Assembly (NCBI RefSeq): GCF_900101765.1
Contig: NZ_LT627735.1
Location: forward strand, 2,331,344-2,395,343
Direction of reading: 5' to 3'
Source: Nonlabens sp. Hel1_33_55
Lineage (GTDB): Bacteria > Bacteroidota > Bacteroidia > Flavobacteriales > Flavobacteriaceae
Length of the DNA stretch: 64,000 nucleotides
Shown here piece after piece: positions 1 through 64,000 of the stretch. A model generated the notes under the pieces. The model was not told the origin of the DNA, did no database searches, and saw nothing but the letters and a program-made list of their open reading frames with translations. The translations under genes and the position numbers were made by a program. Within the stretch, counting starts at the first letter, position 1. Each line of letters opens with the position of its first letter.

Positions 1-696
1 ATCAATTTTAATTTCCTCTGCGGGTTGCAGATGGAACAATTTTCTAAAAATATAAACACCAGCATAGAGCAATGGTGTATCAAATAAGGCAACCAGCACT
101 TTAAAGAAAAAACCAGCACCTAATAACGGCCAGAATTTATCCCAAGGTAGTATGCCAGCGTAACATAGCAATAATAGTACCGCCATCGTATCTACAAACT
201 GTGAGAAAAAAGTACTGAGGTTGTTACGCAACCAGAGCATTTTACCTTTAGTAACGCGTTTCCAAAAATGGTAGATCTGGATATCGACAAATTGTGCAAA
301 CAGATAAGCCAGCATGCTGGAAATTACCGCCAGCGTTGTCGCACCAAAAACCCTATTGAAAACACCATCCTGTATCGCGCTTTCTGGAATCGCTGGTGCC
401 ATGTCTGCCACATAAATAATTCCTAAACTAAAAACCGATGCAAAAATTCCAGCCAGTACCAGGTCGTTTGCCTTGCGCCTACCATAGATCTCACTGACTA
501 AATCTGTAATCAAAAAAGTGATGGGATAAGGCAGCAAACCAACTGATATCTCAAACCTGAACCACCCAAACGGGTTCCAAAAAAAGAACTTCTGGAAAAT
601 CAAGTTAGAAACTACCAAAGAACAAATAAATAGACTCGCCAGCACTAAATAAATACGGTGCGCCAGTCGTAAATCCTTGCCTGTGAGCTGTTTCAT
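1..696 (-). CDS. yhhQ: Queuosine precursor transporter YhhQ/DUF165 family (C-terminus runs off window edge)
   Basis: Minus-strand ORF starting with ATG at 696 and open to position 1 (232 codons); not in the ORF track because it is truncated. My translation, MKQLTGKDLRLAHRIYLVLASLFICSLVVSNL...ITFLITDLVSEIYG, resembles E. coli YhhQ. It is a multi-TM protein. Confidence 0.6.
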   Translation of the reverse strand, partial: MKQLTGKDLRLAHRIYLVLASLFICSLVVSNLIFQKFFFWNPFGWFRFEISVGLLPYPITFLITDLVSEIYGRRKANDLVLAGIFASVFSLGIIYVADMAPAIPESAIQDGVFNRVFGATTLAVISSMLAYLFAQFVDIQIYHFWKRVTKGKMLWLRNNLSTFFSQFVDTMAVLLLLCYAGILPWDKFWPLLGAGFFFKVLVALFDTPLLYAGVYIFRKLFHLQPAEEIKID

Positions 697-780
697 ATAG
701 ATGCAAAAGTACCAAAGCAGTTCCCCATTATTCCTTAATTTGCTGCAAAAGTAATAACCATCACGCTACACCATAATCAT

Positions 781-1968
781 AAGATTTTCATTGCTTTAGG
801 AAGTAATCTGGGCGACAGGTTTGAGAACCTTTGCACGGCGGTTGACTATATTGAGCAACAACTTGGGCTCATCATAAAGGTCGCGCCAGTCTATGAGGTT
901 CCTGCGATGGGTTTTGACGGTGATGATTTTTTGAATAGTTGTATTCTGGTTCACACGGCTAAAACTCCAACCGAATCCCTAGAGATCCTTCAAGGCATTG
1001 AACAATCCATGGGCCGGCAGCCAAAAACTGGAAAAGACTATGAAAATAGGGTGATCGACCTAGATATATTGCTGTTTGATGACTTGATCCTTAATGAGGA
1101 TCGATTGATAATACCGCATCCGCACATGGTCGATCGCGATTTTGTTATGAAGCCGTTAAGCGTTATTGCCGCTGATGTTGAGCATCCAGTTTTGAAGAAA
1201 TCCATTGCGTCGCTTGGCTTTTCAAAGGAGCTGGAACATGTGGTTGAGGAAAGTGGAATATCGCTTTCGCGAAAGGTAACTTCAGAAGAGGCCATTGTAG
1301 AATCCGAAGAGAGTTTAAATAGCAACCTACTTGCGCTGAACAGATTTCCTATTGATAAACTTAACTTCATAGCGATTGAAGGGAATATAGGTTCTGGTAA
1401 AACCAGTCTGGCACATAAAATAAGCGAGGATTTTAAAGGGAAATGTGTTTTGGAACGTTTTGCTGACAATCCGTTTTTGCCGCTGTTCTATGAAGATAAG
1501 GAGCGTTACAGCTTCCCGCTAGAGATGTCTTTTCTTGCAGATCGCTACCAGCAACTAAGCGATGATGTGGCGCAACACGATCTATTTGCCAACTTCACAG
1601 TAGCCGATTATTACGTGATAAAGTCCTTGATATTTAGCAAGATCACTTTACAAGCGGAAGAGTACGCGCTCTACAAGCGACTTTTCAATATGATGTATAA
1701 AGAACTTGTCAAACCAGATCTTTACGTTTACCTATATCAAACTGAAAAGCGACTGCTTGAAAACATCAAAACACGTGGACGCGACTATGAACAAAATATT
1801 GAGGCGAGTTATTTGGCTCAAATTCAGCAAGGCTATTCAGACTTTATAAGATCACAGAAAGATCTCAAAATTAAAGTCATCGACGTGACTGATCTGGACT
1901 TTGTGAATAATCAGGCAGATTATATTAAGGTGTTAGAGCAGATTAGTGCTGCTATCGCAACGGACTGA
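781..1968 (+). CDS. folK: Bifunctional 6-hydroxymethyl-7,8-dihydropterin pyrophosphokinase (HPPK) / deoxynucleoside kinase fusion
   Basis: The frame is open from 739. HPPK homology (KIFIALGSNLGDR...IIPHPHMVDRDFVMKPL) begins near 781, upstream of the first ATG at 907, and there is no ATG/GTG/TTG in-frame between 739 and 907, so the start is probably ATT/ATC/ATA. The C-terminal half (IAIEGNIGSGKTSLA P-loop ... DRY ...) is a dNK-family deoxynucleoside kinase, joined by a linker of about 45 aa in the same frame. Confidence 0.6.
   Translation, partial: KIFIALGSNLGDRFENLCTAVDYIEQQLGLIIKVAPVYEVPAMGFDGDDFLNSCILVHTAKTPTESLEILQGIEQSMGRQPKTGKDYENRVIDLDILLFDDLILNEDRLIIPHPHMVDRDFVMKPLSVIAADVEHPVLKKSIASLGFSKELEHVVEESGISLSRKVTSEEAIVESEESLNSNLLALNRFPIDKLNFIAIEGNIGSGKTSLAHKISEDFKGKCVLERFADNPFLPLFYEDKERYSFPLEMSFLADRYQQLSDDVAQHDLFANFTVADYYVIKSLIFSKITLQAEEYALYKRLFNMMYKELVKPDLYVYLYQTEKRLLENIKTRGRDYEQNIEASYLAQIQQGYSDFIRSQKDLKIKVIDVTDLDFVNNQADYIKVLEQISAAIATD
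1262..1277. repeat. 16-bp palindrome, 15/16 copy in the folK-dNK linker (LSRK)
   Basis: CGCTTTCGCGAAAGGT. Confidence 0.8.
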
Positions 1969-2497
1969 TCTTATTGAAGATATCATAGATTACAATCCCT
2001 GCACAAACGGCAATATTCAAGCTATGCTTGGTGCCGAATTGGTCCAACTCAATTACTTCTTTACAAACATCTACCACTTCCTGCTGTACGCCTTTGACCT
2101 CATTACCTAGAACAATAGCTACTTTTTCATTTTTTGAAGGTGAGAAATGAAAGAGATTTTGGGAGCGCTCTGCTTGCTCGATGGCGCATGTCGTGTAACC
2201 ATTCTGATTTAGTTTATGGACCACATCAATAGTTTCTTCCGCATATTCCCATGCGACAGATTCTGTAGCACCTAGCGCGGTTTTGCGTATCTCACGATGT
2301 GGTGGTTGCGCTGTTATACCGCATAAGTAGATTTTCTCAACACGATAGGCATCTGCACTGCGAAAAACGCTACCCACATTATTCAAACTACGGACATTGT
2401 CTAGAACGATGATGAGTGGTGTTTTTTCGCTTTCGCGAAAGCGGTCTGGTGACAATCTATCCAGCTCGTCGTTCAGAAGTTTTCTGGTTTCAGACAA
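1952..2497 (-). CDS. SpoU/TrmH-family RNA 2'-O-methyltransferase
   Basis: 181 aa with SpoU methylase motifs (LIIVLDNVRSLNNVGSVFRSADA ... IVLGNEVKGV ... LNIAVCAGIVIY). Confidence 0.7.
   Translation of the reverse strand: MSETRKLLNDELDRLSPDRFRESEKTPLIIVLDNVRSLNNVGSVFRSADAYRVEKIYLCGITAQPPHREIRKTALGATESVAWEYAEETIDVVHKLNQNGYTTCAIEQAERSQNLFHFSPSKNEKVAIVLGNEVKGVQQEVVDVCKEVIELDQFGTKHSLNIAVCAGIVIYDIFNKISPLR
2428..2443. repeat. 16-bp palindrome CGCTTTCGCGAAAGCG (perfect), in the SpoU CDS (encodes RFRES)
   Basis: Exact match read from the sequence. Confidence 0.95.
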
Positions 2498-2508
2498 AAT
2501 GATACGTC

Positions 2509-3513
2509 TTATAGATTGACAGCAGGACAGTTACAACTCCAGCGATCCTTAGTACATAAGAAATCGATCCCAAGAGTGATCTGGTGGAAACCACCACTGG
2601 CAAATTGCACATCACCGAATTGCTGGCTGTAGGTATATCCAACGGTGAAACTGTCAAACTTGGCTCCAATAAATGGTGACAACAAAGAAAGGTTTTGTTG
2701 CTGGATATCAGTTCCATCCTGAAATTCTGCACCTTCAAAACTTTGACGGTAAGAAAGACCCATGTAAAGCGTGGTTCCTTCATTCAGGTCATAAAATGCT
2801 TTTGCATTAAGGTCTACGAATTGCTCCTTAGTACGGTCTGTACGCTGGTACAATACAGATGGCTCAAACTGCCAGTCAGACTTGCGCGGCGCGATTAGGT
2901 AACCAGCGTTCACAACGTAGCGCAGCTGATTTGTACTTTCAAAACCTTCAGAGTAGATCTCGCGGTTTTGGAAAATAGGGTTCTTCAATGTAGCATGGAT
3001 AAAGAAGTCTTTGTATAAGTAAGACATTCCAAAATCAATATTGAAGTAAGAGTCACTGACTAAAACACCTGTGATGATCGGGTCAAAATTTGTTCGATCA
3101 AAATTAGTTTCATCAAGTCTACTCTGCACCAGACCGACATTTGCTCCAAAGGAAAGTCTGTTCAAATCTTCATAGCCACCACCTACTTGCAAGTGGTACG
3201 CATACGATAAGTAAGCGCCAGTCTGTGAGTGGTAACCATTCTTGTCGTTAAATACAATTGCACCTATACCACTATTCTGACCTATGGCAGTATTGAAACT
3301 AAGCGTCTGTAAGTTGGGAGCATCTTCCTGATCAAACCACTGTTGTCTTGCTGTAGCTCTTACCTTACCGCAATTTGCGGCACCTGCCATGGATGGATGT
3401 AATAGATATAAATTATCCATCAAGTAATCCTGATATACGGGAATACCTTCCTGAGCGGCGCTCAAGTTGAAAAAACAGACGAAAGAAAGGAAAAATAAAA
3501 AATGCTTCATCAA
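2509..3513 (-). CDS. Type IX secretion system membrane protein, PorP/SprF family
   Basis: 334 aa with a signal peptide followed by QEGIPVYQDYLMDNLYLLHPSMAGA, matching the PorP/SprF N-terminal Y..N...NP..AG pattern. Beta-rich, with a C-terminal aromatic residue. Confidence 0.55.
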   Translation of the reverse strand: MMKHFLFFLSFVCFFNLSAAQEGIPVYQDYLMDNLYLLHPSMAGAANCGKVRATARQQWFDQEDAPNLQTLSFNTAIGQNSGIGAIVFNDKNGYHSQTGAYLSYAYHLQVGGGYEDLNRLSFGANVGLVQSRLDETNFDRTNFDPIITGVLVSDSYFNIDFGMSYLYKDFFIHATLKNPIFQNREIYSEGFESTNQLRYVVNAGYLIAPRKSDWQFEPSVLYQRTDRTKEQFVDLNAKAFYDLNEGTTLYMGLSYRQSFEGAEFQDGTDIQQQNLSLLSPFIGAKFDSFTVGYTYSQQFGDVQFASGGFHQITLGIDFLCTKDRWSCNCPAVNL

Positions 3514-3716
3514 GTAGATTCTGTAGAAATAACGTCACCTAATTGTAATTGTTTCATTTCAACCATCACATTTAGGACTCTATTTCTATTGGTTCAAATA
3601 TATCATATAATGAGAACAAAACTGCATCAGGTACGATCACCCTTGACGATTGTATTTGACCATTGAGCCATAAATGAATGCATTTGTAATTAACCCTTTT
3701 TGACAACAGATGCCAC

Positions 3717-3724
3717 TATCTTTG
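3717..3724 (+). promoter_or_regulatory. Candidate Bacteroidetes-type -7 promoter box (TAtcTTTG) for the NifU-like gene
   Basis: Matches TAnnTTTG about 20 bp upstream of the ATG at 3745. No convincingly spaced -33 element. Confidence 0.3.
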
Positions 3725-3744
3725 TAAACAGTAAAAATTAAGCT

Positions 3745-4653
3745 ATGAGTACACATACCATTAAAGTTGTTTCCACCTCAAATGAATCCATTGTTAAATT
3801 TGAAAGCAATCAGTTTCTTGTAAAGAACCACAGCTACGAGTTTAAAAATATCGATGAGGCAAAGCCATCGCCGCTGGCACAGCAGTTATTTTATCTGCCG
3901 TTTGTGAAAACCGTATATATAGCTCAGAATTTTATCGCGATTGAACGCTACGATATAGTTGAGTGGAGCGATGTTCAGGATGAAGTGGCGCAACAAATAG
4001 AGCAATATCTCAATGGTGACAAACCATTGCTACCTGAAGAAGGTGAAGTCAAAAAGGTTCCGGTAACTGTTTACGCAGAGGCAACGCCAAATCCTTCGGT
4101 TATGAAATATGTGGCCAACAAAAAATTAACGGTAACTACTCAAGAGTTCAAAACGATTGAGGATACTGAATCTGGTTCGCTTTCGCGAAAGCTGTACTCC
4201 TTTCCTTTTATTAAGGAATTATTTGTCGATGAGAACTACATTTCCGTCACAAAACATGATATCGTGGAATGGCCTGAAATTACCAATGAGATTAGATCAT
4301 TCATTAAAGAATCCATTGAAAACGGAAGTGAAGTAGGTGTTTCAAAATATAGTGCAGGAACATCTAAAGAAAAAGGTGAGGAAATGAGTTTGCCTAAATT
4401 TGAAAACTTAAGCGAGGTTTCCAAAAAGATCGTTGAGATTCTTGATGAATATATCAGACCAGCAGTAGCCAGCGATGGCGGTAATATTGCTTTTGAAAGC
4501 TACAATGAGGAATCACAGGAAGTGAATGTGATATTACAAGGTGCCTGTAGCGGTTGCCCTAGTTCTACAATGACTTTAAAAAACGGTATTGAGACCATGC
4601 TTAAAGAGATGATTCCCGGTAAGATAGAGCGAGTGATTGCTGTTAATGGGTAG
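3745..4653 (+). CDS. NifU/Nfu-family Fe-S cluster assembly protein
   Basis: 302 aa. C-terminal Nfu domain with a CSGC motif (ILQGACSGCPSSTMTLKNGIE), and an N-terminal Nfu_N-like domain. Confidence 0.6.
   Translation: MSTHTIKVVSTSNESIVKFESNQFLVKNHSYEFKNIDEAKPSPLAQQLFYLPFVKTVYIAQNFIAIERYDIVEWSDVQDEVAQQIEQYLNGDKPLLPEEGEVKKVPVTVYAEATPNPSVMKYVANKKLTVTTQEFKTIEDTESGSLSRKLYSFPFIKELFVDENYISVTKHDIVEWPEITNEIRSFIKESIENGSEVGVSKYSAGTSKEKGEEMSLPKFENLSEVSKKIVEILDEYIRPAVASDGGNIAFESYNEESQEVNVILQGACSGCPSSTMTLKNGIETMLKEMIPGKIERVIAVNG
4178..4193. repeat. 16-bp palindrome, 15/16 copy in the NifU-like CDS (LSRK)
   Basis: CGCTTTCGCGAAAGCT. Confidence 0.8.
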
Positions 4654-4714
4654 TTAAATGAACTTGCCTTGGCATGATTTATGTTTAATATTCCTATATA
4701 AAATTCGAGATATT

Positions 4715-5470
4715 ATGAAAACAAAGATCATACTTTTAACTAGTGTAGCAATTTTAGGTTCTTTGATACTTCATGCGCAAACAGCGTCAGGTGCAACGAC
4801 TGGTTTTAGTCAAGGTATAAGTTCCAATGGGGTTCAAGTAGATTTACAAACATTTCAAAATTCACAGTTGACTTCTAAAGATGCCACCGAACCTGTAGGT
4901 GTTGATGGAACTCCTTTCCTTTTTGAAACTTACATGCCTGCAGAAATTTATTTCCTCAATTCTGATCAGGAGCCAATAAGGTATAATTTGAATTATAATA
5001 TTTATGCTGACTTGATGAAAATGTCAGATAGCAACGAGGATACTGGCGAAGTCAAGGCACTTCCTAAAGGAGCAAATTATGAAGTGGTAATGGGCAACAA
5101 AAACTTTAGATATATGAGCTTTGAAGCTGATGGCGAAGTTTTTAATAATTATGTAGAAATTTTAGACGTTTATGAAAATGGCGATGCCTTAGTTTTACGC
5201 CGTTCCCAAGAGATTCAACAAGCTCAATCTTCAGGTTCTACTTATTCAACGCCTAAAAATGCTCGGTTGAAATCAAATGATGTCTTTTATTATATTGACA
5301 GGGATGGCTATGCTTTTGAAATGGAAAATCACAAAAGAAAAGTGATGGATGAAATGTCTGGGGCTGCAGAGAAAAAAGTTAAGAATTACATCAAGGAAAA
5401 TAATATACGCTTTGATGATGATTTACGAGGGTTGAAAGGTGTTGCTAAATATTATAGCAGTATCAAATAA
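4715..5470 (+). CDS. Secreted hypothetical protein, paralog 1 of a tandem triplet
   Basis: Signal peptide MKTKIILLTSVAILGSLILHAQ. Shares the motifs G[TS]PFLF, LNYN..AD.M, YVEILE..EN and C-terminal DLRGLKGVA.YY with the ORFs at 5556 and 6666. Confidence 0.5.
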   Translation: MKTKIILLTSVAILGSLILHAQTASGATTGFSQGISSNGVQVDLQTFQNSQLTSKDATEPVGVDGTPFLFETYMPAEIYFLNSDQEPIRYNLNYNIYADLMKMSDSNEDTGEVKALPKGANYEVVMGNKNFRYMSFEADGEVFNNYVEILDVYENGDALVLRRSQEIQQAQSSGSTYSTPKNARLKSNDVFYYIDRDGYAFEMENHKRKVMDEMSGAAEKKVKNYIKENNIRFDDDLRGLKGVAKYYSSIK

Positions 5471-5555
5471 GTATTGCTCATCGATATTATTTTATTGTAA
5501 TAAATATTAACCAGAGGCGGATCATTTGAGGTTCTTTCCATTAAAATAAACAATT

Positions 5556-6284
5556 ATGAAAAATCTATTAAGTTTAAGTTTTTTGATCCTTTTCGCGAGT
5601 TCTCATGAATTAATTGCCCAAGTTTTTACTAAAGGTCAATTTCCCGCTGGCTCAAGAACAAACACCATCTGGCACTCGGGAAACAATTTAGGGAATTCAA
5701 ACTCAACCTTAAAAGAAATTACAGAGCCAGAAAATATTAATGGTTCTCCTTTTCTTTTTCAAGAAGCTATCAAAGCGCAACTTATATTTAACGATCCTGA
5801 AGAAGATGCGATAGAGCTCAATCTCAATTATAATGCTTTTGCAGATTTTATGAAGATTGTAGATGATACGAAAGCAAATAATGCGGAAATTGAATTACTG
5901 CCAAGAGCATGGAATTTTGATGTGTTAATGGATGGTAAAAGATTCAGATACATAAATTTTACTCATAATAAAGAAGAGATCAATTCTTACGTTGAAATAT
6001 TAGAATCTTTTGAAAATAATAGTTTCTTAGCCTTAAGGAGATCAAAAGAAGTTAGCAATCCTAGTTCAAGTCGAAAAAGTTATACCGATGTCAATAACTT
6101 TTACCTTATTAATGCAAATGGTATAGCTATAAAACTAGAAAACGATGACAAACGAATTCTGAATGATATACCTCAAGATAAAAAGTCAATTCTTTCATCT
6201 TTCATTTCAGATAAGAATGTTGAATTTGATGATACTTATCGAGGAGTGAAAGGAGTCGCTAGATATTACGCAAGTTTGGACTAA
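5556..6284 (+). CDS. Secreted hypothetical protein, paralog 2
   Basis: Signal peptide plus the shared family motifs (see the 4715 feature). Confidence 0.5.
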   Translation: MKNLLSLSFLILFASSHELIAQVFTKGQFPAGSRTNTIWHSGNNLGNSNSTLKEITEPENINGSPFLFQEAIKAQLIFNDPEEDAIELNLNYNAFADFMKIVDDTKANNAEIELLPRAWNFDVLMDGKRFRYINFTHNKEEINSYVEILESFENNSFLALRRSKEVSNPSSSRKSYTDVNNFYLINANGIAIKLENDDKRILNDIPQDKKSILSSFISDKNVEFDDTYRGVKGVARYYASLD

Positions 6285-6300
6285 TTATTTTCTATTAAAT

Positions 6301-6329
6301 AAAAAACCTGCCTAAGGCAGGTTTTTTTG
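6301..6329 (+). terminator. Rho-independent terminator
   Basis: AACCTGCC-TAAG-GGCAGGTT hairpin followed by TTTTTTTG. Confidence 0.6.
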
Positions 6330-6404
6330 TAACTTACTGTTAATCATTGCTTATCTAAGTTTAATTACTTTATCTTAAAGTATAATAATCAAAAATAAAA
6401 TATC

Positions 6405-6605
6405 ATGGCAGTTTTAAAGGTAATAGAAGTATTAGCAAATAGCGAAAAAAGCTGGGAAGATGCAGCACAAAAAGCGGTATCTCATGCAGCAAAAAGCGTA
6501 AAGAATATTAAGTCTGTATACATTAATGAGCAAAGCGCGCATGTGAAGGACGATAAGATAACAGATTACAGAGTTAACGTAAAAATTACCTTTGAAGTAA
6601 ACTAA
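6405..6605 (+). CDS. Dodecin-family flavin-binding protein
   Basis: 66 aa (MAVLKVIEVLANSEKSWEDAAQKAV...KITDYRVNVKITFEV), matching the dodecin pattern V.E..G.S..S.EDA...A......I......V.....Y.V..K..F. Confidence 0.6.
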   Translation: MAVLKVIEVLANSEKSWEDAAQKAVSHAAKSVKNIKSVYINEQSAHVKDDKITDYRVNVKITFEVN

Positions 6606-6665
6606 GAATTATAACTTCATATTATAAAATAGTACTCTAAATTTATTACTATAAAATAATACGAT

Positions 6666-7394
6666 ATGAAAAACATCGAAATCAAAAACATCCTAATATT
6701 TACAATGTTGGTATTGTTTTGTCAATCCCAAATTTGCACCGCACAACTATCAACTCCAATGAATGGCGGTTGGGCGAGCAATATGCATTGGTCAAAAGAG
6801 CCTTTGTTGATTCACATTATTGATCCACAAGATATTAAAGGTAATCCGTATCTCTATAAAGACTTTCAGAAAGCAATTGTAGTTGAGGGAAGTTCAATGA
6901 AAGAAAAAGAATACTCTCTCAATTATAATTTACTCACAGACTTGATGATTTTAGAGTACAATGATGTAAATGATATAAAGTATTTAGAACGCTCTGCGCG
7001 ATATGATATATTAATCGATGGTCGTAGATTTAGATGGATTGAATTTGAGCATGAGAAAGATAAAATAGAGTCCTATGCAGAGATTTTAGAATCCTATCAA
7101 AATGATTCATTTTTGGTGCGATTGCATAAAATTAAGGTTTTGAAACCTGGTGCTTACAATGCTAACCGGTTTTCAACATTCAATCAGTATTATTTAATTT
7201 ATAAAAATGGGAGTTCAATTGAATTAAAAAACAATAAAAAAGAAATAACTGGTGTCATGTCTGAAGAATTTTCAGATGAGGTTAAAGATTATATAGATAC
7301 TAAAAATATAAAATTTGAAAACGATCTTAGAGGTCTCAAAGGAGTTGCGAGGTATTACACTGGACTGACTGACGTAAATTACCTCAACGAATGA
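6666..7394 (+). CDS. Secreted hypothetical protein, paralog 3
   Basis: Signal peptide plus the shared family motifs (GNPYLY, LNYNLLTDLM, YAEILESYQNDSFLV, DLRGLKGVARYY). Confidence 0.5.
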   Translation: MKNIEIKNILIFTMLVLFCQSQICTAQLSTPMNGGWASNMHWSKEPLLIHIIDPQDIKGNPYLYKDFQKAIVVEGSSMKEKEYSLNYNLLTDLMILEYNDVNDIKYLERSARYDILIDGRRFRWIEFEHEKDKIESYAEILESYQNDSFLVRLHKIKVLKPGAYNANRFSTFNQYYLIYKNGSSIELKNNKKEITGVMSEEFSDEVKDYIDTKNIKFENDLRGLKGVARYYTGLTDVNYLNE

Positions 7395-7395
7395 T

Positions 7396-8082
7396 CTAAT
7401 TAGATTTAAACTCTTTCAAATAATAAGGTTCAAAATAGGCGATGTCATTAACGACATCGCTTTTTTTATAGGCTTGAATAGCTAGGTCGCACATCGTTAA
7501 AGCACTTGGCAAACAGTCTATATATATGTTGGTATGATCCTCGTTGAGTTCTTGGAACTTATTAGCACCGGAGCCAATAACAGTTACATTTCCTGCGCTT
7601 AGAAGCTCATCAAAGCTTTCTTCTTCCAAAATTTTAGCAGAGGTATCTACTGTCTTTTCCTGATTTTGAAACACGGCGGTATAAACTTCCATCCTACGAG
7701 CATCGATCATAGGAATAATTGTATTTGTTGGTTTTGGGACTTGCAAAGTAAGAGACTGCAAAGTATCTATAGCAATCAATGGTATGTCTAATGCAAAACA
7801 CAATCCTTTAGCACTAGCAACTCCTATCCGTAATCCTGTATAAGAACCTGGACCTTTACTAATCGCTACGGCATTAAGATCTTTTGTGGTTAGTTGATTG
7901 CGTTCTAATATTTCTTCTATAAATACATGAAGACGCTCACCATGACCATAAGAGTCACTTTGATCCTCTTTGAGATCCAAACAATATTTGATGTTTAATG
8001 AGTTTTCAAAACCAGCTTCAAAAGCAGCAAGTGCTACTGAACAATTAGTAGAAGTGGTTTCCAGACAAAGAATGATAGCCAT
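7396..8082 (-). CDS. tsaB: tRNA threonylcarbamoyladenosine biosynthesis protein TsaB
   Basis: 228 aa; MAIILCLETTSTNCSVALA... is YeaZ/TsaB-like. Confidence 0.75.
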   Translation of the reverse strand: MAIILCLETTSTNCSVALAAFEAGFENSLNIKYCLDLKEDQSDSYGHGERLHVFIEEILERNQLTTKDLNAVAISKGPGSYTGLRIGVASAKGLCFALDIPLIAIDTLQSLTLQVPKPTNTIIPMIDARRMEVYTAVFQNQEKTVDTSAKILEEESFDELLSAGNVTVIGSGANKFQELNEDHTNIYIDCLPSALTMCDLAIQAYKKSDVVNDIAYFEPYYLKEFKSN

Positions 8083-8089
8083 TTAAGAT

Positions 8090-9367
8090 TTATTCAGTCT
8101 CTGTAGGTTTTACGGTATCAGTTGTAGTTTTACTGTTAACCGTTTTGCCGCTTTTGAGCACATCAGTTACGGTGCGATATGGACCCGTGATAACTGTTTC
8201 TCCAGATTTTAATCCTGAAGTAATCACGATATTCTTGTCATCCTGAATTCCCGTTTTTACAACTTTTAATTGTGCTTTTCCGTTTTTTTCTACGAACACA
8301 CATTCAAATTTTTCTGCATTAGCAGAAACCTCAGTCTTTTTGAAAGAACTGGTGGTATCGGTTTTTACTACAATGGCACTAATTGGAACAGCGATAGCAT
8401 CCTTTCTTTCTTTGGTAATAATATCTACTGTGGCGGTCATTCCTGGTTTGAAAGGGCTGTAGTTTTCTGGTTTACCTTCAAGTAAATCTTTATAAGAATC
8501 TGCGACAATTCTAACCTTTACTTTGAAATTCGTCACTTGATCTGCAGTTAAAGTTCCTGTCGCTGTGTTTGCAATTTCAGTTACTTGACCTTCAAATTCT
8601 TTTTTCAAATAAGCATCAACTTCTACAATAGCCTTATCGCCCACATTTATTTTAACAATATCGTTCTCATTAACGTCTACCTCAACTTCCATTTGAGATA
8701 GATCTGCTACTCGTAGCAACTCTGTACCTGCCATTTGCTGAGTCCCGACCACACGCTCTCCTAACTCTACCGCAAGAAGTGAAACTGTACCAGTCATAGG
8801 TGCATAAATACTTGTACGACCTAAATTATCGGCTGCTTCATTTACTGTAGCTGCTGCACTTTGCACATTAAAATAAGCAGATCTTTCTGATGCTTTGGCG
8901 TGATCAAAGTTTGCTAAAGCTGTGTCATATTCGGATTGCGATATCACGCCTTTCTTGAATAATTGTGAACTACGATCAAAATTGGCTTTTGCTTCGGTGA
9001 GGCTGGCTTGAGCCTGTGCATAATTCGATCTAGAATTAGATAAACCTGCTCGCGATCTATTCACGCTGGATTCTAAAAGATCTGGATTAATCATAACAAG
9101 CAATTGACCTTTCTCTACGGCTTCACCTTCCTTGACATTAAGTTCGATGATTTCTCCTGGAACTTCAGGAGAGATACTTACTTCTATCTCTGGTTTGATC
9201 TTACCGGTAGCGCTCACAGTCTCTGTGACGTCCATTTGCTCGACAATCATTGTCTCTACCTTAGTGCCTTCATCAGAAGACCCAATCACGCCCAAAAGGT
9301 TCAAGGCGACAAATCCAACGACCAGTACTCCAACAATAATAAGTGCTATGAGTAATTTTCTATTCAT
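8090..9367 (-). CDS. Efflux transporter periplasmic adaptor subunit (HlyD/MacA family)
   Basis: 425 aa with an N-terminal TM segment, coiled-coil hairpin and barrel domains; part of the efflux operon. Confidence 0.7.
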   Translation of the reverse strand: MNRKLLIALIIVGVLVVGFVALNLLGVIGSSDEGTKVETMIVEQMDVTETVSATGKIKPEIEVSISPEVPGEIIELNVKEGEAVEKGQLLVMINPDLLESSVNRSRAGLSNSRSNYAQAQASLTEAKANFDRSSQLFKKGVISQSEYDTALANFDHAKASERSAYFNVQSAAATVNEAADNLGRTSIYAPMTGTVSLLAVELGERVVGTQQMAGTELLRVADLSQMEVEVDVNENDIVKINVGDKAIVEVDAYLKKEFEGQVTEIANTATGTLTADQVTNFKVKVRIVADSYKDLLEGKPENYSPFKPGMTATVDIITKERKDAIAVPISAIVVKTDTTSSFKKTEVSANAEKFECVFVEKNGKAQLKVVKTGIQDDKNIVITSGLKSGETVITGPYRTVTDVLKSGKTVNSKTTTDTVKPTETE

Positions 9368-9369
9368 GT

Positions 9370-10818
9370 TTATAATTTTAATTCGCTAGGATCAATACCA
9401 AAATATAGTTCCAGAACCTTCAGTCTAAAGATGTAATCGTATTTAGCTTGATTCAAACTAATTACGGAATTGTCGTAACGCAACTTACTCTGACTAAAAT
9501 CAAAAGCATTTATAAGTCCAACATCATAACGTTCCCTTGCGTATTCATAAGCAAGTTCCTGTGATTCTAAAGAGGTCTGTGCTGCTTCAAAGGCTCTTTT
9601 AGATCCTTGTACATCAACATATGCTTGATACACATTGCTTTCTAAATCTAATCTTGCCTGCTCTAATTGAAATTCAGCGCGATCAACATTGATCTTGTTA
9701 CGCTCAATATTAGATCTCGTGCTGAAACCGTTGAGGATAGGGATGTTCAATTGTAGACCATAAGAAATACCATCATTTTGATATAATTGATCAAAAAATG
9801 GATCAGCACCAGTGATCACTGCCGTTGTGTTAGGAATCTCACTGATTACAGCTTGGCCAGTTTCCTGAACAACACCTATTTGTTCAATTCTCACTGGATC
9901 GTCTGGATCGACAATCTGGGAAAATGATGTAGCATCAGTATATCTCGTGTCGTAGCTAAAGAATGCAGATATAGTAGGATAATTAGCTGCCTTTGCGATC
10001 TGCAAATCTTTCTTTGCTAATTCTACGTCCTGTTCTGCAATGCGCACTTCACTACGAGTAGCTTCTGCTGCACCAATGATATCATTGACCGGTTTTTCTG
10101 CAATTTCCTCATCAATGACCTCAAATTCACTATCGACGATGTCAAAATTCTCGTAGTCCTTAATGAGCAGTAATTGTGCAAGACTAATCTTACTAATAGT
10201 CACCGCATTTTGAGCAAGAATAATTTGCTGCTGTTCTGATGCGTTGGTTGCCTGTATTTCCAATAAATCACCACGTGGCAATTGACCGCCATCTACTAGT
10301 TGTTGAGTACGATCAATTTGTTCTTTGGTAACAAGGTTTTGGGCAGTAAGGCTTTTTAGGTTTGCCTTATTATTCAATATTTCCAGATAATTATTTGCAA
10401 CAAATAAAGAAATATCATCCTTCATCTTATCTAGTCTGTAGCGGCTGGCTAATTGCGACATTTTTGCACGCTGCAACTGCTTGACATTTCTCAACCCATC
10501 AAAAAGGGTATAACCTACATTGATACGTCCAGAAACTGATAGAAATGTAGTGGTCTGAGCATTATTGGTTACCGGGTTGAAACTCAATCCAGTATTTTCT
10601 GAAATGCTGGAGTTGGCATTCAAGCTAGGAATAAAATTTCCTACTGCGCTTAATTTTTCAACCTCAGCAGCGTCAATATCCAACTCACTTAACTTTACGG
10701 AGATATTGTTTTCAAGTGCATATTGGATGCATTCCTGTAGCGTCCATACTTGAGGTGTTTGCGCTTTCGCGAAAGCGAAACAACCAAAAACTGCTATGCA
10801 TAAAAATAAATTCTTCAT
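9370..10818 (-). CDS. TolC-family outer membrane efflux protein
   Basis: 482 aa with a signal peptide and two OEP repeat halves with coiled-coil. Confidence 0.75.
   Translation of the reverse strand: MKNLFLCIAVFGCFAFAKAQTPQVWTLQECIQYALENNISVKLSELDIDAAEVEKLSAVGNFIPSLNANSSISENTGLSFNPVTNNAQTTTFLSVSGRINVGYTLFDGLRNVKQLQRAKMSQLASRYRLDKMKDDISLFVANNYLEILNNKANLKSLTAQNLVTKEQIDRTQQLVDGGQLPRGDLLEIQATNASEQQQIILAQNAVTISKISLAQLLLIKDYENFDIVDSEFEVIDEEIAEKPVNDIIGAAEATRSEVRIAEQDVELAKKDLQIAKAANYPTISAFFSYDTRYTDATSFSQIVDPDDPVRIEQIGVVQETGQAVISEIPNTTAVITGADPFFDQLYQNDGISYGLQLNIPILNGFSTRSNIERNKINVDRAEFQLEQARLDLESNVYQAYVDVQGSKRAFEAAQTSLESQELAYEYARERYDVGLINAFDFSQSKLRYDNSVISLNQAKYDYIFRLKVLELYFGIDPSELKL
10762..10777. repeat. 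16-bp palindrome (perfect), in the TolC signal peptide (AFAKA)
   Basis: Exact match. Confidence 0.95.
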
Positions 10819-10871
10819 AATCTGATAATGTCTATAGGTAGCCGAATAATAGGAATTGTTACAAGGAAATT

Positions 10872-12041
10872 TTAACCGCCGTAATTTGCAGCAGCAATGG
10901 GAGCTTTAAGGGCATTCCACACCTTAACTCGATCTGTCTTATTGATACCATTTTTGACTTCTACAAATATTCCATTGCTCAAGCCTAACTCTATTTCACG
11001 ACGCTCAAACTCCTGATCGCCAGTTTCTACTTCAACAAATGGTTTTTTAGTCTCTGGATCGTATTGCACCAATGCTTCCTTGATTGATAGCACATCTGTA
11101 ACCTTATCGAGTATTATACTCGCATTTGCACTAAGTCCTGCACGTACGAAAGAAGTGTCCCCAGTATTTTTCAAGGTTCCTTTTATAGCAAACTGGATAG
11201 CGCCATTTTCTGCAATTCCCTTGGGAGCTATATAGTCAAGAATAGCATCGAACCTTTTGTTATCATAGGCTCCAACAGTAATCTCCAATGGCAAACCTTC
11301 TTTGATTTTTCCAACTTCAGATTCGTCAACGGTTCCCTCAAAGATCATCTTATTGACATCTGCAATAAGTGCGATGGCTGTTCCTTCATTGAAATTGTTA
11401 GCTTCTATAACCTGGTTTCCAACTTTCACTGGTACGTCAAGGACCATTCCTGCAACTGTAGCTCTTACATTGGTATTAGCATATTCTCCAAGACCTGCCG
11501 TGGTTCCTGTACGTATGATATCATAATTCTGACTGGCACCTCTTAAAGCTACTTGCTCCTGGCTATAACGCTGTCTAGCATTGTTATAGTTGTTTTGAGC
11601 TAAATCAAAATCATTTGCAGCAATCACACCTTTGTCAAAAAGTTCTTTTTGTCTGTTATATATCGCAGTCTGATTGTCAAAAGCCAGCTTTGCAGTCTCT
11701 ACAGCATTACGTTGAGAAGCGATGCTGTTCTTGGCACTAGTTAGCGAACTAACATTTGGAACCACTTTTATATCTGCGATAAGGTCACCTGCCTCAACAT
11801 ATTCTCCAGCTTCTACATGTATCGTTTCTATAACTCCTGAAATGTTAGGTTTTATATTAACTTCCTCTTTAGGCACAATACTTCCTGTAGCGACAGTCTC
11901 TTTTACAATCGTGCGCTGCTCTGGCATCTCTGTAGAGTATTCTACTGGATCTTCCAGGTCTTTTACAACGATGTACCATATTCCAGCGATAACTGAGATC
12001 ACGATAACGGACAGTAGTATGATGGTTCCTTTACGTTTCAT
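10872..12041 (-). CDS. Efflux transporter periplasmic adaptor subunit (HlyD/MacA family)
   Basis: 389 aa membrane-fusion protein. Confidence 0.7.
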   Translation of the reverse strand: MKRKGTIILLSVIVISVIAGIWYIVVKDLEDPVEYSTEMPEQRTIVKETVATGSIVPKEEVNIKPNISGVIETIHVEAGEYVEAGDLIADIKVVPNVSSLTSAKNSIASQRNAVETAKLAFDNQTAIYNRQKELFDKGVIAANDFDLAQNNYNNARQRYSQEQVALRGASQNYDIIRTGTTAGLGEYANTNVRATVAGMVLDVPVKVGNQVIEANNFNEGTAIALIADVNKMIFEGTVDESEVGKIKEGLPLEITVGAYDNKRFDAILDYIAPKGIAENGAIQFAIKGTLKNTGDTSFVRAGLSANASIILDKVTDVLSIKEALVQYDPETKKPFVEVETGDQEFERREIELGLSNGIFVEVKNGINKTDRVKVWNALKAPIAAANYGG

Positions 12042-12069
12042 TCTATATTTAGTTTAGTCTTCTATTATT

Positions 12070-13329
12070 TTATTCTGTTCTAAGTGCATCCACAGGCTTC
12101 ATTTGCGTCGCTCTTGAAGCTGGAATAAATCCAGCCAATAAACCAGCAATTACTAAAATGAGCAATGCGATGAAAATCACGTTGATATTTACTGTTGGGT
12201 TTGCAAAATTCTCTACGGGACCACTACTATCGAGTATGGTATTCATGATCCATATCACTCCTGCAGAAAAAGCTATTCCTGCAAATCCAGCGGCTAGAGT
12301 CAATACGACGCTTTCTTGTAATATTTGTGCTTTGATATCCCAAGGCGTTGCACCTAAGGCTCTTCGTACTCCTATTTCGTTCGTTCTTTCCTTTACCACG
12401 ATCAACATAATGTTGCTGATTCCAATACCACCAGAGATCAAGATCAATCCGCCAACAAAGAAGCCTACAAATGAAAGAATGTTGAACAGACCATTGACTT
12501 TGGCAAATTGTTCTGCAATATCATAATTACCTAAAGCGCGTTCATCATTGGGATGGACGCTGCGCTGTTCTTTTATAGTTGCGAGAATTTGTGGTTTGAG
12601 TTCTGTGATGCTATAGCCATCGTAAGCGGTTAACGCCATGAATCCTACGTTGTCACCAGAGTTGAATGATTTGGCAAACGTGGTAAAAGGTAAATAAATG
12701 GTATTGGCATCTTCTTCTGTGTCCCCAGAACTATTTGGGTTTTGGAATACTCCAACCACTTTGAAGTTCACACCATTAATGGAAATATAAGTGCCAATAG
12801 GATCTACACCGACATCGTACAATGTTTTTACAACGTCAACGCCTATTACCGCTGACTTTAAATTATTGTCAATATCTGAATAGCTAATAAACCTGCCCTT
12901 GATAATATCCATGGGCTGCTGGTTGATGAATTCTGGATAATCACCGCTTATTTCAAAGGCTCCTGTTTTTTCATTGCGTGTGACGTTGTTGGCACCACGA
13001 TAACCGCCTAATCGAAATCTAGGGGAAACATATTTAAGTTGTGGAAATTTCTGTTTGAGGACATCTACATCACCTATCTTCAAATCAAAGCGGCGGCCTT
13101 TTTCAAAACCTTTATAAGGCATGGAGGTACTCTGTGCCCACATGAACATGGAATTAGTAGCAAAGTCACCAAAGTCTTTACTTACTCCAGTTTTCAAACC
13201 ATTTGTCATGGCGAGTAGCAAAACCAAAATAAGGATACCCCAAAAAACACCAAACGCAGTCAAAAAGGTTCTAAACCTATTTGCGTTAAGCGCTTCTAAT
13301 ATTTCATTCCAACGATCTTTGCTAAACAT
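12070..13329 (-). CDS. ABC transporter permease, FtsX/MacB-like
   Basis: 419 aa; MacB_PCD plus an FtsX 4-TM domain. Confidence 0.75.
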   Translation of the reverse strand: MFSKDRWNEILEALNANRFRTFLTAFGVFWGILILVLLLAMTNGLKTGVSKDFGDFATNSMFMWAQSTSMPYKGFEKGRRFDLKIGDVDVLKQKFPQLKYVSPRFRLGGYRGANNVTRNEKTGAFEISGDYPEFINQQPMDIIKGRFISYSDIDNNLKSAVIGVDVVKTLYDVGVDPIGTYISINGVNFKVVGVFQNPNSSGDTEEDANTIYLPFTTFAKSFNSGDNVGFMALTAYDGYSITELKPQILATIKEQRSVHPNDERALGNYDIAEQFAKVNGLFNILSFVGFFVGGLILISGGIGISNIMLIVVKERTNEIGVRRALGATPWDIKAQILQESVVLTLAAGFAGIAFSAGVIWIMNTILDSSGPVENFANPTVNINVIFIALLILVIAGLLAGFIPASRATQMKPVDALRTE

Positions 13330-13330
13330 A

Positions 13331-14578
13331 TTATTCGTCTCTTAAGGCTTCGATGGGTTTTATGTTTGCCGCTCTACGCGCTGGAATATATCCAGCAATA
13401 GCTCCAGCAACAATTAAAAGTATCACGGTGGTTAGTGATGTTCTTAAATCTGCTTTAGGATATTTAAGAAAGTCAGTTTCCACTAGTGGACTTATAGCTT
13501 CCATGGCTAGGACACCGGCGAACAATCCTATAAACCCTGCGATCGCGGTGATGAAAATAGCTTCTTGAAGAATCATTCCAGTAATTTGTGAAGGTAGTGC
13601 TCCCAACGCCTTGCGGATTCCTATTTCCTTTGTTCTCTCTTTTACTATGATGAGCATAATATTACTTACTCCTACAATTCCAGCAATGATTGTTCCTATA
13701 CCGATGAACCAAAAAACGGCTCTTATCGTATCGATAAGACCGTAAATTTTCTGCGCCTGTTCCAATGTATTATCGACTCGCACTGCAGCACGATCATCTG
13801 GCGCTACTGCAAATCTTGATCTCAAATCCTGATCGATCGCTTGTGACATGGCCATACTCAAATCAACAGCCTCGTCAAAGTTATCGCTCATCTTAACGGT
13901 GTATGCAATGCTTCTTATATCATCACCAGCGTTGAAAACCTGCTGCGCTGTACTTAACGGTATGAACAACCTAGATTCCTCACGATTACCGCCTGGATCT
14001 GTATAAACGCCTACAACCTGAAAGTTGATATTATTATTTAATAGAATGGTTTTATTGATAGGATTTTCATCCTTAAAAAGGTCAAGCTTCATCTGGTTAC
14101 CTATCACGGCGACCTTTTTCTTCTCATCAATATCTGTCTGATTAAGAAAGCGACCTGAAACCATAGATTGGTTCTCTATAAATTGCTGATCTGCATTAGC
14201 GCCTTCAATACGGTAATTACCTTGTTGTTGCTGGTAATTTACTTGTCCGCCCCATGTAGAATAAGTCCCAGTTTTATATTCAATCTGCTCATCGTATTTC
14301 TGACTCAGATTATCATAATCACCGTTGCGCAATTGCAACCTGCGCCCTGGGTTGAGTCCGTTGTAGCTTTTGGTAGTGATTCCGGTTCGGATGGATATCC
14401 TATTGGTGGCATCACTTTCAAATTCTGACTTTACACCGTTCTCGATTCCGTTGGAGAAACCCATTAGGATCACTAGAATAAAAATTCCGAGAAATACAGA
14501 AAATGCAGTTAAAAACGTACGTAGTTTATTCTTACGAATGGTTTCAAAAATCTCTTGCCAGCTTTCTATATTAAACAT
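13331..14578 (-). CDS. ABC transporter permease, FtsX/MacB-like
   Basis: 415 aa; paralog of the 12070 ORF. Confidence 0.75.
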   Translation of the reverse strand: MFNIESWQEIFETIRKNKLRTFLTAFSVFLGIFILVILMGFSNGIENGVKSEFESDATNRISIRTGITTKSYNGLNPGRRLQLRNGDYDNLSQKYDEQIEYKTGTYSTWGGQVNYQQQQGNYRIEGANADQQFIENQSMVSGRFLNQTDIDEKKKVAVIGNQMKLDLFKDENPINKTILLNNNINFQVVGVYTDPGGNREESRLFIPLSTAQQVFNAGDDIRSIAYTVKMSDNFDEAVDLSMAMSQAIDQDLRSRFAVAPDDRAAVRVDNTLEQAQKIYGLIDTIRAVFWFIGIGTIIAGIVGVSNIMLIIVKERTKEIGIRKALGALPSQITGMILQEAIFITAIAGFIGLFAGVLAMEAISPLVETDFLKYPKADLRTSLTTVILLIVAGAIAGYIPARRAANIKPIEALRDE

Positions 14579-15272
14579 GACTCATGGCTTTTACTTGATC
14601 CACCAGCGTATCATCGATAATACGACCATCTTTGAGATTGACAATACGTTTTGTCATTTGAGCAATATCTGGTTCGTGTGTAACGACCAGAATGGTACGG
14701 CCTTCATCGTTGATGCCTTGAATAAGGTCCATCACTTCATAAGAAGTTTTGGTATCCAGTGCACCTGTTGGCTCATCTGCCAGTAATACTTTTGGGTCAC
14801 TGGCAAGCGCTCTTGCAATAGCTACACGCTGTTTTTGTCCACCAGATAGTTGATTAGGCAAGTGATCTGCCCAGTCTGCAAGTCCTACCTTTTCTAGATA
14901 GTGCATGGCGCGTTCTTCACGTTCCTTTCTGGGAAGTTTTTGATAATACAACGGTAAAGCCACATTATCAATGGCATTTTTGTAACTGATAAGATTGAAC
15001 GACTGAAAAATAAATCCCAAGAACTTGTTGCGATACTTTGCAGCAATCTTTTCATTGAGGTTTTTGATGGGTGTGCCGTCTAGTGTATAGCTGCCTTCAT
15101 CTGCCTCATCCAGCATTCCCAATATGTTGAGTAGCGTCGATTTTCCTGAACCTGAAGACCCCATGATAGAGACCAACTCACCTTCTTTTACATTAAAATT
15201 GATTCCCTTGAGAACGTGTAGCGAGTTGCTACCCGTTTTATATGACTTGTGTAGGTCTTTTATTTCAATCAT
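14571..15272 (-). CDS. ABC transporter ATP-binding protein (MacB/LolD-type)
   Basis: Walker A GSSGSGKST, signature LSGGQKQRVAIARAL, Walker B LLADEPTGALD. Confidence 0.85.
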   Translation of the reverse strand: MIEIKDLHKSYKTGSNSLHVLKGINFNVKEGELVSIMGSSGSGKSTLLNILGMLDEADEGSYTLDGTPIKNLNEKIAAKYRNKFLGFIFQSFNLISYKNAIDNVALPLYYQKLPRKEREERAMHYLEKVGLADWADHLPNQLSGGQKQRVAIARALASDPKVLLADEPTGALDTKTSYEVMDLIQGINDEGRTILVVTHEPDIAQMTKRIVNLKDGRIIDDTLVDQVKAMSHV

Positions 15273-15355
15273 GGATCAATTTTTCAGCGCACGAGAGTGC
15301 AGCTATATAGACTCCAAAAAAACCTAATAGTTACACTATAGCTGTTAAGAATCCG

Positions 15356-15574
15356 TTAATTCAATTTTTTACGTGTGGTACTGCGATAAATCATGTAGAT
15401 AATACCTCCAACTAGCAAATATGGAAAGATCATTAAATAAGTAATCCCATTGTTCAGACCTTCAGCTTCGGCATTGCTACCGTCACTTTCTATAACGGCG
15501 CGGCACATGGCACATTGCGCTTTCGCGAAAGCGGAATAAAGAAGAACTACAGTAAATATGACAATCTTTTTCAC
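15356..15574 (-). CDS. Small hypothetical membrane/secreted protein (72 aa, GTG start)
   Basis: ORF trimmed to the GTG at 15574 to avoid overlap with the DUF420 gene. It has a signal-like N-terminus and a C-terminal TM helix. The signal peptide is encoded across the 16-bp palindrome (SAFAKAQ). Confidence 0.3.
   Translation of the reverse strand: MKKIVIFTVVLLYSAFAKAQCAMCRAVIESDGSNAEAEGLNNGITYLMIFPYLLVGGIIYMIYRSTTRKKLN
15518..15533. repeat. 16-bp palindrome (perfect), in the small-protein signal peptide (AFAKA)
   Basis: Exact match. Confidence 0.95.
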
Positions 15575-15579
15575 CTGAT

Positions 15580-16101
15580 CTAATAATAGGGTTGCATGAA
15601 TACGTAAACCAAAACTCCTGTGATGGCGATATAAAGCCATATAGGAAAGGTCCATCGTGCTATTTTCTTATGTCGTTCAAACCTCTTATTCCATGCAAAA
15701 TACATGGTATAAAGTACTAACGGCAATATTATGGCAGAGAGTAAAATATGTGAGACAAGTATAAAAAGATAGAGAACTCGCAGTGGCGCGTCTTCTGGAT
15801 AGGGAACCGGCTCGTTGCTGATTTTTGATATGACATAGCTCACTAAAAAAATCGCACTGATGACAAAAGCCGTGGTCATAACGGCACGGTGTGCGGTACG
15901 GTTTCCATTTTTTATTAAGGTGAATCCAGTAATTAACAACAATGCTGTACTACCGTTGAGTAAGGCATGAAATAAAGGGAACAAACCAGAATCCACACCT
16001 AGGAAGTTGTAACGTTCTGGCATAAACATAAGAACCACTACCACTAATGGAACTACTATTGAAATCGCGATAATGATGGCTGGGCCGCGTTTTTCTAACA
16101 T
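15580..16101 (-). CDS. DUF420 family membrane protein (cytochrome oxidase-associated)
   Basis: 173 aa, 4 TM segments; typical neighbour of SCO1/cox genes. Confidence 0.6.
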   Translation of the reverse strand: MLEKRGPAIIIAISIVVPLVVVVLMFMPERYNFLGVDSGLFPLFHALLNGSTALLLITGFTLIKNGNRTAHRAVMTTAFVISAIFLVSYVISKISNEPVPYPEDAPLRVLYLFILVSHILLSAIILPLVLYTMYFAWNKRFERHKKIARWTFPIWLYIAITGVLVYVFMQPYY

Positions 16102-16103
16102 GT

Positions 16104-16805
16104 TTATTTATTTAAAAGGGTTTCTGCATCTTCAGTAATCTCTTTAAGCATTGCAGGAAAATCATTTTCTTCAATACCACTGTAAACTTTTATCCAGTTG
16201 CCATAAGCGTCTTTTCTAGATCTTATGTAACCTTCTTGATCCACAAGAGCAAAATTACCACTATGCTCAAATCGTATGGCTGGATCATCACTTTCTCCAA
16301 CGAATGAACTAAAGCCCTCACGAGCTAATTTATAGGTGTCTAATTTATCGCCTGTTAAAAATTGCCAGATAGAATCATTTGCCTGGTAACGTGCTGCATA
16401 TTCCTTCAACACTTCTGGCGTGTCGTTAGCTGGATCAATGCTTATCGACACTGACATATAATCATCATATTTAGAGAGTTTGTCTGTGACGATGGACAGA
16501 TTGCGGCTCATAGGTGTACAAATCGTAGGGCAGGTTGTGAAGAAAAAATCTAGGATGTACACTTTTCCTAAAAGCGTTTCATTAGTTACTGTATCTCCAT
16601 TTTGGTTCACAAATTCAAAGTCTGGAACCTTATTAAATTTATAGAGAAATTTGTCTGCTACTGGATCACGATCTTCACTGCGGTTGCTATCCACGACTTT
16701 ATCCTTCTGGATGTAGTCAACAATGTTGGTAACCGCAAAATATCCAAAGATCAAAATGATGATCCCTAATCCTATATAATAAGGTGTGTTATTCTCTCTA
16801 CTCAT
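16104..16805 (-). CDS. SCO1/SenC family copper chaperone
   Basis: CPTIC motif (FFFTTCPTICTPM) in a thioredoxin fold, with an N-terminal membrane anchor. Confidence 0.75.
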   Translation of the reverse strand: MSRENNTPYYIGLGIIILIFGYFAVTNIVDYIQKDKVVDSNRSEDRDPVADKFLYKFNKVPDFEFVNQNGDTVTNETLLGKVYILDFFFTTCPTICTPMSRNLSIVTDKLSKYDDYMSVSISIDPANDTPEVLKEYAARYQANDSIWQFLTGDKLDTYKLAREGFSSFVGESDDPAIRFEHSGNFALVDQEGYIRSRKDAYGNWIKVYSGIEENDFPAMLKEITEDAETLLNK

Positions 16806-17496
16806 CGTCCTTTATTTGATCGTCACGATTTTTCTTGAAGGCAAATCTATATTCTGCTAGCAAGACGCGCATGTCATCGATCATTGTTTTTTGCAATGCG
16901 GCTACACTTTCTGTGTCGTACCCATAAAGTTCTGGGTCTTCATCATCTGCCTCACGACCTCTTAAGGAGGCGTCTTTGTCAAAGATGAAGGCAAAATTGG
17001 AAGAAAGATCTGGATTGAGCTGCAAATCAGAATCAAGCGTGTTGAAAAACTCCTTGATCTGAGCATCAGTGGCAGTAATAAAATGCCAGTCTTCAATATC
17101 TGTAGTGCCACGCATTTGTGAACGCATCTCTTCTATATCTGCAATACCAGCTTGCGGAATGATCGAAATCATCTGGAACGTATCAAACTCATGAAATTCC
17201 TTATAGATCTTCTCATTGATATTAGAAACATATCCCAATCTATCATAAGGCTTACTTCCCAAGAAGGTAATTACACTAACGCTATCCAGTAGTTGAACTT
17301 GATCTCCTTCTAACGTTCTAAAACTTTCTAGAGATCCAACCGATTCCTTCATTACCGGCAGCGTATCAAAGTGATGTTTGCCACCTAAAAAGAATAGATA
17401 AGCAACTAATGGCAGAGCAAACAAGACTACCAAAACAAAATACTTGGCAACCTTATTCGTTTTTTTGATCTCGTAAGAATCTTTCTTTTCTGACAT
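16798..17496 (-). CDS. Membrane-anchored hypothetical protein in the cox accessory cluster
   Basis: 232 aa with an N-terminal TM segment; no recognised catalytic motif. Confidence 0.4.
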   Translation of the reverse strand: MSEKKDSYEIKKTNKVAKYFVLVVLFALPLVAYLFFLGGKHHFDTLPVMKESVGSLESFRTLEGDQVQLLDSVSVITFLGSKPYDRLGYVSNINEKIYKEFHEFDTFQMISIIPQAGIADIEEMRSQMRGTTDIEDWHFITATDAQIKEFFNTLDSDLQLNPDLSSNFAFIFDKDASLRGREADDEDPELYGYDTESVAALQKTMIDDMRVLLAEYRFAFKKNRDDQIKDDE

Positions 17497-17502
17497 CTTT
17501 AG

Positions 17503-17531
17503 GTATAAAAAAGGACGGAAAAACCGTCCTT
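17503..17531 (-). terminator. Rho-independent terminator (minus strand)
   Basis: AAGGACGG-AAAAA-CCGTCCTT hairpin, followed on the minus strand by a T-run. Confidence 0.5.
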
Positions 17532-17554
17532 AATATGTTTGTAGTTAGTATCGC

Positions 17555-17959
17555 CTAGAAGTCAAAACTTACAGCGGCGTTCTTGTAAACCTCATAGATA
17601 TAATCACCTTCTACTAAAAGAATAGCGATCAGATAAATGATCAAGAAAACAGCGGTCCAGACGACGGCTCTTCTCAATCCACTTACCTCGTCACGCATGT
17701 GCATGAAGTCCCAAGTAATGTAGTATGCTTTAACTAATGTAAGAATGATGAAAATCCAGTTGAGAAATTTCAAAGCTAGAAATTCGCCATTAAGAAAATT
17801 AGGCTTAATAACACCTAATGCTACTTCAACAATAGTTATGAGAGAAAGAAAAATAAGAACTCCCCAAATTTTCTGGACGTTGTTCTTGAACTTCAACTTG
17901 CCTCTAAAGATTGCTAGTTTATGTTCATTATGTTCTGCGTGTGATGCGTGATCTGCCAT
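17555..17959 (-). CDS. Cytochrome c oxidase subunit IV (bacterial caa3-type)
   Basis: 134 aa with His-rich N-terminus and 3 TM segments; small cox subunit IV family. Confidence 0.6.
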   Translation of the reverse strand: MADHASHAEHNEHKLAIFRGKLKFKNNVQKIWGVLIFLSLITIVEVALGVIKPNFLNGEFLALKFLNWIFIILTLVKAYYITWDFMHMRDEVSGLRRAVVWTAVFLIIYLIAILLVEGDYIYEVYKNAAVSFDF

Positions 17960-17976
17960 CTTGATTTCTTAAAAAA

Positions 17977-18975
17977 TTAAACGAGGTAGAAGAATGTAAA
18001 TACAAATACCCAAACAAGGTCTACAAAGTGCCAGTATAAACCGACCTTCTCTACCATCTCATAGCTTCCTCTACGCTCATAAGTTCCCAAAAGAACGTTG
18101 AAGAAAATAATCAAGTTGAAGATAACTCCAGAAAATACGTGGAAACCGTGGAATCCAGTAATGAAGAAAAAGAAGTCTGCAAATAATGGTGCTCCATATT
18201 CATTTTCAGTCAGATTAGCACCTTCCACAACACTTACTGCTTGATTATCTAATTTGAAAAGCGATTCTTCTCTAGACAAAATAGTCTTTTCAGACGCTCC
18301 AGTTTCTTCATTAACTTGAAGAAGTTGGGTACGAATTAATAGGTCTGGTCTCGCTGCAAAGCCTTGTTGTACTTCAGATAGTGTGTAGGTAGCATTTTCA
18401 TATCCAGAAGATTCATACCATATCCCTTCGCTTTGACCATATGGTTGCACCTGTCTAGGTCCAACGGTAACAAACTCTTCAAGTGCTACTCTTTCGCCTT
18501 GAGCGTCAACAAACTGCAATATTTTACCACCTTTTGTTTTGACTGCTCCATATTCACCAGCGATAAAATTCTTCCATTCCCAAGCTTGAGAACCAACGAA
18601 TATCAAACCACCTATAACTGTAAGTAAGAGATAAAAAGCAACCTTTTTGCGGTTCATATAATGCCCAGCATCTACAGCTAGTACCATAGTAACTGACGAC
18701 CCAATAAGTATAAACGTCATCAATGCTACATAGAACATCGGCGCATCTACACCATGCATAAATGGGAAGTGATTAAACACCTCATCTGCTATAGGCCATT
18801 CCTCGATAAACTTGAATCGGGAAAATCCATAGGCAGCAAGAAAACCAGAAAACGTAAGCGCATCTGACAAGATGAAGAACCACATCATCAACTTTCCATA
18901 ACTCGCGTTGAGTGGTCGTGTGCCGCCACCCCATTTTTGGCCTTCTGTACCAGTAGCAGCTACCGTCGTATCCAT
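17977..18975 (-). CDS. Cytochrome c oxidase subunit III
   Basis: 332 aa with C-terminal HFVDLVWVFVFTFFYL, typical of CoxIII. Confidence 0.8.
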   Translation of the reverse strand: MDTTVAATGTEGQKWGGGTRPLNASYGKLMMWFFILSDALTFSGFLAAYGFSRFKFIEEWPIADEVFNHFPFMHGVDAPMFYVALMTFILIGSSVTMVLAVDAGHYMNRKKVAFYLLLTVIGGLIFVGSQAWEWKNFIAGEYGAVKTKGGKILQFVDAQGERVALEEFVTVGPRQVQPYGQSEGIWYESSGYENATYTLSEVQQGFAARPDLLIRTQLLQVNEETGASEKTILSREESLFKLDNQAVSVVEGANLTENEYGAPLFADFFFFITGFHGFHVFSGVIFNLIIFFNVLLGTYERRGSYEMVEKVGLYWHFVDLVWVFVFTFFYLV

Positions 18976-19012
18976 ATCTTGAGATTAGTTGTAATAAGTC
19001 GCAAAAATAGGT

Positions 19013-19603
19013 CTAAAAAATATCTTTAGCAAAAACTAAAAACAATAGTAAATAGATCCATAATATATCTACAAAGTGCCAGAACATTGAGCCCAGCTCA
19101 AAACCCAATAGGTTTTCACTTGTATATTTTCCTCTTATCGTTTGTACCGTCATTACGGTAAGTGCGATCAAGCCAGCAACAATGTGGGCAAGGTGCGCCA
19201 CGACTATGACATAAATAAAGGAAGCATTCACATTGCTGGCCGCACCAGTAAAGCGGTATCCCATTTCAATAATAGAATTGAAACCCATGAACTGCATAAT
19301 GACAAAAATAGTTCCCAATACAAAAGTGATCACGGTAAAAATCATCGCGGCACCTTTATCTCCTTTTTTAATCAAGCTCTTTGCAAGCCATAATGTCAAA
19401 CTACTCAATAAAATCACTCCAGTACTATAGAAAAACTCTGATGGCATATCAATATCCACCCAATCTCTTCTACTACTACTCACCACATAAGCACTCGTCA
19501 ATCCAGCAAACATCATGACAAGGCTGGCAATGGCAAACCACATCATCTGTTTTTTGGATCGAGCTAACTTTTGCTCAATGGGTAATTCCGTTACATCTGT
19601 CAT
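19013..19603 (-). CDS. Cytochrome c oxidase subunit III family protein (short form)
   Basis: 196 aa ending in MFWHFVDILWIYLLLFLV. Confidence 0.7.
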   Translation of the reverse strand: MTDVTELPIEQKLARSKKQMMWFAIASLVMMFAGLTSAYVVSSSRRDWVDIDMPSEFFYSTGVILLSSLTLWLAKSLIKKGDKGAAMIFTVITFVLGTIFVIMQFMGFNSIIEMGYRFTGAASNVNASFIYVIVVAHLAHIVAGLIALTVMTVQTIRGKYTSENLLGFELGSMFWHFVDILWIYLLLFLVFAKDIF

Positions 19604-20460
19604 TATCTTATAAATTTATCTATCACGTAGATGATCTGTATTAATGTTATATAACTCACACTAACCAGCATGAGTTTGCGCGCTACCGCATTCGTTCTTT
19701 CCCTAAATAATTTGACTGAATAATATAAAAACCAAAGTCCCAACAGTAAGATCACCGCAGCACTCCATAAGGTCATGTATAAAGAACCAGTCACGCCAAA
19801 AGCTGGGATCAACGACACCGCAATCGTCCATATCGTATAAAGAACAATCTGAATCGCCGTACCACGATCTGCATTTCCTGTGGGCAACATTTCAAAGCCA
19901 CCAGCTTTGTAGTCGCTTTCCAGCATCCATCCTATCGCCCAAAAATGCGGAAATTGCCAGAAAAACTGCAACATAAATAATGTTCCAGGCTCAATGCCAA
20001 AACTACCACTCGCTGCTACCCAACCCAACATATACGGAATCGCTCCAGGAAAGGCACCCACAAAAACGCATAGCGGAGTTCTCGTCTTCAACGGCGTATA
20101 TACCGCAGCATATAGAATAATACTCAGCGCACCGAAGAAAGCCGTAGGCCAGTTGATCAAGTACAATAAGTAAACACCTGTCAAGGCCATGGTCAGGCCA
20201 AAAATCCAAGCATGGTTCACCGCTATTCTTCCGGTAGGAATAGGCCGGTTCATCGTGCGTTTCATGAGCGCATCGCGATCCTGTTCAATGATTTGGTTGA
20301 AAACGTTTGAGGATCCTACGAGAAAGTAACCACCTATACATAGCAAAACGACCGTTAACCAGTCATAAGTGACAGCACCTAAAAAGTATCCGGCGATAGA
20401 AGAAAACACGACAACGATAGACAGGCGCGGCTTTGTGATTTCCACATAATTGGCCAGCAT
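19603..20460 (-). CDS. cyoE: Protoheme IX farnesyltransferase (heme o synthase)
   Basis: UbiA prenyltransferase fold. The ORF is open to 20568, but the likely start is the Met at 20460 (MLANYVEITKPRLS). Confidence 0.8.
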   Translation of the reverse strand: MLANYVEITKPRLSIVVVFSSIAGYFLGAVTYDWLTVVLLCIGGYFLVGSSNVFNQIIEQDRDALMKRTMNRPIPTGRIAVNHAWIFGLTMALTGVYLLYLINWPTAFFGALSIILYAAVYTPLKTRTPLCVFVGAFPGAIPYMLGWVAASGSFGIEPGTLFMLQFFWQFPHFWAIGWMLESDYKAGGFEMLPTGNADRGTAIQIVLYTIWTIAVSLIPAFGVTGSLYMTLWSAAVILLLGLWFLYYSVKLFRERTNAVARKLMLVSVSYITLIQIIYVIDKFIR

Positions 20461-20589
20461 TCCGGGAGATTTCGCTATGGCTTGTGCCTCACTCAAAAGT
20501 GTCGTTTTTAAGGGTTTGCAAAGATACCCTACAACGCCTTTGTAGCAAAGCAAATAACAGCCTTTCAAGAAGTATGTTAAAGATGAGTC

Positions 20590-20605
20590 CGCTTTCGCGA
20601 AAGTG
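20590..20605. repeat. 16-bp palindrome, 15/16 copy in the leuS-cyoE intergenic region
   Basis: CGCTTTCGCGAAAGTG. Confidence 0.8.
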
Positions 20606-20715
20606 AGGAGTAAATAAGCTTATTTGCAAGTGAAATGCATTTCTTAAAAACGCTCCTTCTCGACTGCCGCTCGAAGCGGCTTGCAAAAGTTTAAAACCAC
20701 AATTGCCCATAAACC

Positions 20716-20762
20716 AATGTCGAGCGACAGCGCTGCGCTGAGTTTACCGAAGCGTCGAGACA
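20716..20762. repeat. Diverged copy of the MITE-like repeat family (inner module CTG.GCTGAGTTTA.CGAAG..TCGA.GAC)
   Basis: TGTCGAGCGACAGCGCTGCGCTGAGTTTACCGAAGCGTCGAGACA aligns with the internally duplicated left arm of the element at 33557. Confidence 0.5.
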
Positions 20763-20861
20763 TGGTTCTTGCACAAATTACAGTACTACCTGTCATCCTG
20801 AACTCGTTTCAGGATCTGCTAGATTATTGTTCCCAGGACATGTTCACTCAAGATCAACGAG

Positions 20862-20882
20862 ACGCTGAAATGAATTCAGCGT
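20862..20882. other. Conserved hairpin ACGCTGAA-ATGAA-TTCAGCGT
   Basis: 8-bp stem with a 5-nt loop; a near-identical hairpin occurs at 42336-42356. Confidence 0.4.
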
Positions 20883-20914
20883 GAAAGTTTGATGAGAGCA
20901 AACACACTTAAATA

Positions 20915-23900
20915 CTATCCCACCACAAAATTCACAATCTTTCCAGGCACGATAATCGTCTTGCGTACTACCTTTCCTTCCAACTGCTCTTGAACTTTCT
21001 CGTTTTCCAAAACCATTTGTTCCAGTTCATCTTTTGAAACATCTACTGGTAGGTCCAGTGTAAATTTCATTTTACCGTTAAACGAAATAGGGTACGTCTT
21101 GCTGCTTTCTACCAGATATTTCTCTTCAAATACTGGAAACTCAGCCTCGCTGATGGATTCATTGTGACCTAGTAATGACCACAATTCTTCTGCGATGTGT
21201 GGCGCATATGGCGACACCAATATCGCAAGTGGTTCCAATACTCCACGGTTATTGCATTTTTGAGCGGTCAATTCATTCACTGCGATCATAAAGCTACTCA
21301 CGCTGGTATTAAATGAGAAGTTCTCAATATCCTCGCGAGTTTTCTTGATGGTTTTATGCAAGGTTTTCATGCTGTCTGGCGAGGCTTTCTCATCGCTCAC
21401 ATTAAAACCGTTTTCATCGTGATACAGTTTCCACAGCTTTTTGATAAAACCATAAACTCCCGTAATTCCTGCGGTATTCCAAGGCTTGGCCTGCTCTAGC
21501 GGACCTAGAAACATTTCATACAAACGCAACGTATCTGCTCCATATTGATCGCAGATATCGTCTGGATTAACGACGTTGTATTTGGACTTAGACATTTTTT
21601 CAACCTCTCGGGAGACCTTCCAGTCAGTAGTGTTAGGTGAATTAAAAAGCTTTCCGTTTTGGAATTCCAGAAAAACACTATTCACATATTCTTGGTGATT
21701 GTTGTGTGATCTGAAATCATCGGTATTCATTTTATCATTATGGACAATTGAAACGTCAACCCTAATTTTACTTAAACTAAAGCTTGGTTCTTCTGGAATA
21801 TCAGACACCGCATTTTTTACGATATAGTCCTGTAATAGATAATCAACGTCTGTGTAAAGCAATGAGTCTGGACCTTCTTTGCTTTCACAAGATTTTGAAA
21901 AGACATCTAAGCTGACAAATGTCGGGTTCTGCATTGAAATCCCATGAATTTCATTTCGTAATTGGTAATAAGGATTCAGTCGATAAGCAAAAGCACTTTC
22001 ACCTAAAATCATCCCTTGATTGATCATCTTTTGGAATGGCTCATTGACCGTGACTTTTCCAAGATCATGCAACAACTTCACCCAGAATCTGCTGTACAAC
22101 AAGTGACCTGTTGCGTGCTCGCTTCCTCCTATATATAGATCGACGTTTTGCCAGTATTCTTGAGCCTCGCTCGAGAACATTTCGTTCTCATTGTTGGCAT
22201 CCATGTATCTAAACATGTACCATGAACTTCCTGCCCAGCCTGGCATGGTGTTTAATTCTAAGGGATATACACAATCACGGTCGTCATCGTTGGAAACGAC
22301 TTTGTTTTCTTTGGTACACCAACTCCAATGCGTGGCACGTCCCAAAGGTGGTGCGCCATCTTCGGTAGGTAGATATTCATCTACCTCTGGTAATTCCAGT
22401 GGCAAATATTTGCGGTCAATCATTTGTGGCAAACCATCTTTGAAATACACTGGAAATGGCTCACCCCAATAACGTTGTCTGGAGAATACCGCATCGCGCA
22501 ATCTGTAGTTGGTCTTTCCTTTACCAGCACCAACTTCTTCCAGCTTTTCAATAGCTGCTGCCATCGCGCCAGATTTATAACTCATTCCGTTAAGGGACTC
22601 GCTGTTGGTGATTTTTGTATCGTCTTTTGCGGCATAGGCTTCCTCACTCACGTCCACATCCTTGAAGATGTTTTTGATTTCGGGCATTCCTTTCTGACCT
22701 GCAAAGAAGTTGGCAAAAGCATGATCACGCTCATCACCACATGGTACTGCCATTACAGCTCCAGTTCCATAACCTGCCAATACATAATCGCCTATCCATA
22801 CCGGTATCTTTTCACCGCTCAATGGATGTAGCGCATAGGCTCCCGTGAATACACCTGATATGGTTTTCACATCTGCCATGCGCTCTCGCTCTGATCTCGC
22901 CGCGGTAGCTTTTTTGTACGCCTCAACCGCTTGTTTTTGATCTTCTGTGGTTATGATATCGACCAACTCATGTTCTGGTGCCAGCGTCATGAAGGTCACT
23001 CCATAGATAGTATCAGGTCGTGTGGTGAAGACGTCTATTTTCAAATCTTTTTCGGAAACATCTGCCCCATTGCCTGCGGCATTTCCCCTAAGGGGAAAAT
23101 TGTCATCGCTTCGATCCAGCTTAAAGGTTACCATCGATCCTATCGATTTTCCAATCCAGTTGCGCTGGATTTCTTTGATGGATTCGCTCCAGTCGAGACC
23201 TTCCAAATCATTCAATAAACGCTCTGCAAATGCGCTAATACGCATCATCCACTGGCGCATTTTTTTGCGCACTACTGGATGACCACCACGTTCTGAAACG
23301 CCGTTGACTATTTCATCATTGGCCAGTACGGTTCCTAATGCTGGACACCAGTTGACTTCGGTATCTGCAAGGAAAGTCAAACGATATTCGAGTAGAATTT
23401 CTTGTTGTTCTTGTTCTGTAAAAGCGTTCCATTCTGCTGCTGTGAACTGTCGCAAATCTTCATCTGTTGCAGCGTTGATGGAAGTTGTTCCGCTTTCGCG
23501 AAAGCAAAACTCCAACTCACTTATAGGGCGTGCTTTGTTTGCAATGTTATCGTACCAGCTGTCAAACAACATGATGAAGATCTCCTGCGTGTATTTGTAA
23601 TAATCTGGAGAGGAGGTTTTTACCTCACGCGACCAGTCAAAACTAAACCCGATGCGGTCCATCTGCTCGCGGTACCTCGCAATGTTGTCCTTTGTAGTAA
23701 TCGCAGGATGCTGACCAGTTTGTATCGCGTACTGTTCTGCCGGCAATCCAAAGCTATCATAACCCATGGGGTGTAACACGTTAAAGCCAGTGTGGCGCTT
23801 ATAACGAGAGACAATGTCGCTGGCGATGTAGCCCAATGGATGACCCACATGCAGACCAGCGCCACTAGGATATGGGAACATATCTAGCGCGTAGAATTTT

Positions 23901-23995
23901 GGCTTTTCAGAATGATTCTGAGCGTGGAACGTGCCGTTCTGGGCCCAGTAATTCTGCCATTTCTTTTCAATTTCCTTGTGGTCGTACAGTAACAT
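20915..23995 (-). CDS. leuS: Leucine--tRNA ligase
   Basis: Class I aaRS with a HIGH-like motif (PYPSGAGLHVGHPLGY) and KMSKS (EKMSKSKYN). The ORF is open to 24037; the likely start is the Met at 23995 (MLLYDHKEIEKKWQ). Confidence 0.9.
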   Translation of the reverse strand: MLLYDHKEIEKKWQNYWAQNGTFHAQNHSEKPKFYALDMFPYPSGAGLHVGHPLGYIASDIVSRYKRHTGFNVLHPMGYDSFGLPAEQYAIQTGQHPAITTKDNIARYREQMDRIGFSFDWSREVKTSSPDYYKYTQEIFIMLFDSWYDNIANKARPISELEFCFRESGTTSINAATDEDLRQFTAAEWNAFTEQEQQEILLEYRLTFLADTEVNWCPALGTVLANDEIVNGVSERGGHPVVRKKMRQWMMRISAFAERLLNDLEGLDWSESIKEIQRNWIGKSIGSMVTFKLDRSDDNFPLRGNAAGNGADVSEKDLKIDVFTTRPDTIYGVTFMTLAPEHELVDIITTEDQKQAVEAYKKATAARSERERMADVKTISGVFTGAYALHPLSGEKIPVWIGDYVLAGYGTGAVMAVPCGDERDHAFANFFAGQKGMPEIKNIFKDVDVSEEAYAAKDDTKITNSESLNGMSYKSGAMAAAIEKLEEVGAGKGKTNYRLRDAVFSRQRYWGEPFPVYFKDGLPQMIDRKYLPLELPEVDEYLPTEDGAPPLGRATHWSWCTKENKVVSNDDDRDCVYPLELNTMPGWAGSSWYMFRYMDANNENEMFSSEAQEYWQNVDLYIGGSEHATGHLLYSRFWVKLLHDLGKVTVNEPFQKMINQGMILGESAFAYRLNPYYQLRNEIHGISMQNPTFVSLDVFSKSCESKEGPDSLLYTDVDYLLQDYIVKNAVSDIPEEPSFSLSKIRVDVSIVHNDKMNTDDFRSHNNHQEYVNSVFLEFQNGKLFNSPNTTDWKVSREVEKMSKSKYNVVNPDDICDQYGADTLRLYEMFLGPLEQAKPWNTAGITGVYGFIKKLWKLYHDENGFNVSDEKASPDSMKTLHKTIKKTREDIENFSFNTSVSSFMIAVNELTAQKCNNRGVLEPLAILVSPYAPHIAEELWSLLGHNESISEAEFPVFEEKYLVESSKTYPISFNGKMKFTLDLPVDVSKDELEQMVLENEKVQEQLEGKVVRKTIIVPGKIVNFVVG
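23491..23506. repeat. 16-bp palindrome, 15/16 copy in the leuS CDS (FCFRES)
   Basis: CGCTTTCGCGAAAGCA. Confidence 0.8.
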
Positions 23996-24084
23996 TCGAT
24001 GGATTTGTAAGCCGCAAAAATAGGCAGTTTGCAACAAGTAATAAACTTATGACGTTGTAAACCCGGACACCACAGGAACTTTGT

Positions 24085-24092
24085 TATTTTTG
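24085..24092 (+). promoter_or_regulatory. Candidate -7 promoter box TAttTTTG upstream of ftsX
   Basis: Matches the Bacteroidetes sigma-A -7 consensus TAnnTTTG about 15-30 bp upstream of the candidate starts. Confidence 0.3.
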
Positions 24093-24120
24093 TTCTCTTA
24101 ATCCATTGCAACAGCGATTT

Positions 24121-24999
24121 ATGGCATCATCTTCTTCCTATCAAAAGCGCCGCTTGTTCAGCTCCTATTTTTGGGTGGTGATCAGTGTTTTCTTGGTACT
24201 TTTTATGTTGGGCCTACAGGGCTTTTTCTTGCTGAATAGCCAGAAACTAGCCGATTACTTCCGCGAGCAGGTGCCTATGTCCATCTATTTTAAGGACAGC
24301 GCCAAGGATGTAGAAATGCAACAGTTGGAGAAATCATTACAAATGGCAGACTATACCAAAAGTGCTGTGTTTGTGAGTAGTGAAGAAGGCGCCAAACAAA
24401 CGATTGACGATCTGGGCGAGGATTTTGTAGCAAAATTGGACGGTTTTAACCCAATACCTAATTCTATTGATGTGCGATTGAACGCAAGTTTTGTGGATGA
24501 TAGCCAGATCCAGCAAATTGCAGATGATCTTGCCGCAAAGGATTTTGTTCAGGAAGTGAGTTATGACAAGCCGCTAGTTTCCCTATTGAACGAGAACGTA
24601 AAACGTATCTCTTTCTGGATGTTGATCGTGAGCGGTGTCTTTATTTTTATTGCCTTCCTATTGATTAACAGCTCTATTCGACTATCGATTTACGCCAAAC
24701 GTTTTACCATCAAAACCATGCAAATGGTAGGTGCGACCAAAGGTTTTATACGCAAACCATTTATCACGACCAGCATCAAACTGGGCGTCATCGGTGCATT
24801 GCTAGCACTAGTAGCCTTAGGCGGCGTGGTCTATTGGATGGATGGTTACGTACCCGAATTAGAAATTTTACAGAACTATAAAATGCTGGCAATTTTGTTT
24901 GTGGGCGTTTTAGTTTTTGGAGTCTTGATCAGTTTGATAAGTACATTTTTTGCAACGACTCGTTATCTTAATTTAAGAACGGATCAGCTTTACTATTAA
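24121..24999 (+). CDS. ftsX: Cell division protein FtsX-like permease
   Basis: An N-terminal TM segment, a periplasmic domain and 3 C-terminal TM segments. The ORF begins at a TTG at 24106; the ATG is at 24121. Confidence 0.7.
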   Translation: MASSSSYQKRRLFSSYFWVVISVFLVLFMLGLQGFFLLNSQKLADYFREQVPMSIYFKDSAKDVEMQQLEKSLQMADYTKSAVFVSSEEGAKQTIDDLGEDFVAKLDGFNPIPNSIDVRLNASFVDDSQIQQIADDLAAKDFVQEVSYDKPLVSLLNENVKRISFWMLIVSGVFIFIAFLLINSSIRLSIYAKRFTIKTMQMVGATKGFIRKPFITTSIKLGVIGALLALVALGGVVYWMDGYVPELEILQNYKMLAILFVGVLVFGVLISLISTFFATTRYLNLRTDQLYY

Positions 25000-25071
25000 A
25001 GACAAAAGATCGCTGCACTCAACGACGAAAGACGAAAGACTATTCTGGTTGCGTAGAATTGATGATGAGTT

Positions 25072-25087
25072 CGCTTTCGCGAAAGCG
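25072..25087. repeat. 16-bp palindrome (perfect), intergenic between ftsX and DUF3098
   Basis: Exact match; about 20 bp upstream of the ATG at 25105. Confidence 0.95.
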
Positions 25088-25104
25088 GAATTATAAAAGA
25101 AATT

Positions 25105-25389
25105 ATGAGTAAAAAAGTCAAAAAGAACGAACCAGTCCAAAGCAACGAGCCTGATTATGTCAAGCCGGTTTTTGGATTTGTTTTTAAGAAGAAAAATTAC
25201 ACGTGGATGATCATAGGTCTTGCCGTGATTGCGTTAGGTTTTATCCTGATGATAGGTGGCGGTAGTGACGATCCCAGCGTATTCAACCCAGAGATATTCT
25301 CGTGGAGACGTATTAGACTTGCGCCAGCTTTAGTTATCATAGGTTTTGGGATTCAGGTATATGCCATCCTTCTAGATCCAGATAAATAA
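25105..25389 (+). CDS. DUF3098-family small membrane protein
   Basis: 94 aa with 2 TM segments, in the conserved position between ftsX and uppP in Bacteroidetes. Confidence 0.5.
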   Translation: MSKKVKKNEPVQSNEPDYVKPVFGFVFKKKNYTWMIIGLAVIALGFILMIGGGSDDPSVFNPEIFSWRRIRLAPALVIIGFGIQVYAILLDPDK

Positions 25390-26186
25390 TGGATGCATTT
25401 GATGCCGCCATCCTGGGCGTAGTTCAAGGTCTCACCGAATTTCTTCCTGTTTCTTCCAGTGGACATTTGGAATTGGGAAAAGCCATTTTAGGAGACACTT
25501 CTGTTCCTGAAGAAAGTTTAATGTTTACAGTGGTGCTTCATTTTGCCACTGCGTTGAGCACCATTGTTGTTTTTAGAAAAGACATTATGGAACTGCTTAA
25601 AGGGATCTTTGCGTTCCAATGGAATGAGGAAACCCAGTTTGCAGCCAAGATTGTCCTATCCATGATTCCAGCAGTATTCGTCGGTTTACTATTTGAAGAA
25701 GAATTGGAATCACTTTTTGGCGGCAATGTGCTGCTTGTTGGATTTATGTTGATCGTTACAGGCCTTTTACTTTTCCTCGCTGGCCGTGCCAAGAATACTG
25801 GTAAATCGGTAAGTTGGAAGGATGCTATCATCATAGGTGTTTCTCAAGCAATCGCAATATTACCAGGAGTTTCACGTAGCGGTGCTACTATTTCAACGTC
25901 CGTTTTGTTAGGTAATGATCGTACTAAAGCGGCTCGCTTTTCCTTTTTGATGGTAGTTCCGTTAATTCTAGGAAAAATAGCCAAAGACGTCATGAGTGGC
26001 GATTTGAATGTAGAATCTAGTTCTAGCTTGCCATTGCTTATAGGTTTTATAGCTGCATTTGTAACTGGGTTGGTGGCTTGTACGTGGATGATTTCGCTCG
26101 TGAAAAAAGCCAAGTTGCATTACTTCTCTTATTACTGTTTTGCGGTTGGGATTGTAGCAATAATTGCAGGCAGTCTCGCAGCGTAA
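25389..26186 (+). CDS. uppP: Undecaprenyl-diphosphate phosphatase
   Basis: GLTEFLPVSSSGHL plus the PGVSRSGATI motifs of BacA/UppP. Confidence 0.85.
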   Translation: MDAFDAAILGVVQGLTEFLPVSSSGHLELGKAILGDTSVPEESLMFTVVLHFATALSTIVVFRKDIMELLKGIFAFQWNEETQFAAKIVLSMIPAVFVGLLFEEELESLFGGNVLLVGFMLIVTGLLLFLAGRAKNTGKSVSWKDAIIIGVSQAIAILPGVSRSGATISTSVLLGNDRTKAARFSFLMVVPLILGKIAKDVMSGDLNVESSSSLPLLIGFIAAFVTGLVACTWMISLVKKAKLHYFSYYCFAVGIVAIIAGSLAA

Positions 26187-26218
26187 ACTTTTTATATTCA
26201 TTCCCAGAAAATCACAAA

Positions 26219-26923
26219 TTGAATCAGCAAGTTCCCGACAACCCATATTCTCCAGGTAACGTCCTACTTTTTGACAAACCTTTAAACTGGACATCGTTCC
26301 AAGTGGTTAACAAAGTTCGCTGGATGATTAAGCAGCGTTATGGATTGAAGAAAATCAAGGTAGGTCATGCGGGAACATTGGATCCGCTAGCTACGGGATT
26401 ACTGATCATTTGCACAGGAAAAAAAACCAAGAACATTGATTCCTACCAAGCCCAAAAAAAGGAATATACTGGAACTATAACATTAGGAGCCACGACACCT
26501 AGCTATGATCTAGAAACCGAGATCGATCAAAATTTTCCAACAGATCATTTAACAAAAGAATTACTTCAAAAAACCACTGAACAGTTCACTGGCGAAATCC
26601 AGCAGCGACCACCTATTTTTAGCGCCATAAAACAAGACGGCAAACGTCTGTATGAACTTGCTCGAGAGGGAAAAACTACAGAGATACCAACCAGATCGGT
26701 AACCGTAATAGATTTTGAATTGACTAGAATCAATCTGCCAGAAGTTGATTTTAGAATCAGCTGCAGTAAAGGAACCTATATTAGATCATTGGCTCATGAT
26801 TTTGGAGCAGCGCTGGACAATGGTGGTCATTTAAGCGCACTGCGCAGGACTAAGATTGGTGATTATAGCGTTGAAGATGCTATAAGTATTGAGGAGTTTG
26901 AGGAAATATTGGAGGTCAATTAA
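26219..26923 (+). CDS. truB: tRNA pseudouridine(55) synthase
   Basis: LLFDKPLNWTSFQVVNKVR...GHAGTLDPLATGLL is TruB. The ORF opens at 26078 overlapping uppP; the likely start is the TTG at 26219 (uncertain). Confidence 0.75.
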   Translation: MNQQVPDNPYSPGNVLLFDKPLNWTSFQVVNKVRWMIKQRYGLKKIKVGHAGTLDPLATGLLIICTGKKTKNIDSYQAQKKEYTGTITLGATTPSYDLETEIDQNFPTDHLTKELLQKTTEQFTGEIQQRPPIFSAIKQDGKRLYELAREGKTTEIPTRSVTVIDFELTRINLPEVDFRISCSKGTYIRSLAHDFGAALDNGGHLSALRRTKIGDYSVEDAISIEEFEEILEVN

Positions 26924-26959
26924 AAACTCAGATGCATTTCAATGCAACGATCTTCTTTT

Positions 26960-27859
26960 TTATTCTTCATTGAGTAACTTTTCCATAAAGCCGACAATCA
27001 GCGGCTTTATCAATTCTGGTCGCGCCCACGCTATCTCGTGTCCAGTATCTGGAATAGTTATGATTTCTATATTCTCAAAAACACCTCTCGTATAATTGAC
27101 GTTATCGTAAGGTACGATGTCATCAACATCGCCATGTATGTGAAGCACTGGAACCTTGATTTGATCCCATTCCGCAGCGATCAAATCCAATTCCTTTGAA
27201 TGAACGGTTTTTTCATCGCCTGCGACACGGTAACCAGTGGGAACCAACCAACGCGTCAGCCACCATTGGGTAAATTTTGATTGCCATATATACTTCTCGT
27301 TATTAGGATCAATCGCTGGTGAAATCATGATGACTCCTTTGACACGGCTGTTTTCATAAGCTAATCTAGCTGCTAGTGGTCCGCCATAGGATGAACCAAC
27401 TGCAATCACATTTTCCAACTCGAAATGATCTAATAGACCGCTCATCAATTTGGCTTGTAAATCGATGGAAGTCATTTCCTTTCCAAAATTGGAATATCCA
27501 TAACCTGGTCGATCTACAGCATGTAAGTTGGCATTCGTAACAAAAGTACTATCACTTAAATATCTGTTCCATGCCGAAAGTGAACTGGGCGATCCATGAA
27601 AAAACACAAAGTTGACGGTAGCATTTTGCCTCTTTACACTTTGAATACGAATATTGAGGTCGAGACTATCGATAGCAAAGTAATCAATCTGATTTTGGAT
27701 TTTTTTAGCGCTGAAATGTTCCTGTAATTCAGCATCTGTGGAGCGGTATTGCAGAACGGTGCAGGATTGTAATACAGCAAATGAAATCGCTATAAAAAAA
27801 AAGGTGACCAATCGCCTGATTAGATTAAACGAGATATTTTGGTCTAAAATTTTTATCAC
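26960..27859 (-). CDS. Alpha/beta-fold hydrolase (secreted/lipoprotein)
   Basis: GSSYGG nucleophile elbow, HGDVDDIVP, and a C-terminal histidine in TGHEIAW. Confidence 0.7.
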   Translation of the reverse strand: MIKILDQNISFNLIRRLVTFFFIAISFAVLQSCTVLQYRSTDAELQEHFSAKKIQNQIDYFAIDSLDLNIRIQSVKRQNATVNFVFFHGSPSSLSAWNRYLSDSTFVTNANLHAVDRPGYGYSNFGKEMTSIDLQAKLMSGLLDHFELENVIAVGSSYGGPLAARLAYENSRVKGVIMISPAIDPNNEKYIWQSKFTQWWLTRWLVPTGYRVAGDEKTVHSKELDLIAAEWDQIKVPVLHIHGDVDDIVPYDNVNYTRGVFENIEIITIPDTGHEIAWARPELIKPLIVGFMEKLLNEE

Positions 27860-27885
27860 CTGATTATCAAATTATAAAGTAAAAA

Positions 27886-28644
27886 CTAGCTGGTCAATTT
27901 ACGCAGTTCTTCCATTTGTTGTTGAAGAGCATTCATTTTACTAGAAATATCGTTTGCAATCTCAGGCAAACGACGGTAGAAGACATATCTCGCGCGCCAT
28001 AGTTCTTTAATTTGTGTAAGCTCGAGTGTCACATCCTCTATTTTTTTATGATCTGCTCTCAAGATCAATTTTTTGCCTGTGATGTACATCCTGCGTAATA
28101 TGAATTGATCTGCAGTGATCGCTAGCACCATGGTACCTGCATTTAATTTGGGGATTACTGCAGTAGGAACACGCTCTGATATAACGATGTCCTTGGGAAA
28201 CAAACCTTCATCACGGCTCGTCATTTCTAAACTATCTACTGTGTAAGCAATGAATTCTTTCTCAAGATTGATAGGCAGACTCAATTGAGGCATGTCTTCA
28301 ATAAACTGGTCGTTCTCTCTGTATTGAAGATATTCACTAGCATTATTAGGAGTAATACAGGGCACACAGGCAAATTTTTCTCTTTCTAAATCATCAGGAG
28401 AGATCGTCAGTTCATCATTAAATCTTAGCAATTGATTCACCGTTAATTCTGCAGTGAGCATATGGTCAATAGAAATGCTAAAATAATTAGCAATCATAAT
28501 GATTGTTTCAATTTTTGGTTCACTACGTCCTTCTTCATAAGCGCCTAATGTACCACGCTTTAAATTAAACAAGTCGGCAAATGCTTGCTGTGACAAACCC
28601 TTAACTCCACGTATCTTTTTGATGTTTTTTCCGAAAAAGGACAT
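27886..28644 (-). CDS. XRE-family helix-turn-helix transcriptional regulator with C-terminal domain
   Basis: N-terminal Cro/C1 HTH (IRGVKGLSQQAFADLFNLKRGTLGAYEEG) plus a C-terminal domain of about 180 aa. Divergent from the ybjN-pspA operon. Confidence 0.65.
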   Translation of the reverse strand: MSFFGKNIKKIRGVKGLSQQAFADLFNLKRGTLGAYEEGRSEPKIETIIMIANYFSISIDHMLTAELTVNQLLRFNDELTISPDDLEREKFACVPCITPNNASEYLQYRENDQFIEDMPQLSLPINLEKEFIAYTVDSLEMTSRDEGLFPKDIVISERVPTAVIPKLNAGTMVLAITADQFILRRMYITGKKLILRADHKKIEDVTLELTQIKELWRARYVFYRRLPEIANDISSKMNALQQQMEELRKLTS

Positions 28645-28804
28645 TATTTTGCTAATTTTATTTGCAATTAAAACTTTTTGCTTATATTTACACTAACAAT
28701 ATTAGCAATATCAATTCATAATTGCTAATTTTTTGAACATTAATACCTCTAGTATTTATGATTAACATTCAAATTAGAACGATGCAGTAGGCCGTTGCAG
28801 AGTT

Positions 28805-28820
28805 CGCTTTCGCGAAAGCG
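28805..28820. repeat. 16-bp palindrome (perfect, extended TTCGCTTTCGCGAAAGCGAAA), in the divergent XRE / ybjN-pspA promoter region
   Basis: Exact match; centred between the divergent starts at 28644 and 28942. Confidence 0.95.
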
Positions 28821-28941
28821 AAATAACCATCAACCTTAAAACAACTATTATGACGACGTTTATTCTTCTCTATATTCAGGAATGCTTAACTATTTTCCTG
28901 TGATCACGAAGCAGCTTTTTGTAATATTAAACCTCTAAAAA

Positions 28942-29343
28942 ATGCCAATGGACAATTATTTTAATACCATTAAGGACTTCCTACAAGAACTTAATTTTGA
29001 GATTACCAGAGAAAATCGTGCTGACGGCATTCTTGTCATTGAAAAAGAAAGTGTAGGTGTAAAGAACCTGATATTAGGGATTGCACCTCCTATTTTAATC
29101 ATGGAGCAATATATTTTCAAAATCAATAACAAAAATGAAGAGGTTTTTAAAAGCCTACTTCAAAAAAATAGAGATATCATTCACGGCGCTTTTGTACTGG
29201 ATGAGAGTGGATCTAAAGTCATCTTTAGAGACACCCTGCAAATTGAGAACATCGACTTGAATGAACTAGAAGGTACACTTAATTCCTTAAGCTTGCTTTT
29301 AAGTGAATACTCTGACCACATTATTAAATTTTCTAAATACTAA
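28942..29343 (+). CDS. YbjN-domain protein (putative sensory transduction regulator/chaperone-like)
   Basis: 133 aa acidic alpha/beta protein, commonly paired with PspA in Bacteroidetes. Confidence 0.5.
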   Translation: MPMDNYFNTIKDFLQELNFEITRENRADGILVIEKESVGVKNLILGIAPPILIMEQYIFKINNKNEEVFKSLLQKNRDIIHGAFVLDESGSKVIFRDTLQIENIDLNELEGTLNSLSLLLSEYSDHIIKFSKY

Positions 29344-29355
29344 AAAAACAATATC

Positions 29356-30069
29356 ATGAACATATTCAAACGACTTTTCAAAATAGGACAGGCAGAAGCA
29401 AACGCAGCTGTCAACAACATGGAAGACCCAATCAAAATGACCGAACAAGGAATTCTTGATATGAAGGAAGACCTGAATAAAAGCGTAGAGGCAATGGCTC
29501 AAGTAAAAGCACTAGCTATACGCTCCAAAAATGACAAGGAAGAACATGCTGCTACCGCAAAGGATTATGAGCAAAAGGCTATAATTATTCTAAAGAAAGC
29601 CCATAGTGGCGAGATGGATACTACAGCAGCAGATCGACTTGCTAAAGAAGCGCTAGCCAAAAAAGAGGCAGCACAACTTAATGTAGAGCGTGCCCAGAAG
29701 GAAAGTGAGAAATTTGAGAATAACGTGGCTCAATTGAAGTCAACTATTGACACGATCAAATCTAATATCACCAACTGGGAGAATGAATTAAAGACATTGA
29801 AAGCGCGTGTCAAAGTAAGCGATGCAACCAAAAATGTCAATAAACAAATGGCAGAACTTGACAGCACTGGCACTGTGAGCATGCTTGAGCGTATGAAGGA
29901 AAAGGTAGCTCAAGACGAAGCACTTGCTGAAGCCTACAGCGACATGGCTGGATCAAGAACAAGTGTTGATGACGAAATCGACGCTGCGGCAGACACCAAA
30001 CAAGCTAAAGTGGATGACGACCTTGCCAAATTAAAAGCACAATTGGGCATCAAGAAGGATGAAGCATAA
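29356..30069 (+). CDS. pspA: PspA/IM30 family protein (phage shock protein A homolog)
   Basis: MNIFKRLFKIGQAEANAAVNNMEDPIKMTEQGILDM matches the PspA N-terminus (MGIFSRF...NALLDKAEDPQKL). It is a 237-aa coiled-coil protein. Confidence 0.8.
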   Translation: MNIFKRLFKIGQAEANAAVNNMEDPIKMTEQGILDMKEDLNKSVEAMAQVKALAIRSKNDKEEHAATAKDYEQKAIIILKKAHSGEMDTTAADRLAKEALAKKEAAQLNVERAQKESEKFENNVAQLKSTIDTIKSNITNWENELKTLKARVKVSDATKNVNKQMAELDSTGTVSMLERMKEKVAQDEALAEAYSDMAGSRTSVDDEIDAAADTKQAKVDDDLAKLKAQLGIKKDEA

Positions 30070-30139
30070 AATGCTTTTGAAGGGATTGGCAACAATGTCA
30101 GTCTAAGCGTGTAAAAACCTAACCATTAACAACCAACCA

Positions 30140-30853
30140 TTGGAAAACTATTTCAACATTCTATTTTCTGAAGTCAACATCACGCTTACCGTGCTGCTGC
30201 TCATCCTTATTGTTTATTGGATTTTTACCATGATCAGCGGTATTGATTTTGACCTGGATGTAGATGTGGACATCGATGTTGATGTGGATGCAGACCTAGA
30301 CATGGATTTTGACAGCATTGAAGGTGGCAACCTTGATTTTGAAGATGTTGCCAATGCAGAAGTGGATCGCGAGCACGTGGTCAACAAACGAACTCGACAG
30401 CTCAAATGGTGGCAAATCATATTGATTTACTTCAATTTTGTGGGTTTGCCGTTCATGTTCACCTTCACGTTTTGGATTTTCTTATGGTGGCTCATGAGCG
30501 TTTTAACAACAGCAGTAACAGGAAGCTATGATAATGTTTTTGGCTTCATTATCGTGCTGGCAGCTCTCATTCCAGCGCTATTTGTGACAAAAATCGTAAC
30601 CACACCATTTAAAGCGTTTTTCAAAAACTTGAATAAAGATGGCGACAAGGCAGTAGACTTTCTAGGCCGCAGCGCTATCTTGATGTCCTCCATTTCAGGA
30701 GATAAGTTGGGCAATGCAGAAGTGCTTGCCGATGGAAATCCCATGAGTATTTACGTCAAGTCGTTGGATGGATCAGAATTACGCTTTCGTGAAAGCGTGC
30801 TCATCATCAAGCAATCGGACGATAAAAATTATTTTTTAGTGAGTAAGGCGTAA
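30140..30853 (+). CDS. NfeD-like (YqiJ/DUF1449) membrane protein with C-terminal OB-fold
   Basis: N-terminal TM segment, an acidic DVDVDID repeat, further TM segments, and a C-terminal beta-barrel (GRSAILMSSISGDKLGNAEVLADGNPMSIYVKS). It sits immediately upstream of the flotillin gene, as in yqiJ-yqiK. Confidence 0.6.
   Translation: MENYFNILFSEVNITLTVLLLILIVYWIFTMISGIDFDLDVDVDIDVDVDADLDMDFDSIEGGNLDFEDVANAEVDREHVVNKRTRQLKWWQIILIYFNFVGLPFMFTFTFWIFLWWLMSVLTTAVTGSYDNVFGFIIVLAALIPALFVTKIVTTPFKAFFKNLNKDGDKAVDFLGRSAILMSSISGDKLGNAEVLADGNPMSIYVKSLDGSELRFRESVLIIKQSDDKNYFLVSKA
30782..30797. repeat. 16-bp palindrome, 15/16 copy in the NfeD CDS (RFRES)
   Basis: CGCTTTCGTGAAAGCG. Confidence 0.8.
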
Positions 30854-30861
30854 TCCATAAA

Positions 30862-30888
30862 GATGTCAGTCTGAGCTTGTCGAAGACG
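30862..30888 (+). repeat. Solo arm of the MITE-like repeat family (GATGTCAGTCTGAGCTTGTCGAAGACG)
   Basis: Exact family consensus, directly after the NfeD stop codon. Confidence 0.7.
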
Positions 30889-30964
30889 TGTCACTAAATA
30901 AAAAGATTAATAAATAATAACAACCGCAGAAACCATTCTGCACAACCATTAATAAAACCAAACT

Positions 30965-33037
30965 ATGGACGGAATTTTAGGAATTATTGTAACAGGACTG
31001 GGAATTCTCCTTTTCCTAGTCATCGTTTACTTCGCGATCATCGCGATGTTTTACAAAAAAGTACATCAAGGACAGGCGCTGGTGCGTACTGGTTTTGGAG
31101 GTACTAAAGTCGCGACAGACAAAGGTTTGTATGTAGTGCCGGTTTTCCACCGTGTGGAGACCATGGATATTTCAGTTAAGAAAATCCAGATTGAGCGTAT
31201 GGGCGTGGAAGGATTGATATGTAAGGATAACATGCGAGCCGATATCAAAGTAGCCTTTTTTGTACGCGTTAATAATGAGGTTGAATACATCAAGAAAGTA
31301 GCACAGACTATAGGTGTGCAGCGCGCTTCTCGCATTGAAACGCTAGAAGATCTTTTTGAAGCCAAATTCTCTGAAGCGCTCAAAACTGTAGGTAAGAAAT
31401 TCCAATTCATTGATTTGTACGAGGCTCGTCGGGAATTTCGCGATGAGATTGTGGATATCATTGGAACAGACTTGAATGGTTACACGCTGGAAGACTGTGC
31501 GATTGACTTTCTAGAGCAAACAAGTGTTGAATTTTTAAAGAAAGACAACATTCTGGATGCAGAAGGTATCAAGAAGATTACCGAATTGACCGCTGCGCAA
31601 AATATCAAGGCCAACTTGATCACTCGTGATGAAGAAAAAACAATTCGCAAGCAAGATGTTGAGGCTCGGGAAGCAATTCTCGAACTGGACAAACAACTCG
31701 CCGAAAAAGAAGAGCAACAAAAACGTGAGATTGCTAACATCAAATCTCGCGAAGACGCAGAAACTCTCAAAGTCGCCGAAGAAGAAAGACTCAAGTCTGA
31801 AACGGCACGCATAGCAACTGAGGAAAAAGTGAAAGTTGCCGAAGAAAACATGCAACGTCAGATTATTGTTGCAGAGAAAAACAAGCAACGTACCGATGCT
31901 GTAGAAACAGAACGCGTAGAAAAAGATCGACTATTAGAAGCAACAGAACGGGAAAGAGTCGTGACTCTGGCACAAATCGAGAAAGAGAAAGTAGTTGAAG
32001 TTGAGAAAAAGAACATCCAGGATGTCATTAGAGATCGCGTGGTTCTTGAAAAAGGAGTAGTTCAGGAGCAGGAAAACATGAAAGACATTGAAGCTTTCAA
32101 ATCTGCCGATCGTGCTAAACAAGTAGCCATTACAAATGCTGAGGCAAAAGCACAAGACGACTTGATCCGTATCACAATTGCTGCAGAGGCCTCTAAACAA
32201 GCAGCTGTTCAAAAAGCAGAGGAAATCAATATCGAAGCTCTTGCTCATAAAGAAGCCAGTGAAAAAGAAGCTGATGCACGTAAAATTCTTGCAGAAGCTA
32301 CCGCTAAAGAAGAAGCAACCGTTGGTTTATCTGAAGCACAAGTAATGCATGCAAAAGCTGAGGCTAGTGAACGTCAAGGAATTGTTGACGCACTGATCAT
32401 CCAGAAAAAAGCTGAAGCAGAGGCAAGCGGAATCACCGCAAAAGCGGCTGCAAAACGTCAAGATGGACTTGCTGAAGCCGAGGTTATCAAAGAAAAAGCC
32501 CTTGCAGATGCTGCTGGAATTGAAGAGAAAGCCAATGCGATGAAGAAACTCGATGGTGTAGGTAAAGATCACGAAGAGTTCAAACTACGTCTGGACAAAG
32601 AACTTCAAGTAGACCTGGCGCAAATCAACATCCAGAAAGATATTGCAGATGCACAAGCACAAGTGATAGGAGATGCATTGAGAGCGGCTAAGATTGATAT
32701 CGTTGGTGGTGAGACCATGTTCTTTGAACAAATCATCGGTCAGATCACTAAAGCCAAAGGTTATGATAGACTCGTGAATCATTCAGAAACGGTTACTGAA
32801 GTAAAAGATGCGATTCTAGGAAGTGGTGACGTGAAAGGGAATTTGCTTGATAAAGTCAAGGACTTTGCAGACCGCTACAACATCAGTTCTGAAGACATTA
32901 AAAACCTAACGATTGCCAATCTATTGATTGATTTACAGGCAAGAGTTGACAATAATGAAGACCAGAACATCTTGACCAACCTTATGAATCTGGCTAAAGG
33001 AATGGGGTTGTCCAATAAGAAGTTGGGTAATATCTAG
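30965..33037 (+). CDS. Flotillin-family SPFH-domain protein (YqiK-like)
   Basis: N-terminal TM segment, an SPFH/band-7 domain (QALVRTGFGGTKV...KVAFFVRV) and a long EA-rich coiled coil; 690 aa. Confidence 0.8.
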   Translation: MDGILGIIVTGLGILLFLVIVYFAIIAMFYKKVHQGQALVRTGFGGTKVATDKGLYVVPVFHRVETMDISVKKIQIERMGVEGLICKDNMRADIKVAFFVRVNNEVEYIKKVAQTIGVQRASRIETLEDLFEAKFSEALKTVGKKFQFIDLYEARREFRDEIVDIIGTDLNGYTLEDCAIDFLEQTSVEFLKKDNILDAEGIKKITELTAAQNIKANLITRDEEKTIRKQDVEAREAILELDKQLAEKEEQQKREIANIKSREDAETLKVAEEERLKSETARIATEEKVKVAEENMQRQIIVAEKNKQRTDAVETERVEKDRLLEATERERVVTLAQIEKEKVVEVEKKNIQDVIRDRVVLEKGVVQEQENMKDIEAFKSADRAKQVAITNAEAKAQDDLIRITIAAEASKQAAVQKAEEINIEALAHKEASEKEADARKILAEATAKEEATVGLSEAQVMHAKAEASERQGIVDALIIQKKAEAEASGITAKAAAKRQDGLAEAEVIKEKALADAAGIEEKANAMKKLDGVGKDHEEFKLRLDKELQVDLAQINIQKDIADAQAQVIGDALRAAKIDIVGGETMFFEQIIGQITKAKGYDRLVNHSETVTEVKDAILGSGDVKGNLLDKVKDFADRYNISSEDIKNLTIANLLIDLQARVDNNEDQNILTNLMNLAKGMGLSNKKLGNI

Positions 33038-33174
33038 GTTGATTTCTAGGGCGCTACACGGTTCTTTCTTTAGAAAGAATCGTGTCGGGCTATCCGCTAT
33101 ATCTTTTAAGCCTTATAGCCTTAAAAGGATACCGCTGCTATCCCTAGCGCGAGAAGCCAAAATATAATATTGAC

Positions 33175-33199
33175 TGTCAGTCTGAGCTTGTCGAAGACG
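33175..33199 (+). repeat. Solo arm of the MITE-like repeat family, upstream flank of the GIY-YIG gene
   Basis: TGTCAGTCTGAGCTTGTCGAAGACG. Confidence 0.7.
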
Positions 33200-33223
33200 G
33201 AATCATTAATCACTAAACCATCT

Positions 33224-33544
33224 ATGAAATTCTATTTTGTCTACATCTTAAAATGCAGCGATGATAGTTTTTACGCAGGTTTTACTTCTAATCTTGACCA
33301 AAGACTTGCAGAACATCAAATGGGTAAATCCGCTGGATATACATCTAAAAGATTACCCTTAGAATTGGTCTGGTTTGAGCAGTTTTTGGATTATCCAGAA
33401 CAAGCAATTCAATGGGAAAAGCGAATCAAAGGCTGGTCAAGGAGAAAGAAACAGGCATTAATCGATGGAAATTGGGACAATTTGATTTTGTTTTCAAAAA
33501 ACTACGCTGAGTATGGAAATAAGATTAAAAGAGTTGAAGATTGA
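33224..33544 (+). CDS. GIY-YIG nuclease family protein (YhbQ/UPF0213-like)
   Basis: FYFVYILKCSDDSFYAGFTSNLDQRLAEHQMG is a GIY-YIG motif. The protein is about 106 aa and is flanked on both sides by repeat-family copies. Confidence 0.7.
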   Translation: MKFYFVYILKCSDDSFYAGFTSNLDQRLAEHQMGKSAGYTSKRLPLELVWFEQFLDYPEQAIQWEKRIKGWSRRKKQALIDGNWDNLILFSKNYAEYGNKIKRVED

Positions 33545-33556
33545 TTCAAATTGAAT

Positions 33557-33660
33557 TGTCAGTCTGAGCTACACCTGTGCTGAGTTTATCGAAGTATCGA
33601 AGACGTTGTAGAAACTAATAAAGATGGTGCAGTCGCACTTCGACAAGCTCAGTGTGACAC
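33557..33660. repeat. Complete MITE-like element (inverted arm pair, left arm with internal duplication)
   Basis: Left arm TGTCAGTCTGAGC[TACACCTGTGCTGAGTTTATCGAAGTA]TCGAAGACG. Right arm GTCGCACTTCGACAAGCTCAGTGTGACAC is the reverse complement of the left arm. Confidence 0.7.
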
Positions 33661-33691
33661 AAACATTGAAAAATGAATATTGATACAACGA

Positions 33692-33775
33692 GATGTCAGT
33701 CTGAGCTTGTCGAAGACGATATAGGGACTAACAAAGCTTTTTAGAAGTCGCACTTCGACAGGCTCAGTGTGACAC
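33692..33775. repeat. Complete MITE-like element (inverted arm pair)
   Basis: GATGTCAGTCTGAGCTTGTCGAAGACG ... GTCGCACTTCGACAGGCTCAGTGTGACAC; 84 bp hairpin-forming. Confidence 0.7.
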
Positions 33776-33805
33776 GAGCATATAAAAAAGAGAAATGAAA
33801 TCGCA

Positions 33806-33831
33806 ATGTCAGTCTGAGCCTGTCGAAGACG
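33806..33831 (+). repeat. Solo arm of the MITE-like repeat family
   Basis: ATGTCAGTCTGAGCCTGTCGAAGACG, about 30 bp upstream of the giant ORF start. Confidence 0.7.
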
Positions 33832-33862
33832 ATTCGAACCAATAAAACTAACTACCATTTCA

Positions 33863-36800
33863 ATGGCAGATAAAGAACTAAAAGACACCACACAACTGGA
33901 CTCTGGAACTTACGAGATCATCCAGAGTCGATTGCTCAAGCAAAAAAATGACTTGCAGCAACGACTCCATGCGCTCAACGAAGAGCGCAAGAAAGTCTTC
34001 GGCTCGCTGGAAACTAGGTTGATTGCAAACGACCGTGTGAATACAGAGAATAACTGTATCGCTCGTGATATTGTGACCATCGGCAAGAACAGCATCTTTG
34101 GTTATAACGTGCACTTTGGATTACGTACAGAGATCAATCTGAGTGATGTTTTTAGTATTTATGAATTTGATCGGGAAGGGAAAGATGGTGATGCATTACG
34201 CTTTCGCGACCTGCCTGCCGGCAGGCAGGAAGCTGGGTCAAGTTTAGAACTCATTGAAGACCCAATCTTTCAAACCGACTTTGAAAATCTTTACAAGTAC
34301 TATCGCAATACCATTTTTTCCAAGTTTGCGATCATAGGGAATTACCTGCACATGGTTTTCCAGCTGAGTGATTCAGTGACGGATATCAAGACCTTTAAGT
34401 GGTTGATAAAAGAAAACGAATTGCAGTATGTGGACAACCGCAGTGAACACGAGTACCGTTTCCCAGCGCAATATGGATTTCAATGGAAAGAAGCTGGACG
34501 TGATAACCAGCGTGCAGGAAAGCACGGCCATGTATCGATTTTAGACAAAGTTTTTGTAGAAACTATAGGTGGTGATTTAACCATTAAAGTAGAAGATAAT
34601 ACAGACGATGGTCAAGGAATCTATCGGGAAGATGTAGAGCACCGCGACCAGACACTCGATGATGGTCAATACCGATATGCAGATTTAGGGAACCTCATCG
34701 TTCTAGAAATCAAACCATTTCAAGAAGAACCGCGTCATTTTGTGTACAACCACAAGATCAAGGAAGTAGAAAAAATTGACAGTATTGCTCAAGCTGCAGT
34801 GCTGTTACCAGACGAGCAAGGAATCATTTTCCCTAGCGGTTATTACTTGCAAACTGGTGAGTACAACGTGTTTCCAAGCGATGCTGGAAAACTAAAATTT
34901 CAGCAAAAAATTGCCTCGCCTAATGGTGAAGATCATTTATACGTTTTCTATAATGCTGCACAAGGATTGTACGTTCTCATGTCGTACAACGTGATTGATC
35001 AATCGGTAAAGACACCTATCGTTTGTAATGGATTTACAATTTTGGAACAAGGTGAGCTGTGCTACTTCCGTAATGGAGATGAGCAGACGAAGCACCACAT
35101 GATGCAAATATGGCAAACCCCTTATTTGAAAGGTGATATTGTACCGTCAGAGCATCAAGATACCATGCTCTATAAAATAGGTAACAAGGACATTGTAAAA
35201 GCAATGGCCGAAGCAAACGAGCTACTGACTCTTTTAAATAAAGAAGACAGCTACGGCGGTTTATATGATGATATCGCTCGTGCCTCAAAAGATATCCTAG
35301 ACGCATACTATTGGCTGCCAGAAGAGGAAACCAAGCAGATCAATCTGCCTCTTGGCGAAATCAACAAAGCATCTAATGCTGCGATTGACGAGTTTGAGAA
35401 AGTCAAGCAAATGCGCAAACAAGCAGCTGCAGAGACTAAGGATATTTCTAAAAAGGCTGAGACGCTATTCAGCAAAATAAAAAGCACGTCGTTCAAATCT
35501 ATTAATGATTTTGTAGAGCTGTTAACTCAACTGCGCAGTTTGCGTGGTGAAGCGATAGGTTTGTATGAAATACGTTATGTAGATACCGATTTCATAAAAG
35601 GAATCGAGGATCAAATCGTGGAGCAAAACGAAGTGATTTCTCGTCGTGCGGTTACCTTTTTGTTAGATGATAAGGCTCTAGCACCTTATCATGAGGCTGT
35701 TGCCGAAAAGCAAAAAGCTCTCGATGCTACTAAAAAGGTTATCGAGATTAAAAACCTTGAAAAGGAGGTCAATCAGATTGCAGAAGATCTGGAGTTACTA
35801 ATAGAAATCGTTTCTAATCTGGATATTGAGGACACGTCGCATTCCACTAAAATTATTGAGAACATCTCCTTGATATTTGCGACCATCAATCAGGTAAAAG
35901 CGGCGATTAAAAACAAGGTGAAAATTGTAGGTAAAAAAGAAGCTCAAGCCGATTTTGCCGCACAGCTGAAGTTGATTGATCAGAGCATTATCAATTACCT
36001 AGACATTGCCAACACGCCAGAAAAGTGTGATGAATTCTTAACTAAAATCTCCATACAGCTAGAAGAGCTAGAAGGAAAGTTTGCGGATTATGATGAGTAC
36101 ATCACAGAAATTATTGCCAAGCGTGAAGAAGTGTATGCCGCTTTTGATAATCGCAAAAGCAGTCTGATAGAAGCGCGTAATAAAAAGGCAATATCCTACC
36201 AAAACGCTGCAGAACGTATTATCAAAGGGGTTCAAAAAAGAGCACAATCACTGGATAGCGCGACAGAAATCAACGGCTATTTTGCCAGTGATTTAATGAT
36301 TAATAAAGTGCGAGACATCATCGCACAATTAAAAGATCTGGAGGACGCTGGAAAAGCCGAAGCCATTGAAACAGCCCTCAAAGTAGCTCGAGAAGATGCC
36401 TTGAGAAAACTCAAGGATAAGAACGAGCTTTATGAGGATGGTGATAACATCATCAAGCTGGGCAAGCATAAATTTGGCGTTAATAAACAACAGCTGGACT
36501 TAACCATAGTCTTCAAGGATAATGCGCTGTTTTATCATCTTACAGGGACCGATTTCTATCAGGAATTACACAATGAGATCCTGACGCAATCCAAAGGAAT
36601 CTGGAATCAAGAATTGGTTTCAGAAAACTCTGAAGTCTATCGGGCGGCTTATCTCGCCTACTCTATCTTTAAAACTGGAGACAAAGAAGCTTTGAGAATG
36701 ATGAGTCCTACAGATTTGCTATTGCGCGTGCAGGAAATAGCGAGCGGCAACTATTCTGGCGGTTATGTGAAAGGTGTTCACGATCACGACACAGCACAGA

Positions 36801-38875
36801 TTTTAAGCGTTTTATTACACAAACATCATGATCTAGGCTTGCTCACATATGATCCAAACACGAGAGCAAAAGCGCAGTTTTTTTGGAACAGTTTAGAGCA
36901 GTCGCAACGTTCCAACCTCAACCGTATTTTAAAAAGTGCTGGCGAGGTGTTATCTGTTTTTCCAGATAGTAAAGAGTATGATTTTATTGTGGAGGAATTG
37001 GCTGATGAGATTTTTAAAGCCAATAGTGCAAACAAGACCGACTTCGACAAGCTCAGTCTGACAAAGGAAAAAACACCAAGCGATGTCACGTTGAGCCTGT
37101 CGAAACGGAGTTTAGATTCTATAAAGCATAATTCCAACTCGACTGCTGGAAACGAACACCAAATCGCTGAATATCTATTCAATGAACTAAAAGACAACGA
37201 TCATTTTACTGTAAGTACGAGTGCTATTCAGTTAAAGGAAGCTTTTGAGAAAAAAATAAAATCTCAAAATGCCGATTTGAAATTCAAGAAAAGTCTAGAA
37301 GCCTGTGAGGACGAGAAGTCTAAAGTAGAACTGGTGAGACATTGGGTTTCTGCTTTCGCGAAAGCGGAATCAAAACAAGCTTTATTGCCCTATACAAACG
37401 AATGTGTTGCTAACATCCTCTACGGAAAACTGACTGCCGATAAAACGGTAGCAATATCGCCTGTGGAAACAATTACAGGATTAAAAGGATCGCATGGAAC
37501 GATCAACGAAAGTGAATTTGTATTCAATTACCACGAGTTTGTGAACGTTTTGGAGCATTTTACTACTGTAAAAGTGCCAGCTTATGAAACCTTTAGAAAA
37601 GCAAAACATCAAGTAACTGAAGAGTTAAAAGAATCGTTGCGATTGGAAGAATTCAAGCCACGAGTGCTAAGCTCATTTGTGCGTAACAAATTGATCGACC
37701 AAGTATATTTCCCATTGATAGGCGATAATCTGGCCAAACAATTAGGAACCGTAGGCGATACGAAACGTACCGACCGAATGGGATTGTTGCTCTTGATATC
37801 ACCACCAGGTTATGGTAAAACCACCTTGATGGAATACATGGCTAACCGGTTGGGCTTGATTTTTATGAAAATCAACGGTCCAGCTATAGGTCACGATATT
37901 ACCTCTGTAGATCCAGAAGCTGCTTCTAATGCGGCAACTCGTGAAGAACTCAAAAAGCTGAATCTTGCTTTTGAAATGGGTGATAACGTGATGTTATATC
38001 TGGATGATATCCAGCACTGTAATCCCGAGTTTTTACAAAAGTTCATCAGTCTGTCTGATGGAACACGTAAGATTGAAGGAGTTTATAATGGCAAGCCTAA
38101 AACCTATGATCTACGTAGTAAGAAATTCTGCGTGATCATGGCTGGTAATCCTTATACAGAAAGCGGAGATAAATTCCAGATTCCAGACATGCTTGCCAAC
38201 CGTGCAGATATTTATAATCTTGGAGATATCATAGGCGATACGGCTCATTTGTTTGAACTAAGTCTGGTTGAAAATGCATTAACGAGCAATCCAGTATTAC
38301 AACAGTTAAGTAACAAGCACTTTGATGATGTATATGCCTTAATCGATCGAGTTCAAAATGGCGCCAGCGATAACGAACTCAAAGGAAACCACAGCAACCA
38401 AGAAATAGCCGACTATGTCGCTGTCCTAGAAAAGGTATTGAAGATACGGGATACGGTTCTTAAAGTAAATGAAGCGTACATCGCCAGCGCAGGAATGGAA
38501 GATGCTTATCGTACGGAGCCTTCTTTCAAACTACAAGGTTCTTATCGTGATATGAATAAACTGGTCGCTAAAGTTGTTCCTATCATGGATGATAAAGAGT
38601 TACAAACTCTCCTATCATCACACTATGAAAGTGAATCACAAACCTTAACCAGCGCTGCAGAAGCAAACTTGTTGAAATACAAAGAACTGGTAAGCACCAT
38701 AAAACCAAAAGAGCAAGAACGATGGACAGCCATCAAAGAAATTTTTGCAAAAAATAACAAGCTGAACGGTCTAGGTGGGCAAAATCAAATGTCTCAAGTA
38801 TTGAATCAGATGATGGATTTTACTGAAAATCTAGAGGGAATAAAAGAGGTGTTGAAGAAAGGGTTAGCTAAGTAA
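33863..38875 (+). CDS. Giant multidomain protein (1670 aa) with C-terminal AAA+ ATPase module (MoxR/AAA_5-like)
   Basis: Continuous ORF. Walker A LLLLISPPGYGKTTL, Walker B VMLYLDDIQHCNPE, sensor-1 FCVIMAGNPYT and arginine ANRADIYNL at about aa 1300-1450. The N-terminal 1250 aa comprise a coiled coil, a beta-rich region and long helical arrays. It contains an in-frame copy of the repeat family at 37041-37107. Confidence 0.6.
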   Translation: MADKELKDTTQLDSGTYEIIQSRLLKQKNDLQQRLHALNEERKKVFGSLETRLIANDRVNTENNCIARDIVTIGKNSIFGYNVHFGLRTEINLSDVFSIYEFDREGKDGDALRFRDLPAGRQEAGSSLELIEDPIFQTDFENLYKYYRNTIFSKFAIIGNYLHMVFQLSDSVTDIKTFKWLIKENELQYVDNRSEHEYRFPAQYGFQWKEAGRDNQRAGKHGHVSILDKVFVETIGGDLTIKVEDNTDDGQGIYREDVEHRDQTLDDGQYRYADLGNLIVLEIKPFQEEPRHFVYNHKIKEVEKIDSIAQAAVLLPDEQGIIFPSGYYLQTGEYNVFPSDAGKLKFQQKIASPNGEDHLYVFYNAAQGLYVLMSYNVIDQSVKTPIVCNGFTILEQGELCYFRNGDEQTKHHMMQIWQTPYLKGDIVPSEHQDTMLYKIGNKDIVKAMAEANELLTLLNKEDSYGGLYDDIARASKDILDAYYWLPEEETKQINLPLGEINKASNAAIDEFEKVKQMRKQAAAETKDISKKAETLFSKIKSTSFKSINDFVELLTQLRSLRGEAIGLYEIRYVDTDFIKGIEDQIVEQNEVISRRAVTFLLDDKALAPYHEAVAEKQKALDATKKVIEIKNLEKEVNQIAEDLELLIEIVSNLDIEDTSHSTKIIENISLIFATINQVKAAIKNKVKIVGKKEAQADFAAQLKLIDQSIINYLDIANTPEKCDEFLTKISIQLEELEGKFADYDEYITEIIAKREEVYAAFDNRKSSLIEARNKKAISYQNAAERIIKGVQKRAQSLDSATEINGYFASDLMINKVRDIIAQLKDLEDAGKAEAIETALKVAREDALRKLKDKNELYEDGDNIIKLGKHKFGVNKQQLDLTIVFKDNALFYHLTGTDFYQELHNEILTQSKGIWNQELVSENSEVYRAAYLAYSIFKTGDKEALRMMSPTDLLLRVQEIASGNYSGGYVKGVHDHDTAQILSVLLHKHHDLGLLTYDPNTRAKAQFFWNSLEQSQRSNLNRILKSAGEVLSVFPDSKEYDFIVEELADEIFKANSANKTDFDKLSLTKEKTPSDVTLSLSKRSLDSIKHNSNSTAGNEHQIAEYLFNELKDNDHFTVSTSAIQLKEAFEKKIKSQNADLKFKKSLEACEDEKSKVELVRHWVSAFAKAESKQALLPYTNECVANILYGKLTADKTVAISPVETITGLKGSHGTINESEFVFNYHEFVNVLEHFTTVKVPAYETFRKAKHQVTEELKESLRLEEFKPRVLSSFVRNKLIDQVYFPLIGDNLAKQLGTVGDTKRTDRMGLLLLISPPGYGKTTLMEYMANRLGLIFMKINGPAIGHDITSVDPEAASNAATREELKKLNLAFEMGDNVMLYLDDIQHCNPEFLQKFISLSDGTRKIEGVYNGKPKTYDLRSKKFCVIMAGNPYTESGDKFQIPDMLANRADIYNLGDIIGDTAHLFELSLVENALTSNPVLQQLSNKHFDDVYALIDRVQNGASDNELKGNHSNQEIADYVAVLEKVLKIRDTVLKVNEAYIASAGMEDAYRTEPSFKLQGSYRDMNKLVAKVVPIMDDKELQTLLSSHYESESQTLTSAAEANLLKYKELVSTIKPKEQERWTAIKEIFAKNNKLNGLGGQNQMSQVLNQMMDFTENLEGIKEVLKKGLAK
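37041..37107. repeat. MITE-like element (arm pair in opposite arrangement) embedded in-frame in the giant ORF
   Basis: CTTCGACAAGCTCAGTCTGACA ... GATGTCACGTTGAGCCTGTCGAAACGG; translated as ...DFDKLSLTKEKTPSDVTLSLSKRS... Confidence 0.65.
37351..37366. repeat. 16-bp palindrome, 15/16 copy in the giant ORF (AFAKA)
   Basis: TGCTTTCGCGAAAGCG. Confidence 0.8.
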
Positions 38876-38913
38876 ATATTGGTCTAATTTGATCATTATC
38901 ACTTTAGAAATTA

Positions 38914-38953
38914 AAAAAGCCATCACAATTCAGTTGTGATGGCTTTTTCTTTT
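38914..38953 (+). terminator. Rho-independent terminator after the giant gene
   Basis: AAAAGCCATCACAA-TTCAG-TTGTGATGGCTTTTTCTTTT. Confidence 0.7.
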
Positions 38954-39234
38954 ATATCCTCTATACATCTTAAAGAGACTCAATCGCCTTAGTCGCTTTT
39001 TTTATACTCGCTTCTTTAGATTGACTAGTAAGATCAGCGGCAATAATTTTGACATCGTTAGTTATTTAAGAGCCGAGAAAAAGGCTTCACATAACAAGCT
39101 ATTAATCAACATTACTTCCAACTGACGCGCACTTATAAAATATACGCAATCAATTAAACAAGCGATCATCAAATCATTTTCACAATTTTTTAGCCTTGTC
39201 TAAAAAAAGATTTATACAAACCAAATTAATATTT

Positions 39235-39242
39235 TACCTTTG
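39235..39242 (+). promoter_or_regulatory. Candidate -7 promoter box TAccTTTG (leaderless dtxR-family transcript)
   Basis: Matches TAnnTTTG and ends 5 bp before the ATG at 39247, which would give a leaderless mRNA. Confidence 0.3.
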
Positions 39243-39246
39243 TCGT

Positions 39247-39903
39247 ATGCATTCAGTATCAGAGGAAAACTATATTAAGGCCATCTATCATCTTCAAAAA
39301 GGAACTGCGCTAGTTTCTACTAATGAGATTGCTGGAGAAATGAATACTAAGGCTTCCTCGGTTACGGATATGCTTAAAAGGCTGGCAGATAAAAATCTAG
39401 CAGAATACATTCCTTATAAAGGCTCGCGACTCACAAAGAGCGGCATCGATTGTGCCAACCAGATCGTTAGAAAGCATCGGCTTTGGGAGGTTTTTCTGGT
39501 AGAAAAGCTAGATTTCACTTGGGATGAGGTTCATGATGTGGCAGAACAGCTGGAACATATCCAGTCTCGCAAACTCATTGATGAACTGGATAAGCACTTG
39601 GGCTTTCCCAGAAAGGATCCGCATGGCGATCCTATTCCTGACCGAGATGGGAATTATGAAGAGGTCCAACAAATCCAATTATCAAAACTTACCAAGGGTG
39701 ATCAGGGAACCATCACTGGCGTTATCGATACGTCCAGTAGTTTTTTAAAATATTTGGATAAGCACCAGATAGAGTTGGGCAGTCATATCGAGGTCTTGGA
39801 ACGTGAAGAATTTGACGGGTCCTTCGTTATTAAAACCGATTATAAAACTCTACACATTTCACAGGCGATCGCAAACAATATTTATTTAAACTCCCAATCA
39901 TGA
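39247..39903 (+). CDS. DtxR/MntR-family metal-dependent transcriptional regulator with FeoA-like C-terminal domain
   Basis: The N-terminus MHSVSEENYIKAIYHL...SSVTDMLKRLADKNL is a DtxR HTH, followed by a metal-binding/dimerisation domain and a C-terminal SH3-like domain. Confidence 0.75.
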   Translation: MHSVSEENYIKAIYHLQKGTALVSTNEIAGEMNTKASSVTDMLKRLADKNLAEYIPYKGSRLTKSGIDCANQIVRKHRLWEVFLVEKLDFTWDEVHDVAEQLEHIQSRKLIDELDKHLGFPRKDPHGDPIPDRDGNYEEVQQIQLSKLTKGDQGTITGVIDTSSSFLKYLDKHQIELGSHIEVLEREEFDGSFVIKTDYKTLHISQAIANNIYLNSQS

Positions 39904-40640
39904 AAAAGTGGGCGTATTTCATGATGACTAGCTTTACGGCCTCAGGTTTTGCGCAAGAACTCATAGAGCCTGCGACAACCATGAATACTGGTGAATTTCA
40001 AGCACAGATTGCTGTGATCTATACAGAAAATAGTGAGTTCCGCTTTCGCGAAAGCGTACTAACCTACAACAATACCCTACTACTTTATGGCATTTTTCCT
40101 CATATGGAATTGCGTCTGGGAATTGATGTCAACTCCTCAGAAACCACGGATGGCGGCGCTAGGATAGGTGATAGAACTAGCGGTACAACGCCTTTACAGA
40201 TAGGTGCTAAATATCGCTTTTTCCAGCAGACTGAATCCACTCCGGAGATATCAGTCATGAGTCACGTATTTCTGCCACTTACGGCTAGTTCTGACAACAA
40301 ACCAAACTATACTGGATATGATCTCTGGGTTCTAGGATTACATCAAATCAACGATCAACATGCCGTCCGTGTTAATATAGGAGCGGCTACTGGTGGAGAT
40401 TCAAGAGGTATTTTGCCATTATATATTCTGGCCCACAACTGGCTACCCTTTGGGAAATGGGGTTTGAATACTGAAGTATATGGCGAATTTCCATCAAATG
40501 AATCATCCAAACATTTCTTTGACGTTGGTATTAGCTACTTTTTTAGACCTACGGTTCAGCTAGACCTCAACGCTGGTCGTGGCATCAACAATAACCAATC
40601 GATTCTCGCCAGCATGAGACTCACTTATACTATTATTTGA
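39900..40640 (+). CDS. Outer membrane beta-barrel protein (putative metal-uptake porin), first gene of the metal ABC operon
   Basis: Signal peptide, alternating beta-strand pattern and C-terminal aromatic residues. The ATGA overlap with the dtxR stop suggests translational coupling. Confidence 0.4.
   Translation: MKKWAYFMMTSFTASGFAQELIEPATTMNTGEFQAQIAVIYTENSEFRFRESVLTYNNTLLLYGIFPHMELRLGIDVNSSETTDGGARIGDRTSGTTPLQIGAKYRFFQQTESTPEISVMSHVFLPLTASSDNKPNYTGYDLWVLGLHQINDQHAVRVNIGAATGGDSRGILPLYILAHNWLPFGKWGLNTEVYGEFPSNESSKHFFDVGISYFFRPTVQLDLNAGRGINNNQSILASMRLTYTII
40041..40056. repeat. 16-bp palindrome (perfect), in the OM barrel CDS (RFRES)
   Basis: Exact match. Confidence 0.95.
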
Positions 40641-41551
40641 ATATGAAACATGGAATTTTAATTATCATAACCTTAATACTAGTATCCTGTGGTGGTCCCA
40701 AGGCAAGTGATGGAAAGTTACAAGTTGTTACCACAACAACCATGATTACTGATATGGTCAAAAACATAGGCGGCGACAAAATTGATGTCCAAGGATTGAT
40801 GGGTAGCGGCGTCGATCCACACTTATATAAGGCAAGTGAAGGTGATGTATCTAAGCTCTTCAACGCAGACCTCATCATTTATAACGGGCTGCATCTAGAA
40901 GGAAAATTGGTCGAAGTGTTCGAAAAAATGAATGCGCAGGGAAAAAACACATTGGCGATTAGTGATGCGCTTGATAAAAGCACGTTGATAGGTAGCGAGT
41001 ATTTTGCCAGTAGCTACGATCCGCATATTTGGTTTGATGTAGATTACTGGAAGTCAATGACAATCTATATTACCCAACAATTGTCAGACCTAGACCCAGA
41101 AAATGCGGAAACCTATAAAGCCAACAACGATGCCTACTTAGCAACTATTGATCAATTGGAAAATGATCTCAAAGCAACCATAGAGCAATTACCAGCAGAG
41201 AAGAGAATCCTTGTAACCGCCCATGATGCATTTAATTACTTTGGTAGAAAATTTGGTTTTGAGGTGGTTGGATTACAAGGACTTTCTACAGCAACCGAAG
41301 CTGGTGTGCAAGATGTCCAGCGCATTACTCAATTCATTATCGATAATCAAGTCAAAGCCGTTTTTATAGAAAGTAGCGTACCGCGACGTACGGTTGAAGC
41401 ATTGCAGGCAGCGGTACGTGCCCAAAGTCAAGAGGTACAAATAGGTGGAGAGTTATATAGCGATGCCTTAGGAAGTGCTGGCACACCTGAAGGCACCTAC
41501 GTTGGAATGTATCGCCATAACGTAGAAACCATAGTTAACGCACTGAAATAA
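40637..41551 (+). CDS. Metal (Mn/Zn) ABC transporter substrate-binding protein, TroA/ZnuA family
   Basis: Lipoprotein signal (LVSCGG); cluster-9 SBP motifs ([22 protein letters not shown] ... PHIWFD). Confidence 0.8.
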
Positions 41552-42288
41552 TGGAAGAAAAGATAGCAGTAGCGGTAGATGATTTAACGGTAGCCTACAA
41601 TTATAAGCCTGTGTTATGGGACATAGATTTATCCATCCCAGAAGGCGTTCTTATGGCCATCGTTGGTCCGAATGGTGCAGGAAAATCGACGCTGATAAAA
41701 TCCATTTTGGGAATCATTGATCCTATTGCTGGGTCTGTGGCAATTTATGGGAAACCCTATAGCAAACAACGCGATAAAGTAGCCTACGTACCACAAAAAG
41801 GTAGCGTGGATTGGGATTTCCCTACGACAGCGCTGGATGTGGTAATGATGGGAACTTATGGCTCTCTGGGCTGGATCAAGCGCCCAGGTGCCAAAGAAAA
41901 AAAACAGGCGCTGGAAGCATTGGAAAAAGTTGGAATGCTGGCATTTAAAAGTAGACAAATCAGCCAATTGAGTGGTGGACAGCAACAGCGTATTTTCCTT
42001 GCCAGAGCATTAGTGCAGAACGCTGCGATCTATTTCATGGACGAACCTTTCCAAGGTGTGGATGCAACCACTGAAATCGCCATTATCAACATCCTCAAAG
42101 AATTACGTAAGGCAGGAAAAACGGTCATCGTCGTACATCATGATTTACAGACCGTTCCGGAATATTTTGACTGGGTGACTTTTTTAAATGTAAAACACAT
42201 TGCTACGGGACCAGTGAAAGATATTTTCAACGATGATAACCTGACTAAAACTTATGGTATTAATTATAAAGTAGCAGTGCAGCAATAA
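41551..42288 (+). CDS. Metal ABC transporter ATP-binding protein
   Basis: Walker [10 protein letters not shown], signature LSGGQQQR, Walker [13 protein letters not shown]. Confidence 0.85.
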
Positions 42289-42291
42289 TAT

Positions 42292-42307
42292 CGCTTTCGC
42301 GAAAGCG
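42292..42307. repeat. 16-bp palindrome (perfect), intergenic inside the metal ABC operon
   Basis: Exact match. Confidence 0.95.
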
Positions 42308-42335
42308 GAAAAACTCAAGAAATAATAAAGAGCAG

Positions 42336-42356
42336 ATGCTGAAATGAATTCAGCAT
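42336..42356. other. Conserved hairpin ATGCTGAA-ATGAA-TTCAGCAT
   Basis: Same loop and inner stem as the 20862 hairpin; lies within the operon between the ATPase and permease genes. Confidence 0.4.
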
Positions 42357-42395
42357 GACAGAAACGGGAACTTGGAACTTTAAAACCAACAATTA

Positions 42396-43508
42396 GTGGA
42401 CATTACGCAATACTTTACGGATTACACTTTACGTACCATTACGCTGGGAACAGCCGTGCTGGGTGCGATCTGTGGTATGCTGGGAAGTTTTGCGGTGTTA
42501 CGCAAACAAAGCTTATTGGGTGATGCGATTTCGCACGCTGCCTTACCAGGAATAGCGATTGCGTTTCTCATCACTGGTGCTAAAGATTCCAATGTATTGT
42601 TATTAGGTGCCCTCGTCAGCGGTTTAATAGGTGTCTGGTGGATTCGTGGGATCACCACTAAAACACATTTAAAAACCGATACCGCTTTGGGCTTAATTTT
42701 AAGTCTGTTTTTTGGGTTTGGGATGTTGTTGTTGACCTACATCCAAAAACAGCCCAATGCCAATCAAGCTGGATTGGACAAATATTTATTTGGTCAAGCG
42801 GCAACCTTAGTGGAAAGTGATGTCATCATGATGAGCATTGTTACTGGTATCAGTTTATTAGTGATGCTGCTGTTTTGGAAGGAGTTTAAGCTATTACTGT
42901 TTGATAAAAACTATGCCATGACTTTGGGTTTCAATACCAAGTTTATTGATGGCTTGATCAGCTTCTTTATTGTTTTGGCGATTGTCATAGGATTACAAAC
43001 CGTTGGTGTTGTTTTGATGAGTGCGATGCTGCTCGCGCCTGCAGCTGCAGCAAGACAGTGGACCAATAGTTTGAGTGTGATGGTGTTGCTTGCGGCGATT
43101 TTCGGAATGTTTTCTGGTGTATTTGGTACTGCTATTAGTGCAAGTCAGCCTAATGTTTCAACGGGTCCGGTAATTGTTCTGGTAGCAGCCGTATTTGTCG
43201 CTGTTTCATTTATATTTTCTCCTGGTCGTGGAATACTATTTAAACAATTACGATTGCTGCGCAATCGTCGTGAGCTTGAGCTACAAAAAACGTTGTACTT
43301 CATGTACACAATTGTAAGAGAACATGAAGATATCTCAAGACCTCACGCCATTAGAATTTTAAATAATTTTCAGGGATTTACTAAAAATACGTTGTCCCAA
43401 TTAGAACACAAGCATTGGATTGAAATCAGCGGTAACCAATGGTCACTAACCAATTCTGGATTTGAAACCGCTTCTAATTTGTATAATACCAATATCCCAG
43501 AATCATGA
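42396..43508 (+). CDS. Metal ABC transporter permease with C-terminal winged-helix-like extension
   Basis: ABC-3 permease core plus a cytoplasmic tail of about 90 aa (LRNRRELELQKTLYFMYTIVREHEDISRPHAIRIL...). Confidence 0.75.
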   Translation: MDITQYFTDYTLRTITLGTAVLGAICGMLGSFAVLRKQSLLGDAISHAALPGIAIAFLITGAKDSNVLLLGALVSGLIGVWWIRGITTKTHLKTDTALGLILSLFFGFGMLLLTYIQKQPNANQAGLDKYLFGQAATLVESDVIMMSIVTGISLLVMLLFWKEFKLLLFDKNYAMTLGFNTKFIDGLISFFIVLAIVIGLQTVGVVLMSAMLLAPAAAARQWTNSLSVMVLLAAIFGMFSGVFGTAISASQPNVSTGPVIVLVAAVFVAVSFIFSPGRGILFKQLRLLRNRRELELQKTLYFMYTIVREHEDISRPHAIRILNNFQGFTKNTLSQLEHKHWIEISGNQWSLTNSGFETASNLYNTNIPES

Positions 43509-44662
43509 ATCCGTCGATAGAGATACAGCTTATTGCCGCCGTCACTGCTGCTGCCTGTGCGATTCCAGGTGTGTTCTTGGTATTGCGTAAAATGGCACTT
43601 ATCAGTGATGCGATCAGTCATTCCATTTTGCCTGGAATCGTGATTGGTTTCATGATTACTCAAGATCTCGCGTCGCCGTGGTTGATCCTTCTCGCAGCTG
43701 TCAGCGGAATTATCACAGTAGTTCTAGTAGAAATGATTCAGAAAACAGGACTGGTCAAAGAGGATACCGCAATAGGCCTAGTATTTCCCGCACTGTTTAG
43801 TATAGGTGTAATACTGATCGCGCAAAATGCTAATGATGTTCACCTTGATGTGGATGCGGTATTGTTAGGCGAATTAGCTTTTGCACCTTTTGATCGACTT
43901 TATATAGACAGTATTGACGCTGGACCTAAAGCACTATGGGTAATTTCTACCATTCTAGTGATCACCATAGGTTTATTACTAGCCTTTTATAAAGAATTAA
44001 AGTTGAGCACCTTTGACATCGGGCTTTCTTCGGCGTTAGGATTCTCGCCTGTAATATTACATTATGGATTGATGAGTGTAGCTTCTGTAACTACCGTAGC
44101 TGCTTTTGATGCCGTTGGTGCTATTCTGGTGGTTGCCCTTATGATAACTCCAGCGGCAGCCGCATATTTATTGACAACAGACTTGAAAAAGATGCTGGTG
44201 CTGTCACTTCTTTTTGGAGTTGGTAGTGCCATAGGTGGATATTGGTTTGCAAGATGGTTGGATGCCTCTATATCGGGATCTATTACAACTGTTTTGGGAT
44301 TATTATTTCTTGCGATCTATCTTTTTGCTCCCAGTAAAGGTCTGATCGCTGTACTGTTACGTCAGAATCGTCAACGCAAAGAAGTTTCCCTGCTCACTTT
44401 TTTATTACACCTCAATAATCATGATAGTTTAGAAGAACGTAACGTGGCTCACTTACAAGAACATATCAACTGGCATCATGTAAGAGCCAAATCCGTTCTA
44501 GATCTTGCAGTCCAAAATAACCTGATCACGATTGAAAATCAATTGGTTTCTCTGACCAATAAAGGCCTTGAGTTCACGGAAAAAGCTTTGGAATATATTA
44601 TCACCAACAAGGACGAAAAAATCGAAGACATGAAAAATGACTTCTTCCTATTTAGGGGTTGA
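43505..44662 (+). CDS. Metal ABC transporter permease (second), with C-terminal extension
   Basis: ABC-3 permease core plus a C-terminal domain of about 100 aa (LRQNRQRKEVSLLTFLLHLNNHD...). Confidence 0.75.
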   Translation: MNPSIEIQLIAAVTAAACAIPGVFLVLRKMALISDAISHSILPGIVIGFMITQDLASPWLILLAAVSGIITVVLVEMIQKTGLVKEDTAIGLVFPALFSIGVILIAQNANDVHLDVDAVLLGELAFAPFDRLYIDSIDAGPKALWVISTILVITIGLLLAFYKELKLSTFDIGLSSALGFSPVILHYGLMSVASVTTVAAFDAVGAILVVALMITPAAAAYLLTTDLKKMLVLSLLFGVGSAIGGYWFARWLDASISGSITTVLGLLFLAIYLFAPSKGLIAVLLRQNRQRKEVSLLTFLLHLNNHDSLEERNVAHLQEHINWHHVRAKSVLDLAVQNNLITIENQLVSLTNKGLEFTEKALEYIITNKDEKIEDMKNDFFLFRG

Positions 44663-44671
44663 TGGCAGTAA

Positions 44672-44687
44672 CGCTTTCGCGAAAGCG
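44672..44687. repeat. 16-bp palindrome (perfect), between convergent genes
   Basis: Exact match. Confidence 0.95.
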
Positions 44688-44689
44688 GA

Positions 44690-45457
44690 CTAGAATTCTG
44701 CCTTACGCTTTTCTAAAAAGGCCGTCGTTCCCTCGACAAATTCCTCAGTTCCAAAACAGCTTCCGAAATTATCGATCTCTACTTGATAACCGTCCGTTCC
44801 ATCAGTGTAGCCGGCATTGACGGCATCGATGGCAGCAGCTACGGCCATTGGGCTATTTTTAATGACCTTTCTGGCGAGATCATAGGTGAAGTCGAGCAAT
44901 TCTTCTTGAGCAACCACGTGGTTGACTAATCCATAAGTCAATGCCTGATTGGCATCAATCATTCCTGCCGTCATGATCATTTCCATGGCGCGACCTTTTC
45001 CAACCAATTGCGGCAAACGCTGCGTTCCACCATAACCTGGAATGACACCTAACGAGGTTTCTGGCAATCCCAATCGAGCATTATCGCTAGCAACTCTAAA
45101 GTGTGCCGCCATGGCAAGCTCTAAACCACCACCTAATGCAAAACCGTTCACAGCTGCTATAACTGGAGTGGCGCAATTTTCAACGACATCAAATAATTCC
45201 TGCTGTCCTCTTCCAGCCAACTTCTTTCCTTCCATCTCGTCATAGTCTGCGAATTCTGAAATATCTGCACCTGCAACGAAGGCCTTTTCACCAGATCCTG
45301 TGATCACGATTACTCGCACATCCTCATTTTCCTCCAAATCTGCAAACGCGGTTCCTAATTCTTCAATGGTTTCCCTATTAAGCGCATTCAGCTTTTTGGG
45401 TCTGTCGATGGTGATTGTTGCGATGCGATTATCTATGTCTACTTGGATGTTGTTCAT
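44690..45457 (-). CDS. Enoyl-CoA hydratase/isomerase family protein
   Basis: Crotonase fold: VIVITGSGEKAFVAGADI ... AAVNGFALGGGLELAMA. Confidence 0.8.
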   Translation of the reverse strand: MNNIQVDIDNRIATITIDRPKKLNALNRETIEELGTAFADLEENEDVRVIVITGSGEKAFVAGADISEFADYDEMEGKKLAGRGQQELFDVVENCATPVIAAVNGFALGGGLELAMAAHFRVASDNARLGLPETSLGVIPGYGGTQRLPQLVGKGRAMEMIMTAGMIDANQALTYGLVNHVVAQEELLDFTYDLARKVIKNSPMAVAAAIDAVNAGYTDGTDGYQVEIDNFGSCFGTEEFVEGTTAFLEKRKAEF

Positions 45458-45668
45458 GGCTTGGGTATTTGATTATGCTCAAAGTTACAGAGAATCTGTG
45501 AGTTTAAACGTTAGCAAAAAATGAAGAAAATTACTTAGACCTGCACATCACAAGGCGCAGAATGAATTCCGCATCTTATGATTGAGATCCACTTAGTTGA
45601 TGACTTTCACCGAACTGATTTGGAAATTGAGGTTTGGAGCTTGGAGCTTTAAGTTTAGAGTATGGAAC

Positions 45669-47123
45669 TTACTTGATCCGTGGCAAACAAACAGTAAAGG
45701 TGGTACCTGATCCATATTCCGTTTGCATGGTGATATTCCCGTTAAAATTTTCTACGATCTGTTTTACCATGGCCAGTCCTAATCCCATGCCGCTATTCTT
45801 AGTGGTAAATTTAGGTTCGAAGATTTTAAATTCATTTTCTGGTGCAACACCGGTGCCGTTATCAGTGACCTTTAAATAGATATTAGATTCATCGTGAGTT
45901 ACTGATACAGTTATTTCAGGATCACGATCATCATGCGCCGCTTGCATCGCGTTTTTAACGAGATTTGTTACCACACGTATCAATTGGGTACGATCAAATA
46001 TGGCCGTGAGCTCCTCAGAATCTTCATAATACTCTATATGAGAATCATTGAAAATATCTAGTGCAAGCTGAGTAATCTTAGGTACATTGGTTTCTTCAGA
46101 TTGCTGTGCTGGCATGGTAGCGTAGGTTGAAAATGCACTAGCTATATTACTCATGACATCGATTTGCTCAATGAGCGAGTTGGAGTATTCGGCAAGTTTT
46201 TCTTTTGCCTCTGGATCTTGCGGGTCAAAACGTCTTTCAAAACTTTGCACCGTCAATCGCATGGGCGTTAGCGGGTTTTTGATTTCATGCGCCACCTGTT
46301 TAGCCATCTCGCGCCAGGCTTGTTCGCGCTCATTAGTAGCTAGTTTCACGGCACTTTCTTCCAGCTCATCCACCATGCCGTTATAGGATTCTACAAGAGT
46401 GTTGATCTCTTCAGTTCCTGATACGTCCACGTTGATCTTTTTGTTGCGTTTGGCGATATTCAAGCTCTTGATTCCGTCACTAATCAAGCGTATAGATCTA
46501 GTCACGTATTTAGAAAGTAAATAAGCAATCAAGATCGAGAACAAAATCATGAGGATGTAAACGATCCCTATTCTATATAGAAATTCCCGCAACTCATAAT
46601 TAATAAACCCATCATTCTCGAGATAAGGCAAATGAATAATCGCGATATTCTTGAACTGGTCGTCTTTTAAATAGGTATAACTCGCACGGTAATGCTTGCC
46701 GTGCTCATCAAACTGCACCACGTAACGACCGGTATCAGAATCGCGCAGGTTATTGAGGACATCATCGTCCAGTCGTCTGGTCTTGCTATCGGTCAATTTT
46801 TTACTACTGGTCTTGATCAGGCGACCGCGCAGATCGTACATACGAACCGGCAACGCATGAATGTCACTGATATCAAAAATGACATCCCTAAAGATGATGG
46901 GCAAATTTGCTGTGGTAATCGCAAAATCAGTCCTGTTGAGCTCGTACTTAAAGCTCTCTAGAATAGCTTCTTCCTTACGTTCCAGCCGCTCGTTATGGTA
47001 ATCCTTTCCCTGTTCAGAATACTGGTAAATGGACATCCCAGCAATAAGAATACTGGAGATAAGAGTCAGCAGGATCATGGAGAAAAATATCCTGTTGCGC
47101 AGACTGTTTCGGTACAATTTCAT
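45669..47123 (-). CDS. Sensor histidine kinase (two TM segments, HAMP, HisKA, HATPase_c)
   Basis: H-box VAHEIKNPLTPM, N-box LVKNAMQA, G-boxes DNGTGV and GMGLGLAMV. No response regulator is adjacent. Confidence 0.75.
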   Translation of the reverse strand: MKLYRNSLRNRIFFSMILLTLISSILIAGMSIYQYSEQGKDYHNERLERKEEAILESFKYELNRTDFAITTANLPIIFRDVIFDISDIHALPVRMYDLRGRLIKTSSKKLTDSKTRRLDDDVLNNLRDSDTGRYVVQFDEHGKHYRASYTYLKDDQFKNIAIIHLPYLENDGFINYELREFLYRIGIVYILMILFSILIAYLLSKYVTRSIRLISDGIKSLNIAKRNKKINVDVSGTEEINTLVESYNGMVDELEESAVKLATNEREQAWREMAKQVAHEIKNPLTPMRLTVQSFERRFDPQDPEAKEKLAEYSNSLIEQIDVMSNIASAFSTYATMPAQQSEETNVPKITQLALDIFNDSHIEYYEDSEELTAIFDRTQLIRVVTNLVKNAMQAAHDDRDPEITVSVTHDESNIYLKVTDNGTGVAPENEFKIFEPKFTTKNSGMGLGLAMVKQIVENFNGNITMQTEYGSGTTFTVCLPRIK

Positions 47124-47197
47124 GGCATTAAATGTAGCAATTATTAAGCCAGTCGTATCGCGATGATGGATTTGAAAATTTAAGATGGGTTTAGTTA

Positions 47198-47213
47198 CGC
47201 TTTCGCGAAAGCG
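47198..47213. repeat. 16-bp palindrome (perfect), in the divergent HK / AKR promoter region
   Basis: Exact match; about 30 bp upstream of the AKR ATG. Confidence 0.95.
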
Positions 47214-47241
47214 CCATTATCTTCAACATCAAAACAAGATT

Positions 47242-48339
47242 ATGGCTTTGGAGAGATATTACACATTGGGAAATACCGGGTTGCGCGTGAGTCGTCTGGC
47301 GCTGGGAACCATGACCTTTGGTGAAGAATGGGGTTGGGGAAATGATAAGAAAGTTGCCCAGCAAATATTTGATTACTATCTGGATCACGGCGGGAATTTT
47401 GTGGACACCGCAGACATGTATACGGAAGGCACCAGTGAGGAACTGCTAGGCGAATTCATGCAGCAGCGCGGGAATCGCGAGGAAATTGTGCTGGCTACCA
47501 AGTTCACTTTCAACACGAGCAAAAACAAGCACGTCAACGGTGGTGGAAACTCTCGCAAGAACATACGCCGTACGGTAGAAGAATCTCTCAAGCGACTGAA
47601 AACAGATTACATCGATCTCTACATCATGCACGTTTGGGATCGCATGACTCCAGCCGAAGAAGTGATGCGCACCCTAAACGATCTTGTTGCAGAAGGTAAA
47701 ATATTGCACTACGCGCTATCCAATGTTCCGTCGTGGTACGCCAGCAAAGCACAGATGATAGCACGCTACAATAATTACGAACCAGTAAGCGCCCTGCAGC
47801 TGGAATATTCACTTACCCAGCGTAATATTGAACATGAGTATATTGATTTGTGTCAGCAAACAAACACCGGCATCATGGCGTGGTCACCGCTAGGTGGCGG
47901 TTTACTTTCTGGTAAGTACAAACCAGGAATTGATGAGCAGGAAGATGTAGAAGGCCGACTCAAGCATATCGTCGATAATGGTGGAGAGGTCAGTTCCAAG
48001 GACAATGAGCGCAACTGGAACATCGTGAAAACTCTGCATGAAGTAAGTGAGGAAATCAACCAGCCTATGGCGAGTATCGCACTCAACTGGACCGCTAATA
48101 GACCTAGTGTTGCTAGCGTTCTTGTAGGTGCCACTAAAATGAGCCAGATAGAAGCCAACATGAAGGCATTGGATTTTGAAATCCCTACGGATCTACTTCA
48201 AAAATTGAATGATGTTAGTGCACCACCTGTAGAATATCCTTATTCCTTTTTCCAGCCAAAAACACAGCAACGTATCTATCCTGATACTAAGGTTGGTTTA
48301 AAGCCTGATAGTTACTGGAAGGATTTGAGGATTGGGTAG
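47242..48339 (+). CDS. Aldo/keto reductase
   Basis: MALERYYTLGNTGLRVSRLALGTMTFG ... DTADMY is AKR. The ORF is open from 47185; the likely start is 47242. Confidence 0.8.
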   Translation: MALERYYTLGNTGLRVSRLALGTMTFGEEWGWGNDKKVAQQIFDYYLDHGGNFVDTADMYTEGTSEELLGEFMQQRGNREEIVLATKFTFNTSKNKHVNGGGNSRKNIRRTVEESLKRLKTDYIDLYIMHVWDRMTPAEEVMRTLNDLVAEGKILHYALSNVPSWYASKAQMIARYNNYEPVSALQLEYSLTQRNIEHEYIDLCQQTNTGIMAWSPLGGGLLSGKYKPGIDEQEDVEGRLKHIVDNGGEVSSKDNERNWNIVKTLHEVSEEINQPMASIALNWTANRPSVASVLVGATKMSQIEANMKALDFEIPTDLLQKLNDVSAPPVEYPYSFFQPKTQQRIYPDTKVGLKPDSYWKDLRIG

Positions 48340-48398
48340 TGGTGTGATCACTTCGACTTCGCTCAGGGACCTTAAACTTTTATATAAATGAGTTAAGC

Positions 48399-48437
48399 AA
48401 AAACTCCCATCAAGGCTGGCCTTGATGGGAGTTTTTG
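48399..48437. terminator. Bidirectional rho-independent terminator
   Basis: AAAACTCCCATCAAGG-CTGG-CCTTGATGGGAGTTTTT between convergent genes. Confidence 0.7.
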
Positions 48438-48451
48438 AATTGCATCTAAAA

Positions 48452-48895
48452 TTATAAATCGTCTAGATAAAACATACTGTCGTAACTGCAATACATATCT
48501 GAACAAGAGCGCTTTCCTTCCTCCATTACCTGATAGGTATGCTCACCATTCTTTAAGTCATGGTTAGTAACGTAGACTGTTAATTGATGAGAAACCCCTT
48601 CATTTGCCTCATTCTCTTCTGTTTCAATGCCTTTAAGAGGTCTACTATCTGCAAAATAAAGTGTTGAAGTCAAAATACACTCTTTGAATGCATGTTGCTG
48701 AAAGACCTTAACGATCTCATCACCTTTTTTCCAGATTTTGGTAATTGAGGTTTCAGTGGAATCTACACTCTTGGAAAATGAAGATAGATTTTCATTTATC
48801 TCTATAATTTGCCTGTCAATTATCTCTGCATTTTGAGCAACAGCAATTGACGCAGCACCCGATAAAAACAAGAAAAGAACAAAAGATTTCATCAA
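48452..48895 (-). CDS. Secreted hypothetical protein
   Basis: Signal peptide MMKSFVLFLFLSGAASIAVAQ; no recognised domain. Confidence 0.4.
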   Translation of the reverse strand: MMKSFVLFLFLSGAASIAVAQNAEIIDRQIIEINENLSSFSKSVDSTETSITKIWKKGDEIVKVFQQHAFKECILTSTLYFADSRPLKGIETEENEANEGVSHQLTVYVTNHDLKNGEHTYQVMEEGKRSCSDMYCSYDSMFYLDDL

Positions 48896-48914
48896 TTTAA
48901 CTTTGATTAAAAAT

Positions 48915-48950
48915 AAAAAAAGTCCTTGAAAATTTTCAAGGACTTTTTTA
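48915..48950. terminator. Rho-independent terminator (palindromic, A/T-flanked)
   Basis: AAAAAGTCCTTGAAAATTTTCAAGGACTTTTTT. Confidence 0.6.
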
Positions 48951-49952
48951 TTACGATACCAATGCCGGCTGCACCCATTTGAATTTATGGGATTCTGCAG
49001 GGATTTTCATGCGTTGAGCGATGCGTTCCATGCGTGATGGTAGTTTCATCAAATAATCACGGGCTTTTTCAGCATCTTCTGTAAGATCGTTCATGTTGGA
49101 AATATCCCAAGTGTCGATCAAGTTTTGAAGGATGTCAATATAATCTTGTGCTGTGTAAACACCTATGCGCTGTGCGCTGTTAGAAAAGTCTTCAAATGCT
49201 GCTCCTATCGTCTGGCCTGATTCACGTAAAAAGTGTGCAGGCATTACGATCTTGTGTACCATCATTTCTTTGAAGGCGATCATCATGTTGCTAGGATCTA
49301 CCTTAAAAATCTCATCCACAAATGTGGAGTAAGCTTTATGGTGACGCATCTCGTCTCCAGAGATAATACGACACATGCGTGATAGTGCTGTGTTCCCGTA
49401 TTCACGAGCCATTTTTGCCACACGGTTATGTGATATGTATGTAGCCAATTCCTGGAAACTGGTATAGACGAAATTCTTATAAGGATCACGATCTGTTCCT
49501 ATATCAAAACCATCTGCGATCAAGTGCTGTGTCGTTATTTCTACCTCACGCATGTTCACGCGTCCTGACAAATAAAGGTATTTATTGAGGACATCACCGT
49601 GGCGATTCTCTTCAGACGTCCATTGACGCACCCATTTTGACCAGGCATTTCCTTTTCCTTCCATCTGATTAATACCTTCCACATCCATTAACCAGGATTC
49701 GTAAGTTGGTAGTGCTTCTTCAGTAATTGTGTCACCTACAAGGGTTACCCAAAAGTCATAAGGCAATTCTTTAGCCAGCTCTCTCATCTCCTTCAATTTA
49801 TCCAAAAATCCATCTGCTTGGGAATCAGGAAGAAAATCTGTAGGCTGCCATATTTTTTCCACAGGAATAAGGAATTTATCCATGAAGGACTCCACTTTGG
49901 ACTCCAGCGATTGCATAACTTCTATGCGAATATTTTTAAGAGGTGTTATCAT
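48951..49952 (-). CDS. Acyl-ACP desaturase (soluble diiron, ferritin-like)
   Basis: Diiron carboxylate motifs (EENRHGD ... SGDEMRHHKAY), homologous to plant-type stearoyl-ACP desaturase. Confidence 0.75.
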   Translation of the reverse strand: MITPLKNIRIEVMQSLESKVESFMDKFLIPVEKIWQPTDFLPDSQADGFLDKLKEMRELAKELPYDFWVTLVGDTITEEALPTYESWLMDVEGINQMEGKGNAWSKWVRQWTSEENRHGDVLNKYLYLSGRVNMREVEITTQHLIADGFDIGTDRDPYKNFVYTSFQELATYISHNRVAKMAREYGNTALSRMCRIISGDEMRHHKAYSTFVDEIFKVDPSNMMIAFKEMMVHKIVMPAHFLRESGQTIGAAFEDFSNSAQRIGVYTAQDYIDILQNLIDTWDISNMNDLTEDAEKARDYLMKLPSRMERIAQRMKIPAESHKFKWVQPALVS

Positions 49953-49994
49953 TTAAAAACTTTGATTTATAAAGGTAAGATTTTGAGCTTAGTA

Positions 49995-50010
49995 CGCTTT
50001 CGCGAAAGCG
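49995..50010. repeat. 16-bp palindrome (perfect), upstream of the desaturase gene
   Basis: Exact match; about 45 bp upstream of the start at 49952 (minus strand). Confidence 0.95.
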
Positions 50011-50033
50011 AAACATTAACAACTTTTCCGCAT

Positions 50034-50777
50034 TTAAACGGCAGTTGAAGTGATACTATTATGTACCACAGATTGTGCCGCTTCTATAATTTCGTTGGGA
50101 TCCTTACTCGCGATAGGCATAGGTTTGTGAACCGTCACGCTTATGTGATTCCCTATCCCAAAGGGAAACTTACCATATCTGTCGACTTTCCAGCTATTGT
50201 TTACAGTCACGGGCACCACAATAGCATCAGGAACCTGACTAAATATAGTCAACAAACCACCACGCTGGAAGGGTTTAGGCACGCCGGTCCGGCTGCGTGT
50301 ACCTTCTGCAAAAATTACGACGCTGCGGTTTTTCTCATGAACGTTTTTTGCAAAAGCCGTCAATGCTTTTAGGGATTGCAGGCGATCCTTGCGGTCAATA
50401 GCGCAGTTCTCGCCTATTCTAAGGTTGAGCGATATGCTGGGAATATTTTTTGCCAGCTCCTTTTTTGCCACAAACTTGGGGTAATATTTCCTTAGGTAAT
50501 AGATCAACGGTGGTATGTCAAACATACTCTGGTGATTGCTCACAAAAATATAAGACGGCCCAATAGGTAAATCCTGCTCGTATTTAATGCTAAATGTATT
50601 GAATAGCGGTAGTTGCGTTCCCATCAAACACAAGTTGAGGATTGCCACACTTTTTTGATGCAAGTCATGTCCACCTATCCAGTGACAAATCAACTGAATA
50701 GGATGAAAGATCAACAACATCAGGAAAAAAAGCACCAGATGTATGACCGACAGCGGATAGGAAAGAATTTTCTGCAT
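50034..50777 (-). CDS. plsC: 1-acyl-sn-glycerol-3-phosphate acyltransferase
   Basis: HX4D motif NHQSMFD and FAEGTRS. The ORF is open to 50981 through the heptamer SSR (artefactual MELGTWN repeats); the likely start is the Met at 50777 (MQKILSYPLSV). Confidence 0.75.
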   Translation of the reverse strand: MQKILSYPLSVIHLVLFFLMLLIFHPIQLICHWIGGHDLHQKSVAILNLCLMGTQLPLFNTFSIKYEQDLPIGPSYIFVSNHQSMFDIPPLIYYLRKYYPKFVAKKELAKNIPSISLNLRIGENCAIDRKDRLQSLKALTAFAKNVHEKNRSVVIFAEGTRSRTGVPKPFQRGGLLTIFSQVPDAIVVPVTVNNSWKVDRYGKFPFGIGNHISVTVHKPMPIASKDPNEIIEAAQSVVHNSITSTAV

Positions 50778-50853
50778 CCTGCAAAGATAGGATGCTTTGC
50801 GATGTGTGATTGCGATTGGGTCAGGAATCAGTATGCGTGCATAGTAAATTGCC

Positions 50854-50986
50854 GAGTTCCGAGTTCCGAGTTCCGAGTTCCAAGTTCCAAGTTCCAAGTT
50901 CCAAGTTCCAAGTTCCAAGTTCCAAGTTCCAAGTTCCAAGTTCCAAGTTCCAAGTTCCAAGTTCCAAGTTCCAAGTTCCAAGTTTA
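50854..50986. repeat. Heptanucleotide tandem repeat (GAGTTCC)4(AAGTTCC)14 plus one degenerate unit
   Basis: 18 perfect 7-bp units read directly from the sequence, 77-210 bp upstream of the probable plsC start on the minus strand. Confidence 0.9.
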
Positions 50987-51067
50987 TAAAATATTTACTC
51001 GCAAATTAGAATGTGCTTCTTCACACCCAAACTTTTCAAACCTTTGTAACAAACTATCACAAAATAA

Positions 51068-51095
51068 AAACGCATCCCTTTTTGGAATGCGTTTC
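51068..51095 (-). terminator. Probable terminator downstream of the bacilliredoxin gene
   Basis: The minus-strand hairpin AAACGCATTCC-AAAAAGGG-ATGCGTTT is followed by a U-run. Confidence 0.4.
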
Positions 51096-51118
51096 TGATA
51101 TTTAAACGATTACTATTT

Positions 51119-51529
51119 CTAGCAGTTCTCGTTGTAGGCTCCTTTGAGGTTTTCTGCAATCATTTCTGCTGGGCGACCTTCAATGTGGTGACGCTCTAGC
51201 ATGTGCACCAGTTCACCATTTTTAAACAATGCCATACTAGGTGAACTAGGAGGAAATGGGACCATCGCGCTTCTTGCTGCATCAACCGCCTCGCGATCTA
51301 CACCTGCAAAAACCGTTACGATATTATCTGGCTTCTTGGAATTATCAAGAGACATCTTTGCTCCTGGACGTGCATTTGCTGCAGCACAACCACAAACGGA
51401 ATTCACAACTACTAAAGTTGTTCCCTCTTGATTGATGGCTTTGTTTACTGCGTCTGCTGTATATAAATGTTCAAAACCTGCGTTACCTAAATCGTCGCGC
51501 ATGGGTTGAACTAATTCTGCTGGGTACAT
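51119..51529 (-). CDS. Bacilliredoxin BrxA/BrxB (YphP/YqiW, DUF1094) family
   Basis: MYPAELVQPMRDDL...TTLVVVNSVCGCAAANARPGA...PSSPSMALFKNGELVHMLERHHIEG is closely similar to B. subtilis BrxA/BrxB. Confidence 0.75.
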   Translation of the reverse strand: MYPAELVQPMRDDLGNAGFEHLYTADAVNKAINQEGTTLVVVNSVCGCAAANARPGAKMSLDNSKKPDNIVTVFAGVDREAVDAARSAMVPFPPSSPSMALFKNGELVHMLERHHIEGRPAEMIAENLKGAYNENC

Positions 51530-51616
51530 AATTTAAATTTTTTCAAAGTTATGGATTGCTTGACTTCCTGCTATTACCGTACCATCGTTTTAAACTATGA
51601 CACATTAGCATTTGAC

Positions 51617-52126
51617 TTATTCCTCTTCTTCAAGGAGTTCGTCTAGTTCTTTTTTGTAGAGCGTTTCTGCAAGATCTTCTGCGGTGCGCTCATATAGGTT
51701 TTCAATTTCTGGATCTGCACCGTGTTCTACAAGAAGACGCACTAATTTGAAGTCGCCTTTTGAATTCATGAGCGCCACCCACAATGGACCATTCTCATGC
51801 TCGTCCAATAGATTGGGATCTGCAAAATTATTGAGTAAAAGCTGTGCGGTACCTGTTTGCTTGTTCAAACTGCAATGGTGCAGCGCACTGTATCCTATCT
51901 TGTCCTGGTGGTTGGTGTCTGCTCCTTTTTTAATAAGTTCTGCCATGAGGTCTTCCTTACCAAAAAAAGCGGCGTGCATCAATGCCGTCCTGCCATCAGA
52001 ATCCTTAGCATCCACACCGTGGTCATCTAATAATTTGTTTAATTCTTCTGTCGCATCGCGATCCACAAGACTGCGCATACGTCTCAACGCATCGAAGGGA
52101 ACCAATGGTTGTTTTTCTTTTGCCAT
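51617..52126 (-). CDS. Ankyrin-repeat protein
   Basis: At least three ANK repeats (GRTALMHAAFFGKEDLMAELIKKGADTN ...). The start is trimmed to the Met at 52126 to remove overlap with the HIT gene. Confidence 0.65.
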   Translation of the reverse strand: MAKEKQPLVPFDALRRMRSLVDRDATEELNKLLDDHGVDAKDSDGRTALMHAAFFGKEDLMAELIKKGADTNHQDKIGYSALHHCSLNKQTGTAQLLLNNFADPNLLDEHENGPLWVALMNSKGDFKLVRLLVEHGADPEIENLYERTAEDLAETLYKKELDELLEEEE

Positions 52127-52127
52127 T

Positions 52128-52529
52128 TTATTTATAACTGTTATTAAATCTTTCTTGAATTTTATCTGCAAGTTCCTGCATCTCAGTATTTTCGAGCGTT
52201 ACTTTATTGTTAAATCGCATGTCTTCCATGTCTCGCAGCGGTATCAAGTGCACATGAACATGCGGCACTTCCAATCCTATGACAGACATGCCTATACGTT
52301 TACAGGTCACTTCTTCACGCAAACACAACGCTACCTGTCGGGAAAATTGCATGAGCCTGGTGTAAATGTCTTCCTCTAGGTCAAAAAGTTTATTGACCTC
52401 AACCTTTGGGACGCAAAGTGTGTGTCCAGGTGCGTTGGGATTGATGTCGAGAAAAGCGTAGAAATCATCAGTTTCTGCAACCTTATAAGACGGTATTTCT
52501 CCAGAAATGATTTTAGTGAATATGCTCAT
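52128..52529 (-). CDS. HIT-family (histidine triad) hydrolase
   Basis: HVHVHLIP histidine-triad motif. Confidence 0.75.
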   Translation of the reverse strand: MSIFTKIISGEIPSYKVAETDDFYAFLDINPNAPGHTLCVPKVEVNKLFDLEEDIYTRLMQFSRQVALCLREEVTCKRIGMSVIGLEVPHVHVHLIPLRDMEDMRFNNKVTLENTEMQELADKIQERFNNSYK

Positions 52530-52531
52530 GA

Positions 52532-53008
52532 TTAATCTCTGCTTATTTCCAGAATTTCTAGCTTGATAGTTCCTACGGGTACAGTAACCTCTGCCGTGTC
52601 ACCTACTTCCTTTCCTAGCAATCCTTGACCAATTGGAGAATCGACACTTATGTGACCTTTAGAAAGATCTGCCTCGCTTTGTGCCACAAGTTTGTAGTTC
52701 ATCACCATGTTATTGTTATGGTTTTTGATCTTGACAGTACTATGAATCAACGCTTTTGATAAATCAAGCGTATTCTCGTCAATAATACGTGCATTAGACA
52801 CAATAGCTTCCAACTTTGAAATGCGCATCTCGAGCATTCCTTGAGCTTCTTTTGCAGCATCATATTCTGCGTTTTCACTCAGGTCACCTTTGTCTCGCGC
52901 TTCGCCAATTGCCTGCGACGCCGCAGGTCTCTCGACGTCCTTCAATTGCTTCAGTTCGTCCTTTAATTTCTTAAGTCCTTCTTCTGTATAGTATGAAACG
53001 TTACTCAT
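52532..53008 (-). CDS. greA: Transcription elongation factor GreA
   Basis: 158 aa with an N-terminal coiled coil and a C-terminal FKBP-like domain (DSPIGQGLLGKEVGD). Confidence 0.85.
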   Translation of the reverse strand: MSNVSYYTEEGLKKLKDELKQLKDVERPAASQAIGEARDKGDLSENAEYDAAKEAQGMLEMRISKLEAIVSNARIIDENTLDLSKALIHSTVKIKNHNNNMVMNYKLVAQSEADLSKGHISVDSPIGQGLLGKEVGDTAEVTVPVGTIKLEILEISRD

Positions 53009-53087
53009 GATAAATAATGTTTAGTTGTTTGTAGGATAAGGTCACATTCGTTCTTCAAATGCACTCAGTATGAACTTGTTTTGATAT

Positions 53088-53103
53088 CGCTTTCGCGAAA
53101 GCG
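53088..53103. repeat. 16-bp palindrome (perfect), in the divergent greA / lipoprotein promoter region
   Basis: Exact match. Confidence 0.95.
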
Positions 53104-53244
53104 AAACAATCATTCCAACTTCCCTTTACAGAGACACAGGTCTCTACAAAACAGAAAATCCCACGATTGCTGCGGGATTTCTATGCAAATATACGAAATA
53201 TGGAAATGAACGTTATACTTTTAGCATCTTAGCACCATTCCTTT

Positions 53245-53673
53245 ATGAAAAAGATATTGCTTGTTTTATCTGTTTTGGCACTTTTTGCCTGTCAAAGTGA
53301 TGACGATATCAGACGCAATCCATTTCTTGTCGATATATCTTTCCAAATAGCGCTCAACACAGATTTACCACAATATTCCAGTCTTAATTTTGCCAATAAT
53401 TTTGTGGTTGTCAATAGTCAAGGAATACGCGGTCTTGTGGTATTTCATTTAGGTAATGATCAGTTCGTCGCCTATGAATTGAGTGATCCCAATCACTCGC
53501 CCAGTTCCTGTTCTGCCATGAATATTGAAGGTATTATTGCCACCTGTCCATGTACAGATGATGACAACACCTACAACATCATCGACGGGCGCCATCAAAC
53601 CGATCCCAATTTATTTCCCATGAAACCTTATCGTGTCAGTCGCCAGGGAACTAATGTGGTGGTTTCTAATTAA
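53245..53673 (+). CDS. Hypothetical lipoprotein
   Basis: Lipobox LALFAC; Cys-rich; 142 aa. Confidence 0.4.
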   Translation: MKKILLVLSVLALFACQSDDDIRRNPFLVDISFQIALNTDLPQYSSLNFANNFVVVNSQGIRGLVVFHLGNDQFVAYELSDPNHSPSSCSAMNIEGIIATCPCTDDDNTYNIIDGRHQTDPNLFPMKPYRVSRQGTNVVVSN

Positions 53674-53850
53674 TGGGTAGTTGCTTCTAATTTTATTATA
53701 TAATTAGCCATCACCATTCTCAGTATTACCTTGACTTAAGATCACTACAAGACCACACTATTATCCACCAAATTATTACAAGAAAAAACCGATCATCAGC
53801 GTGGCTAATAATCGGTTTGGGATTGGATAATTTGTTTTTGTAATTAGCTC

Positions 53851-56025
53851 TTAGAAAGTTAATGTTACTCCAGTCAAAAAGTTAATTCCAGCCTGTGGGA
53901 ACAAGAAACTACCAAATCCTGGGAAAACATAACCGTTGGAAATGTATTCTTCATCCAGAATATTATTGACCAGCAAACTCAGGGTAACTTCCTTGACCAG
54001 ATTGTTCGGCTTCCAGATGTATTGTGCGTTGAAATCGTTGACAAAATAACTATCCAATCTTGCCGTATCACTATCCGTATTATCCAATTGCTGCTCGCCC
54101 ACATATTTAGACAATAGCGATACTTCAAAATTATCACGAATGCTATAGGTGATCGCATTACCAGCAACAACTGATGGTGAGTAAGCAATTTCAGTATCGC
54201 CTAGATTGTTGGGCGTACCATTATCGTCTATTATAAAGTCTTGGTTTCGGTTTTGGGAAATTGCAAAATTGGGTTGCAGGAATAACTTGTCGGTTATTCT
54301 GAATCTTGCATCGATCTCAAGTCCCAACCGATAGCTATTACCACTATTGGCTCTCAATGGCACACCTTGATTATCAATTTCACCAGTCAACACCAGTTGA
54401 TCCTTGTAATCCATATAATAAAGGTTGACATTGACGTTCATGGAAGGTTTGGCAAAGCGGTAGCCCAATTCATAATCGATCAAATCCTCTGCTTCTGGAG
54501 AGCCGTTCTGGAAATCTGCACGGCTGGGTTCTCTTTGTGCGCGAGCGACACTACCGTACAGCTGGTTACTTGGGTTGAACCTGTAAACAGCACCTGCTTT
54601 TGGGTTGAAAAAATCGTAACGCTCATCAGTTAAAAATTGGTCTACTGCAAAATCACTTCCCGTAGTGTTGTAATCCACACGACGTTGCTGCAAGTCAATG
54701 AATGCTGTTAGTTCAGAGGATATTTTGAAGTTCGCTTTCGCGAAAGCGTTAAAATCATTCTTCACGCTATTACCGGTATAAAATCGCTGCAACGGTTCGT
54801 TGAGCTGTATAAAACTGCCCGCGATAATCTCACCATAATGCTCACCGTCATACTGATTGATTCCAGCACCAAAACTTGCGTCTATCCAGTCATTCTTGTA
54901 GTTAAGGTTAGTCACAACACCATAAAACTCATTGTCCAACCAGCGGCGTGTCTCCAGATCACTACTGGTCACCGTCATTCCATTCGCCTGAAAAGCATCC
55001 AACCCATAGACGTCAAATTGGGTTCTTCCAGCAGCATCAAAGAAAAAATCACTCTCTTGATATTCCTGGAAGTAGCCACGTCCTTTTGTGTAATGCAAAG
55101 TGGCACTGGCACTCCAGTTGTTATTGAATCTATGGCTCAATAGCAACTGGTAGTGATCTTGATTGTAGTTATCTACCTGCGCGTCATAGAATTGAGTGTT
55201 ACCATTTTCATCTATGTACAATCCTGCGCTATTGAAGGTGCGATCAGTTTCGAGCGTAACTGGATCAATACCATAATATGCTTGATACGTGCGTTCCTGA
55301 CCTCCAAAGATGATGGCTTTGACCAATGTTTTATCACCTACATAAGAACCGGAAACATAATAGGATTTCAGGTCGCTATCTGCGCGATCGATGTAACCAT
55401 CGCTATAGATCTGTGAAGCGCGGCCGTTAAATTCCCAGCGGTCATCCAGCAACCCTGTGGTGAACTGGATGTTATGCTTGCGTGAGTTAAAAGAGCCAAT
55501 GGAATTGGCCACTTTAACCTCAGCTTCATCGCTGTAGTCCGTGGTTTTTATGTTGAGACTTGCGCCAAAAGCACCGCTACCATTAGTACTGGTACCAACG
55601 CCGCGTTGCAGCTGCACACTTTCTACACTGCTGGAAAAGTCAGGTAAATTGACCCAGAAGGTTCCCTGGGATTCTGCATCATTGTAGGGAACACCGTTGA
55701 GTGTCACGTTGACTCTTGTGGCATCACTACCTCGCACGCGTATTCCCGTATAACCTATTCCAGCACCGGCATCACTTGTAGTAACCACGTTAGGCAAATA
55801 ATTGAGTAAAATAGGTAGGTCCTGACCTAGATTTCTCGACTTGAGATCCTCTGCCGTGACGTTAGAAAAGGTTACTGGATTTTCTGTAGTTACTCGTGTG
55901 GCTTTGAGAACAATTTGGTTGAGCTTTTCAGCTTTAGTGGTGTCTTGTTCCTGCGCGTTTTGTGCTGTTACCGTGCTGGATAGTGTTAATGCAACGGCAA
56001 TTACAGCGACTGATAAATGTTTCAT
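53851..56025 (-). CDS. TonB-dependent receptor (probable thiamine/thiamine-precursor outer membrane transporter)
   Basis: Signal peptide, a plug domain and a 22-strand barrel with C-terminal ...GVTLTF. Preceded by a TPP riboswitch. Confidence 0.85.
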   Translation of the reverse strand: MKHLSVAVIAVALTLSSTVTAQNAQEQDTTKAEKLNQIVLKATRVTTENPVTFSNVTAEDLKSRNLGQDLPILLNYLPNVVTTSDAGAGIGYTGIRVRGSDATRVNVTLNGVPYNDAESQGTFWVNLPDFSSSVESVQLQRGVGTSTNGSGAFGASLNIKTTDYSDEAEVKVANSIGSFNSRKHNIQFTTGLLDDRWEFNGRASQIYSDGYIDRADSDLKSYYVSGSYVGDKTLVKAIIFGGQERTYQAYYGIDPVTLETDRTFNSAGLYIDENGNTQFYDAQVDNYNQDHYQLLLSHRFNNNWSASATLHYTKGRGYFQEYQESDFFFDAAGRTQFDVYGLDAFQANGMTVTSSDLETRRWLDNEFYGVVTNLNYKNDWIDASFGAGINQYDGEHYGEIIAGSFIQLNEPLQRFYTGNSVKNDFNAFAKANFKISSELTAFIDLQQRRVDYNTTGSDFAVDQFLTDERYDFFNPKAGAVYRFNPSNQLYGSVARAQREPSRADFQNGSPEAEDLIDYELGYRFAKPSMNVNVNLYYMDYKDQLVLTGEIDNQGVPLRANSGNSYRLGLEIDARFRITDKLFLQPNFAISQNRNQDFIIDDNGTPNNLGDTEIAYSPSVVAGNAITYSIRDNFEVSLLSKYVGEQQLDNTDSDTARLDSYFVNDFNAQYIWKPNNLVKEVTLSLLVNNILDEEYISNGYVFPGFGSFLFPQAGINFLTGVTLTF
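54733..54748. repeat. 16-bp palindrome (perfect), in the TonB receptor CDS (AFAKA)
   Basis: Exact match. Confidence 0.95.
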
Positions 56026-56139
56026 GTGAACTTGTTTTAAGTTCGAATGAAAGGGGCATTCAATCGGTCGTGATTAAAATTAAAAATGTTTGAGAGGATT
56101 CTCTTTTTTACGCCACAAACCAATCTCGACTGTCGCTCG

Positions 56140-56245
56140 AATCGGTTTGTCGCATCAAATCCCTTGGCAGCATTACCTGCCCAGGTTCCTCGGGTATAAT
56201 CTCAGCCTTCGATTAAAAAAGCACCCCTTGAGATGGAGCAAAAGT
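56140..56245 (-). promoter_or_regulatory. TPP (thiamine pyrophosphate, THI-box) riboswitch
   Basis: The minus-strand RNA AAGGGGUGC...GGCUGAGAUUAUACCCGAGGAACCUGGGCAGGUAAUGCUGCCAAGGGA carries the conserved THI-box elements GGGGUGC / CUGAGA / UACCC / ACCUG / GUAAUGC / AGGGA. Confidence 0.8.
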
Positions 56246-56299
56246 AGTGTGTAAAATCAAAACCTAAATCAAAATGAAAAATAATTTTGAGGAATGTTT

Positions 56300-56315
56300 C
56301 GCTTTCGCGAAAGCG
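56300..56315. repeat. 16-bp palindrome (perfect), in the divergent TPP-riboswitch / PLDc_N promoter region
   Basis: Exact match. Confidence 0.95.
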
Positions 56316-56428
56316 AAATAGAGACATTCCATAAGTGAAAGGAATCTAGCAGGTTAAATGTTGTGGCAAACGTTAATTGCTGCTGTAGATATGAGCCGTG
56401 GTGTAATTTTACAGCAACCGAATAAATT

Positions 56429-56641
56429 ATGTATTCTTCTCCTATTTATTATCTCGCGCCACTGCTTGTTGCCTTATGGTTTTACTGTATCTATGATATC
56501 GTACAGGGTAAATTTGATACAGGAAAAGAAAAGTTGACTTATTTCCTGCTCCTTCTTATCCTACCAATTATTGGAATACCAGTGTACCTGATTGTGGGTA
56601 AGAGACATAAACGTGGGAAACTGGACAAGTCGCTTTTTTAG
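56429..56641 (+). CDS. PLD-nuclease N-terminal domain (PLDc_N) small membrane protein
   Basis: 70 aa with 2 TM segments (WFYCIYDIVQ ... PIIGIPVYLIVGKR); paralog at 57648. Confidence 0.5.
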   Translation: MYSSPIYYLAPLLVALWFYCIYDIVQGKFDTGKEKLTYFLLLLILPIIGIPVYLIVGKRHKRGKLDKSLF

Positions 56642-56724
56642 ATTCTGCTAAAATTTCTATCTTTCAATATATGTGATACGCCTATTAAGGCATTTCACGT
56701 TTTATCTATTTTACTATTTTAAAG

Positions 56725-57600
56725 ATGTCCAATACTGGTTTAATTATAGAAGAACGCAGTCGCGATATAGGTGACTTTCTCGTAGGTCGATTGATACCAT
56801 TTCGTAAGAAGCGCATGGTTGGTCCGTTTATTTTTATAGATCACATGGGTCCAGAAGCTTTGGGACCTGACCAATATATGGATATTGATCAGCATCCGCA
56901 TATTGGGTTATCGACCTTGACTTATTTGATGGAAGGTGAAATCACACATCAGGACGGTATAGGCACGAACCAAATTATCAAACCAGGATCTGTCAACTGG
57001 ATGGTTGGTGGTAAAGGCGTCACGCACACAGAGCGTACACCTCAACACCTGCGAGATTCCGCAGCCGAATTTACCATGCACGGTTACCAGATTTGGGTGG
57101 CGTTGCCCAAAGACCTTGAAGATTGTGAGCCAGAATTTCACCACATCGATGCAGATGCGTTGCCTGTATGGGAAGATGCAGGAGCTACCTTCAAGCTGGT
57201 CGCTGGAAAAGGCTATGGTAAGGAATCGCCAGTTCCGGTTCATTCTGAACTTTTTATGATTGATATAAAAACTGAAAGCGATTATCATCTAAACGTAGCT
57301 GGCAATCTAAAAGGCGAGATAGGAATCACCATTGTTACCGGTAACGTGACGGCTTGTGGCGACTTGATTGAAGCAGGAAATATGCTAGTCAGTAAAACGG
57401 AAGATATTTGCAATATCACCATCAAGGCTGGAAGCCATATTTTGATATTTGGCGGTGAGCCGTTCCCTGAAGAGCGCCACATCTATTGGAATTTTGTAAG
57501 CCATTCCAAAGACAAGATTGAAGCTGCAAAACAAGCCTGGAAAGACAAGACCTTTCCCATGATGAAAAATGATGATAGTTATGTGGCGATGCCGGAATAG
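56725..57600 (+). CDS. Pirin-family protein
   Basis: Cupin metal-site motifs (HPHIGLSTLTYLMEGEITHQDGIG). Confidence 0.8.
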   Translation: MSNTGLIIEERSRDIGDFLVGRLIPFRKKRMVGPFIFIDHMGPEALGPDQYMDIDQHPHIGLSTLTYLMEGEITHQDGIGTNQIIKPGSVNWMVGGKGVTHTERTPQHLRDSAAEFTMHGYQIWVALPKDLEDCEPEFHHIDADALPVWEDAGATFKLVAGKGYGKESPVPVHSELFMIDIKTESDYHLNVAGNLKGEIGITIVTGNVTACGDLIEAGNMLVSKTEDICNITIKAGSHILIFGGEPFPEERHIYWNFVSHSKDKIEAAKQAWKDKTFPMMKNDDSYVAMPE

Positions 57601-57647
57601 CAATTCACAATTTTATCTAAAAAACCTATATTTAAAAAAGTTTCTTC

Positions 57648-57866
57648 ATGGACGGATTTTTTCCTGCTAGCTTATTTGTGTTTTTAGGTCTTTTTTTAAT
57701 GGGCTTATGGGTCTACTGCATTATAGACATTGCTCGCAGCACATTTCGAAAAGATGACAATAAATTGATCTATATTCTAGTAGTAGTTCTTGCGCCAGTA
57801 ATTGGAATTTTACTTTACTTAGCTATTTGGCAAAAGGAAAAGGTGACATTACCAAGAGATATTTAA
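57648..57866 (+). CDS. PLDc_N-family small membrane protein (paralog)
   Basis: LWVYCIIDIARS ... APVIGILLYLAIWQ. Confidence 0.5.
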   Translation: MDGFFPASLFVFLGLFLMGLWVYCIIDIARSTFRKDDNKLIYILVVVLAPVIGILLYLAIWQKEKVTLPRDI

Positions 57867-57869
57867 AAC

Positions 57870-58385
57870 ATGTGCCTCACTAAGAAGTGCTACTTTGCCT
57901 TATTTCTATTCATCTCATTTTTGGCCTTTCCACAAGAATCTCAAACAGACGATAGTTACTACGATTCAATTAATATTCAGGCTGGTTATCAGCTGAATTT
58001 TGAAGGACCCAACGATCGTAACTTCCATCTTCTAGATGTAGGTATCCATAAATTAAGGTATGGCGGTCGCCACGGTAGCGGATTTCAATACGGCATCAGT
58101 ACAGAAATAGGTCTTAATACAGAATCCTTTATCCTAGGCCCAAAAGTTACTGGCTTGATCTATTATCAGATTCTAGTCTTGGGTAACGAACTTGTCACCT
58201 ATACCGATTTTGATTCTTGGTCTTTGAGGTATGTTCCTATTTTTGGAATAGGTGGAAATGGTTTTTCATTAACCTTAAGACCTCAAGTGATTTTGACCAA
58301 CGACAACTTCAAACCAGTAAATAAAATAGGCGCTCACTTAAGTGCAGTGATACCTCTTTTCAAAGAAAAGATGACGAGGAATTGA
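57870..58385 (+). CDS. Secreted hypothetical protein (possible small OM beta-barrel)
   Basis: Signal peptide; beta-rich. Confidence 0.35.
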   Translation: MCLTKKCYFALFLFISFLAFPQESQTDDSYYDSINIQAGYQLNFEGPNDRNFHLLDVGIHKLRYGGRHGSGFQYGISTEIGLNTESFILGPKVTGLIYYQILVLGNELVTYTDFDSWSLRYVPIFGIGGNGFSLTLRPQVILTNDNFKPVNKIGAHLSAVIPLFKEKMTRN

Positions 58386-58490
58386 GTTTACTGATGGTAA
58401 AGTATTGTTAGCAACAGTTGTTGCGAGTCATACATTGCTTAACTTGTAGGAAATCGCTTTAAAGCGATGAATTAATTTAAAAAGAAAACT

Positions 58491-58628
58491 ATGAAAACGC
58501 CAAACTTCGAAGAAACTAAAGGAAAACACCCAATACCTCACGCAAAAGGAATCGCTAAAGACGACAACCTACAGCCAAATTCCATGGAAAAAGGAGAAGC
58601 TGCAAAAAACAGTAGCGAGGAAGAGTAG
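58491..58628 (+). CDS. Possible small acidic/basic protein (45 aa)
   Basis: Below the ORF-track size cutoff. ATG with an A-rich upstream region, followed by a strong terminator hairpin. Encodes MKTPNFEETKGKHPIPHAKGIAKDDNLQPNSMEKGEAAKNSSEEE. Confidence 0.25.
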   Translation: MKTPNFEETKGKHPIPHAKGIAKDDNLQPNSMEKGEAAKNSSEEE

Positions 58629-58654
58629 GTTTTAGAATAATTCTACTGAAAAAT

Positions 58655-58694
58655 CAAAAGGTGCGGAATTAATTCCGCACCTTTTGATTTTTAT
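58655..58694. terminator. Bidirectional rho-independent terminator
   Basis: AAAAGGTGCGGAATTAATTCCGCACCTTTTGATTTTT (10-bp perfect stem). Confidence 0.75.
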
Positions 58695-58698
58695 TATG

Positions 58699-60786
58699 TT
58701 ACGCTATCGTTGCACCATTCACAATCGTATCATCTGGATTGACAAAAACTAGTTTTCCGTCGGGATCCTCGGCAAGTAGGATCATTCCTTGAGATTCTAC
58801 GCCCATCAACTTTCTAGGTGCAAGGTTTGCTAGGACGGTTACTTTTCTGCCTACCAATTCTTCAGCCGTGTAGTGTTTTGCGATTCCTGAAACGATAGTA
58901 CGCTTATCAATACCTGTATCGACTGTCATTACCATCAATTTGTTGGACTTGGGCAATTTTTCTGCAGTGAGGATTTCTGCGACGCGTAGGTCCATTTTCA
59001 TGAAATCGTCGTAGTTGGTTTCTTCTTTCTGTGGCATAAGATTAGGTGTTGTGGATTTGTTGGCAGCTTTGGTAGCTTCTAGTTTGGCGAGCTGCGCTTC
59101 TATTTGTTCGTCTTCGATTTTAGAGAAGAGCAATTCGGCTGGATTGATTTTGTAGCCGTGGTGCAACAGCTCTTGTTTTTCAGCAATATCATTCCATTCG
59201 ATCTTGACCAGATCTGCACGCAATCTGGCAGCAGGATTTGAAGCGATGTTAAGCATGTTTTGTAATTTCTTAGCCGTATGAGGCAAGAACGGTTCTGCAA
59301 GAACGGCAAGAGCTGCAGCAATTTGCAAGCCGACGAACATGATCGTTTTTACACGTTCTGGATCGGTTTTGATGATTTTCCAAGGCTCTTCATCGGCTAG
59401 GTATTTGTTTCCTAATCGTGCAAGGTTCATGAACTCGTTGGCGCTTTCGCGAAAGCGATATCTCTCCAAACTACTTTCTATACTGGCTGGAAAAGCATTG
59501 ACCGCATCCAGTGTTTCTTGATCAATGGCGGTAAATGCGCCAGGTTCTGGCACTACTCCATCGTAATATTTATGGGTCAATACCAGCGCCCGATTGATGA
59601 AATTACCAAGGATGGCCACCAACTCATTGTTGTTGCGCGCCTGGAAATCTTTCCAAGTGAAATTGTTGTCCTTAGTTTCCGGTGAGTTTGCCGTTAATAC
59701 ATAGCGCAACACATCTTGTTGTCCCGGGAAATCCTCGAGGTATTCATGCAACCAAACCGCCCAATTGCGCGAGGTCGAAATTTTATCGTCTTCTAGATTC
59801 AAGAATTCGTTTGCTGGAACATTGTCCGGCAAAATGAACTCGCCATGCGCCTTCAACATCGCAGGGAAAATGATGCAATGAAAAACGATGTTGTCCTTGC
59901 CTATAAAATGAAGCAGTTTAGTGTCGTCCTTCTTCCAGTAATCCTCCCAATTCTTGCCTTCTCGATCTGCCCATTCCTTAGTGGACGATATATAACCGAT
60001 GGGTGCGTCGAACCAAACGTAAAGCACTTTACCATCGGCTCCTTCAACGGGAACAGGAATTCCCCAATCCAGATCGCGCGTTACTGCGCGAGGTTTGAGA
60101 CCGTCAGTCACCCAACCTTTTACTTGGCCCAACACGTTAGTTTTCCAGTCGGCAGCATGGCCTTCTACTATCCATTCATTCAACCAGTCGCTGTATTGAT
60201 CCAGCGGCAGGAACCAGTGTTTGGTCTCGCGCAATTCTGGAACATTGCCGGTGATGGCGCTTTTTGGCTCTATTAAATCAGTAGCGTTGTGGGACGTACC
60301 GCAGCGCTCGCATTGATCGCCGTATGATTCTGGGTTGCCGCATTTAGGACAAGTTCCTACCACAAAACGGTCGGCTAGAAATTGGTTGGCTTCTGCATCA
60401 TACAGCTGCTCTGTAACTTGTTCTATAAACTTGCCGTCGTCATATAATTTGATGAAAAAGGCACTTGCAGTTTCGTGGTGAATAGGCGCACTGGTACGGC
60501 TGTAATTGTCAAACGAAATTCCAAATTCTTCAAAAGAATCACCAATAATTTTATGGTAGCGATCCACAATTTCTTGTGGCGATACACCTTCTTTTTTGGC
60601 CTTTAAAGTAATGGGCACACCATGCTCATCACTACCGCAAATAAAGGCTACATCGTTGCCTTTCAACCGCTGGTAACGCGCATAGATATCTGCTGGGACG
60701 TAAACTCCAGCCAGGTGACCTATGTGCACAGGTCCATTTGTATACGGCAATGCCGCTGTAATCGTATATCGTTGTTGATCGCTCAT
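58699..60786 (-). CDS. metG: Methionine--tRNA ligase
   Basis: HIGH ([14 protein letters not shown]), a zinc knuckle (CPKCGNP..C..CG), KMSKS-equivalent region, and a C-terminal EMAP/tRNA-binding domain. The ORF is open to 60897; the likely start is the Met at 60786 ([15 protein letters not shown]). Confidence 0.9.
59442..59457. repeat. 16-bp palindrome (perfect), in the metG CDS (RFRES)
   Basis: Exact match. Confidence 0.95.
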
Positions 60787-60868
60787 GAAATCTCTAAAAG
60801 GCCACAAATTTACAATATCTGTGGCAGCTTTAATGTTCTGTTGGGAGCAGTAATGAATGTAATGAATT

Positions 60869-60884
60869 AGCTTTCGCGAAAGCG
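60869..60884. repeat. 16-bp palindrome, 15/16 copy in the divergent metG / lipoprotein promoter region
   Basis: AGCTTTCGCGAAAGCG. Confidence 0.8.
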
Positions 60885-60902
60885 AGTTCCTTAGCATTCC
60901 TC

Positions 60903-61520
60903 ATGAAAAACTTCATCCTTCTTCTTACCGTGATCTTGATTGCAATAAGTTGCAAAGATAAAGAGCCGCAAATATTGGAAACTAGCATTCCCGCTGCTGA
61001 GAATGCTCAAGAAGCAGCTTACTGGACTCTCGAGAATCTCGGCACTGAAATACGTAATGGATCCTACAAAAACACGTATCATGATCTTGATATGAATGAG
61101 GCCAGTATGAATTTTGAGGAAGGAACGGTAACGCGTAAAGTTCTTTTCCTGGGAGAAGGAACGTCTGACGAGCTATTGATATCTTTTGAGGATGGTGCAG
61201 CCTATAAAATTTATGTGTCCAATCGCGGCAGATGGCGCCTTGAAAATGGCATCCAAATAGGCACTTCACTTGAAAAGCTGAATGAAATCAATGGTACCAA
61301 CGTGAAATTTGCGGGTTTTGAATGGGACAATAGTGGCTATGTGTTGTTTGAAAACGGTGCTATCGATAAGGATCGATATTCCATTTCATTGTCTCCCAAC
61401 TATGACGATATCCCGCAAGATGCTGTGACTGAGTTTCTAGGCAGTACTATCTATGATTCTGCCAGCCCTAATGTTGAAAACCTTCAGCTTTATGTAGATC
61501 GTATGATATATAAATTTTAA
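60903..61520 (+). CDS. Hypothetical lipoprotein
   Basis: Lipobox IAISCKDKEP; weak paralogy with the ORF at 61558. Confidence 0.4.
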   Translation: MKNFILLLTVILIAISCKDKEPQILETSIPAAENAQEAAYWTLENLGTEIRNGSYKNTYHDLDMNEASMNFEEGTVTRKVLFLGEGTSDELLISFEDGAAYKIYVSNRGRWRLENGIQIGTSLEKLNEINGTNVKFAGFEWDNSGYVLFENGAIDKDRYSISLSPNYDDIPQDAVTEFLGSTIYDSASPNVENLQLYVDRMIYKF

Positions 61521-61557
61521 AATGCACCGCTATATTTGTAGCTGGTAAAATGATTTC

Positions 61558-62142
61558 ATGAAAAAGATATTGCTCCTATTTGTTGCTATTGCCATAGCTT
61601 CCTGTCAAAAAGATAAAGAACCTATTGACCCATGGGATGCTCCATCTCTTGTGGAGCAAATTGCTACCAATCAAAATTGGGAAGATGAGTACAGCGACGC
61701 AAATATTACTGAAGAAACCAAATTTGTCGATGAATACGGTGGTGTAAGAACCGTAATGACACTGTATCCTGGTACACTGGATGAATTAACCGTCATATAT
61801 AATGATTCCCTACCACAAGAATTATATTGGAACAAGTCTGGACAATGGACAACACCCTATGGCAAAGTGGGCGACCCTATCGAGGTCTTACAGAAAGCAA
61901 ATAACGCTCCTATCTCATTTTATGGTTTGGGATATGACCTACCCGGAAAGGTCAAAATCGATAGTGGCCAAATCGCTGACAAGAAAATCACCTATACGGT
62001 CAGACCTACATCTGACGTGATCCCATCAGAATATTACAGTTATAATAGTTTTGATTTGTCCTCCAAAGAATCCCAAGATTTGAAACTCTTTATAAACAGG
62101 ATTCAGATTGAGATTCCTAAGACAGCCACTACTACTCAGTAG
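61558..62142 (+). CDS. Hypothetical lipoprotein (paralog)
   Basis: Lipobox IAIASCQKDKEP. Confidence 0.4.
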   Translation: MKKILLLFVAIAIASCQKDKEPIDPWDAPSLVEQIATNQNWEDEYSDANITEETKFVDEYGGVRTVMTLYPGTLDELTVIYNDSLPQELYWNKSGQWTTPYGKVGDPIEVLQKANNAPISFYGLGYDLPGKVKIDSGQIADKKITYTVRPTSDVIPSEYYSYNSFDLSSKESQDLKLFINRIQIEIPKTATTTQ

Positions 62143-62326
62143 CTCTATTAATCCTATTTAAGAGAGCAGCTATCAAACGATTGATAGCATTTGCGATAGA
62201 ATCATATAAGGTTTTGATTTACTTCATAACTTCCATTCTTCTATAGTACCAATTATTTTCTAGTATTTTTAATCTAAAGACTGCTGGTCTAATAAAATTT
62301 GCTGTTTTTTAAGGGCAATCTATCTC

Positions 62327-63229
62327 ATGAAAGAATATCAATCGTATCCATTACTTAAGAAAGGTGACCACATTCGCATTTTATGTACCGCAAGATCTGT
62401 TGAAGCAAAAGATTTGAACCTTGCTACGCAATGGGTGGAATCCTTAGGCTACCAAGTAAGTCTAGGAAATACTATTGGAAAACAGCACCATCAATATGGT
62501 GGTTCCAATAAAGAACGCCTCGAGGATTTTATGGACGCGCTAAAAGATGATTCTGTAAATGCAATCTGGATCGCTCGTGGTGGCTATGGCACAGTAAAGA
62601 TTGTAGATAGTATTGATATGGATGTCTTGAAGGGTAGCAATAAGCTATTAATAGGCTATTCTGATGTCACACATTTACATGGATTATGGCAGCAACATGG
62701 TTTACGAAGCTTGCATACGTTCATGCCTAGAGAACTGGAAGAGAAAGCTGATGAAGTGAAAATCAGTTGGAAAAAAGCGGTAGAAGGAAGTCGGCAGGAG
62801 TTTGTAATTCCAAATCACCAAAATTTAAAATCTGAAACCATTAATGCACCCGTTGTAGGTGGTAACCTTTCTGTACTGGTGAGTATGTTGGGATCTCCAA
62901 CTTTTCCAAATGTCGATGGGCACTTTCTATTCTTGGAAGATCTGGATGAATTACGCTATCACATAGACCGCATGATGACCGTTTTGAAACGTGCAGGAAA
63001 ACTAGCCCATTTAAAAGGCTTGATTATTGGAGGTTTTACAGATATCAGGGATCATGAAACTCCGTTTGGCAAGACCGTTGAAGAAATCATTAATGAACAC
63101 ACTACTGACTATGACTATCCTGTCATTTATAATTTCCCAGCAGGTCATGTGGTTGATAACTATAGTTTTGTTCTAGGTAAACAAACTAATGTTATCATTG
63201 AAACAGATAAAATCTTTATCTCACAATAA
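62327..63229 (+). CDS. ldcA: LD-carboxypeptidase (peptidase S66)
   Basis: IARGGYGT and GYSDVTHLH motifs of the S66 family. Confidence 0.8.
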   Translation: MKEYQSYPLLKKGDHIRILCTARSVEAKDLNLATQWVESLGYQVSLGNTIGKQHHQYGGSNKERLEDFMDALKDDSVNAIWIARGGYGTVKIVDSIDMDVLKGSNKLLIGYSDVTHLHGLWQQHGLRSLHTFMPRELEEKADEVKISWKKAVEGSRQEFVIPNHQNLKSETINAPVVGGNLSVLVSMLGSPTFPNVDGHFLFLEDLDELRYHIDRMMTVLKRAGKLAHLKGLIIGGFTDIRDHETPFGKTVEEIINEHTTDYDYPVIYNFPAGHVVDNYSFVLGKQTNVIIETDKIFISQ

Positions 63230-63238
63230 TCGTTTCAA

Positions 63239-63601
63239 ATGGCAGAACATAATGATTTAGGTTCCACAGGTGAAGATCTTGCCGCCGCGCATCTACTGAA
63301 AAAAGGGTATCAAATACTTACCAGAAATTACACCTACTTAAAAGGCGAGATTGATATCATTGCTAGAATGAAAGATGTTATTGTCATTGTTGAGGTAAAG
63401 ACTAGATCTACTCCAGACTTTGGAGATCCTCAAGACTTTTTAAAGCCCTTACAAATCAAAAGACTCGTTGAAACAGCCCACCATTTTGTGGAGGAACTAG
63501 GAGAAAATGATGTAGAAGTTCGTTTTGATATTGTGGCCATCATAAAAAATAAGGCTGGAACTAACATCGAGCATTTAGAAGATGCCTTCTACCACTTTTA
63601 A
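63239..63601 (+). CDS. yraN: YraN-family (UPF0102) endonuclease-like protein
   Basis: GEIDIIARMKDVIVIVEVKTRS motif. Confidence 0.75.
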   Translation: MAEHNDLGSTGEDLAAAHLLKKGYQILTRNYTYLKGEIDIIARMKDVIVIVEVKTRSTPDFGDPQDFLKPLQIKRLVETAHHFVEELGENDVEVRFDIVAIIKNKAGTNIEHLEDAFYHF

Positions 63602-63648
63602 ACCAAAAATGCGCTCGTTGAGCGCATTCTTATAATTCTTAGAATACT

Positions 63649-64000
63649 TTAATTATCAGTTTTGAGCTCATTAACGGTTTCCTTTGCTTCTTCTATTGCT
63701 TCATTTACGTTGTCTTGCTCTGTAATCTCTTTTACAAGGTAAACGTACACTGGGAAGTGATCGCTGTAACCACCTGTGAAAGTACTGCCTAGAAAGCTTC
63801 TGTAAGGATATCCTTTGTATTGGCCAGTTTTATTACTCATAAAACTTGGATTGTAAATATGAGATTGCCAGTACTGGTAGCCGGTTTGATTGGCTTCAGT
63901 CAGCATAGGGTAAGTAAACATAATCTGGTCAAATACATTACCTGCATCTCTATAAAATAAAGTGCTGTAACCATCCTTATGCATTTGCATGTATGGATTG
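63649..64000 (-). CDS. Endonuclease/exonuclease/phosphatase-family protein (C-terminal part; N-terminus beyond the window)
   Basis: The C-terminal SDHFPVYVYL motif is typical of the EEP superfamily. The ORF is open to the window edge. Confidence 0.45.
   Translation of the reverse strand, partial: NPYMQMHKDGYSTLFYRDAGNVFDQIMFTYPMLTEANQTGYQYWQSHIYNPSFMSNKTGQYKGYPYRSFLGSTFTGGYSDHFPVYVYLVKEITEQDNVNEAIEEAKETVNELKTDN

Follow-up and report, generated by a model that had tools for sequence, protein, structure and literature searches.

The locus examined here raises the question of why a small nuclease gene should lie among copies of a short inverted repeat, and whether gene and repeat belong to one selfish element. 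The window, a 64,000-nt stretch of DNA from Nonlabens sp. Hel1_33_55, holds nine copies and one split copy of a unit of ~24 nt, all within 30.86-37.11 kb. A 106-aa UPF0213/YhbQ-type GIY-YIG gene is flanked or trailed by three units, and two further units lie in frame inside the downstream DUF3686/AAA gene (the giant gene).

The repeat unit and its copies in the window

The inverted-repeat family described in the original prediction is real. The 25-mer TGTCAGTCTGAGCTTGTCGAAGACG is found exactly at 30864-30888, 33175-33199 and 33694-33718 and with one mismatch at 33807-33831, where no such match is expected by chance (100 shuffles). The copy at 30864..30888 (+), which parses as TGTCA-GTCT-GAGCTTGTCGA-AGAC-G, is a solo unit placed between a 237-aa ORF (stop 30853) and the flotillin start (30965). 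The copy at 33175..33199 (+) is the 5′ flanking unit of the gene-bearing cassette, 24 nt upstream of the GIY-YIG ATG, and occupies the canonical upstream (+) position also seen in 26/59 homologue loci. Downstream of the gene (33224..33544, +), a split unit at 33557..33605 (+) consists of a 5′ half TGTCAGTCTGAGC and a 3′ half TCGAAGACG separated by a 27-nt insert that itself contains a degenerate nested unit (33573-33596). The inverted partner of both the 33175 and the 33557 units is the 3′ flanking unit of the cassette at 33632..33660 (-), which reads TGTCA-CACT-GAGCTTGTCGA-AGTG-CGAC on the minus strand. A gene-less doublet follows, its left unit at 33694..33718 (+) being an exact 25-mer and its right unit at 33747..33775 (-) having the stem CACT/AGTG. 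In these two minus-strand units the inverted partner proper spans 33636-33659 and 33751-33774, respectively. The one-mismatch copy GAGCCTGTCGA at 33807..33831 (+) lies 32 nt upstream of the start region of the giant gene. Inside that gene is a further inverted pair, absent from the original prediction, which reads in frame ...TDFDKLSLTKEKTPSDVTLSLSKRS...; it is made up of units at 37040..37063 (-; stem GACT/AGTC, translated as FDKLSLT) and 37084..37107 (+; stem CGTT/AACG, translated as VTLSLSKR). Two complete inverted pairs had been proposed downstream of the nuclease gene. The one at 33692-33775 stands, as the doublet 33694-33774 (region 33690-33780) folds as single-stranded DNA with -19.3 kcal/mol (z = -4.4), whereas the one at 33557-33660 is not complete, its left arm being interrupted after GAGC by the 27-nt insert.

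Each arm is a self-complementary mini-hairpin (TGTCA, NNCT, GAGCYTGTCGA, AGN′N′) that stands alone as a unit, with a 5′ TGTCA tag, a 4-bp stem (sometimes up to 8 bp) and a conserved 11-nt loop, GAGCYTGTCGA. The earlier description as MITE-like arms is replaced by that of a 24-nt hairpin whose pair members usually differ and for which no target-site duplication was seen. Among 325 core matches, 286 have a stem of at least 4 bp and 249 carry TGTCA as the 5′ flank, and the complementary stem variants include CACT/AGTG (74), GTCT/AGAC (67), CTCT/AGAG (20), GACT/AGTC (16) and TGGT/ACCA (13). The two outer stem pairs (NN/N′N′) vary freely while staying complementary, which amounts to strong covariation. 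In units ascertained through the protein only, positions 3 and 4 of the stem are paired in 87% of cases compared with 39-43% when shuffled, and each of the four Watson-Crick pair types is represented there. The covariation score is 0.399 against 0.145 for shuffled sequences (reached in 0/500 shuffles) and does not exceed 0.13 with the partners slid, and double-sided changes number 27 and 33 among 57 sequences. One orthologous coding-region unit (37084..37107 versus its counterpart at locus L225) shows a compensatory change, CGTT/AACG against CGCT/AGCG. G-T pairs are no more frequent than A-C at the covarying positions (14 versus 12) and thus do not point to the folding of one transcribed strand. 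For a lone unit, standard DNA parameters predict no stable fold (-1.2 to -3.5 kcal/mol, z about 0 to +1).

As to the identity of the units, inspection ruled out a hammerhead-like core (CUGA...GAA), since G8/A9 and the third helix are absent. An Rfam scan of 30000-38000 (E <= 1) ruled out a known RNA family, returning nothing at the units, one chance-level match (E = 0.48) and a Flavo-1 RNA (RF01705) at 33079-33162 (-), in the same spacer and 13 nt from the 5′ unit, that was absent from the original prediction.

Linkage of the units to GIY-YIG genes

The product of the gene at 33224..33544 is a single-domain, UPF0213/YhbQ/Slx1-like protein that matches PF01541 over residues 4-76 (E = 2.4e-17), its only Pfam family, and has no NCBIfam match. 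The gene is the sole family-matched ORF in the 825-bp spacer, in agreement with the original prediction that it is the only protein gene between flotillin and the giant gene. The nearest solved relatives in a PDB search are UPF0213 proteins (1zg2, E = 1.2e-16; 1ywl, E = 2.7e-10), and E. coli YhbQ is 30% identical (E = 3e-13). The catalytic-type residues Y7, Y17, G19, R27, H31 and E65 are invariant in 22 homologues. Beyond the domain, the conserved stretch is a short basic segment, KGWSRRKKQALI; neither Pfam nor the alignment of the 22 homologues revealed a separate DNA-binding domain in the 106 residues. The family is large, with 11,031 cluster representatives (clusters at 50% identity) matching at E <= 1e-3. 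It includes host-integrated members, as E. coli yhbQ sits between host genes with no units around it and is annotated as a DNA-damage-response nuclease. A defence system was rejected, as neither the nuclease nor the flotillin nor the giant protein had a PADLOC match.

Gene and unit are tightly linked well beyond this locus, and the first of the two conditions that the original prediction set for its own rejection, repeats without association to GIY-YIG genes, thus did not hold. In 80 metagenomic loci of GIY-YIG homologues chosen by protein alone, units occur at 5.2/kb up to 200 bp from the gene and at 0.06/kb more than 500 bp away, an enrichment of ~88-fold. Among the 59 loci evaluable for layout, 42 have a unit within 200 bp, 17 have none within that distance, and 26 show the full order unit(+), gene, unit(-). 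In loci lacking the exact core, variant-core inverted repeats such as GAGCGNAGTCGA and GAGTTTACCGA surround the gene. When loci were instead picked by the repeat, a GIY-YIG homologue was found at at least seven (7/120 among the matches listed), always within ~150 bp of a unit. The linkage extends into the reading frame: the C-terminus is SST[GS]SD or FDKLSLT in 12 of the 22 aligned homologues, whose reading frame runs on into the downstream unit and ends at the TGA within TGACA, and unit-encoded peptides are present at the protein ends of 34/150 family representatives (50% identity). Co-evolution of protein clade with repeat core type was considered and set aside, as the co-clustering is weak (identity 0.52-0.54 within a type and 0.50 between types).

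Elsewhere, the units are mostly extragenic, most have no nearby gene, and gene-less occurrence extends across many bacteria. A census of the retrieved loci gave 448 units, with long open frames holding 7% of units against 64% of random positions. There are 72 (+)(-) doublets with a gap of at most 90 nt, the two units differing in 66 of them, and the spacer of gene-less doublets is 0-40 nt. The split, unit-in-unit architecture occurs 79 times in 40 loci versus twice in the control. The canonical gene-bearing cassette, TGTCA...gene...TGACA, measures 344-445 bp, and the sequence after the left unit is similar in gene-bearing and gene-less copies (...ACTAA[AC]AAAG...; families D5 and D7). Around 16 canonical cassettes, neither a direct repeat or target-site duplication nor a defined empty site was found.

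Close relatives differ by gain and loss, so that the second condition for rejecting the original prediction, a locus identical in all relatives, did not hold either. The cassette occupies this site in N. ulvanivorans as well, but in N. dokdonensis and a Nonlabens MAG a RAYT-like gene with GC-rich palindromes of its own stands there. Among orthologues of the giant protein (90% identity), lengths vary between 1624 and 1670 aa, and peptides encoded by units, in one orientation or the other, are found at no fewer than three linker positions. The 37040..37063 unit is missing from the 1624-aa orthologues, and the linker is too variable for the ends of the insertion to be delimited. Beside an identical GIY-YIG protein, the unit arrays vary between samples, including a clean 72-nt module indel.

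Spread of the units and alternative explanations

The GIY-YIG gene bracketed by one unit in each orientation is best read as the gene-bearing member of the family, and the doublets, solo and nested units and short arrays as its gene-less members. That these form a compact selfish cassette (about 350-450 bp) with gene-less derivatives, REP/RAYT-like in logic but with a GIY-YIG nuclease, is a reading to which we give an even chance. In its favour are the covarying hairpin, the general and close association of units with the gene, their mainly extragenic placement, the differences among close relatives and the invariant catalytic-type residues. The nuclease is the candidate mover of the repeats and would act on the units as DNA rather than RNA: in single-stranded or extruded DNA the unit would fold, be recognised and be nicked at the hairpin or within it. 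Since hydrolysis by GIY-YIG enzymes passes through no covalent intermediate, host repair or replication would finish the copying into new sites, with other copies as template. This route would yield doublets, modules in tandem, units inserted into units and, now and then, in-frame insertions where protein linkers tolerate them. Counting against this reading, GIY-YIG nucleases are to our knowledge not transposases and cannot join DNA. Further points against it are the unstable predicted fold of a lone unit, the lack of a target-site duplication around the 16 canonical cassettes, the weak co-clustering of protein clade with core type, the 17/59 loci with no unit within 200 bp, and the unit-free E. 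coli yhbQ.

A homing-type element, in which only the GIY-YIG gene is mobile, is unlikely. The nuclease would cut gene-less doublets and recombinational repair would copy the gene between the units, which would spread by other means. Homing endonucleases with the GIY-YIG fold are well established (Dunin-Horkawicz 2006, PMC1564403). The gene is enclosed by a (+) and a (-) unit, just where gene-less doublets have their 0-40-nt spacer, and the shared sequence after the left unit with and without the gene is in keeping with such copying. However, known GIY-YIG homing enzymes have DNA-binding modules, whereas the present protein is a catalytic domain and nothing more. Moreover, the homology arms would measure only about 24 bp, and the spread of units to gene-free sites, coding linkers and each other's loops is left unexplained.

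Quite unlikely is an explanation from the host side, in which the units are useful or tolerated structures (e.g., mRNA-end stabilisers or protein-binding hairpins), an Slx1-like host nuclease processes the hairpins or cruciforms, and the gene is located there for regulation or local amplification. The covariation shows selection on the fold, and further observations are in favour: two Nonlabens species keep the same cassette at the same site beside a giant protein that is 90% identical, an identical GIY-YIG protein is found in one fixed context across many samples, and E. coli YhbQ is a host nuclease of the DNA-damage response, by its annotation, and has no units. RAYTs offer a parallel, as Bertels et al. 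are said to have argued in 2017 that they are domesticated. On the other hand, insertions that keep the frame in either orientation, and that are gained and lost at many linkers, suggest a parasite rather than a function, the G-T and A-C counts give no sign of a single transcribed strand folding, and the site is interchangeable with a REP/RAYT pair.

That same interchange could suggest that another enzyme, such as a Y1/RAYT-type transposase, moves the units and that the GIY-YIG gene is merely carried between them, which we hold to be very unlikely. The RAYT-like gene occupies the same spacer in the sister species, but it has different, GC-rich palindromes and no TGTCA units around it, and RAYT as the mobiliser was rejected. 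RAYT-like relatives occur at a single unit-bearing locus (L049) and nowhere in the window, many GIY-YIG genes have their stop codon inside the downstream unit, and mere cargo would hardly explain why units are enriched 88-fold around a single gene family. Hardly credible any longer is the alternative offered in the original prediction, that the units are terminators or attenuators separating the PspA-flotillin genes from the giant gene: doublets do form stable hairpins and are mostly intergenic, but no T-run follows the hairpins, the sequence after doublets is A-rich, a terminator scan of 30700-34000 returned 3 sites (2.4 expected) with none at a unit, and units are found in either orientation, within coding sequence and as arrays.

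A broader proposal goes with the selfish-cassette reading, and we put it forward tentatively, the balance being somewhat against it. UPF0213/Slx1-like GIY-YIG nucleases and TGTCA-tagged hairpins may constitute an unrecognised, widespread class of bacterial selfish elements, found in Bacteroidota and, as variants, in other phyla. They would be a convergent and independent counterpart of REPIN/RAYT, with 24-nt hairpins spread by a nuclease that is hydrolytic and structure-specific. The autonomous unit of ~350-450 bp would be smaller than any insertion sequence known to us. If true, this would provide a concrete, testable role for the many uncharacterised small nucleases of UPF0213/YhbQ (about 11,000 clusters when grouped at 50% identity), a family for which we know of two structural-genomics structures and no function. 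It would also identify a very frequent origin of odd or spurious peptide stretches in bacterial proteins (e.g., ...VTLSLSK..., ...FDKLSLT..., ...LRQAQ..., ...STPLRVT...) and of contig breaks in assemblies. The REP/RAYT life-style of one enzyme gene and many hairpin repeats would have arisen more than once with different catalytic chemistry, and both systems would compete for one genomic site within one genus. There could also be practical interest in a nuclease able to read a small DNA hairpin whose stem is free to vary.

Comparison with known systems

The pairing of a GIY-YIG gene with hairpin repeats is apparently undescribed so far; no description was found in Rfam or the searchable literature, which also reports no repeat association for the UPF0213/YhbQ family. 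The protein belongs by sequence to the family of E. coli YhbQ, B. halodurans BH0048 and E. faecalis EF2693, bacterial Slx1-like proteins, and differs in setting from E. coli yhbQ, which is wedged between host genes without units. Flavo-1 (RF01705), which is specific to Flavobacteria, is likewise a repeated structured element, but it differs in sequence and structure, and its Rfam model covers 33079-33162 and no units. The Rickettsia palindromic elements (RPEs) resemble the units in being small palindromic repeats able to enter genes in frame, where their translation lengthens the protein. At about 100-150 bp they are longer, they are known only from Rickettsia, and we know of no nuclease gene associated with them; in the present family, long open frames hold only about 7% of units.

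GIY-YIG homing endonucleases such as I-TevI and the Seg proteins share the catalytic fold and the conserved Tyr, Tyr, Arg, His/Tyr and Glu, and the selfish lifestyle relying on host repair after cleavage that is proposed here by analogy. The present protein differs in totalling 106 aa with no DNA-binding extension, and its gene lies outside introns and conserved phage genes and is tied to a dispersed repeat family. MITEs with their autonomous insertion sequences likewise combine gene-bearing and short gene-less forms with the same inverted ends, and the ends of the doublet spacers resemble gene-proximal sequence. They differ in that the only ORF here is the GIY-YIG nuclease rather than a DDE or other known transposase, and that the "ends" are hairpins in their own right, which are also found alone, nested or in arrays. 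No target-site duplication was seen around the 16 canonical cassettes, which may be a further difference.

The closest likeness in logic, already drawn in the original prediction and upheld here, is to REP/REPIN-RAYT. In both systems, short, mostly extragenic hairpin repeats with a conserved tag on the 5′ side exist in many copies and form inverted doublets; a single small enzyme gene is bracketed by inverted repeats, and many copies lack a gene. In some Nonlabens, the intergenic site of the cassette is taken instead by a RAYT-like gene and its palindromes. The enzyme here is a GIY-YIG hydrolytic nuclease (PF01541), whereas that of REP/RAYT is an HUH/Y1 tyrosine transposase (PF01797), and the tag is TGTCA in place of GTAG or CGTC at the foot of the palindrome. 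In the present family, furthermore, it is the loop that is conserved and the stem that varies, and the two units of a doublet are usually unequal.

Covarying hairpin units in the window and beyond

The 25-mer TGTCAGTCTGAGCTTGTCGAAGACG occurs exactly at 30864, 33175 and 33694 of the window and with one mismatch at 33807, where chance predicts no match at all; the repeats originally described as solo arms are confirmed at 30864, 33175 and 33807. Inverted partner units lie at 33636-33659 and 33751-33774. Of the two inverted pairs described as complete, the doublet at 33694-33774 stands, folding as single-stranded DNA with -19.3 kcal/mol (z = -4.4), but the pair at 33557-33660 has no intact left arm: its left unit is broken behind GAGC, where 27 nt amounting to a further, degenerate unit are inserted. 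The earlier anatomy was correct as to inverted repeats but missed the internal structure of each arm, a further pair within the giant DUF3686/AAA gene and a match to the Flavo-1 RNA motif. Every arm is a separate hairpin composed of TGTCA, NNCT, GAGCYTGTCGA and AGN'N', and the mismatch that seems conserved between the two sides arises because each has its own stem, GTCT/AGAC for the left units of the window and, along the strand on which they themselves run, CACT/AGTG for the right ones. The in-gene pair, 37040-37063 (-) and 37084-37107 (+), is in frame, reads ...TDFDKLSLTKEKTPSDVTLSLSKRS... and carries the stems GACT/AGTC and CGTT/AACG. The Flavo-1 motif (RF01705; 56 bits, E = 2e-10) is found at 33079-33162 (-), between the flotillin stop codon and the 5′ unit, and as three further Nonlabens lack any Flavo-1 copy at the orthologous locus it looks like another inserted repeat.

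A motif scan of one genome per species returned at least 120 loci, and the taxa among the matches listed are nearly all Bacteroidota, with a few Ignavibacteria, Calditrichota, Zixibacteria and Cloacimonadota. The fetched loci together contain 325 core matches, of which 286 carry a complementary stem 4 bp or longer, in more than a dozen variants, and 249 are preceded by TGTCA. The stems covary: among units found solely via the neighboring protein, and hence free of ascertainment on the stem, its positions 3 and 4 are paired in 87% vs 39-43% after shuffling, with all four Watson-Crick pair types, and the covariation score is 0.399 vs 0.145 shuffled (reached in 0 of 500 shuffles), slid partners giving at most 0.13. 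A compensatory change is also seen at the in-gene unit at 37084, where CGTT/AACG corresponds to CGCT/AGCG in the orthologue of a Nonlabens MAG. By standard DNA parameters an isolated unit should not be stable, and its fold is therefore either aided by non-canonical pairs, protein or doublet context, or merely transient. Where the stem covaries, G-T pairs show no excess over A-C pairs (14 vs 12), so that these counts single out neither strand as the folding one; DNA fits slightly better than RNA.

The units are largely extragenic (7% within long open frames vs 64% of random positions) and are arranged as (+)(-) doublets with gaps of 0-40 nt, as (-)(+) pairs and as tandem arrays. In 66 of the 72 (+)(-) doublets from all fetched loci the stem dinucleotides differ between the two units, each being self-complementary, and the long hairpin consequently has two 2x2 internal loops precisely at the covarying positions. 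Split units, with 5′ GTCA-NN-CTGAGC and 3′ TCGAAG-N'N' halves 14-60 nt apart and NN complementary to N'N', number 79 in 40 loci vs 2 in a control demanding a non-complementary stem, indicating that the GAGC/TCGA junction tolerates or attracts insertions. What separates the halves is either a second unit or a perfect hairpin of unrelated sequence, and examples are found at 33557-33605 of the window and on the fetched contigs L007 (6329), L008 (5848), L164 (4356 and 3859), L178 and L201. The split may mark a point of insertion or cleavage, or a second variable stem. IMG/VR contigs classed as viral (L007, L008, L010, L014 and L017) hold 3-5 units each, a spacing of 2432 nt recurring between some of them, and no GIY-YIG homologue lies near the units on these five contigs.

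Linkage of the units to a GIY-YIG nuclease gene

The ORF at 33224-33544 encodes a GIY-YIG protein of 106 aa (PF01541, E = 2.4e-17) whose nearest relatives of known structure are BH0048 and EF2693, both UPF0213 proteins, and by sequence it is assigned to the UPF0213/YhbQ/bacterial Slx1-like family. The catalytic-type residues Y7, Y17, G19, R27, H31 and E65 are invariant among aligned homologues. Its neighbors encode PspA, an unknown ORF, a flotillin (Band_7) of 690 aa and a DUF3686/DUF7902/AAA "DNA repair ATPase" of 1670 aa.

The gene and the units are linked, and the first of the two outcomes that would have spoken against the original prediction, repeats without association to GIY-YIG genes, did not occur. 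Starting from the repeat, a GIY-YIG homologue is present in 7 of the at least 120 genome loci listed, with units within ~150 bp, mostly one per side. Starting from the protein, in 80 metagenomic loci selected by nuclease similarity alone, unit density is 5.19/kb up to 200 bp from the gene and falls to 0.78/kb between 200 and 500 bp and to 0.059/kb farther out. Among the 59 loci with enough flank, 42 have a unit within 200 bp and 26 the layout unit(+), gene(+), unit(-), the canonical cassettes being 344-445 bp long when counted from TGTCA through TGACA. Where the exact core is missing, most loci show inverted repeats of variant core around the gene, e.g., GAGCGNAGTCGA, GAGTTTACCGA and GAGGGATCGA, and a stem-GAG...CGA-stem unit lies at most 160 nt away in 55 of the 80 metagenomic loci. 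The C-terminus is SST[GS]SD or FDKLSLT in 12 of the 22 homologues aligned, the ORF entering the downstream unit and stopping at the TGA of TGACA, which amounts to a physical fusion of gene and unit. Unit-encoded terminal peptides (LRQAQ, FDKL, STPLR, LSLSK, PERSRR) occur in 34 of 150 proteins that represent the entire family at 50% identity, and some representatives are joined via a unit-encoded segment to a downstream protein. In the family proteins P0296 (261 aa) and P0333 (284 aa), such a segment (ILRQAQDE, STPLRVT) connects the GIY-YIG domain to an unrelated downstream protein, which fits the odd single-case fusions mentioned in the 2006 superfamily survey (PMC1564403).

Turnover of units and cassette

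The second such outcome, a locus identical in all relatives, did not occur either, and the units turn over. In the flotillin/DUF3686 spacer of N. ulvanivorans the GIY-YIG gene is present with a similar, not identical, set of units. In N. dokdonensis DSW-6 (L224 5289-5897) and the Nonlabens MAG (L225 5286-5888), at the position orthologous to window ~33040-33860, it is replaced by a RAYT-like gene of ~200 aa with an HUH motif (PF01797, E = 1.7e-5; NCBIfam REP-associated tyrosine transposase, E = 5.7e-12, under the model cut-off). In both, this gene has GC-rich palindromes at its flanks, GGGCGGATCGCATCCGCCC and GACGCATGCGATGCGTC, and in neither TGTCA units; strikingly, the site of the GIY-YIG cassette is thus taken in sister species by a classical REP/RAYT pair.

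Orthologues of the giant protein, ~90% identical, range from 1624 aa, without unit peptides, to 1670 aa, and across Nonlabens unit-encoded peptides occupy at least three linker positions in either orientation. Linkers in other Nonlabens also gather varied repeat-derived peptides (DASRPNS repeats, GASQAS and, past aa ~1500, GLRQAQSD), the lengths there being 1609-1758 aa around a core of ~1620 aa. At window positions 34210-34229 the DUF3686 gene contains, in frame (DLPAGRQ), the perfect 20-bp palindrome CCTGCCTGCCGGCAGGCAGG, which is a single copy in the window and shared by just 3 of 35 orthologues, and in which the public short-read contig L001 ends.

In a wastewater Flavobacterium, an identical GIY-YIG protein occurs in a single fixed gene context while the surrounding unit arrays vary in length and order among samples, one difference being the clean indel of a 72-nt module. 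For a sister protein, nearly all contigs are <2 kb and end in unit arrays.

Proposed mechanism and comparison with known systems

The best reading, to which we give an even chance, is a selfish cassette in which the Slx1-like, structure-specific nuclease would recognize the folded unit, as single-stranded or extruded DNA, and nick it, leaving it to host repair or replication to copy units, doublets or the entire cassette off other copies, with nested units and tandem modules as by-products. GIY-YIG enzymes hydrolyze DNA and are unable to join it. The data show the linkage, the covariation and the turnover; that the units are the substrate of the nuclease, that DNA rather than RNA is acted upon and that copying takes this route is what we infer. 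A homing-type element, in which the gene alone is mobile and enters pre-existing doublets, is unlikely. Slightly less probable is a structural element of the host tended by a caretaker nuclease, for which E. coli K-12 yhbQ (L246 9967-10269) speaks: its product, which shares 30% identity and carries the annotation DNA damage response nuclease, is a host-integrated family member, the gene lying 50 nt from yhbP and overlapping yhbS with no unit in 20 kb. Mobilization of the units by another enzyme, with the GIY-YIG gene as cargo, appears improbable. The terminator/attenuator role first offered as an alternative is the most doubtful, as T-runs are absent at the units.

The anatomy follows the logic of REP/RAYT: a small nuclease gene is bracketed by inverted hairpins, many units are gene-less and local turnover is rapid. 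The original prediction of REP/RAYT-like, nuclease-associated repeats is supported by the association with the gene and the differences among relatives. No Rfam 15 model matches the units, and full-text searches returned, in the journals they covered, no literature linking GIY-YIG genes to such repeats. The 2006 survey goes no further than asking if additional members might be molecular parasites and describes a Slx1-like domain inserted very recently in a Deinococcus HsdR gene (PMC1564403). The cassette is distinct from established elements. It is not a classical MITE/IS pair, as it lacks a known transposase and 16 canonical cassettes showed no target-site duplication, and classical GIY-YIG homing endonucleases have a DNA-binding domain that is missing in the cassette protein. 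Even from REP/RAYT, whose logic it shares, the cassette stands apart as a non-member, with a GIY-YIG instead of an HUH/Y1 enzyme and the tag TGTCA instead of GTAG or CGTC.

Follow-up and report, generated by a model that had tools for sequence, protein, structure and literature searches.

The 1670-residue protein encoded at positions 33863 to 38875 of the window (the whole stretch of 64,000 nucleotides of Nonlabens sp. Hel1_33_55 DNA that was analysed) is, on its profile matches, a genuine member of the catalogued DUF3686/DUF7902 family of giant ATPases. Since a flotillin gene adjoins the ATPase gene, often together with a gene for PspA, the ATPase is probably a remodeller of membrane scaffolds, serving as the soluble subunit of a flotillin/PspA-linked membrane-stress module. 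Both the family and the operon are already known. Ravi et al. 2024 (PMC11237479) described the same operon and ATPase computationally and predicted a role in membrane dynamics, and the remodeller idea, which follows from that work, is thus not new.

The giant ATPase and its family

33863..38875 (+), giant ATPase gene, 1670 aa, ATG start, no internal stop

The product of this ORF was 100% identical to an annotated NCBI protein of Nonlabens sp. Hel1_33_55, and more than 5000 homologues were found at E ≤ 1e-10. The ORF is, therefore, far beyond chance, and the 1670-aa reading frame reported in an earlier note on this DNA was confirmed. The same note had found no recognisable domain in the first 1250 residues and had proposed a profile search. 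This search contradicted it: PF12458 (DUF3686) matched residues 30-483 over the full length of the model (599 bits against a cut-off of 25, E 5e-180), and PF25472 (DUF7902) matched residues 604-687 (89.4 bits against a cut-off of 26, E 2e-25). The AAA and AAA_5 profiles also matched, and AAA_3 did not. A family alignment was made of 65 divergent full-length members with identities down to 27%, all of which were collinear. The ATPase of the window shares the family pattern of a collinear protein of 1600-2000 aa that has a single C-terminal AAA+ module with the motifs PPGYGKT, DDIQ, GNP, RAD and QGSYR.

Literature searches that covered the families DUF3686 (PF12458) and DUF7902, the link of a 'DNA repair ATPase' to flotillin, and SPFH proteins of pQBR103 returned no experiments, so that the term 'uncharacterised' used earlier holds in the experimental sense. 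A 2026 survey of the SPFH proteins of P. aeruginosa does not cover the DUF3686/DUF7902 ATPase. Two candidate Rosetta-stone fusions, P0372 (a flotillin C-terminus with DUF3686) and P0253 (a long-NfeD protease with DUF3686), were rejected as gene-calling artefacts because junk or low-complexity sequence joins their parts.

Fold of the N-terminal region

33902..34000 (+), long N-terminal helix, aa 14-46 (AlphaFold model, pLDDT 92-95)
34016..35116 (+), divergent beta-propeller-like domain, aa 52-418, ca. 28 strands, core of DUF3686 (aa 30-483)
35165..36412 (+), long-helix bundle region, aa 435-850 (AlphaFold), including DUF7902
35672..35923 (+), DUF7902, aa 604-687 (Pfam profile), within the long-helix bundle region
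36449..36565 (+), small conserved beta domain, aa 863-901 (model)
36575..37639 (+), second helical domain, aa 905-1259, holding variable loop 2

The structure prediction that had also been suggested yielded a propeller-like domain, helical bundles and an AAA+ module. Two AF2 models of the ATPase were confident (pLDDT 84.9 and 82.5), and the AlphaFold models placed a helix at residues 14-46, strands at 52-418 and helices at 435-839. The models show a divergent beta-propeller followed by helical bundles, and a coiled coil in the N-terminal helix is possible. The layout drawn from the sequence earlier, an N-terminal helix, a beta-rich region and long helices, reappeared in these models, but the beta block spans ca. 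367 residues rather than 320. This block had, moreover, been called rich in tyrosine; its commonest residues were I, D, E, L, G, N, V and F, and Y was not notably enriched.

When the N-terminal half was submitted to Foldseek, all matches were propellers, and the best of them were eukaryotic coat-type proteins (IFT-A subunits, the clathrin heavy-chain terminal domain and a nucleoporin). Blade repeats were sought by aligning the beta domain with itself using hhalign, and no off-diagonal match appeared. Sequence and profile searches of PDB sequences gave only p97/VAT P-loop matches (E ~5e-4) and no relative with a solved structure.

The AAA+ module

37760..38227 (+), AAA+ alpha/beta core, aa 1300-1455 (profiles, model and family conservation)
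37799..37825 (+), Walker A SPPGYGKTT, aa 1313-1321
37991..38014 (+), Walker B MLYLDDIQ, aa 1377-1384
38069..38110 (+), beta-hairpin between a3 and b4 of the AAA+ core (model)
38132..38158 (+), sensor-1 VIMAGNPYT, aa 1424-1432
38195..38221 (+), Arg-finger position ANRADIYNL, aa 1445-1453
38228..38872 (+), helical lid and C-terminal helical region, aa 1456-1670
38531..38548 (+), LQGSYR, invariant motif and candidate sensor-2, in the C-terminal helical region

All four motifs that had been quoted for this module (SPPGYGKTT, MLYLDDIQ, VIMAGNPYT and ANRADIYNL) were present, and the earlier picture of a giant protein with a single AAA+ module was borne out, with catalytic motifs that are conserved in the family. 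The module had been placed in the last 180 residues; its core actually occupies residues ca. 1300-1455 and is followed by ca. 215 more. PPGYGKTT, LDDIQ, AGNPYT, IPDMLANRAD and LQGSYR were at least 95% conserved among the 65 divergent members, and the AAA+ motifs of the family were retained in the Pseudomonas and Deinococcus relatives. The Walker B motif is DD, not DE, throughout the family, and this may make hydrolysis slow or switch-like rather than that of a motor. An aromatic pore-loop motif after beta-2 was absent from the sequence and from the family alignment, which argues against Vps4-style threading. The ATPase did not show the features that mark Vps4 and the classical AAA clade, where a MIT domain precedes a classical-clade core that lacks the pre-sensor-1 hairpin.

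Gene neighbourhood and its conservation

27886..28644 (-), HTH_3 regulator with a weak S24-like C-terminal region, divergently transcribed
28942..29343 (+), CesT_Tir_1 chaperone-like protein (E 2e-58)
29356..30069 (+), PspA/IM30 protein of the ESCRT-III superfamily (PspA_IM30, E 1e-41)
30140..30853 (+), 3-TM protein with an acidic loop and a C-terminal beta domain, YqiJ/NfeD-like (sub-threshold Pfam matches)
30965..33037 (+), flotillin-type SPFH protein, 690 aa, one N-terminal TM segment (Band_7, E 2e-13)

Within this sequence-based analysis, the gene context is the decisive evidence on the role of the ATPase. The block reads CesT-like chaperone, PspA, 3-TM protein and flotillin, with the ATPase last. 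Among the 66 informative loci, namely those with at least 6.5 kb upstream of the ATPase gene, flotillin lay directly upstream in 64, and the 3-TM gene was likewise found in 64. PspA was present at 47 of these loci and CesT at 42, and an HTH_3 regulator adjoined the operon in 43. Unbiased clustering of the ORFs within ±10 kb of 82 loci revealed no conserved partner beyond the flotillin, 3-TM, PspA, CesT and HTH genes. The position of the ATPase beside the same five genes was stable across Flavobacteriia and Cytophagia. The linkage of flotillin, 3-TM protein and ATPase spans five phyla, including Planctomycetota and Actinomycetota, and the trio was also found in Streptomyces ferrugineus, Symmachiella dynata, Deinococcus grandis and, with PspA, P. 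fluorescens pQBR103. PspA and CesT were missing from ca. 30% of the Bacteroidota loci and from the Actinomycetota, Planctomycetota and Deinococcus examples; PspA is, therefore, not an obligatory substrate.

Transmembrane prediction gave no segment for the ATPase, one for the flotillin and three for the small partner, and the ATPase is accordingly predicted to be cytoplasmic. The 3-TM protein of the window was compared with the YqiJ/YuaF (NfeD-like) type of the operon of Ravi et al. 2024; it has three TM-like segments but had no Pfam match, and its homologues gave only sub-threshold matches to YqiJ_N (E 0.001-0.07) or NfeD (E 0.002-0.03). No convincing candidate for an S24 Ser-Lys dyad was identified in the neighbouring HTH_3 regulator. 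The locus has the same domain order, size and five-gene order as the operon of Ravi et al. 2024, and the ATPase differs from their type inessentially, by two lineage-specific in-frame repeat insertions. The earlier note did not mention the CesT-PspA-3TM-flotillin operon, which is the most informative evidence.

Proposed role of the ATPase

The proposed module would consist of the ATPase, a membrane-anchored flotillin (SPFH) scaffold and the YqiJ/NfeD-like 3-TM protein, to which a CesT-like chaperone and an ESCRT-III-type PspA would be added in Bacteroidota and some Proteobacteria. The single AAA+ module would form a ring or another oligomer, which fits the invariance of the Arg-finger arginine and of the Walker A and sensor-1 motifs. 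The beta-propeller and ca. 800 residues of helical bundles could provide a docking platform for the flotillin and/or a PspA polymer on the cytoplasmic side of the inner membrane, where ATP binding and hydrolysis would lead to assembly, disassembly or reshaping of the scaffold. The analysis shows the architecture, the conserved motifs, the lack of TM segments and the linkage of the genes in five phyla; that the proteins touch each other, which substrate is acted on, which way remodelling runs and how the ATPase oligomerises are inferred. Gene linkage falls short of proving a physical interaction. A remodelling rather than a metabolic role, as favoured earlier, was judged the more plausible.

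A 2025 review (PMC7619361) describes bacteria as being without a Vps4-like regulator for PspA, and PMC10936438 connects SPFH proteins with PspA in B. subtilis and with ESCRT loci of archaea. Since the ATPase family is flotillin-adjacent in at least five phyla and often co-encoded with PspA, it is the obvious candidate for a Vps4-like controller of PspA polymers or of flotillin turnover in bacteria. As in the Vps4/ESCRT-III system, an AAA+ ATPase gene stands beside a gene of the ESCRT-III superfamily, and the predicted shared role is the recycling of membrane-bound polymers. In its functional pairing of an AAA+ machine with a scaffold of the SPFH family, the proposed module would resemble FtsH-HflK/C and the m-AAA protease with prohibitin (PMC13220708); the ATPase differs from FtsH in having no protease domain, no TM anchor, a different flotillin type and a predicted cytoplasmic action. 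That the family is the bacterial counterpart of Vps4 and recycles, at the inner membrane, flotillin cages, polymers of PspA (ESCRT-III) or both is suggested here only tentatively. If this were true, bacteria would possess a widespread membrane-remodelling machine, built from an SPFH scaffold, an ESCRT-III-type protein and an AAA+ ATPase, that arose independently of the archaeal/eukaryotic ESCRT/Vps4 system. The family bears on the assembly and turnover of flotillin scaffolds in bacteria, and tractable hosts include Pseudomonas fluorescens with pQBR103, Proteus mirabilis, Vibrio, Streptomyces and Flavobacteria.

Alternative explanations

The ATPase could instead be a chaperone or extractase that acts not on the flotillin or PspA scaffold but on membrane or secreted clients gathered by a flotillin cage, with the propeller binding the clients, much like FtsH in the HflK/C cage minus its protease domain. 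However, neither a protease nor a partner peptidase belongs to the conserved block, the aromatic pore loop is absent and Walker B is DD. This explanation seems unlikely. A horizontally spread anti-phage (abortive infection) or conflict module, with the ATPase as its sensor or switch and with a membrane guarded or perturbed by flotillin and PspA, would suit the occurrence of the family on megaplasmids (pQBR103, Deinococcus pDEGR-1, and plasmids of Streptomyces and Hymenobacter), its patchy occurrence over five phyla, the conserved switch-like DD Walker B and the repressor-like HTH/S24-type regulator conserved nearby. Against this stand the stable five-gene setting in Flavobacteriia and Cytophagia, a conserved block without a nuclease or other effector gene, and phage searches that yielded no homologue, while the search of PADLOC-DB gave only mad8 (E 0.0016, in the P-loop region alone) and a PspA match that was coiled-coil noise. 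We consider such a module very unlikely.

The assignment of the AAA+ module to the MoxR/AAA_5 dynein-like clade in the earlier note would imply a MoxR-type chaperone that, with a VWA partner, matures or inserts a metal cofactor or complex. MoxR-group AAA+ proteins such as CbbQ, NorQ and RavA, whose relatives include dynein and midasin, are ca. 300 aa in size, whereas the ATPase carries ca. 1300 additional N-terminal residues. AAA_5 (PF07728) scored 28.5 bits against a cut-off of 22, and PF00004 AAA scored 29.4 bits. Of the structural inserts of clade 7 (a helix-2 beta-hairpin, a pre-sensor-1 hairpin and a pre-sensor-2 insert), the helix-2 beta-hairpin was not seen in the model. AAA_3 (PF07726) gave no match at E ≤ 1, and ClpA scored as high as any MoxR relative. 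No VWA gene was conserved within ±10 kb of the 82 loci, and Walker B is DD and not DE; a MoxR-type role is, hence, highly improbable. Pfam and NCBI name the family 'ATPase involved in DNA repair' or 'DNA repair ATPase'. Apart from these names, all that favours a function in DNA repair is that the P-loop weakly resembles RuvB, two models of which scored 20.5 and 17.3 bits (cut-offs 282 and 299, respectively). None of the profile searches revealed a nuclease, SMC, RecN or DNA-binding domain, the neighbourhood contained no conserved repair gene, every conserved partner is a membrane protein, and the literature search found no paper backing the name. A repair function is scarcely credible, and the name, which misleadingly hides the family from membrane researchers, was probably derived from generic coiled-coil and P-loop similarity. 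Remodelling of a flotillin/PspA-linked scaffold remains the preferred reading.

In-frame insertions and palindromes

34208..34228 (+), 21-nt in-frame insertion encoding DLPAGRQ, aa 116-122, in variable loop 1 (pLDDT <50)
37037..37108 (+), GIY-YIG-associated hairpin (MITE-like) element, in-frame, encoding TDFDKLSLTKEKTPSDVTLSLSKR, aa 1059-1082
37351..37366 (+), 15/16 match to the Nonlabens palindrome CGCTTTCGCGAAAGCG, encoding conserved SAFAKA

The perfect 20-nt palindrome CCTGCCTGCCGGCAGGCAGG at 34210-34229 represents a true insertion near 34200. The in-frame MITE-like element reported earlier is also real: its arm had 7 matches in the window against 0 expected, and the element folds at -25.8 kcal/mol (z = -4.3). 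Residues 1061-1092 around it are predicted to be disordered (pLDDT <50) and lie in the region of variable loop 2. Two in-frame palindrome copies had likewise been read as invasions. Matches to CGCTTTCGCGAAAGCG do exist at 34199 and 37351, but they were rejected as insertions on the basis of the conserved residues they encode (LRFR and SAFAKA, respectively) and of a codon comparison with Winogradskyella; the match at 37351 is, judging from its codons, one that formed in place via synonymous codon choice.

By comparison with the family, the DLPAGRQ and hairpin insertions are lineage-specific and lie in its two variable loops, which supports the tolerance to in-frame repeat insertion proposed earlier. 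They are probably functionally neutral passengers in two disordered hypervariable loops. These surface loops accept ca. 7-40 extra residues and are practical sites for tag insertion. The 825-bp spacer that separates the flotillin gene from the ATPase gene contains further insertions, namely a GIY-YIG element, a Flavo-1 RNA and two hairpin elements.

Identity and family of the ATPase

The ATPase gene (33863..38875, + strand) starts with ATG and runs without interruption for 1670 aa, and the ORF listing and translation bore out this reading frame together with the four motifs quoted in the earlier note:

aa 1313-1321, SPPGYGKTT
aa 1377-1384, MLYLDDIQ
aa 1424-1432, VIMAGNPYT
aa 1445-1453, ANRADIYNL

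The product matched an NCBI protein of Nonlabens sp. Hel1_33_55 (Flavobacteriaceae) with 100% identity, and more than 5000 clusters (90% identity) matched it with E<=1e-10, one Pfam architecture being common to all matches listed; thus, the gene is real and conserved. When aa 1-560 were searched exhaustively with HMMER, 765 cluster representatives (50% identity) were returned, of which the complete proteins were nearly all 1600-2000 aa, and further family members belong to Proteus, Vibrio, Photobacterium and Halomonas and to many Actinomycetota. The statement that nothing was recognisable in the first 1250 aa did not hold, since Pfam matched DUF3686 (named 'ATPase involved in DNA repair') at aa 30-483 (E 5e-180) and DUF7902 at aa 604-687 (E 2e-25) there. 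Over aa 1309-1432, Pfam gave AAA (29.4 bits) and AAA_5 (28.5 bits). NCBIfam contained no family model for the ATPase and yielded RuvB P-loop noise alone, far under the cut-off. The family is already catalogued and computationally described, and its function is a predicted one. Overall, what the earlier note observed is confirmed, and its reading of the gene is supported in part.

Two AlphaFold2 models (mean pLDDT 84.9 and 82.5), obtained with a 61-sequence alignment of Bacteroidota and Planctomycetota, together span the whole ATPase and predict the following order:

aa 14-46, long helix
aa 52-418, block of ca. 28 strands
aa 435-850, long helical bundles
aa 863-901, small beta domain
aa 905-1259, second helical domain
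aa ca. 1300-1455, AAA+ alpha/beta core with a beta-hairpin between a3 and b4
after the AAA+ core, helical lid and C-terminal region

No TM-like segment was found in the ATPase.

The AAA+ module

The earlier note had assigned the C-terminal module to the MoxR/AAA_5 dynein-like clade. The AAA+ comparison gave figures of 12.5 for ClpA, 12.5 for dynein, 12.1 for midasin, 12.1 for CbbQ (239/267 residues aligned), 11.9 for NorQ (229/254 residues aligned), 11.0 for Hsp101, 10.7 for ClpB, 10.4 for Lon, ca. 10.1-10.2 for Cdc48/NVL, 9.9 for Vps4 and 8.8 for McrB; MoxR, dynein or midasin relatives thus make up four of the five best, by a small margin. Several points speak against MoxR membership: the Pfam search gave no AAA_3 match, the AlphaFold2 model has no strand pair at the helix-2 insert site (b2 to a2), neither a VWA gene nor another extra partner was conserved near the ATPase gene in 82 loci, and Walker B reads D-D instead of D-E, both in the Pseudomonas and Deinococcus proteins and in at least 95% of a set of 65 divergent members. 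The clade assignment is thus possible but unproven, and placement in MoxR proper is not supported. A Walker B of the form hhhhDDxQ is also found in DnaA, a slow, switch-like ATPase. Walker A, sensor-1 (AGN), the a4-end arginine, which occupies the canonical Arg-finger position, and the downstream LQGSYR were at least 95% conserved among the 65 members, which argues for an active, oligomerising ATPase.

Gene neighbourhood

Upstream of the ATPase gene lie the following genes:

27886-28644, -, HTH_3 regulator, divergent, with a weak S24-like C-terminal region
28942-29343, +, CesT_Tir_1 protein (E 2e-58)
29356-30069, +, PspA/IM30 (E 1e-41)
30140-30853, +, 3-TM protein with an acidic loop
30965-33037, +, SPFH/flotillin, 690 aa, with one N-terminal TM segment

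We fetched 80 genomic loci encoding relatives and counted neighbours in the 66 whose upstream sequence reached at least 6.5 kb. Flotillin and the 3-TM gene were each present in 64/66 loci, PspA in 47, the regulator in 43 and CesT in 42, with constant order and orientation wherever present. All-against-all ORF clustering of the loci revealed no other conserved neighbour, barring antisense shadow ORFs that overlie the flotillin and ATPase genes, and no conserved gene downstream of the ATPase. Among more distant organisms, the 3-TM-flotillin-ATPase trio also occurs in Streptomyces ferrugineus (flotillin E 3e-159), Symmachiella dynata (flotillin E 3e-225) and Deinococcus grandis, and on the P. fluorescens megaplasmid pQBR103 it is appended to a PspA-rhomboid-DUF2491-DUF350-DUF1190-glutathionylspermidine-synthase-like block. 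On this plasmid of SBW25 (locus L203, 85-98 kb), the trio joins the second type of PspA operon that Ravi et al. described, and an MvaT/MvaU-type silencer gene follows the trio block. The plasmid pQBR103 is well studied and a convenient experimental system.

The HTH of the regulator is well conserved, and no convincing Ser-Lys dyad was found in its S24-like region, where the Peptidase_S24-like match (16.3 bits) lay under the cut-off of 23.3. The regulator may be the stress-responsive repressor of the operon; S24 or LexA is not mentioned in the PSP paper (PMC11237479). In a draft assembly of N. ulvanivorans JCM 19298 (locus L042, 9977-15009), the ATPase orthologue is split into three overlapping ORFs, probably by sequencing frameshifts rather than as a true pseudogene. 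Downstream, at 39196-43508, are a DtxR/MntR-type repressor, an outer-membrane MetA-pathway-like protein and a ZnuA/ABC/ABC-3 metal transporter. An MntR homologue turned up in none of the 80 loci and the downstream region is unconserved, which marks these genes as unrelated to the operon.

Proposed role

The identical operon has been described by Ravi, Aravind, Gennaro et al. (mSystems 2024, PMC11237479), who found abbreviated flotillin-3TM-ATPase operons to be more widespread and proposed a role in sub-membrane dynamics. Our literature searches turned up no experimental study of the ATPase. We consider it reasonably likely that the ATPase is the cytoplasmic, remodelling ATPase of a flotillin-based membrane-stress module to which PspA often belongs. 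Its propeller and helical arrays would dock on the scaffold, for whose assembly, disassembly or reshaping a ring or oligomer of the AAA+ module would spend ATP. Architecture, motif conservation, the lack of a TM segment and gene linkage in five phyla were the observations behind this mechanism; we infer the physical contact, substrate, remodelling direction and stoichiometry of the module. Roughly 30% of the loci in Bacteroidota lack PspA, as do the examples from Actinomycetota, Planctomycetota and Deinococcus, which makes flotillin plus the 3-TM protein the more likely core partner. The ATPase lacks an aromatic pore loop, which, with the D-D Walker B, speaks against threading in the manner of Vps4 and fits a switch or a MoxR-like remodeller.

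A client-directed chaperone acting inside flotillin domains seems unlikely, and a conflict or defence module is quite improbable. Still less credence is given to a MoxR-VWA chaperone, against which stand the missing AAA_3 match, the lack of a conserved VWA gene and the D-D Walker B. Least probable of all is DNA repair; neither the domains nor the gene context nor the literature backs the name 'DNA repair ATPase'. The ATPase is a candidate for bacterial flotillin/ESCRT-III dynamics, a potentially important idea that is already published; what is new in the Hel1_33_55 copy is the in-frame MITE curiosity alone.

In-frame insertions in two variable loops

Alignment with 13 orthologues showed three runs specific to the Hel1_33_55 protein, at aa 116-122, 1055-1078 and 1088-1096. 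The first, DLPAGRQ, is encoded by a perfect palindrome, CCTGCCTGCCGGCAGGCAGG, that occurs once in the window; one Nonlabens MAG protein of that alignment (P0003) has the run too, and of the loci fetched only L006 repeats the palindrome, at the corresponding position. The in-gene hairpin element, with arm ACTTCGACAAGCTCAGTCTGACA and its partner 20 nt apart, encodes TDFDKLSLTKEKTPSDVTLSLSKR and still folds (-25.8 kcal/mol, z = -4.3). N. ulvanivorans orthologues (1624 aa) are without both insertions. Further Nonlabens species have repeat-derived peptides at these two places that are permuted or different. Different in-frame repeat-derived or low-complexity loop inserts were found in:

orthologues P0016, P0032, P0003, P0004
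loci L001, L007, L008, L013, L042

These loop inserts included SLSGVEG...FDSAQS...SLRSLSGVEA in N. spongiae and a ca. 40-aa Ser/Ala/Gln-rich insert after aa ca. 105. As the alignments indicate, the two loops are recurrent insertion hot-spots in Nonlabens orthologues. The sole gap-rich regions of the family-wide alignment were aa 101-150 and 1051-1100, and pLDDT fell below 50 mainly in the two loop regions, otherwise only in the first 11 residues. The tolerance to sequence invasion suggested earlier is thus supported for these disordered loops; the part of it that relied on matches to a 16-nt palindrome, CGCTTTCGCGAAAGCG, fell, as these encode conserved residues.

The partial match at 34199 encodes LRFR, conserved within Nonlabens, and the match at 37351 encodes W-V-S-A-F-A-K-A; with conserved peptides underneath, both were ruled out as insertions. 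Nearly all Nonlabens orthologues have TCCGCTTTCGCGAAAGCG or a one-base variant at the 37351 site, and Winogradskyella has the identical peptide in non-palindromic synonymous codons; the palindrome was therefore formed in situ, over a peptide that is conserved. CGCTTTCGCGAAAGCG is present in 20 copies (at most one mismatch) in the 64-kb window versus 0 expected, for example at:

2428, 10762, 15518, 25072, 28805, 40041, 42292
44672, 47198, 49995, 53088, 54733, 56300, 59442

It occurs 4-9 times per ca. 25-kb Nonlabens locus and was absent from Winogradskyella, Tenacibaculum and the other genera checked, and is thus genus-specific. The 37351 copy was made in place by synonymous codon choice, which points to selection or biased conversion favouring the motif across the genome rather than to transposition.

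Hairpin element and GIY-YIG gene

The hairpin element is ca. 80 nt long, with arms TTCGACARGCTCAGTSTGACA and TGTCAGTCTGAGCYTGTCGAA, and elements or arms lie at:

30864-30885
33175-33196
33631-33720
33746-33833
37037-37108

Two intergenic copies fold (-34.7 and -38.8 kcal/mol; z = -5.5 and -7.1), and all seven arm matches in the window fall in the ATPase/flotillin operon. The arm was found in more than 120 metagenome stretches, where 17/17 GIY-YIG homologues lay within 0-180 nt of an arm; the flotillin operon was absent from all loci of these 17. The element resembles a MITE that small GIY-YIG genes mobilise. The spacer between the flotillin and ATPase genes holds such a gene, flanked by half-elements, and an RNA:

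33079-33162, -, Flavo-1 RNA (Rfam RF01705; 56 bits vs gathering score 42, E 3e-10)
33170-33544, +, small GIY-YIG gene (Pfam E 4e-17; probable true start ATG 33225)

The GIY-YIG gene lengthens this spacer to 825 bp and is a sporadic mobile insertion, because only 2/80 other loci hold one there (L025, Tenacibaculum; L042, N. ulvanivorans JCM 19298). The Flavo-1 RNA lies just 3' of the flotillin gene and adjoins the insertion. Elsewhere in the window, a repeat scan detected ca. 20 or more copies of a tandem 7-nt unit (GAGTTCC changing to AAGTTCC) at 50833-51005, possibly a phase-variable tract or a promoter component.

Follow-up and report, generated by a model that had tools for sequence, protein, structure and literature searches.

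In-frame hairpin repeats in a Nonlabens ATPase gene and their association with a small GIY-YIG nuclease gene

The gene of a very large ATPase in the marine flavobacterium Nonlabens sp. Hel1_33_55 contains, in its reading frame, a short palindromic sequence which belongs to a family of repeats. The initial annotation of the window (the whole stretch of 64,000 nucleotides analysed here, to which all coordinates refer) took this sequence for one mobile element of 67 bp at 37041-37107, analogous to the palindromic elements of Rickettsia. What is this element, how did it come to lie in a protein-coding gene, and does it have a protein partner?

The in-gene repeat pair and its host gene

The following features define the locus.

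33863-38875, plus strand: host gene, 1670 aa, with DUF3686, DUF7902 and AAA domains, annotated as 'DNA repair ATPase'
37019-37162, plus strand: hypervariable linker between the conserved blocks SKEYDFIVEELADEIFK and IAEYLFNELKDND, from an alignment of 113 orthologues and a DNA comparison
37040-37063, minus strand: unit R1, tag TGTCA and hairpin GA-CTGAG-CTTGT-CGAAG-TC; its plus-strand peptide is DFDKLSLT
37064-37083, plus strand: spacer between R1 and F, 20 nt, encoding KEKTPS(D)
37084-37107, plus strand: unit F, tag TGTCA and hairpin CG-TTGAG-CCTGT-CGAAA-CG, encoding VTLSLSKR

Positions 37040-37107 hold two inverted hairpin-repeat units of about 25 nt, R1 on the minus strand and then F on the plus strand, with the sequence GACTTCGACAAGCTCAGTCTGACA-aaggaaaaaacaccaagcga-TGTCACGTTGAGCCTGTCGAAACG (unit R1, spacer, unit F). 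The location had thus been given correctly and only the start was one base off. An inverted-repeat search places the arms at 37043-37063 and 37084-37104 (21 nt each, 81% complementary, 20 nt between them). R1 fits the 21-nt family pattern without mismatch (37042-37062, minus strand) and also matches a generalised hairpin pattern, and F fits the former with two mismatches, or 19/21 nt (37085-37105, plus strand). As had been claimed, translation is uninterrupted: the open reading frame 33863-38875 on the plus strand has no stop in either unit (...KTDFDKLSLTKEKTPSDVTLSLSKRSLDS...), and both units together give DFDKLSLT...VTLSLSKRS. Folded as sense-strand RNA, the pair reaches −25.8 kcal/mol (z −3.8), and z is −3.4 for the DNA; of the four mismatches between the arms, two are G·U in the sense strand, and the 4-bp stems of both units are intact. 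The consensus C-G stem pair has become T-A in unit F. Both changes are synonymous, and this could be a chance product of two synonymous transitions.

The host protein matches Pfam PF12458 (E 5e-180), PF25472 and PF00004; a Nonlabens sp. Hel1_33_55 protein in the database is 100% identical to it, and 5026 homologues were found. The alignment of 113 full-length orthologues, complemented by the DNA of selected relatives, shows that the linker varies in all lineages and is everywhere rich in Ser, Thr, Asp and Lys; it has 48 residues in Nonlabens sp. Hel1_33_55 vs 9 in N. ulvanivorans. This variability suggests that the linker tolerates changes in length, in agreement with the tolerant region that had been predicted as the insertion site. 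Two further insertion hot spots occur in the orthologues, after residues ~1170 and ~1500.

Among these orthologues, the repeat is restricted to some Nonlabens and to Aquimarina, so the proposal of a lineage-specific in-frame insertion holds. The linker is short and free of repeats in N. ulvanivorans, Dokdonia, Tenacibaculum, Leeuwenhoekiella and all other genera except Aquimarina, and most orthologues, including some that are 90% identical, lack the pair. The same peptide encoded by non-repeat DNA in distant relatives, which had been put forward as a sign of convergence or of an ancient origin, was looked for among the orthologues and not found. Relative to the empty orthologues the extra DNA amounts to 117 nt (39 aa), instead of the 22 or so residues first estimated.

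R1 and F do not form one 67-bp element: each is a unit of its own, with its own history of gain and loss. Several Nonlabens have R-F, F-R or R-F-R combinations at the site. Among the relatives compared, the site is empty in L001, carries R1-F in L204 as in the window, F-R2 in L002 and L003, R1-F-R2 in L205, and R1-F plus a nested insert in L206. The F unit of the window is homologous to those of L002, L003, L204 and L205, and its spacer to that of L204 and L205. The native segment SSES is kept between F and R2, which indicates that the units entered separately and not as a block.

The pair is common to the window and a 91%-identical relative. It is therefore old enough to be shared at this distance, and it is decaying in some lineages: L204 has a G to A change in the core, the units of L205 and Aquimarina are degenerate, and the changes in all three are synonymous. 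The decayed pair of Aquimarina lies at the same spot of the linker in another reading frame and is an independent insertion. Across the different orthologues, the repeat DNA is read in three frames. No pair of empty and filled sites (L001 vs L002/L003; the intergenic unit at 30865 vs relatives) was clean enough to give insertion boundaries or a target-site duplication. In these comparisons the sequences were too diverged, or other hairpins stood in place.

The repeat unit and its family

Other members of the family lie upstream in the window, most of them around a small nuclease gene.

20734-20756, plus strand: variant unit with a different loop, CG-CTGAG-TTTAC-CGAAG-CG, from the generalised hairpin scan
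30864-30889, plus strand: solitary F unit, with a plus-strand gene on either side
33175-33200, plus strand: intergenic F unit which ends 24 nt before the GIY-YIG start codon
33224-33544, plus strand: small GIY-YIG nuclease gene (106 aa), whose product is the candidate partner of the repeats
33559-33607, plus strand: F unit with a nested variant unit (TGCTGAGTTTATCGAAGTA) in its loop, 15 nt past the GIY-YIG stop, found by direct reading
33633-33720, no single strand: intergenic dimer I3, made of R, a 34-nt spacer and F, with arms of 22 nt that are 91% complementary
33748-33832, no single strand: intergenic dimer I4, made of R, a 32-nt spacer and F, from the inverted-repeat search

At least 9 units are present in the window, where about 0.01 would be expected by chance. 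The 20-nt arm (≤3 mismatches) gives 7 matches and the 21-nt pattern GTCANNCTGAGCYTGTCGAAG gives 8, against an expectation of 0.01 in each case (from shuffles for the latter), which bears out the claim that the giant reading frame contains a copy of the family; the generalised hairpin scan returns 8 matches vs 0.22 in shuffles. The arrangement of the in-gene arms, described at first as opposite to that of the other copies, is nothing unusual: R, spacer and F also follow each other in the intergenic pairs at 33638-33715 and 33753-33828. As DNA, these dimers fold with −22.5 kcal/mol (I3, z −6.2) and −24.2 kcal/mol (I4, z −6.4). An Rfam scan of 30000-40000 with E up to 1 returned no family for the units, its sole real match being Flavo-1 at 33079-33162. 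Flavo-1 adjoins repeat units.

The unit consists of a (T)GTCA tag followed by a hairpin, NN-CTGAG-loop-CGAAG-N'N'. From the base, the hairpin has two covarying pairs, C-G, T-A, two G·A positions, one G-C and a 5-nt loop; four Watson-Crick pairs, two of them covarying, therefore lie below the G·A positions. The CTGAG/CGAAG module can, from its sequence, be drawn with tandem G·A pairs. The loop is short or holds a nested hairpin. Nearest-neighbour folding does not favour the hairpin of a single unit (z about 0 to 1), so that covariation was used instead and carries the case for this hairpin. In 148 instances picked without any pairing requirement, the two variable positions form standard pairs in 97% and 96% of cases, with six standard pair types each, and the covariation score is 0.468 vs 0.096 in shuffles (0 of 500 shuffles reach 0.468). 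The stems of R and F units differ within dimers (CA/TG vs GT/AC), which means that each unit is complementary to itself and that the arms are mismatched at those positions. The search pattern itself required GTCA; at the unconstrained position just before it, 74% of the instances have T and 14% have C, and no excess pairing was found at the would-be partner positions of the tag. A hammerhead-like reading of CUGA...GAA was ruled out by inspection: it lacks the core positions G8 and A9, and stem I would not fit.

The exact motif was located in >120 genome stretches from >15 phyla, and its 11-nt core is nearly invariant across phyla. In-frame copies are found in MetH, RecN, LeuRS and PrmC of other genomes, and the peptides VTLSLSK, FDKLSLT, LRQAQ and HPELVEG recur in reading frames of the sampled loci in several phyla. 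The initial annotation considered such in-frame persistence to be rare outside Rickettsia and Neisseria. This is contradicted by the copies sampled in other genomes, about 6% of which are candidate intragenic ones, and by Di Nocera et al. (2013, PMC3733652), who reported such copies from several species, in many of which repair genes are hit. Literature searches on the DNA strings of the motif and their variants found no relevant paper.

The GIY-YIG nuclease gene beside the repeats

In 120 loci of many phyla that contain the motif, the sole recurrent family of neighbouring genes is GIY-YIG. The protein encoded in the window matches PF01541 (E 2.4e-17) over residues 4-76 and has no other domain, and the catalytic-type residues Y7, Y17, R27, H31 and E65 are invariant in the alignment of its homologues. 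[quoted passage not shown]

The flanks of the gene were surveyed in 80 metagenomic loci of GIY-YIG homologues. A plus-strand unit lies ≤150 nt upstream in 52/74 loci (70%), a minus-strand unit ≤150 nt downstream in 54/76 (71%), and both sides are occupied in 40/70 (57%); on either side taken singly, about 30% of the loci have no unit. The density is 4.45 units per kb near the gene vs 0.30 per kb beyond 300 nt. The upstream units peak at −20 to −45, with which the 33175-33200 unit agrees. The gene is also flanked by units in L001, L034, L207 and L208, and so are the homologues of Sphingomonas and Methylobacterium. The flanks in the window are F...F(nested), against the usual F...R.

This organization resembles that of the Ssn nucleases and of the Ssn-related motifs (SRM; NTS/dRS3 in Neisseria) described by Chenal et al. 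(Nat Commun 2025, PMC11893778). SsnA cuts the hairpin repeats which flank its gene, as single-stranded DNA (PMC11893778). Like the protein of 106 aa studied here, the Ssn proteins are small single-domain GIY-YIG nucleases (~100 aa; 94-110); in both systems hairpin repeats lie on both sides of the gene, with further copies elsewhere in the genome, scattered or in clusters, and a YGTCA tag directly precedes the hairpin, with a layout of 8-nt arm, 3 nt, 8-nt arm. The frequencies of association are of the same kind: 71% of the ssn genes have at least one motif and 42% have motifs on both sides (PMC11893778), compared to ~70% per side and 57% for both sides here. The repeats nevertheless differ. 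The published SRM pattern, HGTCWYN(0-2)YYVSBRHN(0-5)WNVSBRGN(0-2)RNCYNB, which matches the NTS control, has 0 matches in the window, does not fit any of three consensus forms of the unit and is matched in 4/80 GIY-YIG loci only. The upper stem is CTGAG/CGAAG with potential G·A pairs here, whereas that of the Ssn repeats is Watson-Crick and GC-rich, and the loop of the unit may carry a nested hairpin. The likeness is drawn from gene and repeat sequences, and the nearest solved structures are UPF0213 proteins. It is proposed, tentatively and at somewhat less than even odds, that the motif is the cognate single-stranded DNA site of a UPF0213/Slx1-like GIY-YIG clade, perhaps distinct from the Ssn proteins of cd10448. 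The main text of PMC11893778 mentions neither Bacteroidota nor Flavobacteria, nor does it contain the word 'intragenic', and literature searches found no follow-up to that study; those on GIY-YIG with REPIN/RAYT and on COG2827/UPF0213/YhbQ found nothing on an association with repeats.

Related repeats and alternative explanations

The analogy with Rickettsia appears to be closer than was claimed. The CGTC-tagged REPs include RPE-4 and RPE-6 of Rickettsia and dRS3 of Neisseria (Di Nocera et al., BMC Genomics 2013, PMC3733652), and the combination of TGTCA tag, hairpin and GIY-YIG is the architecture of these CGTC/TGTC REPs and of the Ssn-related motifs (PMC11893778) as well; the link to RPE-4 and RPE-6 is drawn through the literature from this architecture, not from RPE consensus sequences. 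They have an unpaired terminal tag, often TGTC (T also precedes GTCA in most units here), and short hairpin units, often in inverted dimers and clusters, and copies in frame within genes, often those for replication or repair, lengthen the protein by about 20-30 aa (PMC3733652). A dedicated transposase is known for neither group. Their stems, in contrast, are of 8-9 Watson-Crick base pairs that start with A-T pairs and their loops are of 4-5 nt, whereas the present stem has four Watson-Crick pairs and one G-C around two G·A, with a 5-nt loop; moreover, those families are mainly found in Alphaproteobacteria, unlike this motif.

The in-gene pair is an in-frame repeat in a conserved protein and is absent from orthologues, which is the criterion of the functional class of RPEs. 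The resemblance to RPE-1, reportedly described by Ogata et al. in 2000, and to Correia elements is that palindromic repeats lie in frame within functional genes and add a surface peptide. RPE-1 and Correia elements are single elements of 100-155 bp, and the latter have terminal inverted repeats and a TA duplication, whereas the present units are of about 25 nt and were inserted one at a time. The pair does not have the hallmarks of Correia elements and MITEs (100-300 bp, terminal inverted repeats, target-site duplication); no duplication is visible at the linker.

The units might instead be ordinary REPs or REPINs that a RAYT (a Y1, IS200-like transposase) mobilises in trans, in which case the GIY-YIG gene would just happen to lie in a repeat-rich spot. 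REPIN/RAYT systems and BIMEs, reportedly described by Nunvar in 2010 and by Bertels and Rainey in 2011, share with this family the tag and hairpin unit, the alternating arrays, the single-copy nuclease-type gene flanked by repeats, and the inverted doublets able to form a long hairpin (I3, I4 and the in-gene pair, z −3.4 to −6.4). REPIN- or BIME-like dimers and alternating arrays do occur among the units, and in L002 and L003 a RAYT-like gene (NF047646, E 5.7e-12) occupies the intergenic slot of the window's GIY-YIG gene. On both sides of this gene, however, lie palindromes of another family (GGGCGGATGCGATCCGCCC / GACGCATGCGATGCGTC) and not the present units; no Y1 transposase recurs beside the motif in the 120 loci, whereas GIY-YIG does. 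The tag is GTCA instead of GTAG and the partner is GIY-YIG instead of a Y1 HUH transposase. The fixed geometry, upstream forward and downstream reverse (40/70 loci), is hard to call a coincidence, and this explanation is improbable.

An origin as a native low-complexity linker which resembles the repeat by chance or convergence is hardly credible, although the linker is rich in Ser, Thr, Asp and Lys and variable in all lineages. Indeed, R1 and F match the family at 21/21 and 19/21 nt vs 0.01 expected in shuffles, so that chance resemblance is effectively refuted; the motif is absent from the orthologues outside a few lineages, and the same DNA is read in three frames among the orthologues. The hairpin could also have been kept for a role in mRNA or DNA (a pause of ribosomes between domains, an effect on mRNA stability, or a site for recombination), considering its good folds (z −3.8 as RNA, −3.4 as DNA), the two G·U mismatches, the intact 4-bp stems, and the frequency of intragenic REPs in repair genes (Di Nocera et al., PMC3733652). 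Such a role is unlikely: most orthologues, even 90%-identical ones, do without the pair, its arrangement varies by lineage, synonymous changes are eroding the units of L204, L205 and Aquimarina, and similar insertions are found in unrelated proteins.

The preferred reading, with a probability of about 80%, is that the in-gene feature is a pair of dispersed hairpin repeats with a GIY-YIG nuclease as partner; the pair has been reshuffled and is decaying in a variable linker, most likely as a passenger that the protein tolerates. The partner would be the small single-domain nuclease whose gene is flanked by an upstream forward and a downstream reverse copy of the unit. [quoted passage not shown] GIY-YIG enzymes are hydrolytic nucleases and, to our knowledge, none of them carries out strand transfer. 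The units would have landed in the linker of the DUF3686/AAA ATPase, which is hypervariable and tolerant of changes in length, and may have persisted there because a unit has exactly one closed reading frame per orientation, leaving two of three open, and because the encoded peptides are polar. Gain and loss of units and allelic recombination would later have reshuffled the pair, along with slow decay.

The in-gene pair thus ties selfish DNA in coding genes (RPEs, intragenic REPs) to GIY-YIG nucleases specific for single-stranded DNA, in a phylum where neither subject had been discussed. The recognition element is sharply defined (a near-invariant 11-nt core and two covarying pairs) and the candidate enzyme has only 106 residues, so that the partnership is directly testable with oligonucleotides. 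If it is real, it would widen the range of site-specific single-stranded DNA nucleases, explain the VTLSLSK/FDKLSLT/LRQAQ/HPELVEG peptide signature in several phyla and offer a natural system in which the tolerance of proteins to repeated linker insertions can be studied. If the UPF0213/Slx1-like reading is true, this would be a second partnership of nuclease and repeat, with a near-invariant core and a range that covers Bacteroidota, Eremiobacterota, Alphaproteobacteria and more than ten other phyla. Since the units are repeatedly found in frame in housekeeping genes (those of the ATPase, MetH, RecN, LeuRS and PrmC), they would then be a general source of linker peptides.

Unit anatomy and copies in the window

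The ATPase ORF (33863-38875, +) is 100% identical to a Nonlabens sp. Hel1_33_55 protein, and thousands of homologues carry the annotation "DNA repair ATPase"; Pfam detects DUF3686 (E 5e-180), DUF7902 and an AAA domain. At 37040-37107 it contains GACTTCGACAAGCTCAGTCTGACA / aaggaaaaaacaccaagcga / TGTCACGTTGAGCCTGTCGAAACG, that is, two copies of a hairpin repeat of about 25 nt (the unit), one on the minus strand (R1) and one on the plus strand (F). The arms, each of 21 nt (37043-37063 and 37084-37104), are 81% complementary and separated by 20 nt, and the pair is translated through as ...KTDFDKLSLTKEKTPSDVTLSLSKRSLDS.... In the window, the 20-nt arm has 7 matches at ≤3 mismatches (0.01 expected), the 13-nt core TTCGACARGCTCA has 8 exact copies, and the 21-nt pattern GTCANNCTGAGCYTGTCGAAG has 8 matches (0.01 expected), including both in-gene arms (0 and 2 mismatches). 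The read-through translation and these counts, far above expectation, bear out the in-frame repeat described in the initial annotation. The remaining copies in the window are all intergenic.

Repeat units in the window
37040-37063 (-), in-gene unit R1
37084-37107 (+), in-gene unit F
30865, single intergenic unit
33176, single intergenic unit
33559, intergenic unit with a nested unit
33638-33715, intergenic R-spacer-F pair
33753-33828, intergenic R-spacer-F pair

The arm order of the in-gene pair had been considered to be opposite to that of the other copies, but the intergenic pairs have the same R-then-F order.

The exact 21-nt pattern is present in at least 120 genome stretches. The hosts among the matches listed are Bacteroidota, Eremiobacterota/Vulcanimicrobiota, Verrucomicrobiota, Nitrospirota, Ignavibacteria, Calditrichota, Zixibacteria, Acidobacteriota, Chloroflexota, Armatimonadota, CPR groups, Spirochaetota and Proteobacteria. 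Conservation ends sharply at the borders of a unit of about 26 nt. The two free positions of the pattern pair with the two positions directly 3' of it; both partners lie outside the search pattern. Standard pairs are found in 97% of cases for one variable pair and 96% for the other, with six standard pair types each. The covariation score (0.468, versus 0.096 in shuffles) is reached by 0 of 500 shuffles, and the signal collapses in slid controls. Based on the conservation limits and the covarying pairs, the unit is (T)GTCA + N N C T / G A G C Y T G T C G A / A G N' N'. Within it, CTGAG and CGAAG can form the pairs C-G, T-A, G·A, A·G and G-C around a 5-nt loop, which in related loci is exchanged for other short loops or for a long nested hairpin. 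The generalised hairpin NN-CTGAG-N(3-45)-CGAAG-N'N' occurs 8 times in the window, versus 0.22 in shuffles.

In the intergenic dimers, the stem is CA/TG in R units and GT/AC in F units, so that every unit is complementary to itself but the two arms are mismatched at those positions. The sequences suggest that the hairpin of the individual unit, rather than the long hairpin between the arms, is under selection. In energy models the hairpin of a single unit is not favoured (z about 0 to 1), but dimers fold well: -14.5 kcal/mol as DNA (z -3.4) and -25.8 kcal/mol as RNA (z -3.8) for the in-gene pair, and z about -6 for the intergenic pairs. Some units are nested in the loop of another, between CTGAGC and TCGAAG (33559-33607 (+) in the window, and around 4340-4420 in L206, a locus of another genome), which suggests that the loop itself is a possible insertion target.

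Two copies of a third type of hairpin, GTCATCCTGAACTCGTTTCAGGAT and GTCATGCTGAATTCATTTCAGCAT (20792-20815 (+) and 42336-42359 (-)), have a GTCA tag and a perfect 7-bp stem, in which a compensatory C/G swap separates them; this type is closer to canonical TGTC-tagged REPs. At 20600-20760, an intergenic cluster combines a GCCGCTCGAAGCGGC hairpin with a larger imperfect palindrome that encloses a variant unit (CGCTGAGTTTACCGAAGCG, 20736-20754). Palindromes of the GCTTTCGCGAAAGC type recur at 10754-10785, 25065-25094 and 60860-60893, with a similar one near 20590-20605. Perfect palindromes adjoining gene ends (44 nt at 58649-58692, 40 nt at 48398-48437, 34 nt at 48916-48949) are probably terminators.

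Insertion history in the ATPase gene

In an alignment of 113 full-length orthologues, the repeat is located between the conserved blocks ...SKEYDFIVEELADEIFK and IAEYLFNELKDND.... At this site the linker is short and repeat-free in Dokdonia, Tenacibaculum, Leeuwenhoekiella, Winogradskyella and others, and the N. ulvanivorans protein (90% identical overall) has 9 residues (SSESASSLS) versus 48 in the window, whose gene has 39 extra residues and not the approximately 22 estimated initially. Other Nonlabens orthologues show the order F-R (P0003 and P0004, VTLSLSKRS...DFDKLSLT), R-F-R (P0022), or R-F with an enlarged F loop (P0009). An Aquimarina orthologue (66% identical) reads LRQAQ...TLSLSKR, the same DNA in another reading frame, partly decayed. 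The repeat is thus lineage-specific, absent from many genera and from N. ulvanivorans and present in some Nonlabens and in Aquimarina; the widely varying linker lengths agree with the proposed insertion into a tolerant linker. Two further hot spots, after residues ~1170 and ~1500, contain insertions with the same peptides in orthologues.

DNA comparison shows that the native TCTGAGTCTG of N. ulvanivorans (SSES) is kept between F and a further R unit, R2, in two loci of relatives (L002 and L003). The units were therefore inserted one by one, at both sides of this segment, and what had been taken for a single 67-bp element consists of two units with separate histories. R1-F is common to the window and to the 91%-identical L204, both without R2, and the window sequence RSLDS-I-KHN... 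looks like the L003 type minus R2.

In a neighbour-joining tree built on gap-free columns of the alignment, insertion-bearing genes are scattered among empty ones. P0004 is placed among the empty N. ulvanivorans genes although it contains the F-R2 insertion and, downstream, a flank like that of the window (IAEY; L003 7088-7303 compared with the empty L001 7085-7198). The scattering, and the disagreement between placement and flank, point to recombination between alleles as well as gain and loss of units, and suggest that the P0004 linker allele was imported by a recombination tract. Overall, the initial observation is confirmed and its interpretation is supported with the corrections described.

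The gene order PspA_IM30, zinc-ribbon protein, unannotated 237-aa protein, 690-aa Band_7 protein and giant ATPase is kept in the window (29356-38875) and in L001-L003, which suggests that the ATPase gene belongs to a membrane-stress or flotillin-linked module rather than to classical DNA repair.

A GIY-YIG gene flanked by units

The 106-aa ORF at 33224-33544, between the units at 33176 and 33559, encodes a bare GIY-YIG domain (PF01541, E 2.4e-17), whose nearest solved structures are the UPF0213 proteins BH0048 and EF2693. Among ORFs ≤150 nt from the motif in the 120 cross-phylum loci listed, GIY-YIG is the only family recurring between unrelated loci. In the reverse test, on 80 metagenomic loci encoding homologues of this protein, the core lies ≤200 nt from the ends of the GIY-YIG gene in 46. 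The geometry is fixed: upstream, a forward unit ends 20-45 nt from the start codon; downstream, the stop codon is followed after 2-50 nt by a reverse unit. When the generalised hairpin is used, 52/74 loci have the forward unit upstream, 54/76 the reverse unit downstream and 40/70 both; the density of units is 4.45 per kb close to the gene versus 0.30 per kb at >300 nt. Plasmid-borne homologues of Sphingomonas (45% identical) and Methylobacterium (50% identical) are also hairpin-flanked.

The interval between the Band_7 and ATPase genes also contains a Flavo-1 RNA (RF01705, 33079-33162 (-), 56 bits, gathering score 42, E 2.8e-10), immediately upstream of the F unit at 33176 and of the GIY-YIG gene. 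In relatives, the slot equivalent to that of the GIY-YIG gene is occupied by a 200-aa RAYT-like Y1 transposase gene.

ORFs in the equivalent slot of relatives
L002 3150-4000, RAYT-like gene (NF047646, E 5.7e-12)
L003 3312-3923, RAYT-like gene (faint Y1_Tnp match)
L205 710-1312, unannotated 200-aa ORF

Copies of a second palindrome family, GGGCGGATGCGATCCGCCC / GACGCATGCGATGCGTC, lie on both sides of the L002 gene. Judging from peptides only, this family also appears to be translated into the ATPase in some lineages: such peptides occur in the N-terminal regions of orthologues P0018, P0019, P0032 and P0040, for example DASRPNS/DASHPKS repeated in tandem over 60 aa in P0019 and stretches of ASQAS in P0032 and P0040.

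Related systems, proposed mechanism and persistence

Ssn proteins (cd10448), small single-domain GIY-YIG proteins, are ssDNA-specific, site-specific nucleases whose genes are flanked by cognate hairpin repeats, NTS (CGTCATTCCCGCGMAVGCGGGAATCYRG, dRS3 included) or more generally SRM; at least one motif is nearby in 71% of homologues, and motifs are on both sides in 42%. The authors themselves point to the likeness to REP/RAYT (Chenal et al. 2025, PMC11893778). dRS3 and Rickettsia RPE-4 and RPE-6 belong to the CGTC-tagged REPs (often with a TGTC tag), which "lack a dedicated transposase" and are found in frame inside genes of several species, often repair genes (Di Nocera et al. 2013, PMC3733652). 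Our units share with the Ssn/SRM repeats the same logic and layout (5-nt YGTCA tag, 8-nt arm, 3 nt, 8-nt arm). However, the published SRM search pattern has no match in the window and fails on the unit consensus, while it matches NTS; the stem differs from the 8-9 bp Watson-Crick stem of CGTC REPs; literature searches did not find these sequences, and no Rfam family matches the unit. For these reasons the units are considered akin to the Ssn/SRM and CGTC-REP kind, rather than demonstrated members.

Of 164 exact copies in the cross-phylum sample, 10 are in stretches that continue without a stop for at least 100 codons in both directions, which sets an upper limit to the number of intragenic copies. 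The clear cases are given below, with host genes according to our reading of the translated ORFs.

In-frame copies in other genomes
L029 5086-5189, unit dimer in methionine synthase
L095 580-600, unit in RecN
L108 2455-2475, unit in leucyl-tRNA synthetase
L122 7409-7429, unit in PrmC
L042 6120-6140, unit in a restriction-type helicase

These in-gene units and the in-frame REPs of several species (PMC3733652) show that such insertions are not limited to Rickettsia and Neisseria. In IMG/VR, 90 stretches of viral or proviral contigs contain the exact motif as well (L210-L299), with >10 copies in some contigs (e.g., IMGVR_UViG_3300025154_000037); they may represent either flanking host DNA or a path of horizontal spread.

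The data show units with a defined structure, a wide distribution and a GIY-YIG gene as partner, which have been gained and lost at orthologous sites and can be nested in each other's loops. By analogy with SsnA, the nuclease probably recognises the unit in single-stranded DNA and nicks it near the tag, and the resulting breaks, or their repair, might seed new copies. As for persistence inside the gene, a simpler explanation would be the combination of open frames, polar peptides and a length-tolerant linker. Each unit orientation has exactly one closed reading frame; the open ones encode CQSELVED and VSLSLSKT (forward) or RLRQAQTD and VFDKLRLT (reverse), those used in the ATPase gene give the polar peptides VTLSLSK and FDKLSLT, and the linker tolerates many lengths. 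In-gene units drift by synonymous change (TCG to TCA in L204) and are degenerate in L205 and Aquimarina, which fits a passenger rather than a selected function. In the window, R1 matches the pattern perfectly and F retains a 4-bp stem; both may thus still be substrates of the nuclease. What this analysis adds is the identification of the repeat family and of its probable nuclease partner.
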